The translations under genes and the position numbers were made by a program. The notes under the pieces are model-generated. The model was not told the DNA's origin, made no database searches, and was given only the letters and a program-made list of their open reading frames with translations. A DNA stretch of 64,000 nt from the NCBI GenBank assembly GCA_044338255.1, contig JBIILZ010000002.1, positions 23,043 through 87,042 of the forward strand. The letters run 5' to 3'. Below, piece by piece: positions 1 through 64,000 of the stretch. Positions within the stretch are counted from its first letter, which is position 1; each line of letters opens with the position of its first letter. This DNA comes from Planctomycetota bacterium (GTDB taxonomy: Bacteria; Planctomycetota; UBA11346).

Positions 1-456
1 GCGGAGGCGGAAGATCGCCGCCGTGATAGTGGGGATCTTGGCGATCAGATCCATGCAGTCGGCGCGGTAGTCGCCCTTGTTGGTCGAATACATGCCGAGC
101 ACGTTGATCGCATGGATGAACCACTTCATCGGATGGCCATGGCGCGGCAGGGTCTTGAGCGATTCAAAAACCCCCGGCACGACCACCGCGCGCGACATCA
201 GCTCACGGCGGAAGCCCGACAGCTGCTCAGCCGTGGGCCAGACCTTGTAGAGCAGGAGGTAGATGACTTCTTCGGGATCGCGGTGACCGATGGCCTCGAC
301 GGCATTGCCGACGTAGAACAAACCGGTGTCGGCTTCGACGGCGCTGGTGGTGCAATAGCCCACCGGGACGCCGCGCAGACCGGACTCGAGATGATCGAGG
401 GTCATCTGCAAAAGGATTTCGGGAGCAGCGGTGGAGGGTTTGGTTGCATCAGCCAT
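1..456 (-). CDS. citrate synthase, N-terminal part (gene continues beyond window start)
   Basis: Absent from the ORF track because it runs off the edge. My reverse-strand reading from ATG (456..454) stays open to position 1: MADATKPSTAAPEILLQMTLDHLESGLRGVPVGYCTTSAVEADTGLFYVGNAVEAIGHRDPEEVIYLLLYKVWPTAEQL...LPRHGHPMKWFIHAINVLGMYS...DLIAKIPTITAAIFRLR. This matches the citrate synthase N-terminal pattern (GLxGV..S.vd..GxLxYxG, HPM, IAKxPTIxA). Confidence 0.75.
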   Translation of the reverse strand, partial: MADATKPSTAAPEILLQMTLDHLESGLRGVPVGYCTTSAVEADTGLFYVGNAVEAIGHRDPEEVIYLLLYKVWPTAEQLSGFRRELMSRAVVVPGVFESLKTLPRHGHPMKWFIHAINVLGMYSTNKGDYRADCMDLIAKIPTITAAIFRLR

Positions 457-623
457 GGCTGTATTCCCGGGGACGAGTGAACTGCCTTGAACCGTGCCAC
501 GTGACCAGCGACCCCGCAAGAGGTGGTGCTGTAGCAGTCGATCCATGCAAGAATGGTACCCTGGAAGCGCATCCGGCGCATGGATGTTGCCGGACTGCCG
601 CCGGACGGTGTGCTGTGCACCGC

Positions 624-1604
624 ATGCATGCGACGGTTTATCACGATCTGGGTATTGCCGCCTGGGACTGCCGGATAGCCGGCCTCAGCGCCGCCCAGGC
701 TTGGCAGGCACTGCAAGCCGGTCGGCGCCTCCTACCACCCTCGCAGCCAACCTCCGTCATCGCACTGCAACCCTTGCTGCTGGAAGCCGCCGCGGCTCCC
801 TGGCGCGCGATCCACGACCAGCCCGGGTTGGTCGCCTGCGGTTTGGCCACCAGCAAAGGTGATCCGTGGGCGTTTACTCCGCTCCACGCCGCCACCGCCG
901 GCCCCGGCCATGTCGGCGCCGCCGTCGCTCGCCAACTGCAGCTCGGCGTGCACGTGCCCTGCGCGGTGGCGGCAGCGTGTTCGACCGGACTCTACTCCCT
1001 GCTCGCCGGAGCCGACTGGATCGCCAACGGCAGCTGTTCGCGGGCCCTCGTCGGGGCCGTCGATGGCTCTCTCCCGGATTGGCTGCAGGCCGGTTTTGCG
1101 CGCATGGGCGTGCTATGTACCGATGGCGATCCCCGCGCCGGCGAAGGCGGCTCCAGCGGCTTCGTGACCGCCGCCGGGGCCGGCGTGATCGCCCTGGTGC
1201 GCGGGGCCGCTGCGTGGCGCCTCGTTGCGGGCGTACGCCTCGGCGATGCCGGCCACGAGACCCACTTCGTCCATCCGCAAACGCTGACCACCGCCCTGAC
1301 CGCCTTGTGGGAGGTGCAACCCGAGCCCGACCTCATCGTCACCCACCTCACCGGCACCGCCCTCGGCGATGCCTATGAGCTGGCCGGCCTCGACGCCGGA
1401 CCCTGGCGCCACGTCCCGCGTCTGGTCCTCAAACCGCTCATCGGCCACACCCTGGGCGCCAGCGGCGCCGTCGAGCTGGCCCTCGCCCTGCACTCGCCGG
1501 CCCGCCGGATGTGGAAATTGAGCCTCGGCTTCGGAGGACATCTGGCGGCGGTGGCGGTGGCGCGATCACGCGCCGATCAGGTCACAACCCCAGTACGCGC
1601 TTGA
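624..1604 (+). CDS. short beta-ketoacyl-ACP synthase (KAS I/II)-like protein
   Basis: The 444..1604 ORF is trimmed to the internal ATG at 624 (MHATVYHDLG...), because upstream residues overlap the citrate synthase start region. KAS signatures are present: AACSTGLYS (active-site Cys), THLTGTALGD (His of the HGTGT motif), KPLIGHTLGASGAVE and SLGFGGHLAAV. At about 326 aa it is shorter than canonical FabF/FabB. Confidence 0.6.
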   Translation: MHATVYHDLGIAAWDCRIAGLSAAQAWQALQAGRRLLPPSQPTSVIALQPLLLEAAAAPWRAIHDQPGLVACGLATSKGDPWAFTPLHAATAGPGHVGAAVARQLQLGVHVPCAVAAACSTGLYSLLAGADWIANGSCSRALVGAVDGSLPDWLQAGFARMGVLCTDGDPRAGEGGSSGFVTAAGAGVIALVRGAAAWRLVAGVRLGDAGHETHFVHPQTLTTALTALWEVQPEPDLIVTHLTGTALGDAYELAGLDAGPWRHVPRLVLKPLIGHTLGASGAVELALALHSPARRMWKLSLGFGGHLAAVAVARSRADQVTTPVRA

Positions 1605-1920
1605 TGGCGTTGTCGACCATGAACATCGTTGCATCGTCCAATTGGCCGACGTGTTCTTCGATGGTCGACTTGTTGATCGAGCGCATCTGCGTGGTGTTGA
1701 CGATGGAATCTTTCCCCAATCCCGTTTCGTGGGCTTTGAGCCAGACGCATCCCGGTAAGGTGCGGAGTTCCATATTCGAGGTTATCGACAAGACGATGAC
1801 CGTGGCGATGCGACTGGCATTGAACTCGTCATCCTGGATGACCAGGACGGGACGTCGGAAACCCGGCTCCGATCCGAGCGGATCCCCGAGATCGACCCAG
1901 CACACATCGCCACGTCGCAT
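1582..1920 (-). CDS. mazF: type II toxin, MazF/PemK-family endoribonuclease
   Basis: MRRGDVCWVDLGDPLGSEPGFRRPVLVIQDDEFN...TSNMELRTLPGCVWL is the classic PemK/MazF N-terminal pattern. The ATG at 1920 overlaps the antitoxin TAA (TAATG). The locus is visibly lower in GC than its flanks. Confidence 0.85.
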   Translation of the reverse strand: MRRGDVCWVDLGDPLGSEPGFRRPVLVIQDDEFNASRIATVIVLSITSNMELRTLPGCVWLKAHETGLGKDSIVNTTQMRSINKSTIEEHVGQLDDATMFMVDNAIKRVLGL

Positions 1921-2156
1921 TACCACTCCACCTTACGCATGTCGCGGATTCCACCGTTGAGGAACACGTCATCAACAGGCTGGCCATGCTCGTCGATGAA
2001 GTCATTAACGCGCTTGGTGATATCGGTTTCTTGATTTTCTTTGATGAATTTCGCCAAAGCCATCACATACAGTTCGCTGCGGCTGACCTTGAACTTCGCC
2101 GCCAGAATATCGGCCGCTTCAAAGATCGGATCCGGAAGTGAAATGGCGGTTTTCAT
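1920..2156 (-). CDS. antitoxin (RHH/MazE-like) partner of MazF-family toxin
   Basis: Small acidic protein MKTAISLPDPIFEAADILAAKFKVSRSELYVMALAKFIKENQ... (ribbon-helix-helix-like) lying immediately upstream of, and overlapping, the toxin. Start chosen at the internal ATG 2156 of the 1920..2222 ORF. Confidence 0.7.
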   Translation of the reverse strand: MKTAISLPDPIFEAADILAAKFKVSRSELYVMALAKFIKENQETDITKRVNDFIDEHGQPVDDVFLNGGIRDMRKVEW

Positions 2157-2330
2157 GGGTTCAGTATAACCGAGTTTTACCGCTTTCAAGAATCCGAACG
2201 CGGCAAAGGGCAACCGTTCCATGCGGCAGCTCTGCCGCTAAATTACGGCAAGACTGCCGTTCAGGCGCCTTGGAACACAAGTAATGATGCGCTTATTCGC
2301 CATATTAATGAATTAGGACTTCTTGCATGC

Positions 2331-2342
2331 CCGAAATTTCGG
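2331..2342. promoter_or_regulatory. perfect 12-bp palindrome CCGAAATTTCGG upstream of the NrpR-like gene (candidate operator)
   Basis: Read directly from the sequence, about 70 nt upstream of the ATG at 2412 in an AT-richer stretch (tattaatgaattagg nearby). The function is a guess. Confidence 0.2.
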
Positions 2343-2411
2343 CCATGGTGCGTTGGTCACAACGGCAACCATTGCCGCAAGGGCCGCAAGGGCCGCAAAG
2401 GCCGAAAGCCC

Positions 2412-3587
2412 ATGCCTCCAATCAACGACAGCCAAGCCGCCCACGAGCGCCTCGACGAGCCTGATGAGCTCTTCGCGGGTGACGTTGCCGTGCCGCTGTC
2501 GAGTGAGCCGGTGTCGAGTGAACAACTGCATGAACTGCTGGCCCAGCATGGCGAACGCTATCAGCCGATTCTCGCGGCCTTGCGCGACCAGCCCTGGAAG
2601 GAGCTGGTGACCTCGCGCGAACTGCTCGAAATCCTCAGCTCGCAGGGCCTGGAATGGTCGGAGCGGACTTTGCGCCTGTACCTCGCGGAGATGGCCGAGG
2701 TCGGCCTGATCGAACGCCATGGTCGGCGCGGATACCGTCTGGCTCCGGCCGGCGCCGAGGTCGCACGTGAGCTGACGGTATCAAAACGCCTCGGCTCGAT
2801 CCTCTATCACATGGAAGAAACCGTTTGCCGGGTCGGCGGCGATGGCAGTTTCGACCTCGGACGCGGCGTCGGCCTGGTGTCGATCAACGCCTATGTCATT
2901 CCGCTGAGCGTCATCGCGCCGCTGATCGATGACCTTGAAGCAGTCTTCGCCGCCGGGCTGGCGGTGGGCTCGCGGGTGCTCTTCAGCGCCCCTGGCGATG
3001 ACATCCTCGGCCGTGAAGTCCCCGCCGGTCATGTCGGCCTGGGCACCATGTGCTCGCTGACCCTCGCCGGCATGCTCCTGCGCCGCGGCGTGCCGACGCA
3101 TCCGATCTTCGGTGGGCTGTTACAGATGCAGGGCGGACAGCCTGCCCACTTCCTGGAGATGATCCGCTATGATGCGACCTCGCTGTCGCCCAATGAGGTC
3201 TTCATCCGCGCCAACTTCACCTCGGTGTCGCGCGCCGCACGCAGCGGCGAGGGCGCGATCACGGCCTCCTTCCGGGAAGTGCCGATGGGCGTGCTCGGCC
3301 ATCTCACCGCCGTCCGCGATGAATGCCAACGCGCCGGCTTCCAGGGCTTCCTGCACGTTGGCCGCCCCGGCCAACCGGTGCTCAACATCCCCGTGCATGA
3401 GGGCCGCGTCGGCCTCATCCTCGCCACCGGGCTCAACCCCCTGGCGAGCCTCTGGGAACGCGATCACCGCGTGCTGCATCTCGAAGGCTCGCGGCCGATG
3501 GTCGGCCCGGCCCCCTATGAACAGCTGATCACAGTCGGCGAATTCCGCACCCGCATCGCCGCCCTGACGCGCGAAACCGCTGCGTAA
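2412..3587 (+). CDS. NrpR-like regulator (winged HTH + one DUF128/NrpR domain)
   Basis: N-terminal wHTH-like segment (TSRELLEILSSQGLEWSERTLRLYLAEMAEVGLIERHGRRGYRL) followed by DUF128-type blocks: GLVSINAYVI, GLGTMCSLTLAGMLLRRGVPTHPIFGGLL, PAHFLEMIRYDATSLSPNEVF, ASFREVP, GRPGQPVLNIPVHEGRVGLILATGLNPLA. These match my recollection of archaeal NrpR. Confidence 0.55.
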   Translation: MPPINDSQAAHERLDEPDELFAGDVAVPLSSEPVSSEQLHELLAQHGERYQPILAALRDQPWKELVTSRELLEILSSQGLEWSERTLRLYLAEMAEVGLIERHGRRGYRLAPAGAEVARELTVSKRLGSILYHMEETVCRVGGDGSFDLGRGVGLVSINAYVIPLSVIAPLIDDLEAVFAAGLAVGSRVLFSAPGDDILGREVPAGHVGLGTMCSLTLAGMLLRRGVPTHPIFGGLLQMQGGQPAHFLEMIRYDATSLSPNEVFIRANFTSVSRAARSGEGAITASFREVPMGVLGHLTAVRDECQRAGFQGFLHVGRPGQPVLNIPVHEGRVGLILATGLNPLASLWERDHRVLHLEGSRPMVGPAPYEQLITVGEFRTRIAALTRETAA

Positions 3588-3618
3588 AAATCTTCATCAA
3601 CTCGTAACGCGAAACTTT

Positions 3619-6600
3619 ATGACCATGAACATGCCCACGACGAACCACGGCCTCCCACCCGCACAGGGGATGTACGATCCCGCCAACGAACACGACGCCT
3701 GCGGCGTCGGCTTCCTGGCCAACATCTCGGGCATCAAGTCGCACGGCATTATCAAGCGCGGCATCAGCGTGCTGTGCAACCTCCATCACCGCGGCGCTGT
3801 GGGTGCCGATCCGCTCGATGGCGACGGCGCCGGGATCATGATCCAGATCCCCGACGGGCTGTACCGGGCGGTGGCCCCGTTCTCCTTGCCGGCCACCGGC
3901 GAGTACGGCACCGGCCTGGTGTTCCTCTCCAAGGGCAGCGATAAGGAATCCTCGTCGTGCATCGCCGAGGTCGAAAAAGCTATCGTCCATCACGGCCTGA
4001 AGCTGATCGGCTGGCGCGATGTGCCAACCGACAACCGCACTCTCGGCCGCGTCGCCAAGGGCAGCGAGCCCTTGGTCAAGCAGGTCTTCGTCGGTCGCGG
4101 CGCAGTCAGCCTAGCACAGTTCGAACTGAAGCTGCTGCTGGCGCGCAAGCGCGCCGAGAACGCCATCCGTGCCGGCAAGCTCAACGGCGGGGCGCTGTTC
4201 TACATCAACTCGCTGTCGGCCAGCACCATCATCTACAAGGGCATGTTCCTCGCCCACACCCTCAACGAGTACTTCCTCGATCTCAATGATCCGCGCGCGG
4301 AATCGGCGATCGCCCTGGTGCATCAACGCTACAGCACCAACACCTTCCCGACCTGGGACCTCGCGCATCCGTTCCGCTTCGTCGCCCACAACGGCGAGAT
4401 CAATACCCTGCGCGGCAACGTCAACCGCATGAAGGCCCGCGAGGCGCTGTTCGCGCACAAGGACATCGGCGAGGCCATCAGCGATCTCAAGCCGGTGATC
4501 CTCGAGGGTGGCTCGGACACCGCTTGCTTCGACAACGCCCTCGAGTTCCTGGTGCGCACCGGTCGCAGCCTGCCGCATGCATTGTCGATGATGATGCCCG
4601 CGGCGTGGTCGACCAAGGCCAGCCTGTCGCGGCCGTTGAAGGGCTTCTTCGAATACCACGCGACGATGATGGAACCCTGGGACGGCCCGGCGAACATGGT
4701 CGCCTGCGACGGCACGCAGATCGTTGCCGCGCTCGACCGCAACGGCCTGCGCCCGGCCCGCTACCAGATCACCACCGACAACGAGATCCTCTACGCCTCG
4801 GAGATGGGCACCCTCGAATTCCCGCAGGAAAAAGTGGTGCGCAAGGGCCGCTTGGCGCCCGGCAAGATGATCCTCATCGACACCGCCCGCGGCGTATTCC
4901 TCGAAGACGACGGCATCAAGGGCGAGCTCGCCAAGCAGCACGACTACGCGGGCTGGATCGAGCAGTTCAAAATCACCCTCGATCAGCTGCCGATCCCCGC
5001 CCAGCCGGCGATGCCGCGCCATGAGAAGCTGCGTCAGCAGCAACAGGCCTTCGGCTACACCATGGAAGACCTCAAGGTGGTCATCGCGCCGATGGCCCTC
5101 GATGGTCAGGAGCCGGTCGGCTCGATGGGCGACGACACGCCAGTGTCGATCCTCTCCAACGTTCCGCAGCCGTTCTACAACTACTTCAAGCAGCTCTTCG
5201 CCCAGGTCACCAACCCGCCCGTGGATCCGATCCGCGAAGAAGTGGTGATGTCCCTGACGCAATACGTCGGCCAGGCGCGCAACATCCTCGAGCCGAGCAG
5301 CGAACACTGCCGGATGCTCGAGATCGATCAGCCGATCCTCCGCCGTCAGGAACTCGAAGCCCTGCGCCAAGCCGACATCCCGGGCTTCCGCGGCACTACC
5401 CTCTCGACCCTGTTCAGCGTCAAAGGCGGGCCGGAAGAGCTCGAGAAACGCCTCGAACAGCTCTTCGCCGAGGCTGAGAAGGCCGTCGACAACGGCTATA
5501 CCGTGCTGGTCCTCAGCGACCGCGGCGTCGATGAGGAACGGGCCCCGATCCCAGCTCTGCTGGCGGTCGCCGCCGTCCACCACTTCCTCATCCGTGCCGG
5601 CAAGCGCAGCCAATGCAGCCTGATCGTCGAATCCGGCGAGCCGCGCGAGACGCATCACTTCGCGCTGCTGGTCGGCTATGGCGCGACGGCGATCAATCCC
5701 TACCTGGTGGTGGATTCGATCCACGACCTCATCGATGCCGGCATCCTCCCCAAGCTCGATGGCAACAAGGCCGTCGATGACGAGCACGACGCCGCGTATT
5801 ATTATCACAAGAACTACATCAAGGCGGTCGGCAAAGGTCTGCTCAAGGTCTTCTCGAAGATGGGCATCAGCACCCTGCAGAGCTACTGCAGCGCGCAGAT
5901 CTTCGAGGCCGTGGGCTTGAACTCGGCGTTCATCGCCAAGTACTTCACCGGCACCTCGACGCGCATCGAAGGCGCCGGGGCGGTGGAGATCGCCATCGAA
6001 TCGCTGAAGCGCCACCGCGTGGCCTTCGCGCCGCTGATCGACAAGAACCGCGATCTTGAACGCGGCGGCTATTACCACTGGCGCCGCGACGGCGAGTTCC
6101 ACCTCATGAATCCGGAAGTCATCGCCCTGCTGCAGCACAGCGTGCGGGCTGGCGATCGGGCGACCTTCCGCCGCTATACCAAGCAGGTCGACGACCAGTC
6201 GAAGAATCTCTGCACCCTGCGCGGCCTGTTCAATCTCAAGCTCGCCCCGACGGCGATCCCGCTCGATCAGGTCGAGTCGGTCGAGTCGCTGGTGTCGCGC
6301 TTCTGCACCGGCGCCATGTCGCTGGGCTCGATCGCCACCGAGGCCCACGAGACCCTCGCGATCGCCATGAACCGCATCGGCGGGCGCTCGAACACCGGTG
6401 AAGGTGGCGAGGACCCGCGGCGCTTCCTGCCCGATGCCAACGGCGACCTGCGCCGTTCGAAGATCAAGCAGATCGCTTCCGGGCGCTTCGGCGTCACGCC
6501 GCATTACCTCGTCAACGCCGATGAACTGCAGATCAAGATGGCCCAGGGCGCCAAGCCCGGTGAAGGCGGCCAGCTCCCCGGGCACAAGGTCACCGACTAC

Positions 6601-8208
6601 ATCGGCGCCCTGCGCTATAGCGTGCCCGGGGTGACCCTGGTCAGTCCGCCACCGCACCACGACATCTATTCGATCGAAGATCTCGCGCAGCTGATCTTCG
6701 ACCTCAAGAACTGTAATCCGTCGGCCAACATCAGCGTCAAGCTGGTGAGCGAAGTCGGCGTCGGCACGGTTGCCGCCGGCGTCGCCAAGGCCCACGCCGA
6801 CATCGTCACCATCTCCGGCTGCGAAGGCGGCACCGGCGCCTCGCCGATCAGCTCGATCAAGCACGCTGGCGTGCCCTGGGAACTGGGCGTCGCCGAGACC
6901 CACCAGACCCTGGTGATGAACGACCTGCGTTCACGCATCAAGGTCCAGACCGACGGACTCCTCCGTACAGGCCGGGATGTGATCATCGCGGCCATGCTCG
7001 GGGCCGAGGAATTCGGCTTCGCCACCGTCGCCCTGGTGACGGTCGGCTGCATCATGATGCGCAAGTGCCACCTCGACACCTGCCCGGTGGGCGTCGCGAC
7101 GCAGAACGAGACCTTGCGCAAGAAGTTCAACGGCAAGCCCGAGCACGTCGTCAACTTCTTCACCTTCCTCGCCGAGGAGGTGCGCGAGCACCTCGCGGCC
7201 CTGGGCGTGAAGTCGATCGACGAGCTGGTGGGCCGCACCGACCTCCTGGAGATGAACCACGCCATCACCCACTGGAAGTCGCAGGGCCTGGATTATTCCA
7301 AGCTTCTTGCCAAGCCCCAGGTGGGTCCGGAAGTCGGCACCCGCTGCCTGATCAAGCAGGACCATGGCGTCGAGCAGGTGCTTGACCGCGAGCTGATCGT
7401 CGCCTGCGCGCCAGCCCTTGAGCGCAAGGAGAAGGTCACCCTCAACCTGCAGCTCAAGAACAGCAACCGTACCGCTTGCACCATGCTTTCGGGCGAGGTC
7501 GCTAAGCGCCACGGCCGTGAGGGCCTGCCTCCGAACACCATCACCCTCAACTTCCGCGGCACCTCCGGCCAGAGCTTCGGCGCCTTCCTCTCTCCAGGCA
7601 TGTCGCTGACCCTCATCGGCGATGGCAACGACTACGTCGGCAAGGGCATGGCTGGCGGGCGCATCGTCATCCGCCCAGCCGAAAACGTCACCTATGTGTG
7701 GAATGAGAACGCCATCGTCGGCAACACCGTGATGTACGGCGCCACCGGCGGCGAGGCCTACTTCGGCGGTACCGCCGGCGAACGCTTCTGCGTGCGCAAC
7801 TCCGGCGCCAACGCGGTCATCGAAGGCGTCGGCGACCACGGCTGCGAATACATGACCGGCGGCCACGCGGTGATCATCGGCCGCACCGGCCGCAACTTCG
7901 CTGCTGGCATGTCGGGCGGCATCGCCTGGGTACTCGATGAAGACCACAACTTCAACAAGCGCTGCAACCACGGCATGGTCGCACTCGAACAGGTCGCCAG
8001 CGACACCGATGGCGTCGAGGTCCTCAAGCAGCTGCTCGAGAACCACGTGCTGTTCACCGGTTCGCCGAAAGCCAAGGCGTTGTTGGCGGATTGGCCCGCC
8101 TGCCTCAAGAAGTTCGTGAAGGTCTTCCCCCACGAATTCCGCCGCGTCCTCACTGAACGGGCCAACAAGCTCGGGCAGTCGGGCGTGCGTGAGGCCGTCA
8201 AGGTCTAA
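3619..8208 (+). CDS. gltB: glutamate synthase large subunit
   Basis: 1529 aa. N-terminal Ntn amidotransferase start (EHDACGVGFLANISG), FMN/Fe-S central domain and C-terminal GXGXG beta-helix region (GDHGCEYMTGG). Confidence 0.97.
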   Translation: MTMNMPTTNHGLPPAQGMYDPANEHDACGVGFLANISGIKSHGIIKRGISVLCNLHHRGAVGADPLDGDGAGIMIQIPDGLYRAVAPFSLPATGEYGTGLVFLSKGSDKESSSCIAEVEKAIVHHGLKLIGWRDVPTDNRTLGRVAKGSEPLVKQVFVGRGAVSLAQFELKLLLARKRAENAIRAGKLNGGALFYINSLSASTIIYKGMFLAHTLNEYFLDLNDPRAESAIALVHQRYSTNTFPTWDLAHPFRFVAHNGEINTLRGNVNRMKAREALFAHKDIGEAISDLKPVILEGGSDTACFDNALEFLVRTGRSLPHALSMMMPAAWSTKASLSRPLKGFFEYHATMMEPWDGPANMVACDGTQIVAALDRNGLRPARYQITTDNEILYASEMGTLEFPQEKVVRKGRLAPGKMILIDTARGVFLEDDGIKGELAKQHDYAGWIEQFKITLDQLPIPAQPAMPRHEKLRQQQQAFGYTMEDLKVVIAPMALDGQEPVGSMGDDTPVSILSNVPQPFYNYFKQLFAQVTNPPVDPIREEVVMSLTQYVGQARNILEPSSEHCRMLEIDQPILRRQELEALRQADIPGFRGTTLSTLFSVKGGPEELEKRLEQLFAEAEKAVDNGYTVLVLSDRGVDEERAPIPALLAVAAVHHFLIRAGKRSQCSLIVESGEPRETHHFALLVGYGATAINPYLVVDSIHDLIDAGILPKLDGNKAVDDEHDAAYYYHKNYIKAVGKGLLKVFSKMGISTLQSYCSAQIFEAVGLNSAFIAKYFTGTSTRIEGAGAVEIAIESLKRHRVAFAPLIDKNRDLERGGYYHWRRDGEFHLMNPEVIALLQHSVRAGDRATFRRYTKQVDDQSKNLCTLRGLFNLKLAPTAIPLDQVESVESLVSRFCTGAMSLGSIATEAHETLAIAMNRIGGRSNTGEGGEDPRRFLPDANGDLRRSKIKQIASGRFGVTPHYLVNADELQIKMAQGAKPGEGGQLPGHKVTDYIGALRYSVPGVTLVSPPPHHDIYSIEDLAQLIFDLKNCNPSANISVKLVSEVGVGTVAAGVAKAHADIVTISGCEGGTGASPISSIKHAGVPWELGVAETHQTLVMNDLRSRIKVQTDGLLRTGRDVIIAAMLGAEEFGFATVALVTVGCIMMRKCHLDTCPVGVATQNETLRKKFNGKPEHVVNFFTFLAEEVREHLAALGVKSIDELVGRTDLLEMNHAITHWKSQGLDYSKLLAKPQVGPEVGTRCLIKQDHGVEQVLDRELIVACAPALERKEKVTLNLQLKNSNRTACTMLSGEVAKRHGREGLPPNTITLNFRGTSGQSFGAFLSPGMSLTLIGDGNDYVGKGMAGGRIVIRPAENVTYVWNENAIVGNTVMYGATGGEAYFGGTAGERFCVRNSGANAVIEGVGDHGCEYMTGGHAVIIGRTGRNFAAGMSGGIAWVLDEDHNFNKRCNHGMVALEQVASDTDGVEVLKQLLENHVLFTGSPKAKALLADWPACLKKFVKVFPHEFRRVLTERANKLGQSGVREAVKV

Positions 8209-8250
8209 GCCACATACAATTACCCTGAATTAACCGTAAAAGAGCATACC

Positions 8251-9732
<1,482 letters not shown>

Positions 9733-9767
9733 GCCGAGGTCCGCGACCTCCTTCTGAACTGATCCCC

Positions 9768-10937
9768 GTGCCCACCTGCGATGTTGTGATTCTCGGCGCC
9801 GGTGGCGCCGGTCTGTTCTGCGCGGCGGTGGCCGCCGCCCGCGGGCGGTCGGTGGTGGTCATCGACCACAACGACAAACCCGGGAAGAAGATCCTCATCA
9901 GCGGCGGCGGGCGCTGCAATTTCACCAATCGCGGTGCCAGCCCGGCCAATTACCGTTCACGCAATCCGCATTTCTGCGTCTCGGCCCTCAAGCGCTATAC
10001 GCCGCAGGATTTTATCGCCCTCGTCGATAGCCACGGCATCGCCTGGCATGAGAAGAAGCTCGGGCAGCTGTTCTGCGACGGCTCGGCCAAGGAGCTCTTG
10101 GCGATGCTGCTCAGCGAGTGCGCCAACAGCGGTGCCGAGCTGCATCTCGGCACCACCATCGAGTCGGTGAACACCACCGCCGACGGCTTCGCAGTGGCCA
10201 CCAGTCGCGGGCTTTATACCTGCAGCAAACTCGTGCTGGCCACCGGCGGGTTGTCGATCGCCCCTATCGGCGCCACCGATTTCGGCTATCGCCTGGCACG
10301 CCAGTTCGGCCTGAAAATGATCGAGACGATGCCGGCGCTGGTGCCGTTCACGCTCAGCGAAGCCGATCGCCCCGACCTCGCCGGCGTCGCCGTCGATGCC
10401 GAAGTGCACTGCGGCGGAATGTCGTTCGCGGAAGCGATCCTCTTCACCCACAAGGGCCTCAGCGGGCCGGCGATCCTGCAGATCTCGACCTATTGGCAGC
10501 ACGGTCAGGCGCTGGTCATCGACCTCCTGCCGGACGGTGATCTGGGCGGCCGGATCCGCGAAGCCAAGCGCAGCGGGGCCAAGCAGACCCTGCCCAACCT
10601 GCTCGCCGAGCTGCTACCCAAGCGCCTCGCCCAGGCCTGGGTGACGCGCTACCGGATTCCCGAATCAGTGCATCAACTCAGCGAGGCCGAGATCGAACGC
10701 ATAGCCGCCACCATCCATGCCTGGATGGTGACTCCCGACGGCACCGAAGGCTACCGCACCGCCGAAGTCACCCGCGGCGGCATCGACACCGATGAACTGT
10801 CGTCGAAGACCATGGAGGCCAAGAAGGTTCCCGGGCTGCATTGCATCGGCGAGGTCGTCGACGTCACCGGCTGGCTCGGCGGATACAATTTCCAATGGGC
10901 CTGGGCCTCGGCGCATGCCGCCGCCAACGCGCTCTAA
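9768..10937 (+). CDS. HI0933/YhiN-family NAD(P)/FAD-dependent oxidoreductase
   Basis: DVVILGAGGAGLFCA...KILISGGGRCNFTN...EVTRGGIDTDEL...IGEVVDVTGWLGGYNFQWAWASA are family-diagnostic motifs. GTG start. Confidence 0.85.
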   Translation: MPTCDVVILGAGGAGLFCAAVAAARGRSVVVIDHNDKPGKKILISGGGRCNFTNRGASPANYRSRNPHFCVSALKRYTPQDFIALVDSHGIAWHEKKLGQLFCDGSAKELLAMLLSECANSGAELHLGTTIESVNTTADGFAVATSRGLYTCSKLVLATGGLSIAPIGATDFGYRLARQFGLKMIETMPALVPFTLSEADRPDLAGVAVDAEVHCGGMSFAEAILFTHKGLSGPAILQISTYWQHGQALVIDLLPDGDLGGRIREAKRSGAKQTLPNLLAELLPKRLAQAWVTRYRIPESVHQLSEAEIERIAATIHAWMVTPDGTEGYRTAEVTRGGIDTDELSSKTMEAKKVPGLHCIGEVVDVTGWLGGYNFQWAWASAHAAANAL

Positions 10938-11145
10938 CGTGTACTCTGACAGTTTCCTAAGGAGCCTGTTGGGAATAGAGGACCGTGGACGGGAAGGGAA
11001 TCGTGCGGCAGATCCAAGGCGGCAGATCCAAAGCGGCAAAGCGGGCGGATAGCAGCGTGCCGACGGCTGAGCGGCTCCTGGCTAGCCTAACGCTGATCGA
11101 CCCCTAGTCTGCGCGCCAACGCCTTCCTGCAGCTTTGGAGTCCGC

Positions 11146-11421
11146 ATGGCCGTCAATGTTCGTATCCCCTCGGTGCTGCGCACCCTGACCAACGGCAAGG
11201 AGACCATCGAGGTCACTGCCGTCACCGTCGACGAAGCCTTGGCGCAACTCGAAGCCGCTCATCCCGGAATGCGTGCCCGGCTGTGCGATGAACATGGCAA
11301 GCTGCGTCGTTTCATTAACGTCTTCGTCGGCGAAGAAGACATCCGCTTCCTCGATGGCCAGGCGACCGCCGTTAAGGATGGCGAATTGATCGACATCGTC
11401 CCCGCCATCGCCGGCGGTTGA
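11146..11421 (+). CDS. CysO/MoaD/ThiS-type sulfur-carrier protein (C-terminal GG)
   Basis: 91 aa ending AIAGG. MAVNVRIPSVLRTLTNGKETIEV...RFINVFVGEEDIRFLDG..TAVKDGELIDIVPAIAGG closely parallels the CysO-type beta-grasp carriers as I recall them. Confidence 0.8.
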   Translation: MAVNVRIPSVLRTLTNGKETIEVTAVTVDEALAQLEAAHPGMRARLCDEHGKLRRFINVFVGEEDIRFLDGQATAVKDGELIDIVPAIAGG

Positions 11422-11423
11422 AG

Positions 11424-12581
11424 ATGGCCGAGGCTGACGCCCTGGCGGCCAATGCGCTCACCGCCCTACGCCTGGATCTCACCAACCACGGCGTGCGCCT
11501 GAGCGACGATCTGCTGGCCTCCGGCTTTGCCCTGGGTCTGGCCACCGATGGACGCAGCGGCGGCGCCGAGGGCATCGATCTCATCCTGCCCGGCAACCGC
11601 TGGGTGAATGTCTCGGTGGCCGCGGGCTACGCCCAGACCTCGCCATTCCTCCTGTTGGCGACGCCTGCCGGCATGGTCCTCCGCCACCCGGCGCGCGGCG
11701 ACCTGCCGGTGGGCTTGCCGGACACCGCCCGCTTCCGTCATGCACGCACCGCCTCGGGACGCTCCTGCGGTGACATCGGGGCCATCCATGGGCCCTGGCT
11801 GGTGACCGCGCCATTCGCCGCTGATCCGACGCAGGGCCTCGATCAACCGCAGCGCTTCCTCGGCCTGCCCACCTATCGTGCGCCCGAGGCCACGCGCTGG
11901 AGCGTCGACGAGGTCGTGGCCTGCGCGCAAAAAGCCCATGCGGTGTGCGGCATCAGCCTGATCCATCTGGAAGTCGGCGAGGTCTGGTTCGAGGACGGCG
12001 GCCTGGCCGCGATCGCACCCTACATCACCGCCTTGAAACGCGCCTTGCGGGTGCTGATCTCGGTCACCGCCCTGCCGCCGGCCCGACCGGAAGCAGTGCG
12101 TGCGCTCTACAAATCCGGCTGCGATGCCCTGGCCTATCACCTCCTGGCCTGGGACGCTACCGCCGCCGCCGCTGCCGCCCCGCAACGCAATGTCCTGCTG
12201 AGCCACGACCGCGTGCTCGCCGGTCTGCGGGCAGCGGCGGCCTGCTTCCCGCGGGGCGCGGTGAGCACCGATCTGCTGGTAGGCCTGGAACCCTTGGCCA
12301 GCGCCGAGTTGGGTCTCGAAGCCCTGACCGCGCAAGGCATCGTCCCCAATCTGGCGGTCTTCCGCCCCCTTCCCGGTGCAGAAAAGACGGCACCTGCCGG
12401 GGAAATGGTCGCCACCGGTCCACTGCTGACCTTGATGGATCACCGTCGCGTGCTGATCCAGCGCCACGGCCTGTGGCACAGCCGCGTACGTGGCTTCCCG
12501 CGCACGCTAGCGGGCGTCGAGCGCTACGCACCGACCTGGCAAGACCGACTGTATTGCCGCCTCCAGCGCCTCATTCGCTGA
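11424..12581 (+). CDS. uncharacterised protein with radical-SAM-like TIM-barrel core but no CX3CX2C motif
   Basis: The start abuts or overlaps the carrier stop (TTG 11418 / ATG 11424 versus TGA 11419-11421). The C-terminal two thirds resemble a radical-SAM core (GISLIHLEVGE..., STDLLVGLEP, GIVPNLAVFRPLPGAE). Only isolated Cys residues are present and no Cys triad. Function unknown. Confidence 0.45.
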   Translation: MAEADALAANALTALRLDLTNHGVRLSDDLLASGFALGLATDGRSGGAEGIDLILPGNRWVNVSVAAGYAQTSPFLLLATPAGMVLRHPARGDLPVGLPDTARFRHARTASGRSCGDIGAIHGPWLVTAPFAADPTQGLDQPQRFLGLPTYRAPEATRWSVDEVVACAQKAHAVCGISLIHLEVGEVWFEDGGLAAIAPYITALKRALRVLISVTALPPARPEAVRALYKSGCDALAYHLLAWDATAAAAAAPQRNVLLSHDRVLAGLRAAAACFPRGAVSTDLLVGLEPLASAELGLEALTAQGIVPNLAVFRPLPGAEKTAPAGEMVATGPLLTLMDHRRVLIQRHGLWHSRVRGFPRTLAGVERYAPTWQDRLYCRLQRLIR

Positions 12582-12879
12582 AAAACGCAGATGTGGCCCA
12601 GCTGCAAGGCGCACGAGGCGATGGCATGGCAGCGCCATGTCGAGCTTCGCAGATAACATCCGTCCCACTGAAAAACGTGCTCTGAAAAGCGCAGCTGTGG
12701 CCCAGCTGCAAGGCGCACGAGGCGATGGCATGGCAGCGCCATGTCGAGATTCGTGCAACGCCGCACGCCGCAGGCGGGCCGCAGCTGCGCTTTTCAGCAC
12801 GAGGCGATGGCATGGCAGCGCCATGTCGAGCTTCGTGCAACGCAGCACGCCGCAGGCGGGCCGCAGCTGCGCTTTTCAG
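12578..12879. repeat. cluster of nested palindromic intergenic repeats (REP/BIME-like)
   Basis: A palindromic core of about 41 nt, gcacgaggcgatggcatggcagcgccatgtcgag(a/c)ttcgtgc, occurs 3 times at about 12609, 12714 and 12798. It is flanked by arm ctgaaaa(g/a)cgcag(c/a)tgtggcccagctgcaaggc and its imperfect inverse ...cgcaggcgggccgcagctgcgcttttcag. The cluster fills the gap between two convergent genes. Confidence 0.85.
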
Positions 12880-13571
12880 AGAGGGCCGCTCGGTGGGGCG
12901 ACGATGATGCGATCGAGGCTGGCGGTGCCGGGCATGGTGATGGCCAAGCGGATCACCGCCGCGACATCGCTGGCGCGACACATGCGCGTGCGCTCGAGCG
13001 CGACGCCGTCTGGCCAGATTTCGGTGTCGGTGGCACCGGGAGCGACCACCGTCACGCGCACGTTGGTGCCGCGTAATTCTTCACGCACGCAGCGCGACCA
13101 GGCCTCGAGCGCGGCCTTGCTCGCGGCATAGGCGCCGCAGCCGGTGAAGGCCGCGTCAGCAGCAACCGAACTGACATTGACGATGGTCCCGCCACGCGCT
13201 CCGCGCAGATGCGGCAAGGCCGCCTGAGTCATCAGCATCGGCACCAGGACATTCAGATGCCACAGCTCCTGGACATGTTCCGGGGTCAGGGCGCCGATGG
13301 CAGCGGTGGCGTAGATGCCGGCGTTATTGACGATGGCATCAAGACGTCCGGCTTTGGCTAGGGCCTCATCGATGACCCGGCGCGGCACATCGCCGCCAGT
13401 CAGATCGGCGGTGATGCCCCAAGCCACCCCCCCCAGTTCCTGGACCAGGGCCGCAAGGCGCTCGGTACGTCGTCCAACCAACACCAAACGGTGATCGGGG
13501 GCCAGGGCGCGTGCGGTCGCGGCGCCGATGCCGGAGGTCGCACCCGTGATTAATACCATGGGAAGATTCAT
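12876..13571 (-). CDS. short-chain dehydrogenase/reductase (SDR) family oxidoreductase
   Basis: MNLPMVLITGATSGIGAATARAL (TGxxxGxG), NNAGI, and the YAASKAA catalytic Y-x3-K. Start trimmed to ATG 13571. Confidence 0.85.
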   Translation of the reverse strand: MNLPMVLITGATSGIGAATARALAPDHRLVLVGRRTERLAALVQELGGVAWGITADLTGGDVPRRVIDEALAKAGRLDAIVNNAGIYATAAIGALTPEHVQELWHLNVLVPMLMTQAALPHLRGARGGTIVNVSSVAADAAFTGCGAYAASKAALEAWSRCVREELRGTNVRVTVVAPGATDTEIWPDGVALERTRMCRASDVAAVIRLAITMPGTASLDRIIVAPPSGPL

Positions 13572-13655
13572 GTTGCGATTAGAATAGACCATTCGCAACT
13601 GCAAGACCTCGCTACCGGCAATTGCGTTCAGACGTCGTCGATCATCCTCAGGCCC

Positions 13656-14744
13656 ATGCACTCTTCAGCTATTCCCGGCGCCAATCCCGCCGCTATTCCC
13701 GCCGCCATTCCCGTCGCCATCCTCGGCGCCACCGGCTACGCCGGCGAGATCTCCGTCCGCATCCTCCTCAACCATCCGGGCTTCCGCATGGTGCACGTGG
13801 GTAGCGATCGGGTCGCCGGCCAAGCCCTCGCCCAGGTGGTGCCCTCATTCGCCGGCGAAACCGATCTGGTGTTGGCACCGGATACCGTCGAGGCGATCCT
13901 CGCCAGTGGCGCCAAGGCAGTGATCCTCGCCAAGAAGAGCGTCGAAGTCACCAAGGTCGTGCCCTCGTTGCTAGCCGCGGGGCTGAAGCTGGTCGACATC
14001 GGTGCCGAGTTCCGGCTGCGCGATCCGGCGGCGTACAAGCACTGGCACAAGGAGGAGCACCACTGCCCCGAGCTGCTGCCGGAGGCTGTCTATGGCCTGT
14101 CGGAGATCCACACCGAGGCCATCCGCGAGGCCCGGGTGGTCGGCAATCCGGGCTGCTATGCGACCTCGATGCTGCTGCCTCTGCTGCCCTTGCTGCGCGC
14201 CGGATTGATCGAGCTCGGCGCGCCGCTGGTAGCCATCGGCTACAGCGGGATCTCGGGGGCCGGTAAGAAGTTCGTCGAGAGCAACAACAACCTCTTCTAT
14301 GCCATGGACGGCAACCTGCATTCCTACAAACCGGTCGGCCATCAGCACACCGGCGAAGTCGACCAGGAGCTGAGCGCCGTCGCCGGCACGCCGGTGCACC
14401 TCACTTTCGTGCCGCACCTCGCGCCCCTGACGCGCGGCATCCATACCACGCTTACGGTCACCCTGGCCGCCGGTGCGACCCTTGCCCAGGTCACCAGCGC
14501 CTGGCAGCAGGCCTATCACGGGCGGCCCTTCATCCGCGTCCGGTCGGGGCCGCAGCAGGTCGAGGTCGGCAATGTCGCCGGCACCAATTTCGCTGACTTC
14601 GGGGCGGCCCTCGATGGGCGCACGCTGATCATCGCCTCGGCCATCGATAACCTAGTCAAGGGCGCCAGTGGCCAGGCGATCCAGAATCTCAACCTGATGT
14701 CCGGCTATCCCGAGACCATGGGTCTGCTGGGGCGTGGTATTTAA
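13656..14744 (+). CDS. argC: N-acetyl-gamma-glutamyl-phosphate reductase
   Basis: ILGATGYAGE..., active-site GNPGCYATS, and C-terminal DNLVKGASGQAIQNLNLM. Confidence 0.92.
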   Translation: MHSSAIPGANPAAIPAAIPVAILGATGYAGEISVRILLNHPGFRMVHVGSDRVAGQALAQVVPSFAGETDLVLAPDTVEAILASGAKAVILAKKSVEVTKVVPSLLAAGLKLVDIGAEFRLRDPAAYKHWHKEEHHCPELLPEAVYGLSEIHTEAIREARVVGNPGCYATSMLLPLLPLLRAGLIELGAPLVAIGYSGISGAGKKFVESNNNLFYAMDGNLHSYKPVGHQHTGEVDQELSAVAGTPVHLTFVPHLAPLTRGIHTTLTVTLAAGATLAQVTSAWQQAYHGRPFIRVRSGPQQVEVGNVAGTNFADFGAALDGRTLIIASAIDNLVKGASGQAIQNLNLMSGYPETMGLLGRGI

Positions 14745-14825
14745 GACAATCTATTGTCTCCAGGCCACGCTTCCGCACCATCTGCAAGTCTCTCCGAGTT
14801 CACGAAGCAACGGAATACGTTCATC

Positions 14826-17060
14826 ATGCGTCTACGACTGGTACCCACGATCCTCCTGCTCTCGGCCTGGACCTGGGGGGCTGAACCATCACCGGCGCCG
14901 GTGCTGCCTGGAAAAGCCTTCGAAGTTCAACTCGCGGATGGAAAAAATCTACTGGCCCACTGGGAGACCACGCCGTGGGCGAGGATGTGGGCCGATCCAG
15001 CCCTGAAGCCGCTGCATCAACCCTTTACGGAAGCCCAGGCGGAAGCCGCCAAGCATCTCGGCGCCACCCCCACCGAGCTGCTCGCAGCAATGGCCAACGC
15101 CGCCCTGACGGTGAACTACCTGCCGGCAGCCAGTCCTGCCGCCGGTAAGCCGGTATTACCGCTGACCGTCTCCGCCGGCGCCGATTTCGGCAGCTATGCG
15201 GCGAAGCTCTTTACCTTCTTAAAGAATACCGCCGAAACCTCCAAGAAGACCCTGCCGGCGACGGTCGCCGGCGCCGACGAGGCGATCAGCGATCCCAGCC
15301 AACCGGAAGCGATCTTCGCGCGTTTCGCCACTGGCTTGGCCTTCGGCTTCCGGACCCCGCCGGTGCGTCCGCAGGCCCACCCGAACCTCAAGGATGATCT
15401 ATTCGCCCACGCCGACATCGCGCGCATTTTCGAGATGCTCGGCGCCGCCATGCCCAACGGCAGTGAACGTGATTCGATCCTGCAGGCGAAACAGCAGCTC
15501 GCCGAGATGAAGCTAAGCGAGGCCACCTACCGGATGCAGATCATCCCCGAGGGCTTCCTCGAAAAGATCGATGTCGGTGAGGTCAAGGCTATCGGCTATA
15601 AATCCGTCGACCGGGCCCTGCTCGCGCGATTGCCCGCCAACGTGCTGATGGTCGGAGCCGTGGGGTATAATAGCCTCGAGGCCTGGAACCTCGAGCGCAA
15701 GCAAATGCTCGCGAGCTGGGCGCCGCTGGTGGGCGTGGACCCAGTCGATAGCGACGACACCGAGAAGGCGATCAACGCCAAGCTCACGGAGTTCGGCCTG
15801 GAGGTATCGGTCGCCGAGCTCGCCACGACCATCACCGGGACCTCGTTCATCGCCATCACGCCGTCGATGCCTTTCCCGGCCGCGACCATCGCCATCCCGC
15901 GTTCCGCCGTCGCCGACAAACTGATCGCCCTCGGTCTCGGCAAGCTCGGTTCGCAGGTCCCCGCCGAAGGTTCCTCGATCGTCATCCCCATCCCCAATGC
16001 CCCGGTCGTCGCCACCCTGGTCTGCGACAAGTCGGTGTGGCTGGTGAGCAGCGACACGATGCTCGCCGATCAATGGCTCAGCGGCAAGGCCGACAACGGC
16101 TGGACCGCGAGCGCCGCCGGCAGCTTGGCGCTGAGCAAGGCGCCGGCGGATGCCTACCTCATCGCCGCCAGCGACACCCCTGCAGTCATGCGCCTGCTCG
16201 CGGGCTATGCCGGCATGGGCCTGACCATGGCCAAGCAACTGACCCCGGAACAACGCCAAGCCATCATCCAGGGCTTCAATATACTGGCTGCCGCCGCCTC
16301 GCCCGGCTACGCCGTCGCCGGCTCGGTCAAAGGTCGGCAGATCACGGAAGTCCGCAGTCTGACCGGGGTCGTACCGGGAGTCTTCATCATCGGCGGCATC
16401 GCCGGAACCGTCGGCTATATGCGCCAGCAAGCGCTGCACGCGCATGGCCCACACAACGGGCCTGAAGCTGCCGAAAAGATCGCCGACCCTAACCTCCCGG
16501 TAACGGTGCTGCGCCAAAACATCCTGCCCGCCCAAGAACAGTTCAAGGCTGGGCTGTATCGCGATCAGGATGGCGATGGCCTCGGCGAGTATGCCCTGCT
16601 GTCGGAGCTCAATGGCCGCCGGGATGTCGGCGAGGGGCAACGTCTGGCCTTGCTCAGCGGCCCGCTCGCACGCGGGGCCACGGTCGGCGGCTATTCCTAC
16701 ACCATCTACCTGCCCGGCGGCGCCACGCGCGTTGCCGACGACGGCAAGGCCGAGACCCGCGCCAGCGTTCCGGCCAATGCCGACGTCCAGGAAAAGACCT
16801 TTGTCGCCTATGCCTGGCCGGCCCGTACCAAGGACGGCATGATGTATGCCCTGGTCAACAACGTGGTCTACGAAACGCCATACAACGGCATGCCCCCGGC
16901 GTGGAACGCGGTCTTCGATGGCGCCGGTTTCGAAGCCAAGCCGAAGTGGGCGATGAGCGCTGGCTCCAGTACGGGATCAGGCACTGGCACTGGCACTGGC
17001 ACTGGCACTGGCACTGGCACTGGCAGCAGCACAGTCCCCGAACCCGCAAACGTTCCATAG
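14826..17060 (+). CDS. secreted hypothetical protein with DUF2950-like C-terminal region and Gly-Thr tail
   Basis: Signal peptide MRLRLVPTILLLSAWTWGAEP (start trimmed to ATG 14826). The C-terminal segment QEQFKAGLYRDQDGDGLGEYALLSEL...GYSYTIYLPGG...FVAYAWPARTKDGMMYALVNNVVYE resembles the DUF2950 pattern from memory. The tail is GSGTGTGTGTGTGTGS. Confidence 0.5.
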   Translation: MRLRLVPTILLLSAWTWGAEPSPAPVLPGKAFEVQLADGKNLLAHWETTPWARMWADPALKPLHQPFTEAQAEAAKHLGATPTELLAAMANAALTVNYLPAASPAAGKPVLPLTVSAGADFGSYAAKLFTFLKNTAETSKKTLPATVAGADEAISDPSQPEAIFARFATGLAFGFRTPPVRPQAHPNLKDDLFAHADIARIFEMLGAAMPNGSERDSILQAKQQLAEMKLSEATYRMQIIPEGFLEKIDVGEVKAIGYKSVDRALLARLPANVLMVGAVGYNSLEAWNLERKQMLASWAPLVGVDPVDSDDTEKAINAKLTEFGLEVSVAELATTITGTSFIAITPSMPFPAATIAIPRSAVADKLIALGLGKLGSQVPAEGSSIVIPIPNAPVVATLVCDKSVWLVSSDTMLADQWLSGKADNGWTASAAGSLALSKAPADAYLIAASDTPAVMRLLAGYAGMGLTMAKQLTPEQRQAIIQGFNILAAAASPGYAVAGSVKGRQITEVRSLTGVVPGVFIIGGIAGTVGYMRQQALHAHGPHNGPEAAEKIADPNLPVTVLRQNILPAQEQFKAGLYRDQDGDGLGEYALLSELNGRRDVGEGQRLALLSGPLARGATVGGYSYTIYLPGGATRVADDGKAETRASVPANADVQEKTFVAYAWPARTKDGMMYALVNNVVYETPYNGMPPAWNAVFDGAGFEAKPKWAMSAGSSTGSGTGTGTGTGTGTGTGSSTVPEPANVP
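16980..17015 (+). repeat. (GGCACT)x6 in-frame hexanucleotide microsatellite encoding (Gly-Thr)6
   Basis: Six perfect tandem copies read directly, inside the 3' end of the 14826..17060 CDS. Confidence 0.95.
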
Positions 17061-17067
17061 ATTACCC

Positions 17068-18036
17068 ATGCTCATCCGCCCACGCCGTAATCGTGTATCC
17101 GCTGGCGTGCGTGCGCTGGTCCGCGAAACCGTGCTGACTCCGGCCGACCTGGTCCTGCCGCTGTTCGTGCACCATGAGTCCGCGGATGCACCGATCGCGG
17201 CGATGCCCGGCTGTGCCCGGCAATCGATCGCCAACACCGTCGCCACCGCCCGCGTCACCTACGAACTGGGCATCCCGGCGGTGGCGCTGTTTCCGGCCTT
17301 GACCACGGCGGAGAAATCGCCGGCGGCGCATGAGAGCATCAATCCCGAAGGTCTCCTACCGCGCTGCGTGCGGGCCTTGAAAGCCGCCCTGCCGGACCTG
17401 GTGGTAATCACCGACGTGGCCCTCGATCCCTATTCCACCGATGGCCACGATGGCCTGGTGCGCGATGGCAAGATCGTCAACGACGAGAGCCTGCCGATCC
17501 TGGCGGCAATGGCTGTCGCCCAGGCCCGCGCCGGGGCCGATCTGGTGGCGCCCAGCGACATGATGGATGGACGCGTCCAGGCGATCCGCGAAGCCTTGGA
17601 TGCGGCGGGCTTCATCGAGGTCGGGATCCTCAGTTATTGCGTCAAATACGCTTCGGCTTTCTACGGCCCCTTCCGCGAGGCCCTCGATTCGGCGCCGCGT
17701 TTCGGCGACAAGAAGACCTATCAGATGGATCCAGGGAATGTCCGTGAAATCCTCCGTGAAGTCGCCCTCGACGAGGCCGAAGGCGCCGACTTCGTGATGG
17801 TCAAGCCCGGGCTGCCCTACCTTGATGTGGTGCGCGCCGTGCGCCAAGCCACCGCCCTGCCGGTGGCGGCGTATCAGGTCAGTGGCGAATTCGCGATGCT
17901 CAAGGCCGCCGCCGAAAAGGGCTGGATCGATTACGACCGCTGTCTGCTCGAAAGCCTGCTGGCCTTCAAGCGCGCCGGCTGCGATTTCATCTTCACCTAT
18001 GGGGCGATCGACGCCGCGCGCCTGTTGCGACGCTGA
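17068..18036 (+). CDS. hemB: porphobilinogen synthase (delta-aminolevulinic acid dehydratase)
   Basis: MLIRPRRNRVSAGVRALVRETVL..., PSDMMDGRV, YQVSGEFAM, and active-site Lys context VMVKPG. Confidence 0.95.
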   Translation: MLIRPRRNRVSAGVRALVRETVLTPADLVLPLFVHHESADAPIAAMPGCARQSIANTVATARVTYELGIPAVALFPALTTAEKSPAAHESINPEGLLPRCVRALKAALPDLVVITDVALDPYSTDGHDGLVRDGKIVNDESLPILAAMAVAQARAGADLVAPSDMMDGRVQAIREALDAAGFIEVGILSYCVKYASAFYGPFREALDSAPRFGDKKTYQMDPGNVREILREVALDEAEGADFVMVKPGLPYLDVVRAVRQATALPVAAYQVSGEFAMLKAAAEKGWIDYDRCLLESLLAFKRAGCDFIFTYGAIDAARLLRR

Positions 18037-18063
18037 CGTGCTTGATCGGCAGAAGATCAACGT

Positions 18064-18116
18064 CTAGGAGTCTGTCGGAGATAGGCTTGGTCGGCTGACT
18101 CCGACAGGCTCCTAGG
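18064..18116. repeat. 53-nt hairpin element, copy 1 (ctaggagYctgtcgg...ccgacaggSYcctagg family)
   Basis: Left arm ctaggagtctgtcggag, loop ataggcttggtcggctga, right arm ctccgacaggctcctagg. Lies between the hemB stop and the TamB-like start. A second copy with a similar loop is at 38814..38867. Confidence 0.8.
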
Positions 18117-18152
18117 CGGTGAGGCCGAGCCGCTTACGCTGTCCGCCTGCCC

Positions 18153-21100
18153 ATGCCGCCGACCCCACCCCCAGCAGCGATAACGCGCCGACCTCGCCGT
18201 TGGCGGCGGTGGCTGCTGGTCACCGCGCTCATCGTCAGCACCCTGGGTGCCGCCGCCTGGGTGGTGCGTGAACGCTGGCTGGGGCCGTTGATCGCCCGCG
18301 CCGTGGTCCAAACGCTGCACGAAGAAATCGGCGGCCGCTGGTCCGTAGCGCGCGTCTCTGGGACCCTCATCAGCAACCTCCGCATCGAGGGCCTGACCGC
18401 CCTGGAGACCGCACCCGACAGCGTCCTCACCCAGGCCCACGTCGAGAGCATCACCTTCACCTATCGCTGGTGGCGCTTCTTCGGCACCGAGAAGCTGACC
18501 GCGATCGACGGCGTGGTCCTCGAGGACGTGGACCTGACCATCGACAGCGCAGCCACTGCCTCATCGGCGACCACTGCCGCCTCGGCGACCACTGCCGCCT
18601 CGGCGACCACCGCCGCATCGACGACCACCGCCACCCGCACATTTCCAACAATTCCCTGGGCGATGCCGATCAGCGCCACGGGCACAGTGACGGTGCTGAC
18701 TCCAGCAGGCACCCTCGAAGCCAACGAGTTGCACCTCGAAGGGCGGCTGGATCACCTGCAACTCGACGCGCATCTGCGCTTGGCGGGGCACCAGCTGGGA
18801 AAGCTGCGCCTTGCCGCCGAGCACCACGGCCCGCTACCGACCGCCGGTTGGAACCTCGACAGCCATGTGCAGGAAGCAGATGAGCCGCCGCTGCACCTGG
18901 CCGTCGCCGTGAGCGCCGCCACACCGCAGCTCAGCGCCACGCTCACCGCCGGTGAGGGCACCCGACTGACCTGCGCCACGGCTGCGCCAGGCGTGGTCTT
19001 CTCAGCCACCGGCGACGCCACCCGGCTGGCACCGGCACTGCGTCGCGTGAGCGCCGCCATCGGCGTGAGCTTGCCGAATAACGGCCGCGTCAGCCTCGAC
19101 GGTACGCGTGCCGATGACGGCACGGTGAGCATCGCCCACGGCCGCGTGGATCATCCTGCGATCACCGCCAATATCACCGCCGGCCGCTGGCACCCCGACA
19201 CCGGGCTCCTCAGCCTTGCTGACGGCGATGCCCAGATCCGACCCACATATCTGAAGCCGTCGCTCGCTCGCTATCTTGACGAAAAGGCCCTGCTCACGCT
19301 CCATGCCCAGGCCCGCGAGGGTCGTCTCGAGGTCCAGCTCACCAGCGCCGATCTGCCACTGCCGCTGAGCGCCGAAGCCCAGCTCGATGGTCACCTGGCC
19401 AGCGCGGCCTGGCGCAGCGCTGCGCTGCAGGTCCAGCTCACGGCGAGCGCTGACGGCGACAACCACTATCGCGCACAGCTCGGCCTCAATGGCAGCTGGG
19501 CGGCGCTACATGGCAACCTCAAGATTCAGGCCGCCCGGGTGATCGCGGGCACCTGGCAGGCCAACGACCTCGCCGCCCAGGCCCAGCTGACCATGACCGC
19601 CGCCGGTCAGCAACCCGCCCGCCTCGAAGGCCAATGGACGCTTACGGCGGCGGCCATCCGCGCCTCCCCGACCAAGGCCGACTGGAGTCTCGCCAGCAGC
19701 GGGCAGTTGCACGCCGACGAGCACGGCTTGCAGCTCGTGACCGAGATCACGACGCCGCTAGTGGCGCAGGCAACGCTCACTTCCGCGACGCCGTTCAGCG
19801 CCGATGGCGCCTGGCTGACGGGCTTCACCAGCACGCCGCTGGGCGGACAGTGGCAGCTCAGCGATCTCGATCTCGCGCAGGTCGCATCGCTGCTCCCCGA
19901 GCGCGTGCACCTCGATGGCCATGCCCGCGGTCATGGCGAACTCCAGGATCTCTGGCAACCGCAGAACTGGTCAGCTGTCCTCCACGCCGAGCACGTCAAC
20001 CTCGGCGGTCTGCCGCCGCTGCCGCCACTGCTCGACATCGAGGCGGCGATCACCGCCAGTCCGGCGGGGATCCTGATCAACACCCTCAGCGCCCGTGCCG
20101 GTGGCGGACAGGTGCAAGTCAGCGGCAGCCTGCCCCTGCCGCAGCAGGACGGTCCGCTGGCCTTGAACGTGGTCTGCAAGGATGCGTTGATCTTCCAACG
20201 TCCGGACGTGCGTCTGCGCGCCGATGCCGAGGTCCAGCTCACTGGCACCTGGGCGGCACCGGCCTTGAAGGGCGACGTCCATCTCACCGACCTGGTCGCG
20301 ACCACGCCGGTGTCGTGGTTCGGCGGCCGCGATCTGCCGGTAGTCGCTTCACCCTTCGAAGGCCTGAGCAGCTTGCCGCCGCCGTGGAACCTCATGCAGC
20401 TCGAGCTGCACCTCACCGGTGGCCAGGATCCCCGCAAGGCCCTCGAAATCCGCAACAATGTCGTGGTCGCCCGCCTGGCGATCGACGTCACCGTCGCCGG
20501 CAAGGTCCAACTGCCGGTCCCCAGCGGAGAGATCCTCTGCCGCAAGGGGCGCCTGGTCCTGCCGTTCTCGGCGTATGCCATCGACAGCGCGGCGTTGCGC
20601 TTCAATCCCGCCGATCCCTATGATCCGCTGATCGAGGCCAGCGCCTCGACGCAGGTCCAGGGCTATCTGATCACCGCCCAGATCAGCGGCACGCTGCGCC
20701 ATCCGCACGTCGATGTCAGCTCCTCGCCGCCGTTGGCGCCGGAAGATGCCCTGGTCCTCGCGAGCACCGGTCGGCTGCCGGCGGAGATGCGCCGCGATGG
20801 CACCTCGGCCTCGGCGATCAGCGTCGCCCTGCCCTTCGTCGGCCGGGAACTGCAGCGCTGGGTGCTCGGTGATGGCTTCGCCGATGATGGCGACAGCATC
20901 CTCGATCGCTTCGTCATCCGCTACGACGAAGAGCGCAGCCAACGCGGACTGCCCTCGGTGCGCGTGGAATATCAGCTCTACGATCCCTGGTATCTCTATG
21001 GTGAACGCGATCTCTACGAAGCCTACAACCTCGGCCTGATGTGGCGGTGGATCTTCGCCGATCCGGCGCGCGCCAAATCCACCAGGCCCGTCGAGGACGA

Positions 21101-23099
21101 ACGCGATGACGAGCCGATTGCCGATTGGCGCGTGGTCCCGGCTGCCGGCGTCGATCATCTCCCGGTCTCGGCGGGCAAGCTCCTCGCCACCGTCCCCGCC
21201 CGTCAACGCCGGGGCAGCGACGCCAATCAACCGGCGCAGATCGCCAGCGCCGCCCAACGCATGGTCGATCATCTGCAAGAGGCCGGCTATCCCGAGGCTC
21301 GGGTGCAACCGACGATCAGCACGATCCATCCCGAGCCCATCGAGTTCGCGGTCACCCCCGGCAATTCATGGACGATCACCGCGAGCCGCGTGCAGGGCGC
21401 GCCCACCGACCTGCTCGCGACCTTGGATGCGATCGTCGCCAAAGGTCTGCCGCGCGGCGCGGCGCCGACGCCGAGCGCCGAGATCGCCACCCGGGCGGCA
21501 TTACGCCAGGCCATGCGCAATGCCGGGTATGCCCTCGCGGAAGTGCGCAGCCAGATCGTGCGCGATCCGCAGGCAGAGGCCAACGCCCTGGTCACCATCA
21601 CCGTCGAACCCGGCCTGCATTACCGCTTCGCCACGCAAGCACCGACGATCACCGGCGAGCTCGACGACGCCATACGTTCGCGCCTGACCGAGACCTACCT
21701 AGCGGTGCAGGGGAAGGATTGGACCCGCCGCCGGGTCATCAATCTGCGCGCCCAATTGCTGCAGATCCTACACCTCGAAGGTTACACCTTCGCCCAGGTG
21801 GTGCTCACCGACGACGAACCGGCCCTGCTGCCCAACGTGCTCTGTAGCGTGCAGATCACTCCCGGAGCGCCGGTGATCGTCCAGGCCATCAACCTCAGTG
21901 GGTTCCATTACACCTCTCACGAGTATGTCCGCCATCGTCTGCAGCTGCCACTCGGCACGCCCCTGCGCGATGGCGAACCCGAGGCCGCACTCGGGCGCCT
22001 GCGCCGCAGTGGTGTCGCCCGCAGCGTGAAATCCACCGTCACTCCCGTGGGCCTGGCCCTGCCCGGCATGCAACCGGAGCTACAGCCCGCAGAGCTGAAC
22101 ATCATCGCCGAGGAAGCCCCGCCGCGCAGCGTCGAATTGGCGGCGGGCTACGGCAGCTACGAAGGCGCGCGCGGCAGCGCCCTCTACCGCGACAGCAACC
22201 TCTTCGGCTGGGGCCGCACCTGGGAGCTCGGCGGCGATCTCAGCCAGCGCAGCCAGGGCGCGCACACGCGCATCATCGATCATGATCTGCTCGGCATTCA
22301 ACGCATCCTCAGCGTCACCCTCAGCGGTGGCTGGCGCCAGGAGCCATCATTCGATCGTACCTCGTATGCCAGCGAGTTCAGCCTGCGCGCACCGCTCACC
22401 GATTGGCTCGATCTGCGTACCACCTACACCCTCGAAGCCGAGCGCGCCAGCGAACGTGCCGCCGTCGTCGACGACTCGCAGGATCAAGGCTTCGTGCTTA
22501 ATGGCGTGCTCAACACCAGTCTGCTGTGGGACGGGCGCGATGATCGGCAGCTGCCCACGCGGGGCGGCCTTGCCGAGGTCGGCTTCGGCATCTCCGACCC
22601 TGCGCTGGGCTCACAGATTTCGTACATCGAATGGTCGACGCGCCTGGGCTGGGTACTGCCGGTGGTCGATGAGCGCCTGATCCTGGCGACGCAGGTCGCG
22701 GGCATCGTACGCCGCATCACCGATGGCACCGACAACCTGCCCATCCAATATCGCCTGTTCCTCGGTGGCTCGACGACCGTGCGCTCCTTCGGCCTCAACG
22801 AGCTCAGTCCGGTGAGCGCCAATGGCGACGCCCTCGGCGGCCTCACCGCCGGCTATGCCAACGTCGAGTTACGCGCCAAGGTCTCAGGCAAATTCCATGT
22901 CGCGGCTTTCTATGATGTCGGCAAGGTCTCCGAACGCAGCTGGACCCTCGATGGAGCCCTCGGCCAAGCCCTCGGCGGTGGCCTGCGCTACCACCTGCCG
23001 ATCGGCCCCCTGCGCGTGGACGCGGCCTACAACCCCGGCGAACGCTGGGCCGCCGACCAGAGCTATGCCATCGAAGGAGCGATCGGATTCACCTTTTGA
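18153..23099 (+). CDS. TamB-like (AsmA-like/DUF490) protein fused to POTRA + Omp85 (TamA/BamA-like) beta-barrel
   Basis: Single 1648-aa ORF. N-terminal Arg-rich signal-anchor (RRWRRWLLVTALIVSTLGAAAWVV). DUF490-type C-terminal TamB block (LIEASASTQVQGYLITAQISGTLRHPHVDVSSSPPL...RVEYQLYDPWYLYGERDLYEAYNLGLMWRWIF). After an acidic linker come POTRA-like repeats and an Omp85 barrel (AAGYGSYEGARGSALYRDSNLFGWG...LFLGGSTTVRSFG...GGLRYHLPIGPLRVDAAYNP...AIGFTF). Confidence 0.8.
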   Translation: MPPTPPPAAITRRPRRWRRWLLVTALIVSTLGAAAWVVRERWLGPLIARAVVQTLHEEIGGRWSVARVSGTLISNLRIEGLTALETAPDSVLTQAHVESITFTYRWWRFFGTEKLTAIDGVVLEDVDLTIDSAATASSATTAASATTAASATTAASTTTATRTFPTIPWAMPISATGTVTVLTPAGTLEANELHLEGRLDHLQLDAHLRLAGHQLGKLRLAAEHHGPLPTAGWNLDSHVQEADEPPLHLAVAVSAATPQLSATLTAGEGTRLTCATAAPGVVFSATGDATRLAPALRRVSAAIGVSLPNNGRVSLDGTRADDGTVSIAHGRVDHPAITANITAGRWHPDTGLLSLADGDAQIRPTYLKPSLARYLDEKALLTLHAQAREGRLEVQLTSADLPLPLSAEAQLDGHLASAAWRSAALQVQLTASADGDNHYRAQLGLNGSWAALHGNLKIQAARVIAGTWQANDLAAQAQLTMTAAGQQPARLEGQWTLTAAAIRASPTKADWSLASSGQLHADEHGLQLVTEITTPLVAQATLTSATPFSADGAWLTGFTSTPLGGQWQLSDLDLAQVASLLPERVHLDGHARGHGELQDLWQPQNWSAVLHAEHVNLGGLPPLPPLLDIEAAITASPAGILINTLSARAGGGQVQVSGSLPLPQQDGPLALNVVCKDALIFQRPDVRLRADAEVQLTGTWAAPALKGDVHLTDLVATTPVSWFGGRDLPVVASPFEGLSSLPPPWNLMQLELHLTGGQDPRKALEIRNNVVVARLAIDVTVAGKVQLPVPSGEILCRKGRLVLPFSAYAIDSAALRFNPADPYDPLIEASASTQVQGYLITAQISGTLRHPHVDVSSSPPLAPEDALVLASTGRLPAEMRRDGTSASAISVALPFVGRELQRWVLGDGFADDGDSILDRFVIRYDEERSQRGLPSVRVEYQLYDPWYLYGERDLYEAYNLGLMWRWIFADPARAKSTRPVEDERDDEPIADWRVVPAAGVDHLPVSAGKLLATVPARQRRGSDANQPAQIASAAQRMVDHLQEAGYPEARVQPTISTIHPEPIEFAVTPGNSWTITASRVQGAPTDLLATLDAIVAKGLPRGAAPTPSAEIATRAALRQAMRNAGYALAEVRSQIVRDPQAEANALVTITVEPGLHYRFATQAPTITGELDDAIRSRLTETYLAVQGKDWTRRRVINLRAQLLQILHLEGYTFAQVVLTDDEPALLPNVLCSVQITPGAPVIVQAINLSGFHYTSHEYVRHRLQLPLGTPLRDGEPEAALGRLRRSGVARSVKSTVTPVGLALPGMQPELQPAELNIIAEEAPPRSVELAAGYGSYEGARGSALYRDSNLFGWGRTWELGGDLSQRSQGAHTRIIDHDLLGIQRILSVTLSGGWRQEPSFDRTSYASEFSLRAPLTDWLDLRTTYTLEAERASERAAVVDDSQDQGFVLNGVLNTSLLWDGRDDRQLPTRGGLAEVGFGISDPALGSQISYIEWSTRLGWVLPVVDERLILATQVAGIVRRITDGTDNLPIQYRLFLGGSTTVRSFGLNELSPVSANGDALGGLTAGYANVELRAKVSGKFHVAAFYDVGKVSERSWTLDGALGQALGGGLRYHLPIGPLRVDAAYNPGERWAADQSYAIEGAIGFTF
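18554..18625 (+). repeat. 18-nt in-frame tandem repeat x4 (encodes ATASSATTAASATTAASATTAAS)
   Basis: Units cactgcc(t/g)c(a/c)tcggcgac read directly. Located inside the N-terminal part of the TamB-like ORF. Confidence 0.9.
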
Positions 23100-23199
23100 C
23101 CCCAAGGGATTGGCAATATTCGCCCATGAGCCTGGCGGAGATTGGCCAGCAAGGCTGATTCGGTCTCGCCGAGCATCTCCGGCATTGCAGGATTTGAGG

Positions 23200-24351
23200 T
23201 CAACAGCAACTGCCACCCGCAGGGCAACAGGTGCCTCCAACCTGATAATCTAGCGGTAGGACACCGTTCTTGGTCTCGCTGGGGTGACGCAGTCGATGGC
23301 TATCGCAGATATACTGCGTCTGCTCGGCCTCGGGAATCGGGGCGTAGGGTGGCAGCCCGATGACCTGCGCCGCATAGGGCGCGCTGGTCAGCAGACGATA
23401 GGTCTTGGCGCAGACAGCGGTGCGTTCACCACGACGGAGGACATGGCCATCGTCGTCACGGACTTCGCTCCATGGCCCTGGATAGATCACCGCGTGATGG
23501 CCTTCGCGGCAGGGCCCCTGCTTGCCCTTGTAGGCCACCACCGTCACCGAACGGTATTCGATGCCGGCGACTACCTGCCAGGGCGCGGCATCGCGCTTTG
23601 CCAGCTGCACGCCATGGAATCCGGCATCGGCGAATGCCTGCAGGAAGCGATCTTCGCGGAAGGCACCGCTGATGCAGCCCGACCACAAGGTTGGGTCGGC
23701 CTGCTGCGCGAGCGGCACATCCTCGTCGCTGACGATGTCGGAGATGGCCACCCGGCCGCCGACCTTGACCACCCGGAAGAGTTCAGCGAACAGCGCGGCC
23801 CGCTGTTGGGGATCGACCAGGTTCAACACGCAATTGGACACCACCACATCGATGGAGGCATCACCGATCACCGGTGCGGTCCGCCGCAGACGTTCCTGTT
23901 CCGCCTCAAGGGCGAAGAGGTCTTCGCGACTGCGCACCGGATGCTGCGCCAGCCAGCCGTCGAGGGCTTCGAGATCGAGTGCCAGATCATGGATCGCACC
24001 GCAGCGAAACTCGGTGTTGGCGAAACCGATCTTAGCGGCGACCTGTGGTGCCGCGCCCCGGGCCAGAGCGAGCATGTCGCGATTGCGATCGACCCCGATG
24101 ACCTTGCCCGCCGCCCCGACGACCTGCGCGGCGATGAAGCAGATCTTCCCGCCCCCGCTGCCGAGATCGAGCACGGTGTCACCCGCTTGCACGAAGGTCG
24201 ACGGGTCCCCGCAGCCGTAGTCGCGGTCGAGGATCTCCTGGGGAATTGCCTTCAGCCAGCGCGGGTCGTAGGTCACCGGGCAGCACAGCGCGGCCTCGAC
24301 GGACTTGGAGGCGGCACCATAGCGGTCTTGGACGGCAAGGGTCTGATTCAT
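23200..24351 (-). CDS. arsM: ArsM-type SAM-dependent (arsenite) methyltransferase, rSAM-cluster-associated
   Basis: SAM fold VLDLGSGGGKICF...VIGVDRN...VVSNCVLNLV. Cys positions resemble As(III)-binding sites of ArsM/AS3MT (ALCCPV, DYGCGDP, WSGCISGAF), and the tail is Cys-rich (TCCPAGGSCC). The ATG overlaps the upstream GT2 stop (ATGA). Confidence 0.7.
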   Translation of the reverse strand: MNQTLAVQDRYGAASKSVEAALCCPVTYDPRWLKAIPQEILDRDYGCGDPSTFVQAGDTVLDLGSGGGKICFIAAQVVGAAGKVIGVDRNRDMLALARGAAPQVAAKIGFANTEFRCGAIHDLALDLEALDGWLAQHPVRSREDLFALEAEQERLRRTAPVIGDASIDVVVSNCVLNLVDPQQRAALFAELFRVVKVGGRVAISDIVSDEDVPLAQQADPTLWSGCISGAFREDRFLQAFADAGFHGVQLAKRDAAPWQVVAGIEYRSVTVVAYKGKQGPCREGHHAVIYPGPWSEVRDDDGHVLRRGERTAVCAKTYRLLTSAPYAAQVIGLPPYAPIPEAEQTQYICDSHRLRHPSETKNGVLPLDYQVGGTCCPAGGSCC

Positions 24352-25094
24352 GGTGATTCCGTGATTCGATCTGTTTTCAACGGTGATTGCGCTGGCGACG
24401 GCAGAGGTACCAGGCGATAGCGCAGAATGGTGGTGATGATGGCCCAGCCGGCTTTGAATACCGGCAGGATGCGGCCGCTGATTTTCGACTCGCCGGCGGT
24501 GCGAACTTTCGCGTCGACCGCCAGCTCGCCATAGCGCAGCCCGAGTCGCAACGCCTTGGTCTGCATCTCTGCCGTCCAGCCGAAGGTGCGATCCTGCATG
24601 GCGAGCCTGGCCAGGGCCGCACAGCTGATGCAGCGGAACGGGCCAAGATCGGTGACGCGCCGCCAGAACAGCAGCCGCAAGAGCAGCGTGGCGACGAGGT
24701 TGCCGGCCAGTTGCGGTGGCGTGAGGGCACCGGGCTCACGTTGGCCGAGTGCGCGGCTACCGATGTGCAGGTCGAGCAGGCCGATCACGACCGGGCTGCA
24801 GAGCGCTTCCAGACGTGACAGATCATCGGCGCCATCCGCATCGCAGAAGACCACCGCCACGGCGTCTGCCGGAACCGCCGCTAGGCCAGCTAGGCAAGCC
24901 GCGCCATAGCCACGTTGCAGCGCTGGTACCACCTGCGCGCCGGCGGCGCGCGCGACCTCGGCCGTGCGATCCGTGCTACCATTATCGGCGACGATCACGG
25001 TACCAATACCAGCAGCCAGCAGGCGCGTGACCACCGGCGTGAGTGAGCCCTCTTCATTCCAGGCAGGGATAACGGCGATGACGGAAGCGAGCAT
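24348..25094 (-). CDS. family-2 glycosyltransferase, 'transferase 2, rSAM/selenodomain-associated' type
   Basis: VIAVIPAWNEEGSL...VIVADNGSTDRTAEVARAAGAQVV...VVFCDADG (GT-A DxD). Its position next to ArsS/ArsM-type genes fits the TIGR04283 family as I recall it. Confidence 0.7.
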   Translation of the reverse strand: MLASVIAVIPAWNEEGSLTPVVTRLLAAGIGTVIVADNGSTDRTAEVARAAGAQVVPALQRGYGAACLAGLAAVPADAVAVVFCDADGADDLSRLEALCSPVVIGLLDLHIGSRALGQREPGALTPPQLAGNLVATLLLRLLFWRRVTDLGPFRCISCAALARLAMQDRTFGWTAEMQTKALRLGLRYGELAVDAKVRTAGESKISGRILPVFKAGWAIITTILRYRLVPLPSPAQSPLKTDRITESP

Positions 25095-25182
25095 GCTTGC
25101 ACTCTAGTGCCCCGGCTCGACAAAAGTAAGTGCCCAACACCGATCATCGTGCTGCGTAGCGTAGCGATGGAGCTGATTCCCT

Positions 25183-26133
25183 ATGTATGCACCCGTAGCA
25201 ACCGCACTTCCTTGGCTTGAGCCGGTTCTGCGCCAACCGTTGACTACATTGCAATTGAACCTCGGTCGTTTCTGCAATCTGGCCTGCACCCATTGCCACG
25301 TCGAGGCCGGGCCCAAACGCACCGAGATGATGAGCGCAGAGGTACAGACGCGGGTGGCGGACTGGATCACCACGCATCGACCGCCGATTGTGGATCTGAC
25401 GGGTGGAGCCCCGGAGCTGATTCCTGGATTCCGTGACCTCGTGCGGACGGCGCGTGCGGCCGGGGCGCAGGTCATCGATCGTTGCAATCTGGCGGTCTTG
25501 CAGGAATCCGGGCAAGAGGATCTGGCCGAATTCCTGGCCGCTAATCAGGTCCATGTAGTCGCGAGCATGCCGTGCTATCTGGCCGAAAATGTCGACCGGC
25601 AACGGGGCAAGGGTACCTACGACCGCTCCATCCAAGGTCTCCAGCGGCTCAATGCCGTCGGTTATGGCCGCGCCCCCGACCTGCCTTTGCACCTGGTCTA
25701 CAATCCGGGTGGGGCAGCGCTGCCCCCGGCCCAGGAATCTTTGGAAGCTGATTACCGTACGCGGTTGAAGGCCGATTGGGACATCGATTTCACTGGTTTA
25801 TGGTGCCTGGCGAATGTCCCCATCAAACGCTTCCGCCGCTTTCTTGAGGCCGCCGGCAAGCTCGCGCTCTATGAGGACAAACTGCGGGCAGCATACAATC
25901 CCGCGACGCTCGCGGGCCTGATGTGCCGCACCACGCTCAGCGTCGACCACACCGGCACGCTCTACGATTGCGATTTCAATCTGGCCTGCGATCTGCCGCT
26001 CTCGGATCAGCCGGCGCAGCATCTGTGGGACATCCTTCCCGCGGCGCTGACGTCGCAGCCGATCGCCATGCGTGCGCATTGCCTGGCCTGCACGGCCGGT
26101 TGCGGCTCCAGCTGCACCGGGGCCGTCGCGTGA
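25183..26133 (+). CDS. arsS: radical SAM/Cys-rich-domain protein, ArsS type (arsenosugar-biosynthesis rSAM family)
   Basis: TLQLNLGRFCNLACTHCHVEAGP (CX3CX2C), LTGGAPEL, and the C-terminal Cys-rich domain ...LMCRTTLSVDHTGTLYDCDFN...HCLACTAGCGSSCTG. This is the architecture of TIGR04167. Here Cys sits where some homologues carry Sec. Confidence 0.8.
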   Translation: MYAPVATALPWLEPVLRQPLTTLQLNLGRFCNLACTHCHVEAGPKRTEMMSAEVQTRVADWITTHRPPIVDLTGGAPELIPGFRDLVRTARAAGAQVIDRCNLAVLQESGQEDLAEFLAANQVHVVASMPCYLAENVDRQRGKGTYDRSIQGLQRLNAVGYGRAPDLPLHLVYNPGGAALPPAQESLEADYRTRLKADWDIDFTGLWCLANVPIKRFRRFLEAAGKLALYEDKLRAAYNPATLAGLMCRTTLSVDHTGTLYDCDFNLACDLPLSDQPAQHLWDILPAALTSQPIAMRAHCLACTAGCGSSCTGAVA

Positions 26134-26170
26134 TTCCAGGAAAACGGTGTCCCCGCGGCGGCGTCACAGC

Positions 26171-27505
26171 GTGATCGCTAACGGCCTACGGTCTTGGTGG
26201 CCCCTTATTCCGGCGGGTCTCGCGGCCCTCCTCGCGCTCGCGGTGCTGGCTGTCCAGGCGGGCTCATGGCGCGAGCAACCCGTGCTTTTCGCTAGTTGCG
26301 CCGTGGGTCTCGGCGCAGCGATGCTGGCGGGTTTGGCGGTGGTACGCCATCGTGACGTCGGACCGCTCGGGCTCGCATGGATCCTCGTCGTCGGGGTGGC
26401 GTTGCTCGGAATGGGTCTGCGCATCGCCCCGTCTGATGATGTCTTCCGCTACGTCGTCGAAGGACGTCAGCTGCTGGCGGGACAGAATCCGTTTTCGATT
26501 CCTCCTGCCGCTCCCCAGGCGCAGGCCCTCGTTGAGCCAGCGATCAGCGCCGGGGTCAACCATCCGGAAATGACCGCCATCTATCCCCCTCTGGCCCTGG
26601 GTCTGCATGCCGCGGTGGAGGGGTTCTCACCTGGCGTGCGCGGTTTCCAGGTGCTTGCCGGCGTCCTTGCGCTGGCCTGCCTGGGAGTGGCGACATGGCT
26701 GCTGCGTCGCCTGGGACGTGATCCAGCACTCATCCTGGCCGCGGCGTGGAATCCCGTCCTGCCGCTCTTTGTCGCGGGTGAAGGCCACCATGACATCGCG
26801 ATGGCTTTGCTGATGTTGCTGGCGTTGACTACCGCCTGCGTGGCGCGGCCGTGGCCGGCCGTGCTGGCCACCGGGGCTGCCTGCCTGGTGAAGCCATTCG
26901 CGTTGGCGCTGGTGCCCGCGTTGATGCCGAGCGTGGGCTGGCGGCGATGGCTGATCCTACCTTTAATTGCCGTGCTCGCCTATCTGCCGTTCGCCGGTGC
27001 CGGTATGGGTATGGTGGGTAGCCTGATGGTGTACGGGGGAGAGCGTCACTTCCACGGCGTCCTCGATCCCTACCTGCGCGATGGCTTGCGGATGGTGGTG
27101 TCACCAGCCGCACTGGAGCGGTCGATCCGCGTCCTCCTGGTCGTCCTGCTGCTGAGTGGTGGATGGCTAGTGCAGCGACGCATGGCCGGTCGGCCATTGC
27201 CGGAACGCGCGGTTGCGTTCACCGTCGTGATGTTCCTCTGTCTGCCGACGATGCATCCGTGGTACCTGGTTGCGCTGGTGGTGTTGCTGCCGTTTTCCCG
27301 TTCATGGGCGTTGCCATTGTGGACCGCCGGAGCCGGCATCTATTGGCTGCATGGGATGCGCATACTCGACACCGGTGCGTGGATCGAGACGCGGTGGGTC
27401 ACGGCCCTCGCGCATCTGCCGGCGCTGGCGCTGCTCGCCTGGGAATGTCGAACGAAGGGCAGCCGCATCACCCGCCATCCGCTCACGCAGGTAGCGCATG
27501 ACTGA
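26171..27505 (+). CDS. polytopic membrane protein, GT-C/DUF2029-like glycosyltransferase candidate
   Basis: Many predicted TM helices. First-loop acidic motif SDDVFRYVVEGRQLLAGQNPFSIPP is typical of GT-C/DUF2029-like enzymes. Start moved to the in-frame GTG at 26171, just after the arsS stop (the ORF track starts at 26072, inside arsS). Confidence 0.5.
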   Translation: MIANGLRSWWPLIPAGLAALLALAVLAVQAGSWREQPVLFASCAVGLGAAMLAGLAVVRHRDVGPLGLAWILVVGVALLGMGLRIAPSDDVFRYVVEGRQLLAGQNPFSIPPAAPQAQALVEPAISAGVNHPEMTAIYPPLALGLHAAVEGFSPGVRGFQVLAGVLALACLGVATWLLRRLGRDPALILAAAWNPVLPLFVAGEGHHDIAMALLMLLALTTACVARPWPAVLATGAACLVKPFALALVPALMPSVGWRRWLILPLIAVLAYLPFAGAGMGMVGSLMVYGGERHFHGVLDPYLRDGLRMVVSPAALERSIRVLLVVLLLSGGWLVQRRMAGRPLPERAVAFTVVMFLCLPTMHPWYLVALVVLLPFSRSWALPLWTAGAGIYWLHGMRILDTGAWIETRWVTALAHLPALALLAWECRTKGSRITRHPLTQVAHD

Positions 27506-28133
27506 TCCGACCCTGGTCATCATCGCCAAGCCGCCGGTACTCGGTCTGGTGAAGTCACGTCTTGCCGCCGGCATCGGCGCGGAGGACGCACTCGCGGTCT
27601 ATCGGCACTTGCTCGCCATCGTGGCGCGCACGGCCGCTGCCTGGACGGGTCCGGTGCTGCTGTCCGCCCAGCACCTCGACGGATGGCATGGCACCGGACT
27701 TGAACATCTGCCACGCCAGCTGCAGCCGCCTGTCGACCTCGGGGGTCGTATCGGCGCGGCCTTGCGTTGGGGTCTGACCCTGGCGCCGACAGCCGTGGCC
27801 ATCGGCACCGATTGTCCAGGTCTGACGCCTGCGCACGTGCGCGACGTCGCTGCGGGCCTGGACGATGCCCCGCTGGCGTTCGGTCCGGCAATGGATGGCG
27901 GTTATTGGGCGATTGGAGCCTCAGCGGGCGCCCCGCTCGATCTGGTGTGTGCCGCCGATCTGCCGTGGTCGACGCCCCGTCTGCTGGCGGTCACGCGTCA
28001 GCGCTTGCAAGGGGTTGGCCTGACGTGGCACGAAGGCCCGACGCTCGCGGATTGCGACGATCGAGCCGATCTGGAGGCCGCCATCGCCGAGGGTCTCCTG
28101 AAATGGCCAAGCACCGGGCTGTCAGCTCCGTAG
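27498..28133 (+). CDS. DUF2064-type transferase, 'transferase 1, rSAM/selenodomain-associated' type
   Basis: LVIIAKPPVLGLVKSRLAAGIGAEDALAVYRHLL...IGTDCPGLTPAHV...GPAMDGGYWAIG matches the DUF2064/TIGR04282 pattern. Overlaps the upstream gene by 8 nt. Confidence 0.7.
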   Translation: MTDPTLVIIAKPPVLGLVKSRLAAGIGAEDALAVYRHLLAIVARTAAAWTGPVLLSAQHLDGWHGTGLEHLPRQLQPPVDLGGRIGAALRWGLTLAPTAVAIGTDCPGLTPAHVRDVAAGLDDAPLAFGPAMDGGYWAIGASAGAPLDLVCAADLPWSTPRLLAVTRQRLQGVGLTWHEGPTLADCDDRADLEAAIAEGLLKWPSTGLSAP

Positions 28134-28143
28134 AGCGTTGACC

Positions 28144-29046
28144 ATGCTACGCATCACCAAATTCCTACGCCGTGCCACGCTCGCTTCCTGGATGGTGCTC
28201 GGCATATCCGCGTTGCCGGCGGTCGAGGCCATTCCGACCCCCGCCTCCGCGGCTGCCATTGCCGCCCCCGCCCTCGATGCCGCCCCCGCCCTCGATGCCG
28301 CCCCCGCCCTCGATGCCGCCCCCGCCCTCGATGCCGCCCCCGCCCTCGATGCCGACCACGCCATCTGGGGCGCGGTGCTGGCCCAGATCGTGCGCCCCGA
28401 TGGCGTCGACTACGCCGCGGTCCAGCGGTTGCAGCCCGAACTCGATCGCTACCGCTTCCAGCTCGCCCATGCGGTCGAGCCCACCGCAACCGCCGAACGG
28501 CTGGCCTTCTTCATCAATGCCTACAACGCGCTGACGGTGCAGCTGGTCGCCAGCAAGCTCCCGGCCGATCAGAAGACCTGGCCCGATTGGAGCATCACGC
28601 TCATCGGGCCGCCGGCCGGTAATGCCTGGAAGGGCTACAGCTTCGTGGTCGCTGGCGTCCCGCGCACTCTCGATGCGATCGAGAACGCCGTCCTGCGCCC
28701 GCTGGGCGAGCCGCGGATCCACTTCGCGATCAATTGCGCCTCGCGCTCGTGTCCGACCCTGTCCGCGCAGGCGTACCGCGCCGCGACCCTCACCGCCCAG
28801 CTCGCCAACGCCACCGCCGCCTTCGCCCACGACCCCACCCAGCTCCGCCTGGCCGATGGCCATCTGCGCGTCAATCCCATCCTCGACTGGTTCGCGGCGG
28901 ATTTCGCCGCCGCCGGCGGGGTGCGGAAATTCCTGCTCTCCGAGGTCACCGAACCCGGCCCGCTGGCAACCCAGCTTGCGGGTGCCGACCCCTTGCAATT
29001 CTTCATCTACGACTGGCGCCTCAATCTCGCCCACGCACTTCCCTGA
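28144..29046 (+). CDS. secreted DUF547-domain protein with (APALDA)5 repeat
   Basis: Signal peptide (MLRITKFLRRATLASWMVLGISALPAVEA). DUF547-like core: AFFINAYNALTV...VAGVPRTLDAIENAVLRPLGEPRIHFAINCASRSCPTL...YDWRLN. Confidence 0.65.
   Translation: MLRITKFLRRATLASWMVLGISALPAVEAIPTPASAAAIAAPALDAAPALDAAPALDAAPALDAAPALDADHAIWGAVLAQIVRPDGVDYAAVQRLQPELDRYRFQLAHAVEPTATAERLAFFINAYNALTVQLVASKLPADQKTWPDWSITLIGPPAGNAWKGYSFVVAGVPRTLDAIENAVLRPLGEPRIHFAINCASRSCPTLSAQAYRAATLTAQLANATAAFAHDPTQLRLADGHLRVNPILDWFAADFAAAGGVRKFLLSEVTEPGPLATQLAGADPLQFFIYDWRLNLAHALP
28261..28350 (+). repeat. 18-nt in-frame tandem repeat x5 (gccgcccccgccctcgat)
   Basis: Five perfect copies read directly. Encodes AAPALD x5 just after the signal peptide of the DUF547 protein. 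Confidence 0.95.
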
Positions 29047-29098
29047 ACAATTCCTTGAACAATTCCTTGAGCAATTCCTTGAACAATTCCTTGAGCAG
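29044..29098 (+). repeat. 12-nt tandem array TGA(A/G)CAATTCCT x4.5 filling an intergenic spacer
   Basis: Read directly: tgaacaattcct tgaacaattcct tgagcaattcct tgaacaattcct tgagcag. It begins with the DUF547 stop codon and ends 4 nt before the next ATG (29103). It is AT-richer than its surroundings. Confidence 0.95.
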
Positions 29099-29102
29099 CC
29101 CC

Positions 29103-31322
29103 ATGAGCACCAGTGTCCTGCCCGCTAATCCGCTGCTGCGTTTCGCCAACTGGCTGCATCTGCAGTGGCCGGCGGGCATCCCCGAACGGTTGCCGGTGGT
29201 GGCGGCGGATGCGGGCACCACCGTGCCAGGCTTGCTGATCGTCGGGGATCTCACCGGCGTCCCATTGCTGAAGTTCGCACTCGATACCGGCGCCAAGGCG
29301 GCGCAACGCTGCATCCGCGAGCTCGGAACGCCAGGTGCCGACCACGCAATTTTCGATGTCGTGATCATCGGCGGGGGCGTGGCGGGAATGGCGGCGGCGC
29401 TCGAACTGGCCGGCAGCAGCCTGCGGTTCTGCATCCTCGAATCCAATCAGCGACTGGCCACCATCGCCAATTTTCCGTTCGGAAAACCCATCTTCACCTA
29501 CCCCAGCGCGATGGTGCCCACCGGTCGGCTCCAGGTAGGTGCGGGGGTCAAAGAGGAGCTGCTGGCGGAACTCGAAAGCCAGTTTTCCGGCCGCGATCTG
29601 CCGTTGCAGCAGGTCAACGCCACCCATGTCGAGAAGCGCGGCGACCATCTCGCGGTGATGCTGGCCGAGGGCCAGCCGCTGCTGGCCCGCCGGGTCATCG
29701 TCGCCATCGGCCGCAGTGGGAATTTCCGCAAGCTCGGCGTGCCGGGCGAAGACCTGCCGCAGGTGGTGAACCGGCTGCACGATCCCAAGCATTACACCGG
29801 CCAGGCCGTGACCGTGGTCGGGGGTGGCGACAGCGCCTGCGAGGCCGCCATCGCCTGTGCCGCCGCCGGGGCGCGGGTGACGTTGGTGCATCGCGGGGCG
29901 GATTTGGCCAAGGCCAAGGCGGAAAACGCCAAGCAGGTCATGGCGCTCGCGACGCAGGGCACGCTCCAGGTGCGTTTCGGAGCCAAGTTGACCGGGATCA
30001 CCGCCACCGCCACCATGCTGGCCAACGGCGAATCCTTCGCCTCTGACGGAGTCCTGGCGCTGATCGGGCGCGAGGCCCCGTTGGACTTCTTCCGCCGTTC
30101 CGGGGTGCCCATACGCGGCGAACGTTCGTATCCGGTGCTCCTCGGTCTGGCGATCTTCTTCGTCGCCATCACCCTGCTCTACACTATGAAGGCCTTCGGG
30201 TTGTTCGCCCAGGCCACCTGGAATCCGGCGCAGCTCGCGCACCAGCATCTGTTGTCGTTGCAGGCAGCAGGGGCCGCCAAGGGTTTCTGGTACACCATCA
30301 CGGCCTCGGCCAGCAATGGCATCGGCTTCTTCATCTCCGTCCTCTACTGCACCGCGGTGGTCTCCTTCGGCATCGACCGGATGCGGCGGCGGCGCACGCC
30401 GTATGTGCGCCTACAGACGCTGTGCCTGATGGCGGTGCAGTGCATCCCGCTCTTCCTCCTGCCGGAGGTGGTGCTGCCGTGGCTGGGGCATCTCGGGGCG
30501 TGGGACGGCGGCTGGCTCAAGAGCGTCGCTGACAGTCTGTTCCCGGCGGTGGATTACGACGCCAATGGCCGCGAATACTGGCGTGCGTATGGCTTCCTGC
30601 TCGCGTGGCCGCTGTTCGTGTGGAATGTCTTCACCAGCCAGCCGCTGACCGGCTGGCTGATCATCAGTCTGGTGCAGACCTTCGCCATCATCCCGCTGAT
30701 CGTGTGGCGATGGGGCAAGGGCGCCTATTGCGGCTGGTTGTGTTCGTGCGGGGCGCTGGCCGAGACCATGGGTGATCGCCATCGCACCAAGATGCCGCAC
30801 GGGCCGCTCAGCAACCGCTTCAACTTCATCGGCCAGATCGTGCTCGCGGTGGCCTTGATGATGCTGGCGCTGCGGGTGCTGGCGTGGGTCACCGGCTGGG
30901 GCTGGGCCACCAACGCCGGCCAGCAGGCACTCGTCCACGGCTGGAAGCCGGTGGTCGATTTCTTCCTCGCCGGGGCCCTGGGCACCGGGCTGTATTTCGC
31001 CTGGTCGGGCCGGGTGTGGTGCCGTTTCGCCTGCCCGTTGGCAGCCCTGATGCATATCTATGCCCGATTCAGCCGCTTTCGCATTCTGGTCGACAGCAAG
31101 AAATGCATCTCCTGCAATGCTTGCACCACAACCTGCCATCAGGGCATCGACATCATGCAGTTCGCCAATCGCGGATTGCATATGGAGGATCCGCAGTGCG
31201 TCCGCTGCTCGGCCTGCGTGCAAGCCTGTCCGACCGATGTGCTGTCGTTCGGGCGGGTCGATGGCAAGGGCGAGATCAGCGGTCGCGATGCGATCTCGGC
31301 GCGGGTAGCGGAATCAACCTGA
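29103..31322 (+). CDS. NAD(P)/FAD-dependent oxidoreductase fused to a polytopic NapH/MauN-like 4Fe-4S (polyferredoxin) membrane domain
   Basis: Start trimmed to ATG 29103 (MSTSVLPANP...). Two dinucleotide folds (DVVIIGGGVAGMAAA; VTVVGGGDSACEAA). These are followed by TM helices with CGWLCSCGALAE and WCRFACPLAALM motifs, and two ferredoxin motifs CISCNACTTTC and CVRCSACVQACP. Confidence 0.7.
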   Translation: MSTSVLPANPLLRFANWLHLQWPAGIPERLPVVAADAGTTVPGLLIVGDLTGVPLLKFALDTGAKAAQRCIRELGTPGADHAIFDVVIIGGGVAGMAAALELAGSSLRFCILESNQRLATIANFPFGKPIFTYPSAMVPTGRLQVGAGVKEELLAELESQFSGRDLPLQQVNATHVEKRGDHLAVMLAEGQPLLARRVIVAIGRSGNFRKLGVPGEDLPQVVNRLHDPKHYTGQAVTVVGGGDSACEAAIACAAAGARVTLVHRGADLAKAKAENAKQVMALATQGTLQVRFGAKLTGITATATMLANGESFASDGVLALIGREAPLDFFRRSGVPIRGERSYPVLLGLAIFFVAITLLYTMKAFGLFAQATWNPAQLAHQHLLSLQAAGAAKGFWYTITASASNGIGFFISVLYCTAVVSFGIDRMRRRRTPYVRLQTLCLMAVQCIPLFLLPEVVLPWLGHLGAWDGGWLKSVADSLFPAVDYDANGREYWRAYGFLLAWPLFVWNVFTSQPLTGWLIISLVQTFAIIPLIVWRWGKGAYCGWLCSCGALAETMGDRHRTKMPHGPLSNRFNFIGQIVLAVALMMLALRVLAWVTGWGWATNAGQQALVHGWKPVVDFFLAGALGTGLYFAWSGRVWCRFACPLAALMHIYARFSRFRILVDSKKCISCNACTTTCHQGIDIMQFANRGLHMEDPQCVRCSACVQACPTDVLSFGRVDGKGEISGRDAISARVAEST

Positions 31323-31345
31323 ACCTGGCGAATTCGCCGCCGGGT

Positions 31346-32203
31346 TCAGACCCGGCAGCTGACCGTCGCCCCGAGATAGCGCGCCAACAGGGGTTCGCTC
31401 GCGTGCTCAGGGCACAGTACCTCCGCCGGGGCGCCGCAGGCCCGCAGGGCTCCACCGGTTGCTGCTGGTCCTGATCCCGGCCACAGCAAAGCCACCTGAT
31501 CCGCCAGGCGTCGGGCCTGGGCCAGATCGTGGGTCACCAGGACGATGGTGTAGAAGCCGCGCATGCCGGCGATGAGCTCCTCGATGATCCCGGCCGACAG
31601 CGGATCGAGGGCGCTGCAGGGCTCATCCATGAGCAGAACTTCGGGCTCCAGCACCAAGGTCCGCGCCAGGCACAGCCGCTGCTGCTGGCCGCCCGAAAGC
31701 GTGGTTGCGGATTGCGCCAGCCGGTCGCTGACTTCCTGCCACAGACCCACCGAGCGCAGCGCGCGCTCACTGCGATCGGCGCGCTCCTGCCGGTTGCGGC
31801 AGCCGTGCTCACGCAAGGGGATGTCGAGATTGGCGGCGATCGACAGGGGAAACGGCGTCGGGCGCTGGAAGATCATCCCGATGCGCCGCCGCAGGGCGAT
31901 GAGATCGGTCTGCGGTGCGCGGAGGTCGCGCCCTTGCCACCAAATCCGACCCTCGACCCGCGCCGCGGGCTCCACCGCATCCAGGCGATTGAGGCACGAC
32001 AGCAGGCTGGATTTGCCGCATCCGGAAGGACCCACCAGGGCGGTAATGCGGCAGGCCCGCACGCGCAGATCGATGTGGCGGAAAGCCCAGGTGCGGCCGT
32101 ATGCCAACCCGAGTCCTTCCACCTGCAGATCGCCACAGGGGCCATCAGGTGAGGCGCAGGTCGCCCCTAACAGCAGCGGGTCCGCACACGAGGTAGTGAT
32201 CAT
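31346..32203 (-). CDS. pstB: phosphate ABC transporter ATP-binding protein
   Basis: GPSGCGKSSLLSCLNRL, LSGGQQQRLCLAR, LLMDEPCSALDP. Start at ATG 32203 overlaps the pstA stop (ATGA). Confidence 0.92.
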   Translation of the reverse strand: MITTSCADPLLLGATCASPDGPCGDLQVEGLGLAYGRTWAFRHIDLRVRACRITALVGPSGCGKSSLLSCLNRLDAVEPAARVEGRIWWQGRDLRAPQTDLIALRRRIGMIFQRPTPFPLSIAANLDIPLREHGCRNRQERADRSERALRSVGLWQEVSDRLAQSATTLSGGQQQRLCLARTLVLEPEVLLMDEPCSALDPLSAGIIEELIAGMRGFYTIVLVTHDLAQARRLADQVALLWPGSGPAATGGALRACGAPAEVLCPEHASEPLLARYLGATVSCRV

Positions 32204-33036
32204 TGGACGACCTTCCGATGAGCTTGTAACAGGGCGCTGCTGGCCACTTGGATGCCGATGAGGCACAGGATGAGGATGAGGGCGCTGGCGGCGGCCGACG
32301 GATCGCCACCTGCCACGTTCATCGCCAGTTCATAGATGTGCACGGCGATGGTGCGTCCGGGATTTTCCAGGCCGCTCGGCATGCGGTCTGAACCGCCGGA
32401 GGTGAATACCAGGGCGGCGGTCTCGGCCAGGGCCCGGCCCGTGCCTAATCCACACGCTGCCAGCAGACCTGGCATGGCCTGCGGGAGTATGAGTCGCGTC
32501 AGCGTGGTCGTGCGTGACAGCCCGAGGGCCGCTGCTTGGGCGATGAGGGCTGACGGGACTGCGCGCAGGGCGGTATCCGCGACCCGGATCACCAACGGCA
32601 GGATCATGCAGGCCAGAGTCAGGCCGCCGCACGCGATCGAGAACCCGAGCCCGAGCAGGTCACCGAAGAACAGCATGCCGAACATCCCCAGTACGATCGA
32701 GGGCAGACCCGACAGCAGATCCAGGCTGCTGTGCACCCAGCGGGTCCAGGCCCGCCGCGAACTGGAAAGGGCGATCGCCGCACCCAGGGCCACGGGCAGG
32801 ACGAGCGCCCAGCACACCACCAGCGTGAGACCGGTGGCGACCAGGATGCTGGAGATGCCGCCGGCTCGGCCCGCACGACGCGGCAGCTCGCTGAATAGTC
32901 CCCAGCTCAGGCGCGGCCAGGCGGCGAGCAGCAGGTCGGCGATCAGCCAGCCGGCCGCCCCGAGCAGGGTCAGTACCGCCACTGCCGCCAAGGCATCGAG
33001 CGTGCGATCTCGCCAGGGTCGGGAGCGTTCAGACAT
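32200..33036 (-). CDS. pstA: phosphate ABC transporter permease PstA
   Basis: Polytopic permease in pstSCAB order with an EAA-loop-like region (AAALGLSRTTTLTRLILPQA). Start trimmed to ATG 33036. Confidence 0.85.
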   Translation of the reverse strand: MSERSRPWRDRTLDALAAVAVLTLLGAAGWLIADLLLAAWPRLSWGLFSELPRRAGRAGGISSILVATGLTLVVCWALVLPVALGAAIALSSSRRAWTRWVHSSLDLLSGLPSIVLGMFGMLFFGDLLGLGFSIACGGLTLACMILPLVIRVADTALRAVPSALIAQAAALGLSRTTTLTRLILPQAMPGLLAACGLGTGRALAETAALVFTSGGSDRMPSGLENPGRTIAVHIYELAMNVAGGDPSAAASALILILCLIGIQVASSALLQAHRKVVQ

Positions 33037-33916
33037 GGGTCGGCTGCTTCGCACCCGGGGTCGACCGCTCTGCGCTCAAGGTTGGCAAACAGCGCAGGGC
33101 GAGCAGCACGCCGGCCACCAGCAGCATCGCCACCAGGCCGAGAGTGAACAAGGCGCTGCGATGCGTGCCGGTAGCATAGGCCATCTCCAGCGCGACGCCC
33201 CCGGTCAGTGTGCGTATGGGATCGAAGATGCTGTGCGGAACGGCGACGATGTTGCCGGCGACCATCACCACCGCCATCGTCTCACCGATGGCACGGGTGA
33301 ATGCGAGCACGGTGCCGTTGGCGGCTCCGTGCCGCAGGGCCGGCAGCCCGGCCACGCGCAAGCAGCCCCAGGAGGATAAGCCCAGGCTCTGCGCCGCGCG
33401 CCGGTGTTCAGCCGGCACCGAGCGCAGCGCGGCATCCGTCACCAGCAGGATGAGCGGGGCGACCATCAACGCGAGTACGAGACCCGCCGCCAACAGGCCG
33501 AGGCCCGGCGCGTGCAGGTGGCCGATAACCGGGACCAGTGCGGTGAGCCCCCACAGGCCGACGACCACCGAGGGCAAGCCGGCGATGATGATGGCGATCA
33601 AACGGACCGTGCTGGCCAGTGAAGATGGCAGCAGCCAGCCGCTGGCGATGCCGCCGAATACGCCAAGCGGCACCGCCACTAGCAGCGCCACGGCGGTTAC
33701 CGCGAGACTACCCGCGATCATCCCCCAGGCGCCGACCCGACCATCCGCCGGCACCCAGGTGGCATCGGCGAGGAAGCCGGTCACGCCATAGGCCGCCAGT
33801 CCGGGCAGGGCACCGACGCTGATGACCCACACGACCGCGAAGAAGATAGCGCCGGCGACCACCGCCGCCGACCCGCTGGCGATGGCCAGCAACCGATCAG
33901 CGTTGCGGCGAGACAA
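33029..33916 (-). CDS. pstC: phosphate ABC transporter permease PstC
   Basis: Polytopic permease with EAA loop AAQSLGLSSWGCLRVAGLPALRHG. Lies between pstS and pstA. Confidence 0.85.
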   Translation of the reverse strand: MSRRNADRLLAIASGSAAVVAGAIFFAVVWVISVGALPGLAAYGVTGFLADATWVPADGRVGAWGMIAGSLAVTAVALLVAVPLGVFGGIASGWLLPSSLASTVRLIAIIIAGLPSVVVGLWGLTALVPVIGHLHAPGLGLLAAGLVLALMVAPLILLVTDAALRSVPAEHRRAAQSLGLSSWGCLRVAGLPALRHGAANGTVLAFTRAIGETMAVVMVAGNIVAVPHSIFDPIRTLTGGVALEMAYATGTHRSALFTLGLVAMLLVAGVLLALRCLPTLSAERSTPGAKQPTHV

Positions 33917-34712
33917 AGGCCAGATCCGTGATCAGCGCCTCGACGGCCGTCGAGCGGGCGAGTTCGATCAGACCGGCGACGGAGCCGGTGGGCGCGCTGG
34001 TGACGACCAGATTCAGCGGGCGGGTCAGCGGCCAAGTGCCATCACGGACGGTCTCGAAGCTCGGGACATGACCGTCGAGCGTCAGGAGCTTGATCGCGAC
34101 GCCCGCATTGATGTCGGTCTGCGCCGCCCCGATCGAAAGATAGGCGATCGCCCCGGGGGTGACCGCCACGGTCTTAATGCCCTGGGCATTATCGGCGATC
34201 ACCACCGCGGCTTTGATCGCCGCCGTCTTGATCTCGAAATGATGGAGGAACAGCTCCAAGGTGGAGTGGGCCTCCGATTTGTTGACCACCACGATCGGCA
34301 GGTCGGCGCCACCGACCTCGTGCCAGTTGGTGACTTTTCCGGTGTAGATGTCGATCACCTGGGCCCGGGTCAGCCTGGCCACCTGATTGTCGCGGTGCGC
34401 GATGCAGGCGACGCCATCGAGCGCGATGGTGTAGGCGGTGAGATCGGATTCATCCGCCTTCAACTTCCGTGACACCATGCCGATGGTGCTGCGGCCGGCG
34501 CGGACGTCGGCCACGCCGCGCGTACTGCCACCCGTCTGCACGTCGATGCGCACGTCCGGGTGGCGGGCTTCATACACGCGTGCGATCTCGCTTACCAAGG
34601 GGGCCACCGTGCTCGAACCGGTCAAGGTCAGGGCGGTGTCACTGGCGGCCAGGCGCGTCACCGACGCGGCGAGGAGCAGGATAAATGAAGTGACATGTAA
34701 AAGAGTAGTCAT
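33897..34712 (-). CDS. pstS: phosphate-binding periplasmic protein (PstS family)
   Basis: Signal peptide plus LTGSSTVAPLVSEIARVYEARHPDVRIDVQTGGSTRGVADVRAG...IGMVSR, the PBP-like-2/PstS pattern. Confidence 0.85.
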   Translation of the reverse strand: MTTLLHVTSFILLLAASVTRLAASDTALTLTGSSTVAPLVSEIARVYEARHPDVRIDVQTGGSTRGVADVRAGRSTIGMVSRKLKADESDLTAYTIALDGVACIAHRDNQVARLTRAQVIDIYTGKVTNWHEVGGADLPIVVVNKSEAHSTLELFLHHFEIKTAAIKAAVVIADNAQGIKTVAVTPGAIAYLSIGAAQTDINAGVAIKLLTLDGHVPSFETVRDGTWPLTRPLNLVVTSAPTGSVAGLIELARSTAVEALITDLAFVSPQR

Positions 34713-34980
34713 TGGGTGTGCAATTCCGATGCGAGGTCAACGTGGGCAGGAATCGAGTCGCATTCTGCAGCTCGAGCCACGTTCAAGCCACTGTACGAGA
34801 GAATAAATAATCTGTTTGTCTGAAAAAAAAAACATCCAATCGGGTGAGCCTTGGTCACTGAGACTTTACGCAGTTTGCGCCAAGGGACGGCGAAGAACTG
34901 CCAAACAGTCTTCGCGATGGAGCGTACGGCGTGAACCGGATCTGTGCTCTCGCAGATCATAACCCCAGGAACTGCGCTTC

Positions 34981-35349
34981 ATGCGACGACTCCTTACCCC
35001 ACAAATCCTTCTTCATTCCGCGTTGGTGGTGGCTGCATTGGCCATCACACCGGGCATGGCATATGCGAGCGGCTCTTATGCCGGCGGTCCGCCGCCTATT
35101 CCCAAGCCGCAGCCGACGGTGCATGGTGAGATGTATGAGCTCGGACAGATGATCTACATGGAAAAAGTCGATCTGCCCGCGGCCGACAGCACGCAGGCGC
35201 AGGTCCAGACGCCGTCATTGACGCAACTTCAGAAGAGCTTGGCTAATGCCGGCGTGAAAAAGGATCTGGTGAGCCTTTCCGGCCGCCTGACCCCGGCGCA
35301 GCTCAAAGCTTTGGAATCATATGTCCACACCCGGTACATGGGGAAATGA
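34981..35349 (+). CDS. small secreted hypothetical protein
   Basis: 122 aa with a signal peptide (ALVVAALAITPGMAYA) and a Pro-rich linker. I recognise no family. Overlaps the next gene by 4 nt (ATGA). The locus is visibly lower in GC. Confidence 0.5.
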   Translation: MRRLLTPQILLHSALVVAALAITPGMAYASGSYAGGPPPIPKPQPTVHGEMYELGQMIYMEKVDLPAADSTQAQVQTPSLTQLQKSLANAGVKKDLVSLSGRLTPAQLKALESYVHTRYMGK

Positions 35350-36233
35350 ACGTGCACACTTCTCTATCCTGTGTTTCCCTGTGCCTGTCTGCTCTGGCGT
35401 TGCCATCATTGGCGATAGCGGCAGATTCCGCCTATGTGCCCAGGGTCGGGGGCGTTGATACGTCCCTGACAATTTCCCGTTCGTCGTACGATAATTTTTA
35501 TCTCGGTGACGTCAAAGTATCGAATCAAGATGCCTTTGGATCTAACGAAAAGGTCTATCAAGGCACCGCTTCGTTGGCCGTGCGGTACGGCGTTAATGCG
35601 CGTACCGCTCTCGATGTGACCGTCGGCTACACCTCGGTCGATTTCAAGCCGCTCGACATCAAGGAGAAAGGCCTTGATGATACACGATTGGGAGTCACCA
35701 CCGTCCTGGCGGACGAATTCGACGACGCACTCGCAAAATACAATTTACCGACGGTTTCCATGCGCATCGGCGTGATCATCAAGGGTACGTACAACACCGG
35801 TGAAAGCGTGGCCGGACCCACAGCCCCTGGTCTCGGTGCCAATGGCGCGGAAGCGTCGTTGCTATTCGGAAAATATTTCGCGAGCATCGGCTTCGGCTTG
35901 ACCGCCTCGGCGGGATTCAGGTATTATGCGGAAGAAGTACCAGGGCGCTTACTGTGGTCGGCTGGTGCCTATCAGGTTATTGCCGACCAGGTGGTTGTCA
36001 GTGGCCAGGTACAGGCGTCTCGCTCGGGGACTGGTCCTGATATCGGCGGCCCCGGTTTCACCGGTGATTTCCGCGCTGTCCGCGAAGAGAAGGCCGAAAG
36101 TGAAATAGCCGTCGCCTATACCGGTATCGCCGATTCGCAGTTTGGCATCTTCGGTGCCAAGACGCTCGCCTCGGGTAATCGCAATGTGGGTGATGCCACG
36201 ACCTACGGGCTGTTCCTGGGACACCAGTTCTGA
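35346..36233 (+). CDS. putative outer-membrane beta-barrel protein
   Basis: Signal peptide (CLSALALPSLAIA), alternating amphipathic beta-strand-like segments, Gly/aromatic-rich, and a C-terminal ...YGLFLGHQF (terminal Phe beta-signal). Confidence 0.55.
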   Translation: MNVHTSLSCVSLCLSALALPSLAIAADSAYVPRVGGVDTSLTISRSSYDNFYLGDVKVSNQDAFGSNEKVYQGTASLAVRYGVNARTALDVTVGYTSVDFKPLDIKEKGLDDTRLGVTTVLADEFDDALAKYNLPTVSMRIGVIIKGTYNTGESVAGPTAPGLGANGAEASLLFGKYFASIGFGLTASAGFRYYAEEVPGRLLWSAGAYQVIADQVVVSGQVQASRSGTGPDIGGPGFTGDFRAVREEKAESEIAVAYTGIADSQFGIFGAKTLASGNRNVGDATTYGLFLGHQF

Positions 36234-36313
36234 CTTTGAAAATGCGGATCCGTGCGACGCTGCCAATTTCGACGCAGGGCTATGTTTTTTCATCTCGTGA
36301 CGGCAATCCAACG

Positions 36314-37669
36314 ATGTCGGCAGCCACACCTGCGGACACCGCTGGGCTCATGTCACGGGATGTTTATTGGCAGCGGCTCCGGTGGCATGCCACCGGAGCC
36401 GCTCTCATGGTCGCGTGTGCGGGCTTGGCGTGGCTGAGTCAATCACTCGTGGTACCGCGATGGCTTTTCTTGGCTTGCATCATGCTCGCGTGGTCAGCGT
36501 TGATCAGCGCCCTGTTCCTGAGCCGTTGGCAGCCGCCACCAATGCGGCTTGTCATCGGCTATGCCCTGTTCGCCCGTGCCATCTGCTGTCTGGCTTTGCC
36601 AATCTACGAAGATGACGGTGCTCGCTATCTTTGGGATGGTTGGATGGCGATCACGGGACGTGATCCCTATGTTTTACCGCCCGCACATTGGTTCACTGCC
36701 AGCGATTTACCCACCTGGACTGGTCCCGTCCTCGACGCGATCAACCACCCCGACCTGCCGACGATCTATGGCCCTGGATGCCAATTGGGTTTCATGCTCG
36801 CCGCCGGCATCAAAGCCGGTTCGTGGTGGGCTTGGAAGCTGGTGATCGGAAGTGCTGAATTGGGCACCCTGTGGCTGCTGGTCAGTAAACTCCCACCGCG
36901 CGGTTTCCTGATCTACGCCTGGTGCCCGCTCGGCCTGTGCGAAACGTGGATCAACGGTCATCCTGATGCGCTCGCGGTCTTACCGCTGACGGCGTGCTTC
37001 CTTTTTTTTCAGACCCGACCCTGGTTGGCCGGAGCCTTGTTGGGCATTGCCCTGGCGACCAGATTGCACCTCATGCCCATCGCCCTGGTATTCGGGGTGG
37101 TGGGTGGATGGAGGATCGGACTCTCTGGCGGATTAGCCGTGATGGCGCTCTATGTGCCGCTCATGGCAATGGGAAGCGATCTCGGTCTGCACACCACCCT
37201 GACCATGGCGACGACCTGGGAGTTCAACTCCTTCCTGCCAGCCGTGCTGCGACCGTGGTGTGGCGTGCACACCGGCACCATCGCGAACCTCATCAGCATG
37301 TGCGGCATGGTCGCCATCGTCATGGTCAGTCGCCAACGAAAGGCTCACGTAGCGGACACCGTGTTGCTAACCACCTGTTGGTGGCTGTGGTGCGCGCTGG
37401 TCGTCAATCCGTGGTATGTGGTGGCTTTGCTCCCGTTTGCCGCATACCGCCTGAATCCATGGGTACTGGGGATCATGGCGGCACTCCCGCTGTCGTATGT
37501 ACGCGGTATCACCACCGCTGATGGCCTGCTGCTGCCGTTCGACCATGCCTGGTGGATACGTCCGGGAGAAGTGGCGATCACAATTGGCTTAGGAATGCTT
37601 TTAGCGCAGGCTCTTGTCGGTAATCGTCGAGAGGAATGTAAGTCTCCGATGACCCCATTTCCGGGCTGA
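36314..37669 (+). CDS. polytopic membrane protein, second GT-C/DUF2029-like glycosyltransferase candidate
   Basis: Same layout as the 26171..27505 product: first-loop motif YEDDGARYLWDGWMAITGRDPYVLPP, then INHPDLPTIYGP and multiple TM helices. It is only a distant paralogue. Start trimmed to ATG 36314. Confidence 0.5.
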   Translation: MSAATPADTAGLMSRDVYWQRLRWHATGAALMVACAGLAWLSQSLVVPRWLFLACIMLAWSALISALFLSRWQPPPMRLVIGYALFARAICCLALPIYEDDGARYLWDGWMAITGRDPYVLPPAHWFTASDLPTWTGPVLDAINHPDLPTIYGPGCQLGFMLAAGIKAGSWWAWKLVIGSAELGTLWLLVSKLPPRGFLIYAWCPLGLCETWINGHPDALAVLPLTACFLFFQTRPWLAGALLGIALATRLHLMPIALVFGVVGGWRIGLSGGLAVMALYVPLMAMGSDLGLHTTLTMATTWEFNSFLPAVLRPWCGVHTGTIANLISMCGMVAIVMVSRQRKAHVADTVLLTTCWWLWCALVVNPWYVVALLPFAAYRLNPWVLGIMAALPLSYVRGITTADGLLLPFDHAWWIRPGEVAITIGLGMLLAQALVGNRREECKSPMTPFPG

Positions 37670-37780
37670 ATTAGGCCCTTGCCGGGTATAGCATAGTGGA
37701 GTTTGCTGGGGTCATGGTGACGTAGCCTGTGTCGCCGGCGTGAATGCGGGCGATGACGAGGCGGAGCCAGGCGCGAGGTT

Positions 37781-37949
37781 CCGAAATCGTGGTTGCGGAT
37801 TACGCCAGCCGGTCGCTGACCTCCTCCCACAACCCCACCGAACGCAGCGCGCGCTCCTGACGGCTGCGGCAGTCGTGCTCGCGCAAGGAGATGTCGAGAT
37901 TGGCGGCGATCGACAGGGAAACGTCTTCGAGCGCTGGAAGATCATCCCC
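37781..37949 (-). pseudogene. pstB-derived gene fragment (internal piece, decayed)
   Basis: Nucleotide-level match by eye to 31693..31879 (cgtggttgcggatt(a/g)cgccagccggtcgctgac...gatgtcgagattggcggcgatcgacaggg...gctggaagatcatccc), with an 18-nt deletion and scattered substitutions. No start or stop context. Confidence 0.85.
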
Positions 37950-38815
37950 AGCGAGATTGCGCCAGGCCATGCGCAATCCCGGGTATGCCCTGGCGGCAGT
38001 GCGCAGCGGGATCGTGCGCGATCCACAGGCAGAGATCCACGTCCTGGTCACCGTCACCGTCGACCCCGGCCTGCGTTAGGGCTTCGCCACGCAAGCACCG
38101 ACGATCACCGGCGAGCTCGATTCTGACATAGTATGTCCGCCATCGTCTGCAGCTGCCACTCGGCACGCCCCTGCGCGATGGCGAACCCGAGGCCGCACTT
38201 GGGCGCCTGCGCCGCAGTGATGTCGCCCGCAGCGTGAAATCCACCGTCGCTCCCGTGGGCCTCGCCCTGCCCGGCATGCAACCGGAGCTACAGCCCGCAG
38301 AGCTGAACATCATCGCTGAGGAAGCCCCGCTGCGCAGCGTCGAATTGGCGGCGGGCTACGGCAGCTACGAAGACGAGCGCGGCAGCGCCCTCCACCGCGA
38401 CAGCAACCTCTTCGGCTGGGGCCGCACCTGGGAACTCGGCGGCAATCTCAGCCAGCGCAGCCAGGGCACGCACACGCGCATCATCGACCATGATCTGCTC
38501 GGCATTCAACGCATCTTCAGCGTCATCCTCTGCGGTGGCTGGCACCAGGAACCCTTGTTCGATCGCACCTCGTATGCCAGCGAGTTCAGCCTGCGCGCAC
38601 CGCTCACCGATTGGCTCGATCTGCGTACCACCTACACCCTCGAAGCCGAGCGCGCCAGCGAACGTGCCGCCGTCTTCGACGACTCGCAGGATCAAGGCTT
38701 CGTGCTTAATGGCGTGCTCAACACCAGTCTGCTGTGGGACGGGCGCGATGATCGGCAGCTGCCCACGCGGGGCGGCCTTGCCGACGTCGGCTTTGGTATC
38801 TCCGACCCTGCGCTA
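37950..38815 (+). pseudogene. two joined fragments of the TamB/Omp85 fusion gene (POTRA/barrel region), decayed
   Basis: About 37960..38120 matches 21504..21663, with an in-frame TAG where the parent has TAC (ctgcgttagggc versus ctgcattaccgc). 38130..38815 matches 21922..22606, so roughly 258 nt of the parent is missing between the two pieces. The ORF 38234..38833 differs from the parent at 14 of about 193 residues by my count. Confidence 0.9.
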
Positions 38816-38867
38816 GGAGCCTGTCGGGAATAGATTCGGTCGGCCTATCTCCGACAGGCCCCTAGGA
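38814..38867. repeat. 54-nt hairpin element, copy 2 (same family as 18064..18116)
   Basis: ctaggagcctgtcggg aatagattcggtcggcctat ctccgacaggcccctagg. It starts exactly where homology of the pseudogene to its parent gene ends. Confidence 0.8.
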
Positions 38868-38898
38868 CGCCGCGTCGACCTCTACCTAAGCACCGCTG

Positions 38899-40818
38899 TC
38901 AATCCCGGCGGCGGAACAAACGCAGGCCGAAGGCCAGCGCCATGCTGAGCGCCATCATTCCGACCCCACCGATTCCGCATCCGGAACTGGAATTCTCTGC
39001 GGAAGCGGTTGATCCGGATGCCGACCCCACCGCGTCGATCACAAAGGTGTAGCCGCCCGTCGAGGTCACCGCGCCGCCGGGTGCCGTCAGCACGATGTTC
39101 ACCGCGCCGGCGGCATGCGCCGGGGCCACGCAGGTCACGCTCGTTGCGCTCACCACCGTCACCGAGGTCGCCGCCGTGCCGTCGAAAGTCACGCTACTCG
39201 TGCCGGTCAAATTGGTGCCGGTGATCGTCACCGTCGTGCCCCCGGCGGACGTGCCGCTGGTGGGAGCCAGGCTGGTGATCGTCGGCGCTGCCACTATGGA
39301 AGTGTAGGTGTAGCCGCCCGTCGAGGTCACCGCGCCGCCGGGTGCCGTCAGCACCACGTTCACCGCGCCGGCGGCATGCGCCGGGGTCACGCAGGTCACG
39401 CTCGTTGCGCTCACCACCGTCACCGAGGTCGCCGCCGTGCCGTCGAAAGTCACGCTACTCGTGCCGGTCAAATTGGTGCCGGTGATCGTCACCGTCGTGC
39501 CCCCGGCGGCCGTGCCGCTGGTGGGAGCCAGGCTGGTGATCGTCGGCGCTGCCGCCACGGCCGTATAGGTGTAGCCCCCCGTCGAGGTCACCGCGCCGCC
39601 GGGTGCCGTCAGCACGATGTTCACCGCGCCGGCGGCATGCGCCGGGGCCACGCAGGTCACGCTCGTTGCGCTCACCACCGTCACCGAGGTCGCCGCCGTG
39701 CCACCAAAGGTCACGCTACTCGTGCCGGTCAAATTGGTGCCGGTGATCGTCACCGTCGTGCCCCCGGCGGCCGTGCCGCTGGTGGGAGCCAAGCTGGCGA
39801 TCATGGGGGCCGGGGTACCGGAGAGGATATTGTCCAACAACGGCTTAAGATAACTAGCGTATACATTGTAGCCTGCGCGAGTCAGATGAATATTGTCCGG
39901 CTGGTACAACGCCGTCTTCCTGGTTCCATCTGAATTCACGAAAGCACTCCACATGTCAAGGACTTGGACATTGGGCAGATCACCAAGCTTCAGCTTGTCA
40001 ACTTCAGTATTCGTCAGCTTGGCACCATCGTAATGAGGATGACCGGGATCATGAAACGGTAGAATTTTGGCTACTATAATCGGGGCAGTAGGGAATTGAT
40101 GCCGCAGGCGCGACACACACGTCTGGACCCCTTTGGCTGCGGCCGGCGCGCCCGTCTCGCCAATAAAGAACATATTGTTATTTCCGATCATAAGGAGGAT
40201 CGAGCGGGGATTGAGGCCATCCCCACCGCCGTGATCCAAACGCCAGAGAACGTTATAGCTCTTGTCGCCTCCAATGCCTATATTCACCTTCTTGTTGTAG
40301 TTCGGGAAATTGAAGTCCCAGCTATTGCCCGCGCCATTCAGCCCCTCCTCCCATTGAATCGTGATGCTATCACCAACCAAAAAGACATCGCAGGCACCAC
40401 CGGGATTGGCCGTGACAAAGTCCTTAACCTTATTCACAAGACTCTCATGCATTTTGACGTAAGAGTCACGCGTTGCCACATCCGCTGACCATCGTTCGGC
40501 CCGCGGCGTAATCGGCCACCACTGAGGTGTATACTTCATCTTAAATGGATCCGTAAATCCCCGACCAGGGCGACGGTCACCCTCTGACTTGGTAATATTG
40601 TAATCCAGCGTTGCACCATCCAACGGCCAACCGGTCGGAGTTGGCTCCATTTGCTCGCCGGACAGGGGCACATACTCGTATGCAAAAGGCTGCATCGCCC
40701 AACCGGACGACCCCATGGCCAAGCACAAAGCAACCGCGATGAACGACTTCCAAATGGATGATATGGACACAAACCCCTCGCCGTCTGTTGACGTGACTGA
40801 AGCAGATGATCGACGCAT
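38899..40818 (-). CDS. surface/secreted SGNH (GDSL-like) hydrolase with three IPT/TIG repeats and a CTERM-type sorting tail
   Basis: Signal peptide (FIAVALCLAMGSSGWA). SGNH blocks (VFLVGDSITIQW; IGIGGDKS; LLMIGNNN; DNIHLTRAGY). Three repeats of 87 aa (APTITSLAPTSGTAAGGTTVTITGTNLTGTSSVTF...). C-terminus SGCGIGGVGMMALSMALAFGLRLFRRRD, i.e. short motif, TM helix and Arg cluster. Start trimmed to ATG 40818. Confidence 0.7.
   Translation of the reverse strand: MRRSSASVTSTDGEGFVSISSIWKSFIAVALCLAMGSSGWAMQPFAYEYVPLSGEQMEPTPTGWPLDGATLDYNITKSEGDRRPGRGFTDPFKMKYTPQWWPITPRAERWSADVATRDSYVKMHESLVNKVKDFVTANPGGACDVFLVGDSITIQWEEGLNGAGNSWDFNFPNYNKKVNIGIGGDKSYNVLWRLDHGGGDGLNPRSILLMIGNNNMFFIGETGAPAAAKGVQTCVSRLRHQFPTAPIIVAKILPFHDPGHPHYDGAKLTNTEVDKLKLGDLPNVQVLDMWSAFVNSDGTRKTALYQPDNIHLTRAGYNVYASYLKPLLDNILSGTPAPMIASLAPTSGTAAGGTTVTITGTNLTGTSSVTFGGTAATSVTVVSATSVTCVAPAHAAGAVNIVLTAPGGAVTSTGGYTYTAVAAAPTITSLAPTSGTAAGGTTVTITGTNLTGTSSVTFDGTAATSVTVVSATSVTCVTPAHAAGAVNVVLTAPGGAVTSTGGYTYTSIVAAPTITSLAPTSGTSAGGTTVTITGTNLTGTSSVTFDGTAATSVTVVSATSVTCVAPAHAAGAVNIVLTAPGGAVTSTGGYTFVIDAVGSASGSTASAENSSSGCGIGGVGMMALSMALAFGLRLFRRRD
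39047..39829. repeat. 3 x 261-bp near-identical tandem repeats (IPT/TIG modules)
   Basis: The landmark string gtgtagcc recurs at 39047, 39308 and 39569, an exact 261-nt period. Long stretches are identical between copies. Confidence 0.95.
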
Positions 40819-41000
40819 GAGAGCCCCGTAGCCGGTTTTGACTTTCGTCAGAAGCGCCGGTGAAAGTGTGCCCTGAAAGCGTATCAAGTGATGCAGATTT
40901 CGTCTGTCGCAAAAATTGTTACAACCGTATCAACCACGGCTGTCTAAACATAAAGAAATAGCCTGATTTTTGCACCTACACAGGGTGTCGGCTTTCCCAC

Positions 41001-41052
41001 CCACTTTTACCATCCACTTTCGCCATCCACTTTTACCATTCACTTTCAGCGA
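41001..41052. repeat. 13-nt tandem repeat x4 (ccacttttaccat / ccactttcgccat / ccacttttaccat / tcactttcagcga)
   Basis: Read directly. Lies in the AT-richer non-coding gap of about 440 nt between the SGNH-IPT gene start and tRNA-Leu. Confidence 0.9.
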
Positions 41053-41329
41053 CCAGCGATCTCCAGAAACGAGACTGGAGACCATCTCTACAAGACTACG
41101 TTGTCATTTTTCATACCCTTCGTTTTTTCGCTCTTTCGAATGATAAACCGCGAAAGAAACGAAGGACAATGAGCTGAAGAAAATTATCAATCAGCCGATA
41201 CCTACGGCGGTTACATACCGACCACTAAAACGCAGTCGATCAGACGAATGCTTCAATCCTGAGCTTGGCCCTGCCACCAGCTCGCAGGCTACACCTATTA
41301 GCCGCCTGATTCAGAATGGTATTACTAGT

Positions 41330-41415
41330 TGGTGCCGGAGACGGGACTCGAACCCGTATATCATTGCTGATGGGGGATTTTAAGTCCCCTGCGTCTGCCA
41401 TTCCGCCACCCCGGC
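41330..41415 (-). tRNA. tRNA-Leu (anticodon UAA)
   Basis: Reverse complement GCCGGGGTGGCGGAATGGCAGACGCAGGGGACTTAAAATCCCCCATCAGCAATGATATACGGGTTCGAGTCCCGTCTCCGGCACCA. It has a 7-bp acceptor stem, anticodon stem GGGGA/TCCCC with loop CTTAAAA, a long variable arm, the GGTTCGAGTCC T-loop and an encoded CCA. Confidence 0.92.
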
Positions 41416-41480
41416 AAGGGATCGCCCAGAGGGCTGGGGCAACACGCTGGGCCTGGGCGGCCAAGGTCAAGCCGGCAGGT

Positions 41481-43001
41481 TCATTTTTTGACGGGGGACG
41501 GTGCCTGATTGGGGATCACCAGACGATCGAAGGTGGAAAGCAGGACTTGGTGGATGGCGGCCTGCTCATCGTCGGCGAAGCCGGCGTCGAGACGCACCGC
41601 CACCCGCGCCGTCGGATTAAGCGCCAAGATCAATTCGTGCTGACGCAGATATCGGCCCTCGCGGAAGGTGAAGCGGAAACGTCGTGCCAGCCCCTGCGGA
41701 AAAGTCGGATCATCCTGATCGACGATGTTAAATTCCGGACGCGAACGCAGCGCTCCTTCGACATTCTGCCAGAGCCCCTCGAGCGTGGGATTCTCGGGCG
41801 TCTGGATGATCGATGCCGAGAGGTAGGAAGTCTCCGACTGGGGGTCGACCCAGGTGAAGTCGCCTTCGACACGATCACCGCGTTTCCAGTTCTGCGGAGC
41901 GGGGATCAAGGTGCCGGTCTCGACGTGCAGGAAATCGGCATTGGTCTGGGTCTGCGTGCCATCGCCGCGGACCATGTTCGGCAAGCCCAATTGGTTACGG
42001 ATGCCCTGATGATTGGGATTGGCGCGGAAGCCCGCCTCATAGCAGCGGTAGCTGCGGTCCTTGGTGCGTGGAAGGTCTTCACCGTGGAGGTCTGCCCAGC
42101 GCCCGAGCCGGTAATAGGCGTCGGCGTCCTTCCAGCTGATCTCGGCAAAGCGATCCTCGAATTCCTTGGACAAAGCCTCGGCGCGCGGCTGCCATTGATC
42201 CTTATACATCTCCATCCCGAGATGCCGGAGACGCTTGGCGATCGCATCCGCGTGGGCCGAGGTCCTGATCCACGGCAAGGACGCAACCCGACCGGCCTTG
42301 GTGGTATCATGGAGAATCTCGACGCACCAGGTGATAGCCTGATCGAGCAGCACAGGGTCCTTGGTCGCAGTCGCGGTAGCGGTGGCATCGTCGATGATCT
42401 GCGCAATCACATTGTCGCTCGCAGCCAGCCAGAACTCTTTGTTGGGCTGAGCGGCGGCTTGCTCGCGGATGCGGTTCGCGGCCTTAAAGCGCGCGGCATA
42501 ATCCGCCGGTGGAATACCGGCCAGTTGCGCGGCGATGATCTGCGCATCGGAAGGTGCGGATTCAACGGCGGTGATCGTGAAATTCCCCTTACCGGTGGCA
42601 GGAGTCACTAACGAACCGAAGAAGTAGAGATTGTCGCCTTCCAGGCGGGTCGCGAACAAACCGGCATCGCCCTCGGCGATGACCTCGGGGAAACTCGACA
42701 GATGCACCTGCTGACGCGAGCCGACAACAGCTTCGCGCACGAACTTGGCGTTGATGACCACATCCTTCTGCCCCAAGAGCATTTTCAGATTCGAGGCGTC
42801 GGCGGGACCCAGCACCAGATAGCTGCCATCATGATAGAGGACGAAGACGCGCTCCTGGCCACTGATAGCCATGGTGAAGGATTCACTCCACGGAGCGGCT
42901 TGCACCGCTGCCGGAGCATGGGCCTCGACCGCACCTGCCAAGGACACGGCGGTACCGCAGATAATCAGGGAGCGGGCGATAACATGCAGACGACTGATCA
43001 T
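41481..43001 (-). CDS. secreted hypothetical protein
   Basis: Signal peptide MISRLHVIARSLIICGTAVSLAGAVEA and balanced composition. I recognise no family. The long + strand ORF 41316..42611 opposite it is judged spurious. Confidence 0.55.
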   Translation of the reverse strand: MISRLHVIARSLIICGTAVSLAGAVEAHAPAAVQAAPWSESFTMAISGQERVFVLYHDGSYLVLGPADASNLKMLLGQKDVVINAKFVREAVVGSRQQVHLSSFPEVIAEGDAGLFATRLEGDNLYFFGSLVTPATGKGNFTITAVESAPSDAQIIAAQLAGIPPADYAARFKAANRIREQAAAQPNKEFWLAASDNVIAQIIDDATATATATKDPVLLDQAITWCVEILHDTTKAGRVASLPWIRTSAHADAIAKRLRHLGMEMYKDQWQPRAEALSKEFEDRFAEISWKDADAYYRLGRWADLHGEDLPRTKDRSYRCYEAGFRANPNHQGIRNQLGLPNMVRGDGTQTQTNADFLHVETGTLIPAPQNWKRGDRVEGDFTWVDPQSETSYLSASIIQTPENPTLEGLWQNVEGALRSRPEFNIVDQDDPTFPQGLARRFRFTFREGRYLRQHELILALNPTARVAVRLDAGFADDEQAAIHQVLLSTFDRLVIPNQAPSPVKK

Positions 43002-43270
43002 GGGGCACACCTGCCTTGATGATGCTGAAATACATCACATCGCAACCATGCCCCAGGAGGATCCCGGAACGCCTTCAGAGCACTCCTCAGCGAAAAGGAA
43101 ATTGCCTCTTTACACATCGAGAACTTCGCCATCATCCTGCGCCTCGCCACTAGATAATGCGCATGCAAATGCTGGTGATGAAGTTCCGACGCAAGTCGGA
43201 GGGAAGCGCGCAGAGCGCATGTAAGCCGGTTCCTGCCCGGCGCCTAAGAGGTAAATGCAGGGCTCAGTTG

Positions 43271-43346
43271 GGGGGTATAGCTCAGTTGGTAGAGCGTTTG
43301 AATGGCATTCAAAAGGTCAGGAGTTCGAATCTCCTTACCTCCACCA
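43271..43346 (+). tRNA. tRNA-Ala (anticodon GGC)
   Basis: GGGGGTATAGCTCAGTTGGTAGAGCGTTTGAATGGCATTCAAAAGGTCAGGAGTTCGAATCTCCTTACCTCCACCA. It has the G3:U70 Ala identity pair, anticodon stem TTTGA/TCAAA with loop ATGGCAT, and an encoded CCA. Confidence 0.93.
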
Positions 43347-43350
43347 GAAT

Positions 43351-43392
43351 CACGAGGCCCGGCTGCGAAAGCAGCTGGGCCTCGTGTTTTTT
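43351..43392 (+). terminator. rho-independent terminator after tRNA-Ala
   Basis: cacgaggcccggctgc gaaa gcagctgggcctcgtg followed by tttttt. Confidence 0.8.
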
Positions 43393-43476
43393 ACGCAGGT
43401 CTTCTCGATGTTTGACGCAGGTCGAGGAAGCGCGCAACTATCACTCTTTCCATCTTCACTCACATGCGCGAGCTAG

Positions 43477-43644
43477 CTAGCTAGCGAAGGCCGCCGGTGG
43501 TACGCCGACGCGGCGGGCGAACTGCCGGCTGAGGTAGCCGGGCGAGGTGAAGCCGCAGGCCCTGGCCACCGACTTCACCGATTCACCGCCAGCCAGCAGC
43601 GGGCGGGCGCGTTCGATACGGGCACCGGGCGCGGTGGTGCGCAT
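43477..43644 (-). pseudogene. remnant of an AraC/XylS-family regulator (C-terminal HTH only)
   Basis: My reverse-strand translation gives MRTTAPGARIERARPLLAGGESVKSVARACGFTSPGYLSRQFARRVGVPPAAFAS*. This is only the second HTH of an AraC-type domain, about 55 aa, below the ORF-track cutoff. Confidence 0.5.
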
Positions 43645-43673
43645 CCGTGGCCGCTGACGACATTTCTTAGGAA

Positions 43674-45368
43674 TTACGTCGGCAAGGTGAACCAGAAGAC
43701 GCAGCCTTGCCCGAGCGTGCTCTGCACGCCGATGCTGCCGCCGTGGGCTTCGATGGCCAGTTTACAGAAGGTCAGACCGAGGCCGCTGGTCACCGATTTA
43801 CCGGCGACCGGCACGGTCTTGACCTGGTTGAACTTCTCGAAGATCCGTTGCTGGTTTTCGAGGGCGATGCCCGGGCCATCGTCGAGAACTTCGCTACGCA
43901 GGCACTTGTTGTTCAGCGACAGGCTCAGCACCACCTCGCTGCCGTCGGGCGCATAGCGCAGCGCGTTCGAGAGCAAGTTGATGTAGACCCGGCGGATGAG
44001 GTCACCGTCGCCGACCACCGGCAAGCCGGTTGCGGGCGCCATGATCCGCACCGGCACACGTTCGACCGCACTTCCCAACGCCGCCACCGCCATACGTGCG
44101 AGATGGACGAGGTCGTGACGCTCGCGGTTCAGGGGCATCGCCCCGGCCTCCAGGCGACTGACGTCGAGCACGTGGTTGATCAGACCTTCCAGGCTGTGCG
44201 CCTGCAAGGTCGCCTTTTCCACGAGATGGCGCAGGCGCTCATCGACCTGCCCCGGCGAGCGCGCGATGAAGAGATCAAGATAGCCGATCAGACCCGACAA
44301 CGGCGAGCGCATGTCATGGACGATGAGATGCGTCAGACGATCGCGCAGCTCTTCGAGCTGCTGCAGCTTCCGATAGGCGGTGACGGTCTGATCATACTGG
44401 CGTTTGGCAGCCAGCGCATTGCGGCAGCGCAACAGGAGATCTTGGCTGTCGATGGGCTTGGAGAGGAAGTCATTGGCGCCGGCGGCGATACCCGCCAGGC
44501 GATCCTGACGCTCGTGCAGGGCGGTGACCAGCAGCACCGGAATCGCGACAGTGAGCGGATTGCTCTTCAAGGTCCGGCACAAGGTCAGGCCATCGATGTC
44601 AGGCAAGAGGACATCGAGCAATACCAGGTCGATGCCTCCGCTCGCCAGACGCGCCAATGCCGAGGTTCCGTCCTTGGCCTCTTCGACGCGGTAGCCGTGT
44701 TGTGACAGACGTCGTTGCAGAATAGTGCGATTGGCAGCGCTGTCGTCGACGACCAGGATCACGCTCAACGCCGGTTCCGAGGAGGCTCCTAGCACGCCCC
44801 GAGGATGGACGCTCTGCGCAATCGCGAAAGCGCCAGTGGGATCGACGGCGGTGAGGGTCGACACCGGCGACTCATAGGGCTGCGACAGCGGCGTCGGCGC
44901 TGCCGCCAGGAAGGTGAACAGCTGCTGGCAGGCGCTGCTGATCTTGAACAGGTCCGCCGAGAATTCACCGTCATCGCCATGCGCGCGGGCGCTGGCCATG
45001 ATCAGCTCGCAGGATTGCATGCAGTCGTCCAGCACCGACGACAAGGCCTCCGCCAAGGTCACCGTGACGTTGTGGTATTGGCAGCGTTCGAGCTGCGGAT
45101 CACCGTCGACCTGGCTGAGGACCTCGGCGATCACGTGGGTCATGCGCCGGGCGGTGACCAGGAGCCGACCGATGTCGGCGATCACCGTCGGCAGCAGGGC
45201 CGGCGGGCATTCGTCCGCCAGCATTTCGCCATAGCCGATGATGGCATTGATCGGCGTCCGCACTTCATGGCGCAGGTAGCGCAGATGGGCGCGCATGGTC
45301 TTCTGACGGTGCGTCTCGGCCTGCGCGGGCAGCACGAAGTCGGTAGATGATTCGCCTTCAGCACTCAT
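43674..45368 (-). CDS. hybrid sensor kinase: orphan DHp (H-box) domain - receiver - HisKA - HATPase
   Basis: N-terminal H-box LRHEVRTPINAIIGYGEML with no adjacent ATPase. REC domain (ILVVDDSAANR...DLVLLDVLLPDIDG...SKP). Second H-box IVHDMRSPLSGLIGY plus an HATPase with N, G1 and G2 boxes (NLLSNALRY; DDGPGI; GLGLTFC). Confidence 0.85.
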   Translation of the reverse strand: MSAEGESSTDFVLPAQAETHRQKTMRAHLRYLRHEVRTPINAIIGYGEMLADECPPALLPTVIADIGRLLVTARRMTHVIAEVLSQVDGDPQLERCQYHNVTVTLAEALSSVLDDCMQSCELIMASARAHGDDGEFSADLFKISSACQQLFTFLAAAPTPLSQPYESPVSTLTAVDPTGAFAIAQSVHPRGVLGASSEPALSVILVVDDSAANRTILQRRLSQHGYRVEEAKDGTSALARLASGGIDLVLLDVLLPDIDGLTLCRTLKSNPLTVAIPVLLVTALHERQDRLAGIAAGANDFLSKPIDSQDLLLRCRNALAAKRQYDQTVTAYRKLQQLEELRDRLTHLIVHDMRSPLSGLIGYLDLFIARSPGQVDERLRHLVEKATLQAHSLEGLINHVLDVSRLEAGAMPLNRERHDLVHLARMAVAALGSAVERVPVRIMAPATGLPVVGDGDLIRRVYINLLSNALRYAPDGSEVVLSLSLNNKCLRSEVLDDGPGIALENQQRIFEKFNQVKTVPVAGKSVTSGLGLTFCKLAIEAHGGSIGVQSTLGQGCVFWFTLPT

Positions 45369-45757
45369 GGCTCGAGTCCTTCGCCGATGGCTGCACGACC
45401 GAGGAGGATTTCGATCTTGGCCAGCAGGCGCGGCAGCTCGATCGGTTTGCTTTCGACGTCATCGCAGCCGGCCTCCATCATCGACTCGCGCGCCTCTTGG
45501 TCACAATGCGCGCTCAGACCGATGATCGGCAGCCGCAGCAGACCCGGCGAACGGCGCAGCAGACGCACCGCTTCCCAGCCGCTGATCACCGGCAACTGCA
45601 TATCCATCAGCACCAGATCCGGGACTTGGAACAGCGCCTGGGCCACGCCATCGGCGCCATCATACGCGATTTCGACTTGGAAACCCCGTCGTATCAGGCG
45701 ACGCGAAAGCATGTCCGCATTCATCTCGTTATCATCGATCAGCAGGATGGTAGCCAC
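45365..45757 (-). CDS. single-domain response regulator (CheY-like receiver)
   Basis: ILLIDDNEMN...DLVLMDMQLPVISG...GLSAH...SKP. GTG start abuts the upstream kinase stop, and its own stop overlaps the next start (ATGA). Confidence 0.9.
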   Translation of the reverse strand: MATILLIDDNEMNADMLSRRLIRRGFQVEIAYDGADGVAQALFQVPDLVLMDMQLPVISGWEAVRLLRRSPGLLRLPIIGLSAHCDQEARESMMEAGCDDVESKPIELPRLLAKIEILLGRAAIGEGLEP

Positions 45758-47386
45758 TTAACTCGGTCTCCGCGTGGCGTGAAGGTCAGGAGTGAAGGCG
45801 GCCGGCTGATAGATGGCGGAGGCATCCGGCTGGCGATGGATGCGATGGCTGGTTCCCTCCAAGGCCTTGGGCAGCTCCAAGGGCAGGGCGACGGTGAAGG
45901 TCGAACCCAGACCGCGTTCGCTGTGGCAGTCGATGCGGCCCTGCATCAGCTGGCAATAATGGGCGCAGATCGCCAAGCCCAGGCCGGTGCCGCCATGGCG
46001 GCGCTGCGATTCACTGTTGATGAACGGCTTGAAGATCTGCGCACGGGTCGCCTCATCCATGCCGATGCCGGTGTCTCCGACGCGCATGATCAGCAGCCGG
46101 CCGTCCTTGCCATCTCCGCCCTCGACCTCGAGATGGATTTGTCCACCCTCAGTGAATTTGCAGGCGTTGCTGAGGAGATTGATGAGGATCTGACGGATCT
46201 TGAGAGTATCCCCGACGGCCTCCTGCAATTGCGGCGAGACGACCACCCGCAGCCGGTTGTTATGCGCGACAATGAGGGGCGGGATAACATTGGAGACTTC
46301 CTCGACCATGTGACGGATGATGAAGGCCTCACGATGCACGCGCATGCGGCCGGCCTCGAGCTTGGTGAAGTCGAGGACATCGTTGATCAAGGCCAGCAGG
46401 TGACGGGCCGATTGACCGATGCGCCCGAGATCGCGTTGCACGCCGGCAGCTTCCGGACCGGGCAATTCCTCGGCGATCATTTCAGCATAGCCGATGATCG
46501 CGTTCAGCGGGGTCCGCAATTCATGGCTCATGCTCGCCAGAAACATGCTCTTGCTGCGGCTGGCTTCCTCAGCCAGGGCGCGCGCCGCTTGGGCATGCTC
46601 ATTGGCGACTTCGAGCTCGGCGGTGCGCGTCACAACCTGGTGCTCGAGGCCGGCAGTGAGCTCGCGCAGCTGACGCGTCGTATGACGCAAGGCTTCGCGG
46701 AGCTGCTCACCCTCACGGATGCCGGATGAGGGCAGCTCTAGCGCCGGCCGGAAGTTGCCCTCGGCCATGGCGGTGGCGGCCAGGGCGGCATTGGCCACCG
46801 GCGTGGCCAGGGCGCGGGACAGCCGCGAGACGGCCCAGGCGGTGATCAAGACGCCCAGGCCCAAGGTGGCCACCGCTCCGACACTGATGACGGTGGCGAT
46901 CTCTTGCACGATACGCCCGTCGCCCTGGGCCACGAGGCACAGACCGTCCGGGGTCATCTGATGGTCGCTGCGTATGCCGGCAAAGGTCTCGAGAGGAAAG
47001 CCGATGGCCGAGAGATCGCTGCTCGCTCTGACGATGCCGCTTGCATCAACCAGCCAGATGTCGCGGATGACCTCATTGAGGACGGCACGACGCAGGAATT
47101 GCTGCGTCTGCTGGTGGTCCGCCAGCGTCGGCTCCATCGCCAAGGCCAGATTTTCCAAAGCCATCTGCGTCCGTGAACGGCTGAAATCATCGAGGACGCC
47201 CTTGGCGACCACGACCGTGGCCAGCGCCACCAAGAGCGCCATCACCGCCAGAGGCACCAGCGTCAGGAGCAACGTGCGCGAATGCAGCGACGGCAGTTGG
47301 CGCAACCGTCGGGCTGAATCAGTTTCGATCTGGGGAGACGTCACGTGGAAGTATACCTGAGGTTTCCTGCGGACGCCATAGTCCAT
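45758..47386 (-). CDS. membrane sensor histidine kinase (2 TM, HAMP, HisKA, HATPase)
   Basis: TM helices flank an extracytoplasmic domain of about 110 aa, followed by a HAMP-like linker. H-box MSHELRTPLNAIIGYAEMI. HATPase boxes (NLLSNACKF; DTGIGM; GTGLGLAIC). Start trimmed to ATG 47386, downstream of the cheR stop. Confidence 0.88.
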   Translation of the reverse strand: MDYGVRRKPQVYFHVTSPQIETDSARRLRQLPSLHSRTLLLTLVPLAVMALLVALATVVVAKGVLDDFSRSRTQMALENLALAMEPTLADHQQTQQFLRRAVLNEVIRDIWLVDASGIVRASSDLSAIGFPLETFAGIRSDHQMTPDGLCLVAQGDGRIVQEIATVISVGAVATLGLGVLITAWAVSRLSRALATPVANAALAATAMAEGNFRPALELPSSGIREGEQLREALRHTTRQLRELTAGLEHQVVTRTAELEVANEHAQAARALAEEASRSKSMFLASMSHELRTPLNAIIGYAEMIAEELPGPEAAGVQRDLGRIGQSARHLLALINDVLDFTKLEAGRMRVHREAFIIRHMVEEVSNVIPPLIVAHNNRLRVVVSPQLQEAVGDTLKIRQILINLLSNACKFTEGGQIHLEVEGGDGKDGRLLIMRVGDTGIGMDEATRAQIFKPFINSESQRRHGGTGLGLAICAHYCQLMQGRIDCHSERGLGSTFTVALPLELPKALEGTSHRIHRQPDASAIYQPAAFTPDLHATRRPS

Positions 47387-47415
47387 CAAGGGGCCTATCT
47401 CCGATAGAAGCGATC

Positions 47416-48279
47416 TCAGTTGCTGACAGCGGGTGCCTGGGTTGAGGATGCGCCGGCATTCTTGAGGCGATAACATCCGCCGCGGTCCTGAGTCAGGCGT
47501 TCGAAATGGTCATCGATGCCCATGGTCGTCTCCGCCCCGCCAAGAAACAGGAAGCCATCGGGGGCCAGCACCCGTCGCACTTTGGCGAGGATCTGGCGCT
47601 TGGTCTCGACATCGAAATAGATTAAGACGTTACGCATCATGACGATGTCGGCGCTGCCGATCGCGCCATATGATTCGAGGAGGTTCAGCTCCCTGAATTC
47701 AACCATGCGTTTCACATCTTCGGAGAGTTTCCAATCCCCGCTCGCCTGCTTGCTGAAATAGCGGTTCATCAACGCCGGCGGCAGTCCGCGAGAAACTTCC
47801 AGCGCTGAATAGGTGGCGTTGGCGGCCTTGGCGAGGACCTCGCTGGCGATGTCGGTCGCCACCAGGCGCAGCTGCCAGGCGAGCAGCGCCGGGTGCTGTT
47901 CGCGGATCAGCATCGCCACCGAATAGGGCTCCTGTCCGCTCGAACAGGCAGCGCACCAGATGGTCAGACGTTTGCCTGCCGCACGCTTGGCGATGAGTTG
48001 CGGCAAGAGGGTTTTAGTGAGGGTCTCGAACGGATGCGCATCGCGCAGAAACAGGGTTTCGTTGGTGGTCATGGCCTCGATCACCTGGCGATGCAGCTGC
48101 GAGTGCGCATGTGCGCGTAAACGCTGGCAGAGGGCCTCGAGGGTTTCGAGCTGGGCCGCTTTCGCCACCGGCAGCAATCGCGATTCGATCAGATAGGACT
48201 TGTCCACCCCAAGTACGATCCCGGTGCGTTCGCGCACCAGTTTACGGATCATGTCCAGGTCAAATGAGGAAAGTGGCAT
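47416..48279 (-). CDS. cheR: CheR-type protein-glutamate O-methyltransferase
   Basis: N-terminal helical domain (FDLDMIRKLVRERTGIVL...YLIESRLLPV...TTNETLFLRDAHPF) and SAM domain (IWCAACSSGQEPYSVAM...VMMRNVLIYFD). Confidence 0.9.
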   Translation of the reverse strand: MPLSSFDLDMIRKLVRERTGIVLGVDKSYLIESRLLPVAKAAQLETLEALCQRLRAHAHSQLHRQVIEAMTTNETLFLRDAHPFETLTKTLLPQLIAKRAAGKRLTIWCAACSSGQEPYSVAMLIREQHPALLAWQLRLVATDIASEVLAKAANATYSALEVSRGLPPALMNRYFSKQASGDWKLSEDVKRMVEFRELNLLESYGAIGSADIVMMRNVLIYFDVETKRQILAKVRRVLAPDGFLFLGGAETTMGIDDHFERLTQDRGGCYRLKNAGASSTQAPAVSN

Positions 48280-48323
48280 CTGTCGGGCAGCTTACCTCAT
48301 AATTCAAAAAACCGCAAACGGGC

Positions 48324-49547
48324 TCAGTCGAGAAAGCGGAACTCGCTCATGATCGCCAACCAGGCCGCCAGGGCCCGGGCCGGGATACGCACCTGATCGA
48401 TGGTCGTGGGCATGCCGCCTGCTTCCGCATCCTGGCGATACCAGGGCATGGTGCGCGCCTCGAGCCGTTTGGCGATGAACGAGGTGCTACGTCCCACGAG
48501 CTGCGCAGCCGCGACCGTGTCGAGCAGCTCGCCGGGCTCGCTGACCACTTCCCAGATCGGCTCCTTGGTGAGATCGTTGCGCGCCGCCTTGCGGTTGGCG
48601 GCGACCAGCAGGCGGGCCGTGGGCAGCAGCTCGTCGGCGGCTACGCCGGCAGCCGCCTGGATGCGCAGCAAGGCCAAGGGCACATCGTACAACCCGCCCA
48701 TGGCCTCCATCCAGATACTGAGATGCCCGGCCAGCCATTGAGCCGCCGGCAGGGCCTGCCGCGAACGGATCGCGCCATCGGCGAAGGCGTTGACGAGCTC
48801 GATGACCAAATCCTCATCGACCTCGCCGGCGCGGATCAGGACATCGAGGCCCTGGCCGGCGGCGGCGGCGTCACCGGCCAGGAGCTGACAGCGGATCAGC
48901 AGCTCGATGTCATCAGCAGAGACCTCGCGCCCGGCATGGCTGTGGATGATCCCACGGCTCACCCACCAGCCGAGGTCCGCGAGACGTTCGAGGCCACCGC
49001 CCAACCCGGGGTGCCCTTCCTCGAGACCTTCGACGACCGCCGCCGCGAGCTCCAACCAATAGCTAGCGAGATCGCCATCCCAGGCCGGTCCGGCGATGGT
49101 GCGGGTCGGCAGAGCTTCGGCGAGGTCCGCCAAGGCGCTGGCAAGCTTCGCCGGTTCGGGGAAGCCCTCACCGGCGGCGGCGACCATGTGCGTGCGTAAC
49201 TCGGCCGAGAGATGCCCGAAAAAAAGCTGCGGCATGGTGCTGACGCCGTGATCCATGGCGATCACCACCACGCACATGCCCTGGGCGCCCGCGAGCATCG
49301 CCCGCGCGGCGGCAGGAGCTTCGGGCGCCCCCTGCCGTGCCAGCTCCGTGGCGATGCTGGTCAGCGGCCCCGTGCTGTCGTCGAGGTAGCGCTGCCGGGC
49401 GGCGGCAAAGGTTGCCGTGAACGGGGCGATGAACACCGAATGGAAGCGCGATTTCCCGGCCATCAATTGCGACATCATCTGCAGCGGATTGAAATCCTGC
49501 GACTGCGTCAGTTGGGAAAAAGCATCACTGAGGTCGGACTCGGGCAT
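48324..49547 (-). CDS. hypothetical protein with C-terminal excisionase/MerR-like HTH
   Basis: No recognisable family in the first 330 aa or so. The C-terminus LLDTVAAAQLVGRSTSFIAKRLEARTMPWYR...VRIPARALAAWL looks like an HTH_17-type DNA-binding motif. Lies immediately upstream of cheR on the same strand. Confidence 0.45.
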   Translation of the reverse strand: MPESDLSDAFSQLTQSQDFNPLQMMSQLMAGKSRFHSVFIAPFTATFAAARQRYLDDSTGPLTSIATELARQGAPEAPAAARAMLAGAQGMCVVVIAMDHGVSTMPQLFFGHLSAELRTHMVAAAGEGFPEPAKLASALADLAEALPTRTIAGPAWDGDLASYWLELAAAVVEGLEEGHPGLGGGLERLADLGWWVSRGIIHSHAGREVSADDIELLIRCQLLAGDAAAAGQGLDVLIRAGEVDEDLVIELVNAFADGAIRSRQALPAAQWLAGHLSIWMEAMGGLYDVPLALLRIQAAAGVAADELLPTARLLVAANRKAARNDLTKEPIWEVVSEPGELLDTVAAAQLVGRSTSFIAKRLEARTMPWYRQDAEAGGMPTTIDQVRIPARALAAWLAIMSEFRFLD

Positions 49548-49662
49548 GGGAGTGAGATCCTGGGCGAGAATCCCCGCCGCAAACCGGGATTTTTCCGGCG
49601 GCCGGCCGCCGGCAAACACTCTACTCTGGCGTCATGGATAGCAGCGGATACCACCTGAGACC

Positions 49663-51015
49663 ATGCTCGCTTGGCATCTTGGTTGGCGCTATCTGTGCAA
49701 ACGCCGCGCCGCTTGGCTGGCATTCTTCGCCATCACCTTGACGGTGGCGGTACCGGTGGTGGTGATCGGCGTCATCCAGGGCTTCCTCGACGTCACCACG
49801 CGCCAGGCACGCGCCAATGAAAGCGATCTGACGGCGACCTCGCCGTGGTTCGGTGATGGCATTCCCGATACCGCCCAGGGCCGCGCGACGATCAGCACCG
49901 TGCCGGGAGTGACGCGCATCGCACCATTCGTCTCGCAGTACGGCCTGCTCGTGCCGCGCCTGGCACGCAACGACAGCGATCAAGGCGTACCGGCCTTCAT
50001 CGAAGGTATCGACTGGGCAGCGGATACCGCCATCGGCCGGCTGGCGCCAGGGATGCTGCATCCGCCGCCGGTCGAGAACCTCTCGGCCCCGGCGCTCGCT
50101 CCGGGCGAACGCGGTACGGGATTCCTGACCCCGACGTGGCGCGCGCATCTGGCGCTCAGCGGACTCGATATCGCCGCCGCGCTCGGCTGCGGGCCGCTGC
50201 CCATGGCTCCCCGCCAGCGTCCGCCGATCGGCGTCGTCACCGGTCGCGAAGTGCTGTATTCCAGCGGGATCCGCATCGGTATGGGGGTGGATCTCATCGG
50301 CGGCAAAGGAAAAAAATTTCCCGGCGAGATCTCCGACACCATCGGCACCGGGATCCTTGAGATCGACCGCTTCGCGGTGCTCATCCCGCTCGGACACGGA
50401 CAGTTGCTGGCCGGCTACCACGGCAAGGGCGGCAAACCTCCGCAGGTCGGCGGCTGGCGCATTCAAGGAGTCGCGAACAGCGACCTCAAGCCGCTCTCGG
50501 ACGCGGTCCAAGACGCCACCGGGCTACGTGTCGACACCTGGCTCGAACGCCGCGGCAACATGGTCAAGAGCATGGAACTGCAGCGCAACATCATGGCCCT
50601 GGTGATGGTCGCCATCCAGACCATCGCGGTGTTCATCGTCTACGCCGTGTTCTCGACACTGGTGGCGGAAAAGCGCCATGACATCGGCGTGCTCCTTGGC
50701 CTGGGAGCGCGACGGCGCGATATCGCGGGAGCCTTCCTCCTCGCCGGCTTGGCCGCCTGCGTACTCGGCGGGGCCAGCGGCTGGCTGCTCGGCTGGGGCG
50801 TGCTCGCGGGCCTCAACCCCTTGAGCAAAGCCTTGAACATGCCGTTGTTTCCGCAAGACGTCATCTACACCCCCGAAGCCCCGACGAGTTTCGATCCCTT
50901 GATCCCGCTGTTCTTCATGGGCGTGATGAGCGTGGTCGGAGTCATCGCCGTCGCCCTCCCGGCGTGGCGGGCGGCGCGCATCGTCCCCGTCGACATCCTG
51001 CGGGAGAGCGCATGA
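49663..51015 (+). CDS. ABC transporter permease, FtsX/MacB-LolCE type
   Basis: MLAWHLGWRYLCKRRAAWLAFFAITLTVAV..., a large periplasmic domain, and a C-terminal FtsX-type 3-TM bundle (IGVLLGLGARRRDI...). Confidence 0.75.
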   Translation: MLAWHLGWRYLCKRRAAWLAFFAITLTVAVPVVVIGVIQGFLDVTTRQARANESDLTATSPWFGDGIPDTAQGRATISTVPGVTRIAPFVSQYGLLVPRLARNDSDQGVPAFIEGIDWAADTAIGRLAPGMLHPPPVENLSAPALAPGERGTGFLTPTWRAHLALSGLDIAAALGCGPLPMAPRQRPPIGVVTGREVLYSSGIRIGMGVDLIGGKGKKFPGEISDTIGTGILEIDRFAVLIPLGHGQLLAGYHGKGGKPPQVGGWRIQGVANSDLKPLSDAVQDATGLRVDTWLERRGNMVKSMELQRNIMALVMVAIQTIAVFIVYAVFSTLVAEKRHDIGVLLGLGARRRDIAGAFLLAGLAACVLGGASGWLLGWGVLAGLNPLSKALNMPLFPQDVIYTPEAPTSFDPLIPLFFMGVMSVVGVIAVALPAWRAARIVPVDILRESA

Positions 51016-51716
51016 GCCCCCTGTCTGAGGCCACGACGTCCTCGTCATCGGGCACCCCGCGTCTGCTGGTGCGTGGACTGAGCAAGGGCTACCCCGGTCT
51101 ACCAGTGCTGCGCGGACTCGATCTCAGCGTCGAGGGCAGCGAAGTCGTCGCCATCCGCGGACAATCGGGGACGGGCAAGAGCACCCTCCTGCATTGCCTC
51201 GGTCTGCTCGATCAACCGGATTCCGGAAGCATCCAGCTCGATGGCGAAGAGGTCACCGGGCGTTCGATCGCCGCCACCGCCAGCCTGCGCGCGACGCGCA
51301 TCGGCTTCGTCTTTCAGGCCTTCCATCTGCTCCCCGAATTCACTGTCGGCGAAAACGTGCTGATGGCCGGGCGCACGGCACGCATGGCGCCGATAGCGGC
51401 CCACGCACGCATGCGTGAACTGCTGACGCGCGTCGGCCTCGAGACCCGCGAACGCGCCGATGTGCGCACGCTCTCCGGCGGCGAACGCCAGCGCGTGGCC
51501 CTGTGCCGTGCACTGCTCACCCGACCGGCCCTGCTGCTCGCCGATGAACCCACCGGCAATCTCGATCCGCTGACTGCGGGAGTGGTCTTGGAACTGCTGC
51601 TCGGCCTAGCCCGCGCCGAAGGTTCGAGCGTGATCCTGGTCACCCATGATCCGGCGATCGCCGAACGGGCCGATCGCCGGCTGGCCTTGCGCGACGGCGT
51701 CCTGCAGGCGGTCTGA
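51012..51716 (+). CDS. ABC transporter ATP-binding protein, LolD/MacB-ATPase type
   Basis: GQSGTGKSTLLHCLGLLD, LSGGERQRVALCRAL, LLADEPTGNLD. ATGA overlap with the permease stop. Confidence 0.9.
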   Translation: MSPLSEATTSSSSGTPRLLVRGLSKGYPGLPVLRGLDLSVEGSEVVAIRGQSGTGKSTLLHCLGLLDQPDSGSIQLDGEEVTGRSIAATASLRATRIGFVFQAFHLLPEFTVGENVLMAGRTARMAPIAAHARMRELLTRVGLETRERADVRTLSGGERQRVALCRALLTRPALLLADEPTGNLDPLTAGVVLELLLGLARAEGSSVILVTHDPAIAERADRRLALRDGVLQAV

Positions 51717-51816
51717 GTTCTTTTTCGGCCTGAATCACTCCGCTTCCGGCTTGCCGGGAAGCGCTTCCATGGCAGGTTGCGGCGGCAACTCATCTCCCTG
51801 TTGCCGAGGAACTCTC

Positions 51817-53040
51817 ATGGCCACCAAGCCGGTCTTAAACGTCGCTCTCATCGGTTATGCCTTCATGGGTCGGGCCCATTCGAATGCCTATCGTCAGGTC
51901 GGCCATTTCTTCCACGATTCACCGTACACCTTGCAGCGCAAGGTCCTCGTCGGGCGCACCGAGGCGGCGGTAAAGAATGCCGCCGTCGAACTCGGCTGGG
52001 ACGAGACCTCGACCGATGCGGAGGCGGTGATCAAGCGCCCAGACATCGACATCGTCGACATCGGCACACCCAACGACAGCCACTACGGCTTGGCCATGAA
52101 GGCCATCAAGGCGGGCAAGATCGTGATGTGTGAAAAGCCCTTGGCGATGACCACCAAGGAAGCGCGGACCATGACCGCCGCCGCAAAAAAAGCCGGCGTC
52201 CCCAACCTCATCTGGCACAACTATCGCCGCGCGCCGGCGGCAACCACCGCCGCCCAGCTCATCGCTGACGGCAAGCTCGGCGAGATCCGCCACGTGCGCG
52301 CCGTCTACCTGCAGGACTGGCTGATCGACGATGCCTGCCCGTATACATGGCGGATGAATGTGAAGACTTGCGGCTCGGGTGCACACGGCGATCTCAACGC
52401 GCATCTGATCGACATGACGCGCTTCATGACCGGTCTCGAATTCACTGAAGTCTGCGGCATGTCCGAGACCTTCATCAAGACCCGCAAACATGCCGACGGC
52501 AAGGGCAAGGGCATGGGCATAGGCACAGTCGATGTCGACGATGCTTTCCTGTTCCTCGCCAAGCTCTCCAACGGCGCCGTTGCCAGCTACGAAGCGACCC
52601 GCGCCGCCCTCGGCCGCAAGAACTACAATCTCATCGAGATCAACGGCACCAAGGGTTCGCTGGTGTGGAATTTCGAGCGCATGAACGAACTCGAATTTTT
52701 CGACGGCAGCGATGAGCCCCGCGTGCAAGGCTTCCGCACGATCATGTGCATGAATGGCGGCGCGCATGCCTACGCCGGGAATTACTGGCCGGATGGCCAC
52801 ATCATCGGTTACGAGCATACCTTCATCAACACCCTCGCCGATTTCCTGGTCGCGCTCAAGCGCAAGCAGGAATTCCGTCCCAACTTCGCGGATGGCGTCG
52901 CCAGCGAGGAAGTGCTCGATGCCGCGATACTCTCAGTGAAGAAGCACAAATGGGTGACCGTCGATCGCTCGCAACCGGCGACCGGACATGTGCTCGCCCG
53001 CTCGACCACGCGTGCGAACCGCAAGAACGCCGCTCTCTAA
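51817..53040 (+). CDS. Gfo/Idh/MocA-family oxidoreductase
   Basis: Start trimmed to ATG 51817: MATKPVLNVALIGYAFMGRAHSNAYRQV...VDIGTPNDSHYGLAMKAIKAGKIVMCEKPLA. Confidence 0.88.
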   Translation: MATKPVLNVALIGYAFMGRAHSNAYRQVGHFFHDSPYTLQRKVLVGRTEAAVKNAAVELGWDETSTDAEAVIKRPDIDIVDIGTPNDSHYGLAMKAIKAGKIVMCEKPLAMTTKEARTMTAAAKKAGVPNLIWHNYRRAPAATTAAQLIADGKLGEIRHVRAVYLQDWLIDDACPYTWRMNVKTCGSGAHGDLNAHLIDMTRFMTGLEFTEVCGMSETFIKTRKHADGKGKGMGIGTVDVDDAFLFLAKLSNGAVASYEATRAALGRKNYNLIEINGTKGSLVWNFERMNELEFFDGSDEPRVQGFRTIMCMNGGAHAYAGNYWPDGHIIGYEHTFINTLADFLVALKRKQEFRPNFADGVASEEVLDAAILSVKKHKWVTVDRSQPATGHVLARSTTRANRKNAAL

Positions 53041-53055
53041 TCTTTCAGGATCATC

Positions 53056-54140
53056 ATGGCCACTGCACAAGAACCCCCAACTCCCGCCCAGGGCATGAAA
53101 GGCCCAGGCATCTTCCTCGCTCAATTCATGGGCGACGCAGTCCCCTTCAATTCCTGGGTCTCGATCACCAAGTGGGCCGGCTCGCTGGGCTATAAAGGCG
53201 TGCAGGTGCCGTCCTGGGACGGCCGCGCCATGGACCTCGCCAAAGCCGCCACCTCGCAAACCTATTGCGATGAATTGAAGGGTGTCGCCGCCGCCAACGG
53301 CGTCGCCATCACCGAATTGTCGACGCACTTGCAGGGCCAGCTGGTGGCAGTGCATCCGGCCTATGACGAGCAGTTCGATGGCTTAGCCCCGGTCGCGGTG
53401 CGCGGCAATCCCAAGGCGCGCACCGCCTGGCGGTGGAGCAGGTCAAGCTCTGCCTGACCGCGTCCAAGAACCTCGGTCTGACCGCAATGCCGTCGTTCAC
53501 CGGCGCGCTCTTGTGGCACACCATGTACCCCTGGCCACAGCGCCCGGCCGGCCTGGTCGAGGAAGGTTTTGCCGAACTCGCACGGCGCTGGACGCCGATC
53601 CTCGATCACGCCGAAACCTGTGGCGTCGATGTCGCCTGGGAAGTCCACCCTGGCGAAGACGTCCATGATGGCGCCTCGCTGGAAATGATGCTCGCCGCCC
53701 TCAAGAGCCACCCGCGTGCGAACATCCTCTACGATCCTTCGCATCTCGTTCTGCAGGGCATGGATTACAGCGCCTACATCGATCACTATCATGAACGTAT
53801 CAAGTGCTTCCATGTGAAGGACGCGGAGTTCCGCCCGAATGGGCGAGTCGGCGCCTACGGTGGTTATCAAAGCTGGAAGGATCGCGCCGGTCGTTTCCGC
53901 TCGCTGGGTGACGGCCAGACCGACTTCTCGCGCATCTTCTCACAGCTGACCCAGTACGGTTACGAAGGCTGGGCGGTGCTCGAATGGGAATGCTGCCTGA
54001 AGGATCCTGTGCAAGGCGCTCAGGAAGGGGCCCCCTTCATCGCCAAGCACCTCATCTCTCCTGCCGCCAAGGCTTTTGATGACTTCGCCGGCAGCGCCCC
54101 GGATCAGAAGCAGCTCCAACGCATACTTGGCATCTCTTAG
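53056..54140 (+). pseudogene. xylose-isomerase-like TIM-barrel (sugar phosphate isomerase/epimerase) gene interrupted by a 1-nt frameshift
   Basis: Two ORFs, 53056..53457 and 53433..54140, read as one protein if a single G is added in gcctgg^cggtggag (about 53430): ...RGNPKARTAW(A)VEQVKLCLTASKNLGL... The second part has the AP-endonuclease-2/xylose-isomerase-like pattern (WEVHPGE...YDPSHL...HVKD...LEWE). Confidence 0.75.
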
Positions 54141-54175
54141 TCAATCTTTCCTTCGTCCTCGTGGCCGTTTTTTTT

Positions 54176-54210
54176 AAACAGGTTTGGAAAACCAAACCTG
54201 TTTTATTTAT
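54176..54210. terminator. hairpin terminator (aaacaggtttgg aaaa ccaaacctgttt) with flanking T/A runs
   Basis: Perfect 12-bp stem, preceded by tttttttt and followed by tatttatt. It could act for the upstream + strand gene. Confidence 0.6.
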
Positions 54211-54323
54211 TAATGTCCTGCAACCTTTGCACCACTAAGCACGAACGGCTCAATTATTCCGGTTTTTTTGTTGGTGTTTGATCGAGCGTACTCATACTTG
54301 TGTATAGTTGTCACGGGTTCAAC

Positions 54324-54352
54324 TTGCCACCCAACAAAAGATTGGGTATAAA
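54324..54352 (+). promoter_or_regulatory. candidate sigma-70-type promoter for the HU-like gene
   Basis: TTGCCA (54324-54329), a 17-nt spacer, then TATAAA (54347-54352), within an AT-rich intergenic region. It would give a leader of about 160 nt containing the 17-mer array. Confidence 0.4.
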
Positions 54353-54370
54353 TCTCCAACAAAACGCACA

Positions 54371-54489
54371 GCCGCTGATCCTGACTAGCCCCTGATCCTA
54401 ATCCGCCCCAGTTCCTGATTCGCCCCTGTTACTGATTCGCCCCTGTTCCTGATTCGCCCCTGATCCTAATCCGCCCTTGATGATGATGC
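54371..54489 (+). repeat. 17-nt tandem repeat x7 (consensus GCCCCTGWTCCTGATTC)
   Basis: Units read directly at 54371, 54388, 54405, 54422, 54439, 54456 and 54473. The array ends 27 nt before the HU-like ATG. Confidence 0.95.
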
Positions 54490-54515
54490 TTCGATACCGC
54501 CGCTGAGGAAACGCC

Positions 54516-54863
54516 ATGACTGAACCCACTCCGACCACGACCCACGACGAACCGAATACCACCATCACCAAGCGCGAGATCGCCGAGCGTATCGCCGATC
54601 GCCTTAATCTCGGGCAGATTCAGGCCTTATCGGTGATCCAGGCGTTTCTGGATGAGATCGTGGTTGAATTATCGGCCGGCAACCGCCTTGAATTCCGCGA
54701 TTTCGGAGTTTTCGAAACGGTTACACGCAAAGCGCGTACGGCATTGAACCCCAAAACCTTGGAAAAGGTTCCCGTGCGCCGTCGGCGGGTCGTCAAATTC
54801 AAGGTCGGGCGGCTTTTAAAACAAAAGGTCGTCGATCTCCCACCAGATCCTCCTGCTGCCTAA
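54516..54863 (+). CDS. HU/IHF-family DNA-binding protein with N- and C-terminal extensions
   Basis: TKREIAERIADRLNLGQIQALSVIQAFLDEIVVELSAGNRLEFRDFGVFETVTRKARTALNPKTLEKVPVRRRRVVKFKVGRLLK is the canonical HU fold pattern (R-N-P-x-T arm). Confidence 0.88.
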   Translation: MTEPTPTTTHDEPNTTITKREIAERIADRLNLGQIQALSVIQAFLDEIVVELSAGNRLEFRDFGVFETVTRKARTALNPKTLEKVPVRRRRVVKFKVGRLLKQKVVDLPPDPPAA

Positions 54864-55029
54864 GGAGATCGTCAACCCCACTCACGCATCAGGTGGTCGT
54901 GCTTCCCTCATGCACTCACGCCTGGTTCGGTAAGGACTCCTAACTCGGAGTGGGCTCCGAGGTGGCCAGCTGTGAATCGTTTGCGCCCAGCGCCAGCTGA
55001 CCACGATCCTGCGCCTCGGAGATGCACGC

Positions 55030-56331
55030 ATGAAGGTCCTGGTTATCGGTAATGGCGGTCGCGAACACGCCCTGGCCTGGAAATTGAAGAACAGCCCGCG
55101 TGTCGAGCAGGTCTTCATCGCCCCCGGCAATCCCGGCATGGCGGCCCTCGGCACCCTGGTCCCCATCGCGCCGACCGAAATCGACCAGATCGTCGCCTTC
55201 GCCGTCAAAACCGCCATCGATCTCACCGTCGTCGGACCGGAAGTACCCCTCTGCCTGGGTCTGACCGACGCCTTGAAGGCCAAGGGGCTCAAGGTTTTCG
55301 GGCCGAGCCGGGCCGCCGCCAAGCTCGAAGGCTCGAAGGTCGAGATGAAGGAATTCCTGCGCCGGCACAACATTCCCACCGCTCAATTCAAGGTCTTCGG
55401 TAAATCCGTCGACGCCCTCGCCTATCTCGATGAAGTCGGCGCCCCGATCGTGGTCAAAGCCGATGGCCTAGCCGCCGGCAAGGGCGTGACCGTCGCCAAG
55501 ACCGTTGAAGAAGCCAAGGACGCGGTCATCCGCATCATGGACAAACATGAATTCGGCAAGGAAGCCGGACGGCAGATCATCATCGAAGAAGTCCTCCGCG
55601 GCGAAGAAATCTCGGTTTTCGCCCTCTGCGATGGCCACAACGCCGTGCTCCTCGACTACGTCCAGGATCACAAGCAGATCCGCGATGGCGACGAAGGTCC
55701 GATGACCGGTGGCATGGGCACCTTCTCACCGGTCCCCGGCTTGATGAAACCCCGCGACGAGGACGAACTCGTGCGCCGCATCGTGGTCCCGACCATGAGC
55801 GGCCTGGTCAAGGAAGACCGGCCTTATGTCGGAGTTCTGTTCATCGGCCTGATGCTCGCTGACGGCGGGCCCAAGGTCCTGGAATACAACGTCCGCTTCG
55901 GCGACCCCGAATGCCAGGCGCTGATGCTGCGCCTGGGCAGCGATCTGGTCAATGTCCTGCTCGCCTGCGTCGACGGCACCCTCGATCAGCAGGAAGTCGC
56001 CTGGGATCCGCGCGTCAGCGTCTGCGTCACCCTCGCCAGTGGCGGGTATCCCGGGGCCTATGCCACCGGCCTGCCCATCACCGGCATCGCCGAGGCGGAA
56101 AAGACCGGCGCCATCGTCTTCCACGCCGGTACCGCCGAAGACAAGAACAAGCGTCTGGTGACCGCCGGTGGACGCGTGCTGTCAGTGTGCGCGTATGGCA
56201 AGAACATCGATGAAGCGCGGACCAAGGCCTATGCCGCCTGCGACCTGATCCACTTCGAGGGCAAGCAGTGCCGCCGCGACATCGGCAAGCGTCGCGAAGC
56301 CCGCAAACCCCAAGGCGCCACGACCCCGTGA
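55030..56331 (+). CDS. purD: phosphoribosylamine--glycine ligase
   Basis: MKVLVIGNGGREHALAWKL...VVKADGLAAGKGV...GPKVLEYNVRFGDPE... Confidence 0.95.
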   Translation: MKVLVIGNGGREHALAWKLKNSPRVEQVFIAPGNPGMAALGTLVPIAPTEIDQIVAFAVKTAIDLTVVGPEVPLCLGLTDALKAKGLKVFGPSRAAAKLEGSKVEMKEFLRRHNIPTAQFKVFGKSVDALAYLDEVGAPIVVKADGLAAGKGVTVAKTVEEAKDAVIRIMDKHEFGKEAGRQIIIEEVLRGEEISVFALCDGHNAVLLDYVQDHKQIRDGDEGPMTGGMGTFSPVPGLMKPRDEDELVRRIVVPTMSGLVKEDRPYVGVLFIGLMLADGGPKVLEYNVRFGDPECQALMLRLGSDLVNVLLACVDGTLDQQEVAWDPRVSVCVTLASGGYPGAYATGLPITGIAEAEKTGAIVFHAGTAEDKNKRLVTAGGRVLSVCAYGKNIDEARTKAYAACDLIHFEGKQCRRDIGKRREARKPQGATTP

Positions 56332-56795
56332 GCTCCGCTGCGGTATCCAGTCCGCGCCGCGTGCTCTGCGTCTGCAGCGGCAACACCTGTCGCAGCCCGA
56401 TGCTCGAAACCCTGCTGCGGGCCGCACTCGTCAACGTCCAGCGCAGTGATGTCGAGGTCAGCAGCGCCGGTACCGGAGCCGCTATCGGCGAGCCGGCGAG
56501 CAGCGGTGCGCAACGCGCGATGCAGCGCCGCGGCCTGAGCCTGGCGCAACATCAGAGCCGCCCCCTGCGCACGCTCCAGCTCGGCCAATTCGAGCAGTTC
56601 TGGTGCATGACGCCGGCCCATGCCACGGTACTGCGGCACCTCGGCGTGCCCGACGCCGCCGTCCACGTGGTCAACGCCGCCGGTGGTGGCGTCCCGGATC
56701 CCTTCGGTGGCGACGACGACGATTACGAGGCCTGCGCCACGGTTCTGGAACTTGCCGCCCGCGAGCTCACCGACATTTTTTCTGCACGGATGTAA
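56328..56795 (+). CDS. low-molecular-weight protein-tyrosine phosphatase family protein
   Basis: VLCVCSGNTCRSPM (CX5R P-loop) and a downstream DPFGG (Asp loop). GTG start overlaps the purD stop (GTGA). Confidence 0.8.
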   Translation: MSSAAVSSPRRVLCVCSGNTCRSPMLETLLRAALVNVQRSDVEVSSAGTGAAIGEPASSGAQRAMQRRGLSLAQHQSRPLRTLQLGQFEQFWCMTPAHATVLRHLGVPDAAVHVVNAAGGGVPDPFGGDDDDYEACATVLELAARELTDIFSARM

Positions 56796-56798
56796 GAT

Positions 56799-57395
56799 AT
56801 GACCACCTCAGCCGTAGCCTTCGCAAAAGCACGACTCCTGATCGATGCCGCGCATGCCGGCGATCCGCAGGCGGTCAACAGCGCCCCGGCCGAACTGCTT
56901 TATGCCGACGCCATGGAGCACTGGCTCGAACGCCTGCATCCCGATACCAGCCCATTGCTGCGCTTGGCCGCCCGATGCCAGCACCTCGAGCGCTGGCTGG
57001 TGCCGCGTGACAGCTATCCCCTAGGCAAGGCCGGATACCTCACCTGGCGCAGGGGGCTCTACGTGCGCCAAGCCGAACGGGCGCAAGCCCTGCTCATCGA
57101 AGGTGGCGTCAGCGCCGAGGAAGCCGCCGAGGTCCGCACCTGGGTCTCGAAGACCGACCTCAACCGCAATCCCGGCTCGCAAGCCCTCGAAGACGCCGCC
57201 TGCCTAGTGTTCCTCGCCCAGGAGATCAGCAGCTTCGCCGCCACGCATGCCGATTATCCGGCCGAGAAATTCATCGACATCATCCGCAAGACCTGGCGCA
57301 AGATGAGCGAGCGGGGACATGAGCTGGCCTTGACCATCCCCCTGCCGCCGGCGATCGCGAATCTCGTCACGCAGGCTCTAACCCCCGCCAGCTGA
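56799..57395 (+). CDS. DUF4202-like protein
   Basis: LAARCQHLERWLVPRDSYPLGKAGYLTWRRGL...ACLVFL... resembles the DUF4202 pattern from memory. Function unknown. Confidence 0.45.
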   Translation: MTTSAVAFAKARLLIDAAHAGDPQAVNSAPAELLYADAMEHWLERLHPDTSPLLRLAARCQHLERWLVPRDSYPLGKAGYLTWRRGLYVRQAERAQALLIEGGVSAEEAAEVRTWVSKTDLNRNPGSQALEDAACLVFLAQEISSFAATHADYPAEKFIDIIRKTWRKMSERGHELALTIPLPPAIANLVTQALTPAS

Positions 57396-58191
57396 AATCG
57401 GGAAGCAGTCGCCGCAAACGACCGGAGTCGATGCCGCGGCGCGGCACGTCGCTGCCATCCCCGCGCAGCCTGGCCGGCACCCCTGCCAACGCCGCCTGAT
57501 GTTCGTAATAGGCGCGCACCGTCAGCTGCTGTGGGGCGGCGGCATTGAGGACACCACGCGCTTTCTCCGCGGCTTCATTGCCGCGCGATTTTCGCGCGGC
57601 GTCATTGCCGAGTAGAAAATGTTCGCACAGATCGGCGAGGTCGGCCTCGTGAAGGAATGAGAACGGGCGCTCGACGTCACCCTTGACCAGGACCTCGCCT
57701 CCGTTGGCTGCGCGCAGCCGTTCACGGGTGAAGGTTCGCGTCGGCCCGACCAGGGCCGTGGCGCGCAGGACCACAGCCTGGGCATGCTCGTCCAGGGCGA
57801 CCTCGATGGCGCGCAAGGCGCTAGCTTCCGGGGTCTCGGCGAGCGCTCCGGCTTCATCGACCAGGGCCCCGGCAGCGTCGCCGTACAACGAGGTCGTACC
57901 GGTGTAGACGACCCGTGCCGTCGCGTAGCGCGTAGCGATCAGCTGCGCCATCGCCAGCAGGCCGTTGTCTCGGCCGCGACGAATCCCGGGGTTAGCGGCG
58001 AGCAGCACCGCGTCCATCGGCGGAAGGTCGGCATGCACACTGGACTGAGCGGCATCGCCGATGAGCAGCTGGACTCCGGCACTGACCGGCCCCGGCGTGC
58101 GCCGGATGCCCACCACCGTATGACCGGCCGCCAGCAACCGCTGGGCGACGAGGTCACCGATCACACCGTAGCCGCAGATTAGGATTCGCAT
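57367..58191 (-). CDS. NAD(P)-binding Rossmann-fold (epimerase/dehydratase-like) protein
   Basis: MRILICGYGVIGDLVAQRLLAAGHTVVGIRR is an N-terminal GxGxxG fold. The remainder is atypical-SDR-like. Confidence 0.6.
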   Translation of the reverse strand: MRILICGYGVIGDLVAQRLLAAGHTVVGIRRTPGPVSAGVQLLIGDAAQSSVHADLPPMDAVLLAANPGIRRGRDNGLLAMAQLIATRYATARVVYTGTTSLYGDAAGALVDEAGALAETPEASALRAIEVALDEHAQAVVLRATALVGPTRTFTRERLRAANGGEVLVKGDVERPFSFLHEADLADLCEHFLLGNDAARKSRGNEAAEKARGVLNAAAPQQLTVRAYYEHQAALAGVPARLRGDGSDVPRRGIDSGRLRRLLPDFSWRGLEPA

Positions 58192-58268
58192 GTCGCCATG
58201 CTCTCGGCAGCGGGCAATTTCGCCAGCCGCTTAGCAAAAATGGAGCTGATTACCAGGAATGCAGTTGG

Positions 58269-59588
58269 TTACCAGGAATGCAGCTGGTCCATGACCGTTT
58301 TCGCCTGGTCGGCATCCTGGCGCAAAACGTAGGTATGACGCAGATCGATGGCGGTGTTGAAGGCGGTCAGCAGTGCCGAATGGCGGGTGACGTTTTCGAC
58401 CAGGGGCCGCCCGAGCACGCGGCGCTCGCAGAGCAGCTGGGTACCCTCGGGATTGGCGGCCGAGGCCAGCTTGGTGAACACCTGCCGGGAATGACGGCGG
58501 AAGACCGCGCAGCCCGCCGCCTGCAGGCCCTCGAACAAGGTGTCGGACAGCAGATTCTCCTGGGTATCAAGTCCCAGGCGTTCGCGCAGTACCAGCTTGG
58601 CGGGCTCGCGATCGAGGATCCGGCGGCTCCATTGCCCGCCGTTGACGCGCGCAGCATGCAAGGCGCTGATCAGGTGGTCATCGCGCAGCTCGACCAGATC
58701 CGCCAGGCCGCGCGCCAAGGGCAGCGTGACCTCGCCGGCAGCGATGGCGCGGTCGAGGTAGTACTCGAACGCCGGCGGCGTCTTGTGAAAATAGACCTGC
58801 AGGAACAGGTGGTAACGCGCCAGGAGCAAACCTTCGAGGGCGTGCACGCCATGCACATCCATGCCCAGCACCGGCTGGCCGTCGCTGCCGCGCACGATCT
58901 GCTCGCAGGCGATCAGGCGCTGGAGATCGTAGATGCCGTAGGTGACGCCGGCGAAATGCGAATCGCGCAGCAGATAATCGCAGCGATCGCTATCGATCTC
59001 GCCGCTAACCAGCGCCCGAAGGATGCCCACCACCGGGCCGAGCGCAGAAAACCGCCGGCTGCGGCGGATGCTCGGCGAAAGGATCGCGCACAGATCGCGG
59101 GCGAGGTCTTCATCGAGGACCCCTTCGGCGATCAGTCCGTGGATCACCGCCAGCGAGAAGTCTTCGTGGGTCGCTTGGCGCGCGCTCGGTTGCTGCCCCT
59201 TGCGGTACCAGTCGGCGGGCAGCCGCGCACATTCGACGGCGGGGAAAAATGCCTCAGCGGTGTGGCTGAACGGGGCGTGACCGACATCGTGCAGCAACCC
59301 GGCAAAACGCGCCAAGCGGTAAGCGTACTGCAGATCGGCGGCGGAGAATTCCGCGAGCTGCCGGGCCTCGACCAGGCGTTGAAAGCGCGCCCCGGCGAGG
59401 TGCATGACGCCCAGTGAATGCTGGAAGCGATCATGCACCGCCCCGGGATAGACCAGGCTGACGAAGCCCAGCTGGCGGATGTGCCGCAAGCGCTGGACCC
59501 ACGGATGATCGACCACCTGGCGTTCGTCTTCGCTGATGATGATGGTGCGATGAATGGGATCACGGATCTCGTAGGTGGCGGCACTCAT
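58269..59588 (-). CDS. HD-domain dNTP triphosphohydrolase-like protein
   Basis: IRDPIHRTIIISEDERQVVDHPWVQRLRHIRQLG...HDRFQHSLGVMHLA...LLHDVGHAPFSH is the SAMHD1/dGTPase-like HD architecture. Start at ATG 59588. Confidence 0.8.
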   Translation of the reverse strand: MSAATYEIRDPIHRTIIISEDERQVVDHPWVQRLRHIRQLGFVSLVYPGAVHDRFQHSLGVMHLAGARFQRLVEARQLAEFSAADLQYAYRLARFAGLLHDVGHAPFSHTAEAFFPAVECARLPADWYRKGQQPSARQATHEDFSLAVIHGLIAEGVLDEDLARDLCAILSPSIRRSRRFSALGPVVGILRALVSGEIDSDRCDYLLRDSHFAGVTYGIYDLQRLIACEQIVRGSDGQPVLGMDVHGVHALEGLLLARYHLFLQVYFHKTPPAFEYYLDRAIAAGEVTLPLARGLADLVELRDDHLISALHAARVNGGQWSRRILDREPAKLVLRERLGLDTQENLLSDTLFEGLQAAGCAVFRRHSRQVFTKLASAANPEGTQLLCERRVLGRPLVENVTRHSALLTAFNTAIDLRHTYVLRQDADQAKTVMDQLHSW

Positions 59589-59603
59589 TAGGTCCAAATA
59601 AAC

Positions 59604-61283
59604 CTATTTTTTATCAGAAGTCAAGCGCACCAGCCACACCTCATCGACGGTGCCGGCGGGCAGGGACATGCTCAGGCGACCTTCGCCATCGGCGGTCAGG
59701 CTCTGCACTGGCCCACGTTCGCCGGTGATCTGGCTGGCGGGAGTCAGCGCGTAGACGCGACCGGGCAGAAAACCGCCCAGGCGCACCGGCTGGGCGACCC
59801 CCAGCCCGTGGCGTGGCGTGCCTTTGATCAGCGCCTGATGCCAGGTGTCGCTGCGCACCTGCGGCCAGAGCAGGGCCTGGCGGGGCGAAGCCCAACCGAG
59901 GACGCGCAACGCGCCGCCTTCGTTGGGTGACAAGGGTGCCAACTCCGGATCGTTGATATCGAGCTCGGCGATGAGTTGGGCGAAGACCCCATAGACCGGC
60001 CACAGGTGGTGCGCGTCGAGGTACACATCCCACCACCAGTTCATCCCCCCACCGCAGCCGCCCAGCAAGAAACCCGCCCAGAGCTGTTGACGCAGCAGAA
60101 TGCCCGTAGGATCGAGGTCATTGCCTGGGTTTTGCGCGGTCGAACCCTGGTAGCCGACTTCGCCCAGCAGCCACGGGCGGATCTCGCCATGGGCACCGGT
60201 CTGACTGGCCTGCAGCGCGGCGGGGATGAGCATGCCCACGCCATCACGGGTCGCGGCCTTCACGGCTTCGGTCTCTTCGATCCATTCGAGGACATAGCTG
60301 TGCAGTTGGACGATATCGATCGCCGGCGAGGCCATGGCTCTCGGCCAATCCCCGCCGCACCAGCTAACGGTGTGCAGGCGTTGATCGACATCGTATTCCT
60401 TGAGCTTGGCCATCGCCGCTTCGAGCCAGGGAATAGCGCGCTCGCGCACGGGCATCGCCAAGTCGGCTTCGTTAATCAGCTCAAAGGCTAGGATCGTGTC
60501 GTCCGCGCCCCAGCGCGCCAGGCAGTAGCGCAGTCGGCGCTCCCAGGCGGCTGGCGGTGGCACGCTGAAGAAATAATCCTGGCGGGCCACGACATTATCG
60601 CCGTAAGGGAACGGCACGCCTTGCAGTACGTCGTGATGATTATCGAGGACCAGGGTCACGCGCACGCCGGCGGCGCGGGCGGCGGCTAGAACGCCATCCA
60701 GCTGCTCGGCACGCTCGAGGCGAAACGCATCCGGCTGGGCACTTTCCAGCCCCAGGCTCCAGGTCGCCATCCAGATGCGCGTGTGATTGCCGTGATGTGC
60801 GCGCAAGGTCGCAAACGACTTCTGGAAGCCCGCCAGCGGATCGCCATCGACCCAAGCGATATTGGGGCCCACGGGCACGAACGGCGTGCCATCGGCCCAT
60901 GCCAGGAAGCGCCGATTGCGGGGATTGATCATCAACGGCCCGCGCGGGTTGCTGCCGATAGTGACGGTGAACTGGCCCTCAAGCGCACTGGCGGCGCCAC
61001 CCGGTTCGAGCAGCTTCCAACGATAGTTACCGGGCTGGCGAGCCACGTGACGGACCTGCAGCCGGGTGAGGGTCTGGAACGCCGGACGATAGGTGACCTG
61101 GCCGTTGGGAGCGGTGATCTTCAACTGCGGGGTACGGCTGACATCGGTGGTCGACCACGCCGCGGGCGTGGCAGTGAGGGTCCAGGTCAGCAGATCGCCG
61201 GTGGTCGCAGCGGTGAATTCGGGAGTGACCTCCACGGCTGGGAGCCCGGTCGCGATCAGGATCCACATGAGCCAGCGCATCAT
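59604..61283 (-). CDS. secreted clan GH-A (GH5-like) glycoside hydrolase with N-terminal beta-sandwich domain
   Basis: Signal peptide MMRWLMWILIATGLPA. TIM-barrel motifs include FELINEAD (acid/base NE) and LLGEVGYQG (nucleophile Glu context). Confidence 0.6.
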   Translation of the reverse strand: MMRWLMWILIATGLPAVEVTPEFTAATTGDLLTWTLTATPAAWSTTDVSRTPQLKITAPNGQVTYRPAFQTLTRLQVRHVARQPGNYRWKLLEPGGAASALEGQFTVTIGSNPRGPLMINPRNRRFLAWADGTPFVPVGPNIAWVDGDPLAGFQKSFATLRAHHGNHTRIWMATWSLGLESAQPDAFRLERAEQLDGVLAAARAAGVRVTLVLDNHHDVLQGVPFPYGDNVVARQDYFFSVPPPAAWERRLRYCLARWGADDTILAFELINEADLAMPVRERAIPWLEAAMAKLKEYDVDQRLHTVSWCGGDWPRAMASPAIDIVQLHSYVLEWIEETEAVKAATRDGVGMLIPAALQASQTGAHGEIRPWLLGEVGYQGSTAQNPGNDLDPTGILLRQQLWAGFLLGGCGGGMNWWWDVYLDAHHLWPVYGVFAQLIAELDINDPELAPLSPNEGGALRVLGWASPRQALLWPQVRSDTWHQALIKGTPRHGLGVAQPVRLGGFLPGRVYALTPASQITGERGPVQSLTADGEGRLSMSLPAGTVDEVWLVRLTSDKK

Positions 61284-62461
61284 GGACTTCTTACGGCTTT
61301 GCGCGCCGCCCGTTTAGCCGTGCGCGTGGCGGCGCGGGCGGCGGCGCGCTCGACGGCGGTCTCGGCCACCAAGCGGTACATGTCGAGATAGGCGGGCACC
61401 AGCGCCGCCGGCGCGAGATGAGCGGCCAAGCGCCGGCCGGCGGCGGTGATCTCCTGGCGGTAGTCTGGCTCGGTGAGCAGCCGGCCAACCGCCGCCGCCA
61501 AGTCTTCGGCGGTGCGCGGCGCCCCCACCACGCCGTGCCAACGGATGAGATCGGCCAGACCGCCGACCGGCGGCGCAACCACCGGCACCCCCGCCGAGGC
61601 GGCCTCGATGGCGGCCAGCGGCTGACCTTCGTTACGGCTGGTCATGAGCAACACATCCATCTGCCCGAGGGCCTCGCTGGCGGGAATGAAGCCGGTGAAA
61701 TGCACCCGCAAGCCGAGTTCCGCAGCACGGAATTCGGCCTGCTCGCGCAATTGCCCATCGCCGCAGATCAATCCCTGGACCGGCCGCGTATGCGAGAGCA
61801 CCGCCAGCGTCTCGAGGAACAGATCGATGTCCTTGATCGGCGCCAAGCGCCCGAGGAAGCCCACTACCGGTGTCCGCCGGCGTAACGCCGAGGCCCATTC
61901 GACATGGGCTTGCGGCTTCACCGGCAGCACCGGCACGGGCACGGTATGCCAAGTCGAACGCCGACCGATGCGGAAGCAGCGCGAGAGATCGAGGACCTGC
62001 GACGGGGTCAGGCCGTGATGATGGTGGTTGGCGGCGACAAACTGTTCGAGATGGGTCAGGGCGACGGTCAGCGGATGGCTGAAATAACCGTCCAGGACAT
62101 GGCCATGATAGGTGTGAACGCAGGGCAGGCGCAGCAGGCGGCAGGCGCTACGGCCGAGGAAGCCAGCCTTGGCGGTATGGGTGTGCACGACATCCGGACG
62201 CAGAGCGCGCAAACGCTGGAAGATGGCTTTGAACGCCGTCCAGTCCTCGCGCCAATGCAGGCTGCGGCCAAGCCCGGGAACGACCTCGACGTTGATCCCA
62301 TGGGCTTGCAGCCAGGTGGTGCAATCCGGCTCATCGGCGGCGCAGGTGCCGGTGAGCACGGTGATGCGCTGGCCATGCCGCTGCAACTCGGGCAGCAGGG
62401 CTCCCAGCACACGGACCGGGCCACCATCGTTCAGACGCGCAATGATGTGGATGAGATGCAT
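61280..62461 (-). CDS. GT-B (family 4-like) glycosyltransferase
   Basis: MHLIHIIARLNDGGPVRVL... N-domain, and a C-domain with the EGQPLAAIEAASAGVPVVAPPVGG (E-x7-E-like) motif. Basic Ala/Arg tail. Start trimmed to ATG 62461. Confidence 0.8.
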   Translation of the reverse strand: MHLIHIIARLNDGGPVRVLGALLPELQRHGQRITVLTGTCAADEPDCTTWLQAHGINVEVVPGLGRSLHWREDWTAFKAIFQRLRALRPDVVHTHTAKAGFLGRSACRLLRLPCVHTYHGHVLDGYFSHPLTVALTHLEQFVAANHHHHGLTPSQVLDLSRCFRIGRRSTWHTVPVPVLPVKPQAHVEWASALRRRTPVVGFLGRLAPIKDIDLFLETLAVLSHTRPVQGLICGDGQLREQAEFRAAELGLRVHFTGFIPASEALGQMDVLLMTSRNEGQPLAAIEAASAGVPVVAPPVGGLADLIRWHGVVGAPRTAEDLAAAVGRLLTEPDYRQEITAAGRRLAAHLAPAALVPAYLDMYRLVAETAVERAAARAATRTAKRAARKAVRSP

Positions 62462-62591
62462 ACGAGGCAGGACTAACCTCGCATGCCGTGAGGGCCACAC
62501 AAAGGGTGACTTCGCGGTCGCCGAATTACAGGTCAATCTGCGGTCCAAATCGGCTCTTTGCTATGGCCGAAATCGCCCAGCATAACCCACC

Positions 62592-63416
62592 ATGGATCTT
62601 TTACTTGCGGCCAAGGCCGCCTTCTTGGGAGTGGTCGAAGGCCTGACCGAGTTCCTCCCCGTTTCTTCTACGGGACATCTGATCGTCGCCAGCGAACTCA
62701 TCGGATTCAAACATCCGATCAAAGAAGTCTTTGAGATCGTCATCCAGATGGGTGCGATCCTGGCCGTGGTCTGGTACTTCCGGGCCCGCTTGCTGCTCAA
62801 GCTGCAAGGCTTGCGCCACGATCCCGCCTGCCAGCGTTTCTGGCTCAACCTGGTGATCGCTTTCGTGCCCTTCGCGGTGGTTGGTCTGCTCTTCGGCAAA
62901 CATCTCAAAGCGTTGCTGTTTAATCCGCCGGTGGTCGCCGGCGCGCTTTGCCTGGGTGGCCTGGCGATTCTCGTCATTGAGCGTCTGCCCAAGCGCGAGC
63001 TGCATACCCGGGGTGAGGATCTACCGACCAAAACCGCCTTTTTTGTTGGGCTGTGCCAGATCCTGGCGTTGATCCCCGGGGTCTCGCGCTCGGGGGCGAC
63101 GATCATGGGCGGCCTGTGCCTGAACATCTCGCGCCCGGCTGCGACCGAGTTCAGCTTTTACCTTTCGATCCCGGTGCTGACTGCGGCCTCAGTCTATGAT
63201 CTGTGGAAGCATCGGCACGAAATCACCTCCGATGGTTATGGGCTCATCGGGGTTGGTTTCGTGGTCTCCTTCATCGTCGCTCTGGGCGTGATCCATTGGC
63301 TGATCCGCTATGTCGCGCATCATTCCTTCGTGATCTTCGGTTGGTATCGTTTGATCGTCGGCCTGGCGCTGGCTGCCGCCTGCGCCCTGGGCTGGACCGG
63401 CACTGGGGCCTTCTGA
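62592..63416 (+). CDS. uppP: undecaprenyl-diphosphate phosphatase
   Basis: GVVEGLTEFLPVSSTGHLIV...PGVSRSGATI... are BacA/UppP motifs. Confidence 0.93.
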   Translation: MDLLLAAKAAFLGVVEGLTEFLPVSSTGHLIVASELIGFKHPIKEVFEIVIQMGAILAVVWYFRARLLLKLQGLRHDPACQRFWLNLVIAFVPFAVVGLLFGKHLKALLFNPPVVAGALCLGGLAILVIERLPKRELHTRGEDLPTKTAFFVGLCQILALIPGVSRSGATIMGGLCLNISRPAATEFSFYLSIPVLTAASVYDLWKHRHEITSDGYGLIGVGFVVSFIVALGVIHWLIRYVAHHSFVIFGWYRLIVGLALAAACALGWTGTGAF

Positions 63417-63417
63417 G

Positions 63418-64000
63418 ATGCCACTAATCGTCCTTGAAGGTATCGACGGCTGCGGCAAATCGACGCAGATCGAACTCATTGCCGCCCGCCTCGGCGAACG
63501 CGGCATTCGCCATCGCCGGCTGCGCGAACCAGGCGGCACCGTGCTCGGCGAGCAGGTCCGCAACCTGTTGCTCGACAAGACCACCGAAGCCTGCCCCACG
63601 GCCGAGCTGTTCGGTTATCTCACGGCCCGCGCGCAGTTGTGCCATGCGGTGATCAAGCCGGCACTCAATCGCCAGGAAGTGGTCCTACTCGATCGTTTCT
63701 GGTATTCGACCATGGCCTATCAAGCCTACGGCCTGGGATTGGATGCGCAGCTCGTGCGGGCGGCCATCGAACTCGCCTTGGATGGCCTGCATGCCGACCT
63801 CGCGCTGTGGCTGCGCATCGCTCCGGAAGTCGCCCTCCAACGGCGGGCCGCCGCACGCGGCGAGGACCGCATCGAAGCCCGTGGGCTCGCCTATCAGCAG
63901 CGGGTCCATGATGGCTATTCGGTCTTGGCGGCGGCGGGCGAATTGCACGTCATCGACGCCGAACGCGATGCCGACACCATCTTCAACGAACTTTGGGCGG
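63418..64000 (+). CDS. tmk: thymidylate kinase (3' end beyond window)
   Basis: Not in the ORF track (no stop within the window). My translation from ATG 63418 gives MPLIVLEGIDGCGKSTQIELIAARL...REPGGT...DRFWYSTMAYQ... Open to position 64000. Confidence 0.9.
   Translation, partial: MPLIVLEGIDGCGKSTQIELIAARLGERGIRHRRLREPGGTVLGEQVRNLLLDKTTEACPTAELFGYLTARAQLCHAVIKPALNRQEVVLLDRFWYSTMAYQAYGLGLDAQLVRAAIELALDGLHADLALWLRIAPEVALQRRAAARGEDRIEARGLAYQQRVHDGYSVLAAAGELHVIDAERDADTIFNELWA

Follow-up and report, generated by a model that had tools for sequence, protein, structure and literature searches.

The gene at 18153..23099 on the + strand of the window (the whole stretch of DNA analysed, 64,000 nucleotides; all features described below are on the same strand) probably encodes a single-chain TAM, in which a complete TamB is joined to a complete Omp85 protein and an internal β-signal pairs in cis with strand 1 of the barrel. 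The host is a freshwater planctomycete, and the assembly is a MAG of 219 contigs. The gene starts with ATG and contains 1648 codons plus the stop, and its translation bore out the uninterrupted, stop-free ORF of 1,648 aa described in the initial annotation. Pfam analysis revealed a three-domain architecture, and the HMM mapping that had been suggested as a check of the fusion placed PF04357, PF07244, and PF01103 in this order along the chain. The protein is laid out as an Arg-rich signal anchor, an all-β TamB part of approximately 900 residues, an acidic linker, POTRA-like units, and an Omp85 barrel. The strings quoted in the initial annotation were located at residues 937-968 (RVEYQLYDPWYLYGERDLYEAYNLGLMWRWIF) and 969-988 (ADPARAKSTRPVEDERDDEP), and the C-terminus was AIGFTF.

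The N-terminus carries the predicted signal anchor expected of the TamB family, with an Arg-rich stretch followed by a single hydrophobic segment. The Arg-rich n-region (RRPRRWRRW) and the hydrophobic anchor occupied residues 11-38 (18183..18266) according to KD19 and the AF2 helix. Residues 20-38 formed the sole TM-like segment of the fusion protein (KD19 = 2.07), and the helix extended over residues 15-58 in the AF2 model. This region aligned collinearly with the start of the standalone TamB from a relative (G002), at 36% identity over residues 10-70. Behind the anchor, residues 62-858 (18336..20726) formed a long all-β region in the AF2 models, the predicted TamB-type groove (“β-taco”). The strands were near-continuous, with approximately 45 consecutive strands in the model of the N-terminal part at a pLDDT of 87 (87.4 for residues 1-700; 85.6 for the model of residues 640-1648). 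A Foldseek search with residues 1-700 found no counterpart among solved structures, the best TM being 0.2 and the matches meaningless. Pfam TamB (PF04357) matched residues 645-887 (20085..20813) with 77.2 bits against a cut-off of 22.4 (1.9e-21), and the same match was recovered by a six-frame search of the genome. The proteobacterial TamB equivalog NF047952 gave 20.6 bits against a cut-off of 825, and neither PF05170 (AsmA) nor PF13116 (YhdP) had a match above its cut-off across the genome. A second weak “TamB” match in the genome (G000:C87, E 0.007) belonged to a large exported protein that was not AsmA-like and was rejected.

The TamB half ended in a C-terminal domain at residues 863-968 (20739..21056), in which the AF2 secondary structure consisted of two helices followed by four strands. 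The last TamB strand, YNLGLMWRWI (residues 958-967), was β-signal-like and was modelled with a pLDDT of 87-93. Residues E956, A957, N959, G961, W964, R965, and W966 were invariant in seven fused homologues. In the TamB family this strand is expected to be a free C-terminus, whereas the conserved YNLGLMWRWIF of the fusion was followed by 680 more residues. The TamB half was collinear from end to end with a standalone TamB of 960 aa, and the standalone TamBs of relatives carried 1-5 extra residues beyond the β-signal.

The two halves were connected by an acidic, Pro-containing linker of 23 residues (969-991; 21057..21125), as delimited by AF2, hydropathy, and alignment. In the AF2 model of residues 640-1648 (pTM 0.73), the two helices and the final TamB strands stood before the linker. 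When aligned with the N-termini of the split Omp85 proteins, the linker fell where the standalone partners have their signal peptide or lipobox. No hydrophobic leader was found at the junction, where KD19 reached a maximum of 1.05 over residues 940-1100, and no in-frame ATG or GTG codon near the junction had a leader behind it; the earlier claim that the barrel part lacks both a leader and a usable start was confirmed. One alternative is that a periplasmic protease cuts this linker after export to yield a separate TamB and Omp85, and that the fusion only secures 1:1 synthesis and the export of a barrel without a signal peptide. The linker was indeed the least confidently modelled segment (pLDDT 61-66) and the least conserved, its sequence differed between genera, and its dN/dS against a sister species was 0.45, a value calculated from very few sites. 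However, no cleavage motif was conserved in the fused clade, in which only the Trp at the end of the linker was kept. In the translations of all fused forms, the linker measured approximately 21-30 residues, and the retention of this length over deep divergence is more in keeping with a geometric tether than with a spacer that can be discarded. Moreover, no protease gene was linked to the fusion, and the gene neighbourhoods were not conserved. Processing of a precursor is thus quite unlikely.

The Omp85 half began with four POTRA-like β-α-α-β-β units in the AF2 model, at approximately residues 992-1068, 1074-1152, 1158-1236, and 1241-1321 (21126..22118). Pfam POTRA (PF07244) matched residues 1026-1070, POTRA_2 reached 20.6 bits at residues 1177-1221, under its cut-off of 24, and a POTRA match to BamA in the PDB was obtained at 2.5e-7. 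The NCBIfam BamA model spanned residues 1114-1627. Residues 1323-1648 (22119..23096) formed a 16-strand barrel, with PF01103 matched at residues 1349-1648 (125.7 bits, cut-off 24, 3.8e-36). The PF01103 match, the 16 strands of the AF2 model, and the POTRA units in front of them placed this half in the Omp85 superfamily. Among the equivalog-type models, BamA (TIGR03303) scored best, with 151.9 bits against a cut-off of 297, whereas the TamA model NF047950 gave 87.5 bits against 625, with four POTRA-like units instead of three, and the TamL model NF052279 gave 34 bits against 400, with no leader at the junction. As the scores of the TamA, TamB, and BamA equivalogs were far under their cut-offs, function can be transferred from such similarity at the superfamily level only.

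The best-scoring BamA model and the BamA chains at the top of the Foldseek matches (BamA and TamA chains, 1e-35 to 1e-28) could be taken to mean that the fused Omp85 inserts all outer-membrane proteins in a manner coupled to TamB. This reading is hardly credible, because the score was under its cut-off, phmmer found the barrel to be closest to that of TamA (5e-11), and a separate canonical BamA of at least 807 aa (PF01103, 1.2e-44) was encoded on another contig of the same genome (G000:C137), with BamA orthologues in 45 of the 48 family genomes. The idea that the fused Omp85 is the only BamA of the cell was refuted for the source genome by this second Omp85.

At least 19 sequences carried the fusion; they came from assemblies and sources independent of one another and covered four genera and identities down to 31%. 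Within the family, 9 of the 48 species genomes, spread over 4 genera, carried the fused form. Proteins P0002-P0007, which were 41-96% identical, shared this architecture and kept the junction, and the distant fused forms P0033-P0035 each contained the three Pfam domains. A sister species was represented by an independently assembled sequence (L001, 93% aa identity), along which 1066 codons could be followed across the junction with no gap or stop. The dN/dS values against L001 were 0.15 for the TamB part, 0.26 for the POTRA units, and 0.11 for the barrel, and by this measure both halves were shown to evolve under purifying selection. The covalent link from TamB to Omp85 proposed in the initial annotation was therefore upheld by the Pfam domains, the clade of at least 19 sequences, and the selection on both halves. 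An error in sequencing or assembly, in which a missing base joined adjacent tamB and omp85 genes, is very improbable. Such a product is conceivable for a MAG in 219 contigs, since the genes of split relatives overlap by 4 nt or differ by one stop codon and a single indel could mimic a fusion. However, the frame was uninterrupted across the independent assemblies of all four genera, no indel was seen against L001, and a simple frameshift would leave a signal peptide at the junction, where none remains. The artefact reading is effectively refuted.

Split but adjacent pairs of tamB followed by omp85 occurred in sister genera, in the same family and in the phylum Planctomycetota. In one genome (G002), the two genes overlapped by 4 nt and the Omp85 carried the lipobox LLLVGC. 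In another (G021), the ORFs overlapped by 4 nt when the first in-frame start was taken, and the Omp85 had a Sec leader. In a third (G026), the genes were in the same frame with one TGA between them. The initial annotation had regarded the order of the fusion as reversed, but this is how the split genes are natively arranged throughout the Planctomycetota, with tamB before omp85. When N-termini were read by eye, a lipobox-like Cys followed the h-region in approximately 16 of 18 full-length standalone partners; an automated pattern count gave 14 of 20, two truncated gene calls included. Judged by these N-termini, most standalone partners look like TamL-type lipoproteins.

In the tree of the Omp85 part and in that of the TamB part, the fused sequences formed one clade (SH-aLRT 98) with identical internal groups, nested among split forms. 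All other fused lineages in the sample (P0120, P0139, and P0185) lay apart from it in both trees, with many split proteins in between, which marks the planctomycete clade as an independent fusion event. On the evidence of these phylogenies, the fusion was shown to have arisen once in this lineage from adjacent split tamB and omp85 genes, with loss of the signal peptide of the partner. The proposed comparison of fused and split relatives found neither state to be uniform: both coexisted in one family, even under one genus label, while each genome had at most one TamB-family gene, either fused or split and never both. Several family genomes that were at least 90% complete had no TamB, and the system is therefore not essential there. 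The same genomes weakened the notion of the fusion as an essential sole bridge-like lipid transporter.

The route of the protein to its final position was described earlier as a topological puzzle, which dissolves if the N-terminal anchor exports the chain via Sec and the separate BamA inserts the barrel. The anchor, presumably uncleaved, would direct the chain to Sec and remain in the inner membrane, with everything downstream exported. The C-terminal barrel would be inserted by BamA through its terminal GFTF strand, similar to an autotransporter. The C-terminal strands of TamB, ending in the internal YNLGLMWRWIF, would next insert in cis at the lateral seam of the barrel, and the last of them would pair with barrel strand 1 (approximately residues 1325-1334), as in the hybrid barrel of E. 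coli TamA-TamB. The linker and the POTRA arm would loop through the periplasm from the seam and return to the barrel. Among split relatives, a TamL-like lipoprotein anchor may hold the N-terminus of the POTRA arm at the outer membrane, and in the fused clade a covalent tether to TamB would take its place. The product would be a permanent 1:1 bridge from the inner to the outer membrane. Its most likely job, as assigned to TamB, would be the movement of phospholipids along the groove to the outer membrane, and it may additionally help in the assembly of some outer-membrane proteins.

We infer the hybrid barrel in cis from the predicted secondary structure, the confidence values of the models, and the structures of the E. 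coli complex, in which cryo-EM revealed pairing between TamA β-1 and the final strand of TamB (PMC12800296; bioRxiv 10.64898/2026.03.22.713439). The two structural studies of 2026 disagree on the standing of this state, which was stable and functional in one (bioRxiv 10.64898/2026.03.22.713439) and one of two interconverting states in the other (PMC12800296). The chain might instead stay intact with the Omp85 half serving only as an outer-membrane anchor, so that the TamB strands lie in the periplasm or along the surface, with no hybrid barrel and no insertase role. Some of the E. coli particles were in a non-hybrid state (PMC12800296), and the internal position of the β-signal could hinder pairing at the seam. 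Such a simple dock is nevertheless unlikely, since fused homologues keep the β-signal-like strand and its neighbouring residues invariant even though the strand is no longer C-terminal, the last TamB strand was predicted with high confidence, and the stable hybrid barrel was the functional state in vivo (bioRxiv 10.64898/2026.03.22.713439).

A stronger version of the single-chain TAM can be put forward only tentatively. The hybrid barrel may be closed permanently within the molecule, with the internal β-signal paired for life, the linker and four POTRA units forming a closed loop, and a peptide tether replacing the TamL-type lipid anchor. If so, TAM would need neither dissociation of its subunits nor a free TamB C-terminus, and the single gene would amount to a self-contained envelope bridge, open to horizontal transfer, which took over from the split pair in this genus. 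Retention of the fusion through deep divergence argues that the TamB and Omp85 parts need not separate, and the fusion argues that the terminal strand of TamB works without a free C-terminus. The fused and split forms, which coexist but never share a genome, offer matched natural comparators, and the fusion offers a template for an engineered single-chain TAM in E. coli for structural work.

Similar to the fusion, in which the β-taco is a prediction, E. coli TAM has an N-terminal anchor, a β-taco, and a DUF490 C-terminal domain with two helices and terminal strands, the last of which is β-signal-like; the layout of this domain in the TamB half matched that of E. coli TamB (PMC12800296). Its Omp85 partner likewise contains POTRA domains and a 16-strand barrel (TamA crystal structure 4c00). 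A two-subunit TAM consists of separate, non-covalently associated polypeptides, whereas the fusion is one conserved ORF with TamB before Omp85, four POTRA-like units instead of three, and a TamB part of 968 aa instead of 1259. The β-signal of TamB is internal in the fusion and C-terminal in E. coli, a difference that counts against a hybrid barrel.

By their lipobox Cys, the nearest standalone partners look like lipoproteins similar to TamL of the Bacteroidota TamL-TamB system (Heinz et al. 2015, PMC4494059; PMC12045153), and their POTRA arm would likewise be tethered at the outer membrane by its N-terminus. In the fused clade, a peptide tether to TamB would stand in for the lipid, and the phylum differs. 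TamL-like lipoprotein partners and the order of tamB before omp85 are now extended to Planctomycetota, which suggests an evolutionary route in which a lipid tether was exchanged for a peptide tether. The order of tamB and then Omp85 is also that of Borrelia (Heinz et al. 2015, PMC4494059), whose TamB has a conserved C-terminal domain that is reported to interact with the POTRA domains of BamA (PMC5582053, PMC11361582). In Borrelia the two remain separate, and TamB is partnered by the sole, canonical BamA with five POTRA domains (PMC4494059), in contrast to the dedicated second Omp85 covalently linked here. The long MlaD of Veillonella parvula, which carries an outer-membrane β-barrel at its C-terminus, was similarly proposed as a single-chain lipid-trafficking bridge between the two membranes (PMC10665443), but its fold is unrelated (MCE domain and helical tube) and its proposed direction is retrograde; this barrel-bearing form was absent from PVC phyla (PMC10665443). 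The literature searched, in a library with few subscription journals, yielded no account of a TamB-Omp85 fusion in nature, and the terms “fusion” and “fused” were absent from Heinz et al. 2015, both TamAB structure-era papers checked, and the TamL paper.

Neither a sigma-70-like promoter of the fusion gene nor a terminator-like site on its own strand was found, and the neighbourhoods of fused and split loci had nothing in common, so that synteny gave no functional clue. Within the N-terminal part, an 18-nt tandem repeat encoding Ala, Thr, and Ser ran in frame at 18553..18632 (residues ~134-160), with 4.4 copies of period 18 and 91% matches in TRF. The pLDDT at residues 141-160 was 42-45, and the region is a predicted disordered loop of variable length. 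The variability suspected from the sequence was borne out by the closest homologue (P0002, 96-97% identical), which was 12 residues, or two units, shorter at the repeat; homologues more distant than P0002 lacked the repeat.

Translation and ORF listing established that the fusion gene at 18153..23099 (+) is the single uninterrupted frame claimed for it, starting with ATG and encoding 1648 residues with no internal stop, and every sequence string quoted in the initial annotation was found in the translation. Pfam placed all three domains on this one chain, with TamB (PF04357) at residues 645-887, POTRA at 1026-1070 and Omp85 (PF01103) at 1349-1648; a further match, to POTRA_2 at 1177-1221, was below threshold. 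Matches to the BamA, TamA, TamL and TamB equivalogs of NCBIfam were all sub-threshold; the protein is a member of these superfamilies that falls in none of their curated orthologue groups. The sole membrane-helix-like segment in a Kyte-Doolittle scan was residues 20-38, directly behind RRPRRWRRW. The junction had been described as lacking both a hydrophobic leader and a plausible start, and both points held: the Kyte-Doolittle maximum was 1.05 across residues 940-1100, and each of the four in-frame ATG/GTG codons there was followed by polar sequence with no leader. The in-frame 18-nt repeat was also recovered (18553..18632, 4.4 copies); it differed by two units from that of the closest homologue and formed the lone disordered loop in the N-terminal half modelled by AlphaFold2. 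The 116-nt spacer between hemB (17068..18036, ALAD) and the fusion-gene ATG contained a 17-bp inverted repeat at 18064-18115 (16/17 complementary, 18-nt loop, without a U-tract), which may serve hemB transcription end or fusion-gene regulation.

The fusion is a variant of an already known machine. The searchable literature, which mostly leaves out subscription journals, yielded no account of a TamB-Omp85 fusion occurring in nature. Added here are an independent fusion origin documented by two congruent trees, the presence of fused and split states in one and the same family, the exchange of a lipoprotein-type leader for a linker, and a hint of horizontal replacement of the split pair.

A word-indexed protein search returned six more proteins (1607-1736 aa, 41-96% identity) that also carry all three Pfam domains, and in their alignment with the fusion protein the junction was continuous and partly invariant. 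When the 48 species genomes of the GTDB family were searched in six frames, one frame ran across both halves in nine genomes from four genera (G000, G004 and G005; G011 and G056; G014, G057 and G058; G016), with identity to the fusion protein down to 31%. Full fused ORFs were 1623, 1410 and 2264 aa long, all with TamB, POTRA and Omp85 domains by Pfam. When residues 640-1648 were searched with HMMER against 1.84 billion representatives, about nine fused clusters were among the best 150 matches; the remainder were Omp85 proteins of ~680 aa or TamB proteins that stopped exactly at query position 329 (residue 968). Comparison with L001, an independently assembled Lake Mendota Planctomycetota MAG of a sister species, gave 1066 aligned codons without a gap or stop, and dN/dS was 0.15 for the TamB part, 0.26 for POTRA and 0.11 for the barrel, the linker having too few changes to judge. 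An assembly artefact was excluded for practical purposes by this alignment and by the same frame in independent assemblies. In public records the fused proteins are named "hypothetical protein", "TamB domain-containing protein" or "BamA".

Most other genomes of the family carried split pairs in which the end of tamB led into the start of omp85 on the same strand. This arrangement was also found in at least nine other families among 301 genomes sampled evenly across the phylum, where a match spanning the junction came only from G000 (the source genome) and G016. In G002, tamB (960 aa) and omp85 (689 aa) overlapped by 4 nt (GTGA), and the Omp85 N-terminus read VKRKSLMLVAGVLLLLVGC. In G021 the listed ORFs were 1390 aa and 706 aa, with a 4-nt overlap given the first in-frame start and a Sec-type leader on Omp85. 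In G026, from another family, tamB (L028 2617..6705) and omp85 (6706..8781) were in frame with one TGA between them and an ATG directly after it. The same arrangement, a single TGA and then ATG between in-frame genes, was observed at G116:C15:3381-3992. Such pairs are a possible intermediate towards fusion, or a read-through candidate.

In the Omp85-part tree, built by maximum likelihood and rooted with the BamA of G000, all 19 fused sequences of the lineage formed one clade (SH-aLRT 98) nested among split proteins, and P0120/P0139, a second fused lineage, lay distant on a long branch. The TamB-part tree gave the identical fused clade (98) with identical internal groups, and the other fused lineage (P0120/P0185) again stood apart. 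The fusion therefore arose once here, independently of other fusions, with both halves co-evolving from then on. The other lineage, unrelated to this one, consists of metagenomic TamB-POTRA-Omp85 proteins on a long branch in both trees (P0120, 1904 aa; P0185, 1900 aa; P0139, 1106 aa).

The fused-TAM gene tree conflicted with BamA identity to G000, which served as an approximate guide to relatedness. BamA identity was 90-91% for G004 and G005, 63-65% for G001 and G003, 45-59% for most split-bearing genera and merely 38-44% for the other fused genera. The split type in G001 and G002, which share the genus label of G000, showed ~31-33% identity to the fusion protein, and the fused type in distant genera (G011/G014/G016) 31-38%. 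Because close relatives are split while the most distant genera are fused, the pattern suggests either horizontal replacement of the split pair or ancient paralogy with reciprocal loss. The fused gene and the split pair never occurred together in a family genome, and no genome had more than one PF04357 gene. TamB was not found (PF04357, E <= 1e-5) in 17 of the 48 genomes, including six that were at least 90% complete and had BamA (G003, G006, G008, G018, G024 and G047); the distribution of TAM in this family is therefore patchy, and the system is apparently dispensable.

An alignment of fused proteins with standalone partners revealed that the mature N-terminus of the partners coincided with the first POTRA strand, which reads WRVVP (992-996) in the fusion protein and V-x-I-x-x in its standalone counterparts, and that the fused linker aligned where the partners had a signal peptide. 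Among the standalone Planctomycetota partners (P0031, P0043-P0066 and L028:6706-8778), a lipobox-like Cys closed the hydrophobic leader in about 16 of 18 full-length proteins when N-termini were read by eye; a scripted pattern count gave 14/20, two of the 20 being truncated gene calls. On account of these leaders the partners resemble lipoproteins of the TamL type, which to date have been described for Bacteroidota and Chlorobi (PMC4494059, PMC12045153).

The AlphaFold2 model of residues 640-1648 (53-sequence alignment; pLDDT 85.6, pTM 0.73) consisted of beta-taco strands as far as residue ~858, then two helices (863-872 and 876-905, the latter of low confidence) and four strands at 920-967, the last with pLDDT 87-93. 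After the linker, at pLDDT 61-66, came four beta-alpha-alpha-beta-beta units followed by the 16 strands of the barrel. The C-terminal domain of E. coli TamB likewise has two helices and terminal strands (PMC12800296), and its last strand is hydrogen-bonded to beta-1 of TamA in a hybrid barrel (PMC12800296; bioRxiv 10.64898/2026.03.22.713439). By Foldseek, the C-terminal two-thirds matched BamA and TamA chains; by phmmer, the barrel matched TamA (5e-11) and the POTRA region BamA (2.5e-7). Residues 1-700 were modelled with pLDDT 87.4 as a helix near the N-terminus (15-58) and then ~45 strands, and Foldseek found no solved structure resembling them, as expected if no structure has, to our knowledge, resolved the N-terminal half of TamB. 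The TamB part was collinear throughout with a 960-aa standalone TamB, with 36% identity at the N-terminus and 28% over residues 568-965 (E 9e-36).

In the fused clade, the N-terminus of the POTRA arm would be pinned to the last TamB strand by about 21-30 residues. Since this strand is located in the outer membrane in E. coli, a short, length-conserved linker would be geometrically sensible. The main rival explanation, that the linker is cut after export, is improbable. In the favored reading of an intact chain, the N-terminal anchor would drive export of the whole protein via Sec, BamA would insert the C-terminal barrel by its ...GFTF end, the TamB strands would enter the barrel seam in cis, and the resulting permanent 1:1 bridge could conduct phospholipids, the role suggested for TamB. 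The "topological puzzle" of barrel insertion raised earlier disappears, because autotransporters likewise combine an export signal at the N-terminus with a barrel at the C-terminus. The fused barrel was rejected as the BamA of the cell, as a separate BamA of at least 807 aa is coded on G000:C137. No AsmA or YhdP family members were detected in the 89%-complete G000, so the fusion protein may be its sole bridge-like lipid carrier, but an essential role is less likely given how patchily TamB occurs across the family.

The POTRA and early-barrel region of the fusion gene has a decayed partial copy at 37963-38815 (+), between a 477-aa ORF of no known identity and a TIG/GDSL-lipase gene. Its two blocks, similar to 21495-21673 (~90% identity) and 21922-22608 (~96%) of the fusion gene, met over a 248-nt deletion, with TAG stops in frame, and a 199-aa ORF within it (38234..38833) is a called gene in public data (P0040).

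Follow-up and report, generated by a model that had tools for sequence, protein, structure and literature searches.

ArsS and ArsM are makers of carbon–arsenic bonds. For Synechocystis ArsS, it is established that dimethyl-As(III) receives the 5'-deoxyadenosyl moiety of SAM; to our knowledge, all characterised ArsS proteins are cyanobacterial. Here we describe an ArsS locus from a Planctomycetota bacterium, within a stretch of 64,000 nucleotides that we call the window.

The seven-gene cluster and its presumed cytoplasmic enzymes

The cluster consists of seven genes in two divergent units, and all seven ORFs were located in the sequence. On the minus strand, the gene of an ArsM-like SAM methyltransferase (23200-24351, 383 aa) follows that of a Dpm1/AglJ-like GT2 glycosyltransferase of the polyprenyl-phosphate sugar synthase type (24348-25094, 248 aa), the GT2 stop overlapping the methyltransferase start in an ATGA (CCATGAATC). 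The plus strand encodes the radical SAM protein ArsS (25183-26133, 316 aa), an MptA/B-, PimE- and ALG3-like GT-C membrane glycosyltransferase (26147-27505, 452 aa), a DUF2064/TIGR04282-like GT-A (nucleotidyltransferase-like) protein (27498-28133, 211 aa), an exported DUF547 protein (28144-29046, 300 aa) and a flavo-polyferredoxin fusion (29103-31322, 739 aa). The GT-C and DUF2064 genes share 8 nt (ATGACTGA); the GT-C start is ambiguous, either GTG 26147, the public call, or GTG 26072. This layout, including both overlaps, had been proposed in a first-pass annotation and is borne out by the ORFs and junction sequences. The 88 bp between both transcription units (25095-25182) presumably hold a shared promoter or regulator. 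A sigma-70-like site was not found in this spacer, an absence that says nothing for Planctomycetota.

ArsS matches TIGR04167, the rSAM/Cys(Sec)-rich family to which it had been assigned, from end to end with 411 bits (cut-off 300). It combines Radical_SAM and DUF3641 (159 bits) domains and carries the motifs CNLACTHC (CX3CX2C) and HCLACTAGCGSSCTG. Its C-terminus bears the family-wide signature HCxxCTAGxGSSCxG, with an extra Cys that is found mainly in Planctomycetota relatives.

The methyltransferase contains an insert of about 26 residues as well as a C-terminal domain, and its tail reads CCPAGGSCC. The Cys motifs quoted earlier for this protein (CC, GCGDP, SGCISGA and the tail) and for ArsS can all be read directly in the translations, and SNCVLNL supplies a fourth ArsM-type Cys that the earlier list had missed. 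All 19 methyltransferases compared (18 from ArsS loci and the window's own) keep these cysteines along with the terminal CC, in both subfamilies seen beside ArsS, and homologues of 53-61% identity adjoin ArsS in about 11 loci. The protein thus has the four ArsM cysteines, but its score lies under every ArsM cut-off. The DUF2064 protein, proposed as a TIGR04282 transferase, is TIGR04282-like but falls narrowly short (122.5 bits, cut-off 134); it matches PF09837 (66.9 bits) and, in the PDB, 3CGX, a putative nucleotide-diphospho-sugar transferase.

Family membership is mixed: ArsS alone passes its curated model, and cut-offs are missed by the GT2, the methyltransferase, the DUF2064 protein and the NapH-like and YpdA-like parts of the fusion. 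For four proteins, a score under the family cut-off had been named beforehand as refuting the assignment; of these, ArsS passes and three fall under, the GT2 clearly, the methyltransferase, and the DUF2064 protein narrowly. What is supported is a cluster centred on ArsS that also encodes a TIGR04282-like protein and a methyltransferase resembling ArsM.

Genes for presumed membrane and envelope functions

The GT2 had been taken for the second "rSAM/selenodomain-associated" transferase, TIGR04283. This is ruled out by 32 bits against a cut-off of 182, and the window cluster has neither a TIGR04283 member nor an MTAP-like gene. The best models are instead AglJ (TIGR04182, 95 bits, E 4e-27), Dol-P-hexose transferase and PpgS, all three under their cut-offs; PF00535 is matched at 55 bits. 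The GT-C protein is weak by sequence, with 20.9 bits against GT87 (cut-off 25); a precomputed PF26314 (MptA_B) match is on record. The GT-C fold itself is upheld by an AlphaFold model (pLDDT 94, pTM 0.93) whose best structural matches are ALG3 (E 2.5e-5, TM 0.59/0.69), ALG9, ALG6, GPI-MT-I, PimE, EmbB, AftA and ArnT. The top matches are polyprenyl/dolichyl-phosphate-sugar-dependent transferases, and D98, inside the consensus SDDVxRYxWDGR, is invariant. Dpm1/AglJ-like GT2 and GT-C families are known to act in pairs, and a membrane or envelope step is therefore the natural reading. The pair fits the envelope processing or attachment suggested earlier; the further step to a "lipid-linked organoarsenical", a lipid-linked sugar carrying arsenic, is an inference.

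The DUF547 protein (76.8 bits against PF04784) consists of a signal peptide, an (APALDA)n linker whose 18-nt coding unit is repeated in tandem (28260-28362), and the DUF547 domain. The signal peptide had been noted before, and we agree: the N-terminus has a hydrophobic segment and is signal-like in most full-length copies. The domain holds a Cys pair, NCASRSCP, with conservation of 90% or more at C198, C203 and P204, and CAxxxCP is present in every copy at ArsS loci. Its structural model is confident (pLDDT 90), yet no structural relative was found in the PDB, and its role is therefore drawn from context. Plant class IV GRXs combine DUF547 and a glutaredoxin domain in one fused protein (PMC13621322).

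The first ~345 residues of the fusion form an NAD(P)H flavoprotein of TrxR/YpdA/FNR-like type that lacks a CxxC (Pyr_redox_2/3 at 85-345). At least five hydrophobic helices follow between residues 344 and 597, in a NapH/NosR-like polytopic membrane domain with the motifs CGWLCSC and CRFACP, and the C-terminus is a 2x[4Fe-4S] ferredoxin domain. Among domain models, Fer4_5 is matched after Pyr_redox_2/3, and Fer4_21 is matched as well. By sequence, the fusion comes closest in the PDB to YpdA/Bdr, thioredoxin reductase and TrxR-type ferredoxin-NADP reductases. Both parts of the flavoprotein/NapH-like fusion are present with their Fe-S motifs; the scores lie under the curated cut-offs (61 bits against NapH/MauN TIGR02163, cut-off 213; 120 bits against the YpdA model, cut-off 340). 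There are more than 3,800 homologues, and nearly all of the best 120 are full-length with the same architecture. Of nine homologues examined, the window's own excluded, four lack both ArsS and DUF547 in the surrounding 10 kb, which argues that this redox protein is a general-purpose module. The family is large, and most of it is unlinked.

The claim that the window lacks arsR, arsB/acr3 and arsC held up in the 44 further window ORFs scanned, all but a few short ones: they gave no match to the ArsR, ArsB, Acr3 or ArsC families. An LMW-PTP-fold gene (56268-56795) was considered as ArsC and rejected, since it scores Wzb-like. Further genes, as far as about 37669, may belong to the locus. A divergent PstB-PstA-PstC-PstS-like oxyanion ABC importer (minus strand, 31346-34712), possibly associated, is convergent with the fusion gene; its scores are all under the equivalog cut-offs (PstB 270/343 bits, PstA 170/193, PstC 171/196, PstS family 170/207). 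L081 and L085, both close relatives, have it in the same position, and a PstS/PstB pair (287 and 269 bits) is convergent to ArsS in L057 (Methylococcaceae). Beyond it on the plus strand (34981-37669), also possibly associated, are the exported ORF122, the outer-membrane-protein-like ORF295 (ending GHQF) and another GT-C paralog, the second of the locus (36236-37669, 477 aa; 171 bits over its full length with a GT-C HMM). Signal peptides and hydrophobic helices are seen among these three genes, with no Pfam match; in L085 this trio likewise comes after the Pst genes.

Recurrence in other genomes

Together, ArsS, DUF547, GT-C, DUF2064 and the fusion recur in Planctomycetota (L001-L003, L086, L092, L094) and in a Kofleriaceae MAG (L087). 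The order is ArsS-DUF547-U305-GT-C-DUF2064-fusion in L001-L003 and L094-L098, and the same set with a divergent GT2 is found in L086 and L092. L087 has ArsS, TIGR04282::TIGR04283, methyltransferase, GT2, DUF547, GT2::GT-C, fusion and PNP. Puniceicoccus L084 carries this set minus the GT-C (DUF547-ArsS-methyltransferase-fusion-MTAP-like-DUF2064), and L101 a distant version (ArsS-DUF2064-fusion-DUF547-GT-C-GT2) with a GT-C of only 32% identity. The window-type GT2 also occurs in the clusters of L004, L086, L087, L092 and L093. PNP_UDP_1-family genes lie near the clusters in L087, L074 and L102, and the MTAP-like phosphorylase is inside the L084 cluster.

Fused proteins join the same parts: GT-C::GT2 with the window GT2 type (P0247, P0252, P0238, P0241; 39-44% identity), DUF2064::GT-C (P0258), GT-C::methyltransferase (P0232) and fusion::TM helix::DUF547 (P0107), which puts DUF547 and the Fe-S domain on opposite sides of the membrane and has no ArsS within 10 kb. 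Since the gene set recurs and fused proteins join its parts, GT-C, DUF547 and the fusion are real, non-random additions.

The association is lineage-restricted, and the three are not general ArsS partners. The co-occurrence test suggested earlier is positive within a clade, but across 80 ArsS loci GT-C is found in 3, the fusion in 4 and DUF547 in 10; about 70 lack all three, and DUF2064 is present in about 30. At ArsS loci with DUF547, a membrane-anchored flavoprotein is usually adjacent or near. In the window this is the NapH-type fusion; other phyla have, in place of that flavoprotein, a disulfide reductase with a DedA/VTT anchor, usually beside DUF547 (L023, L025, L034, L055, L062, L078). 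Within the sequence examined, L076 has DUF547 with no membrane-anchored flavoprotein nearby, and L093 and L102 have the membrane module without ArsS. The combination recurs in other phyla, and it is therefore probable that the cell envelope is where the arsenic compound, or a molecule that partners it, is handled.

A proposed scheme and its relation to known systems

We propose two coupled modules. In the cytoplasmic module A, the methyltransferase would produce methylated As(III), as its four conserved As-binding cysteines suggest, and ArsS, given its equivalog-level membership, would couple dimethyl-As(III), a substrate that we assume here, with the 5'-deoxyadenosyl moiety of SAM. An MTAP-like phosphorylase in relatives may take off adenine to give arsenoribose-1-phosphate. 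The fold of the DUF2064/TIGR04282-like protein is nucleotidyltransferase-like, and this protein might activate or hand on the arsenoribose sugar. In module B, at the membrane and envelope, the known pairing of these families suggests that the GT2 would put a sugar on polyprenyl phosphate at the cytoplasmic face and the GT-C would move it to an acceptor at the periplasmic face. Electrons from NAD(P)H would travel through the FAD and then the Fe-S clusters of the flavo-polyferredoxin, to enter or cross the membrane. Adjacency and the P0107 fusion point to exported DUF547, with its conserved Cys pair, as the putative periplasmic partner, which may reduce or bind the arsenical, or the acceptor of the latter, as a dithiol protein.

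The methyltransferase aligns to CmArsM (4FR0) with equivalents of Cys72, Cys174 and Cys224 and with its CC near Cys44. It is nearer the arsinothricin ArsM model (NF040538, 335 bits, cut-off 500) than the arsenosugar ArsM model (NF038099, 113 bits, cut-off 400) and passes neither; PRK11873 gives 179 bits (cut-off 263). We see an even chance that these two modules make up a variant, of PVC/Myxococcota type, of the organoarsenical (arsenosugar-type) ArsS-ArsM cluster. The variant would be coupled to a transmembrane redox pair and to periplasmic glycosyl transfer that depends on polyprenyl phosphate, a chemistry that is inferred.

An ArsS cluster of seven genes and its surroundings

The region at 23200-31322 contains seven ORFs in two divergent units with an 88-bp spacer between them. 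On the minus strand, the stop codon of a GT2 glycosyltransferase gene (24348-25094, 248 aa) overlaps the start of a methyltransferase gene (23200-24351, 383 aa; CCATGAATC). On the plus strand, downstream of the spacer, ArsS (25183-26133) is followed by the genes for a polytopic membrane protein, which we refer to as GT-C (starting at 26147 or 26072 and ending at 27505), a DUF2064 protein (27498-28133, overlapping the GT-C gene by 8 nt), a DUF547 protein (28144-29046) and a 739-aa fusion of a flavoprotein with a NapH-like membrane polyferredoxin (29103-31322), here called the flavo-polyferredoxin. The first-pass annotation had described this two-unit layout, and both the layout and every motif quoted for it are present in the sequence. 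The G+C content of the window is about 65%, and its nearest relatives are Planctomycetota MAGs. In public records the cluster genes are labeled "radical SAM/Cys-rich protein," "arsenite methyltransferase," "glycosyltransferase involved in cell wall biosynthesis," "hypothetical protein," "GT-A superfamily (DUF2064)" and "NosR/NirI family regulator." Scanning 22900-38000 for promoters and terminators was uninformative, since the counts equaled those of shuffled sequence and the divergent spacer contained none. The spacer between the DUF547 and fusion genes is occupied by a 12-nt tandem repeat, TTCCTTGAACAA, in 4.7 copies (29039-29094). In locus L085, whose fusion is 90% identical to that of the window and whose cluster matches it, these two genes overlap with no spacer.

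Judged by its sequence, the radical SAM protein is clearly an equivalog-level member of TIGR04167, as had been proposed. It scores 411.1 bits against a cut-off of 300, and its residues 17-315 align to positions 4-303 of the 303 in the model. It contains PF04055 (Radical_SAM, 42.9 bits) and PF12345 (DUF3641, 159.3 bits), its CX3CX2C motif reads CNLACTHC, and its C-terminal HCLACTAGCGSSCTG fits the signature HCxxCTAGxGSSCxG, which is common to the other ArsS sequences compared with minor substitutions only (for example, that of L076 starts YC). TIGR04167 was originally described as a family of Cys/Sec-rich radical SAM proteins.

ArsM methylates As(III). The methyltransferase of the window had been called ArsM-like, a label upheld by its cysteines but not by curated ArsM models, since it falls under every cut-off: 334.9 of 500 bits for arsinothricin ArsM (NF040538), 179 of 263 for PRK11873 (NF008823) and 112.9 of 400 for arsenosugar ArsM (NF038099). 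When it is aligned to CmArsM (PDB 4FR0), its YGCG, SNCV and SGC motifs correspond to Cys72, Cys174 and Cys224, and CC22-23 lies about 5 residues from the position of Cys44. We aligned it with 18 methyltransferases found beside ArsS elsewhere (L010, L021, L029, L035-L037, L040, L050, L051, L053, L054, L059, L064, L070, L072, L080, L084 and L087). The As-type cysteines are invariant in all 19 sequences, and so is a C-terminal Cys-Cys in both subfamilies that they represent. In the subfamily of the window methyltransferase, an insert of about 26 residues is conserved as well.

Upstream of the cluster are housekeeping genes (GOGAT, argC, hemB) and, directly adjacent, the gene for a 1648-aa Omp85/BamA-family protein (18153-23099, plus strand) with a C-terminal barrel and a very long N-terminal region (TIGR03303, 152 bits versus 297). 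Convergent with the fusion gene lies a divergent PstSCAB-like ABC importer (31346-34712, minus strand), all four proteins of which score below NCBIfam equivalog cut-offs. The importer is kept in L081 and L085, and a related PstS/PstB pair (287 and 269 bits) is convergent with ArsS in L057, a Methylococcaceae MAG (about 2800-6200). A Pst-type oxyanion importer is the classical arsenate entry route, and the Pst-like proteins may take up arsenate or another oxyanion in connection with ArsS. Beyond them, a plus-strand unit (34981-37669) encodes the exported ORF122, the outer-membrane-protein-like ORF295, which ends in GHQF, and a second GT-C paralog (36236-37669; 171 bits to a GT-C HMM, no Pfam match); L085 carries the same trio. 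As the first-pass annotation had stated, classical resistance genes are missing: the 44 further window ORFs scanned gave no match to the ArsR, ArsB, Acr3 or ArsC families. A gene of the LMW-PTP fold at 56268-56795 was ruled out as ArsC, as it matches Wzb-type phosphatase models only.

Could the substrate be Sb, Se, Te or S rather than arsenic, with the "Ars" names inherited from one cyanobacterial enzyme? The lack of arsR, arsC and acr3 would fit such a case, as would the subthreshold methyltransferase and the rhodanese genes that recur near these clusters (L003, L051, L087, L102, L103). TIGR04167 is also listed among predicted selenoproteins (PMC9312934). Only the Synechocystis ArsS has been characterized (PMC12159101, ref. 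61); ArsS adds a 5′-deoxyadenosyl group to dimethyl-As(III) (Cheng et al. 2021, cited in PMC12159101). We nevertheless consider a nonarsenic substrate very improbable: ArsS scores over 100 bits above the cut-off of its equivalog-level model, the methyltransferase has retained precisely those four cysteines with which CmArsM binds As(III), and a Pst-type oxyanion importer adjoins the cluster both here and in L057.

Predicted glycosyl transfer and membrane redox proteins

The GT2 protein had been taken for a TIGR04283 transferase, but with 32.4 bits against a cut-off of 182 it is not a member; true TIGR04283 proteins at other ArsS loci score 273 (L041) and 210 (L087). A diverged TIGR04283 protein is ruled out as well, since L087 has a true TIGR04282::TIGR04283 fusion in addition to this GT2 type. 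Its best models, all subthreshold, are AglJ (95 of 325 bits), Dol-P-hexose transferase (44 of 375) and PpgS (43.5 of 370), enzymes that attach sugars to polyprenyl or dolichyl phosphate. The apparent likeness to Dpm1-like polyprenyl-phosphate sugar synthases holds at clade level only, and PDB sequences gave weak GpgS matches only, of no help regarding the type of acceptor. Dpm1-like GT2 enzymes make the polyprenyl-phosphate sugars that GT-C enzymes use. The pairing and fusion of this GT2 type with GT-C proteins lend indirect support to a predicted sugar transfer to polyprenyl phosphate.

By its predicted structure, the polytopic protein belongs to the GT-C enzymes, which work at the outer face of the membrane with sugars linked to lipid phosphate. 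The AlphaFold model (pLDDT 94, pTM 0.93) matches ALG3 (E 2.5e-5, TM 0.59/0.69), ALG9, ALG6, GPI-MT-I and PimE (TMt 0.62), and also EmbB, AftA and ArnT. D98, the acidic residue in the first extracytoplasmic loop, is invariant and lies inside the consensus SDDVxRYxWDGR. At the sequence level, the protein reaches 20.9 bits with GT87 (PF09594; gathering cut-off 25), a precomputed PF26314 match is on record, and a search against the PDB returned nothing useful. The DUF2064 protein passes PF09837 and matches TIGR04282 over its full length (1-189/189), but its 122.5 bits narrowly miss the cut-off of 134. A third type of glycosyltransferase in the membrane module is a CelA/PgaC-like membrane GT2, which stands alone in L005 (10997-12463), flanked by ArsS and the fusion, and is joined N-terminally to GT-C in L087 (7149-10004) and L093 (15241-18084), at 54-55% identity.

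The DUF547 protein (76.8 bits with PF04784, gathering cut-off 27) carries a signal-like segment at its N terminus, and its CAxxxCP pair is conserved. Its model is confident (pLDDT 90) and has no structural relatives in the PDB at E <= 0.001; a sequence search against the PDB also returned nothing useful. An 18-nt tandem repeat at 28260-28362 (5.7 copies, 97% matches) corresponds to an (APALDA)n linker between the signal peptide and the DUF547 domain. The DUF547 proteins of relatives are 24-40 aa shorter, and the copy number of the linker therefore appears variable.

The flavo-polyferredoxin is related to two families without belonging to either, with 61.4 bits for NapH/MauN (TIGR02163, cut-off 213) and 119.9 for YpdA/Bdr (TIGR04018, cut-off 339.9). 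Its NapH/NosR-like membrane half has one exact CX3CP motif (CRFACP), one variant (CGWLCSC) and two CxxCxxCxxxC 4Fe-4S motifs. Its flavoprotein half lacks a CxxC and, among PDB sequences, is matched best by YpdA/Bdr, thioredoxin reductases and TrxR-type ferredoxin-NADP reductases. At ArsS loci, DUF547 usually adjoins or lies near a membrane-anchored pyridine-nucleotide flavoprotein. PVC and Myxococcota loci have the NapH-type fusion as this flavoprotein; a disulfide reductase anchored by a DedA/VTT membrane domain takes its place in L023, L025, L034, L055, L062 and L078, which come from Burkholderiales, Magnetococcales, Brocadiaceae and others. L093 has both types, and L076 is an exception in its available DNA. 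In plants, DUF547 occurs in class IV glutaredoxins, as GRX-DEP-DUF547 fusions (PMC13621322). Together, these fusions, the flavoprotein adjacency and the conserved Cys pair suggest that DUF547 acts in thiol-redox or metalloid-thiol chemistry; we found no paper in the searchable literature joining DUF547 with radical SAM enzymes. In the homolog P0107, the flavo-polyferredoxin is followed by a transmembrane helix and DUF547, and the extra helix would place DUF547 across the membrane from the Fe-S domain. Four more distant homologs of the fusion (51-58% identity) are stand-alone.

Radical SAM enzymes require a low-potential electron donor, and the flavo-polyferredoxin might be a dedicated ArsS reductant only, passing electrons from NAD(P)H through FAD and Fe-S centers to the radical SAM cluster. 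DUF547 would then have an unrelated periplasmic role, with no transmembrane electron transfer. The resemblance of the flavoprotein half to TrxR-type ferredoxin-NADP reductases and its lack of CxxC are consistent with this, as is the 2x[4Fe-4S] domain, which by analogy with NapH should be cytoplasmic; L005, moreover, retains only ArsS, GT2 and the fusion. However, the family has thousands of members, many without a radical SAM neighbor, and its natural fusion partner is DUF547, set across the membrane. In the equivalent position, other phyla have a DedA/VTT-anchored, MerA/GR-like disulfide reductase, a type that reduces disulfides or metal-thiolates and not Fe-S clusters, and reduction of a soluble enzyme needs no membrane anchor. 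We consider a role as ArsS reductant alone unlikely, though it is compatible with the pathway proposed below.

Conservation across genomes and a proposed pathway

We mapped 80 ArsS loci from GTDB genomes, of at least 570 ArsS loci, by HMMs and phmmer. TIGR04283 and TIGR04282, two families named solely from genomic context, occur at about 36 and 30 of the 80, the window-type methyltransferase at about 11, and a second ArsM-like type at about 7. DUF547 is present at 10 loci, the flavo-polyferredoxin at 4 and GT-C at 3; these three are not general ArsS partners. Among the commonest ArsS neighbors are DUF3047 (about 13 of 80) and a protein of about 715 aa joining a DedA/VTT domain to a MerA/lipoamide-DH-like disulfide reductase (L045, 6288-8435, and about 19 other loci, making about 20 of 80). 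In the literature, we found neither described as an ArsS partner.

The co-occurrence implied for the additional genes, if too broad for ArsS loci at large, does hold in the clade of the window and beyond. A single-protein metagenome scan with GT-C gave 11 loci. L001-L003 and the metagenome loci L094-L098 have the order ArsS-DUF547-U305-GT-C-DUF2064-fusion, and L086 and L092 have the same order with GT2 divergent. Most of the Planctomycetota clusters encode, between DUF547 and GT-C, the exported protein U305 (L086, 7068-7985; also L001-L003, L092, L094 and L096), which is about 305 aa long and matches no Pfam or NCBIfam family; the window has no homolog of U305 at E < 1e-3. The Kofleriaceae MAG L087 combines ArsS, the TIGR04282::TIGR04283 fusion, methyltransferase, window-type GT2 and DUF547 with a GT2::GT-C fusion, flavo-polyferredoxin, a VTT protein and a PNP-family gene. 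Puniceicoccus vermicola (L084) has TetR-DUF547-ArsS-methyltransferase-fusion-MTAP-like-DUF2064, and in L101, where GT-C is only 32% identical, ArsS-DUF2064-fusion-DUF547-GT-C-GT2 are still together. In addition to P0107, individual homologs join GT-C to window-type GT2 (P0247, P0252, P0238 and P0241, 39-44% identity), DUF2064 to GT-C (P0258) and GT-C to methyltransferase (P0232). Chance adjacency is excluded by the recurrence across phyla, the shuffled order and the four kinds of gene fusion. In one MAG, L092, the cluster is bordered by a phage-type integrase and a HicAB toxin-antitoxin pair (848-2642), a hint of a possible location on a mobile island.

A rather unlikely alternative is that two independent systems, perhaps coregulated, share the locus: ArsS, ArsM and DUF2064 would make a soluble organoarsenical, and GT2, GT-C, DUF547 and the flavo-polyferredoxin would form an arsenic-free envelope module for glycan or lipid modification and redox chemistry with an ordinary sugar. 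Hexoses are the normal cargo of Dpm1-like/GT-C pairs, such as mycobacterial Ppm1 with PimE/MptA and PpgS with Rv3779. A second GT-C paralog and an outer-membrane-protein-like gene lie nearby, and P0107 has no ArsS within 10 kb, adjoining a type III PKS and a monooxygenase. The GT2/DUF547/GT-C/fusion module is likewise found without ArsS in L093 and L102, but both are fragments of contigs, and ArsS may be located immediately beyond their ends. Against separate systems, ArsS, GT-C, DUF2064, DUF547 and the fusion are interleaved in one tight overlapping unit, the set is kept across phyla despite its shuffled order, and the DUF2064::GT-C and GT-C::methyltransferase fusions bridge the two supposed systems.

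We favor a single pathway with two modules, organoarsenical synthesis and envelope glycosyl transfer with redox chemistry, a picture that as a whole is about evenly balanced between right and wrong. Family and fold assignments, gene-set conservation, gene fusions and topology signals are its observed basis. After ArsS, adenine would be removed by an MTAP-like enzyme, for which the phosphorylase gene in the Puniceicoccus cluster (L084, 12302-13072; TIGR01694, 122 bits versus 275) is a candidate. This gene is absent from the window cluster, and PNP_UDP_1-family genes occur near ArsS-type clusters in L087 (13918-14787), L074 and L102. DUF2064 would activate the arsenoribose-1-phosphate, GT2 would load a sugar, possibly the arsenosugar, onto polyprenyl phosphate, and GT-C would transfer the lipid-linked sugar outside the cytoplasm. 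The flavo-polyferredoxin would pass NAD(P)H electrons to periplasmic DUF547. The more specific joint reading holds that a polyprenyl-phosphate arsenosugar is transferred to an envelope acceptor by GT-C and that DUF547 is the periplasmic dithiol end of an NAD(P)H-driven transmembrane reductase, whose membrane part would be the NapH-type flavo-polyferredoxin or, in other phyla, the DedA/VTT-anchored disulfide reductase; we think it improbable that both parts are right. The earlier interpretation, a product processed or attached at the envelope, is plausible and its genetic linkage supported, but it is chemically unproven and too broad for ArsS clusters in general.

To our knowledge, no enzymes have been assigned to the steps beyond ArsS in arsenosugar or arsenolipid formation, and the searchable literature on the ArsS neighborhood gave nothing beyond ArsS and ArsM. 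We found no description there of this cluster variant. It is kept across at least three phyla, connects ArsS with two pairs, one for lipid-carrier glycosylation and one for membrane redox chemistry, and supplies concrete, testable candidates for the activation, export or anchoring of organoarsenicals. It also gives a first contextual handle on DUF547, a domain that spans bacteria to plants and for which we know of no function. One carrier, P. vermicola, has a genome assembly under a species name, which may make experiments feasible. If the joint reading is true, the cluster would define genetically, for the first time, how an organoarsenical glycoconjugate that is lipid-linked or envelope-bound is made, and would contain a previously unrecognized reductase that gives a first function to the domain shared with plant class IV glutaredoxins.

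Comparison with known systems

The cluster shares with the arsenosugar pathway of Synechocystis sp. PCC 6803 (ArsM and ArsS) an equivalog-level ArsS and an adjacent ArsM-fold methyltransferase with four As-binding Cys. Unlike that pathway, it adds GT-C, exported DUF547 and the membrane flavo-polyferredoxin, each found at 3-10 of 80 ArsS loci, and its methyltransferase reaches only 113 of 400 bits on the arsenosugar ArsM model. From the described TIGR04282/TIGR04283 arsenosugar neighborhood it has a TIGR04282-like DUF2064 in the operon but no TIGR04283, its GT2 coming from an AglJ/Dpm1/PpgS-like clade. The arsinothricin cluster arsQML of Burkholderia gladioli provides the best model for the methyltransferase (NF040538, 335 bits, below the cut-off of 500). 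The radical SAM enzymes of both clusters have a Cys-rich C-terminal tail and, for the window by analogy, would form a C-As bond. The tail of ArsL is RCCLKC (10.1101/2024.02.01.577332), whereas the window enzyme is of the ArsS type (HCxxCTAGxGSSC), and the window has no ArsQ permease.

The mycobacterial Ppm1-PimE/MptA/MptB and PpgS-Rv3779 systems likewise place a Dpm1-like GT2 with a GT-C protein. The GT-C model of the window matches PimE, ALG3 and Emb, the Asp-rich first loop is conserved, and some homologs are GT2-GT-C fusions. In contrast, the window proteins are subthreshold (PpgS 43.5/370, GT87 20.9/25) and are embedded in an ArsS operon of a Planctomycetota genome. The flavo-polyferredoxin resembles NapH, NosR and MauN in its polytopic domain with CX3CP-type motifs and C-terminal 2x[4Fe-4S], and YpdA (Bdr), TrxR and TrxR-type FNR in its N-terminal two-Rossmann FAD/NAD(P)H domain. 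It differs in joining both parts in one 739-aa chain below both cut-offs (61/213 and 120/340), with neither a flavoprotein CxxC nor a NosR-type periplasmic FMN domain, and in its apparent partner, which is DUF547 and not NapG or NosZ. Finally, DUF547 is tied to a thiol-redox module here as in plant class IV GRX, where both are in the same polypeptide; the plant proteins are cytosolic and eukaryotic, whereas the DUF547 protein of the window is free-standing, exported and paired with a membrane flavoprotein.
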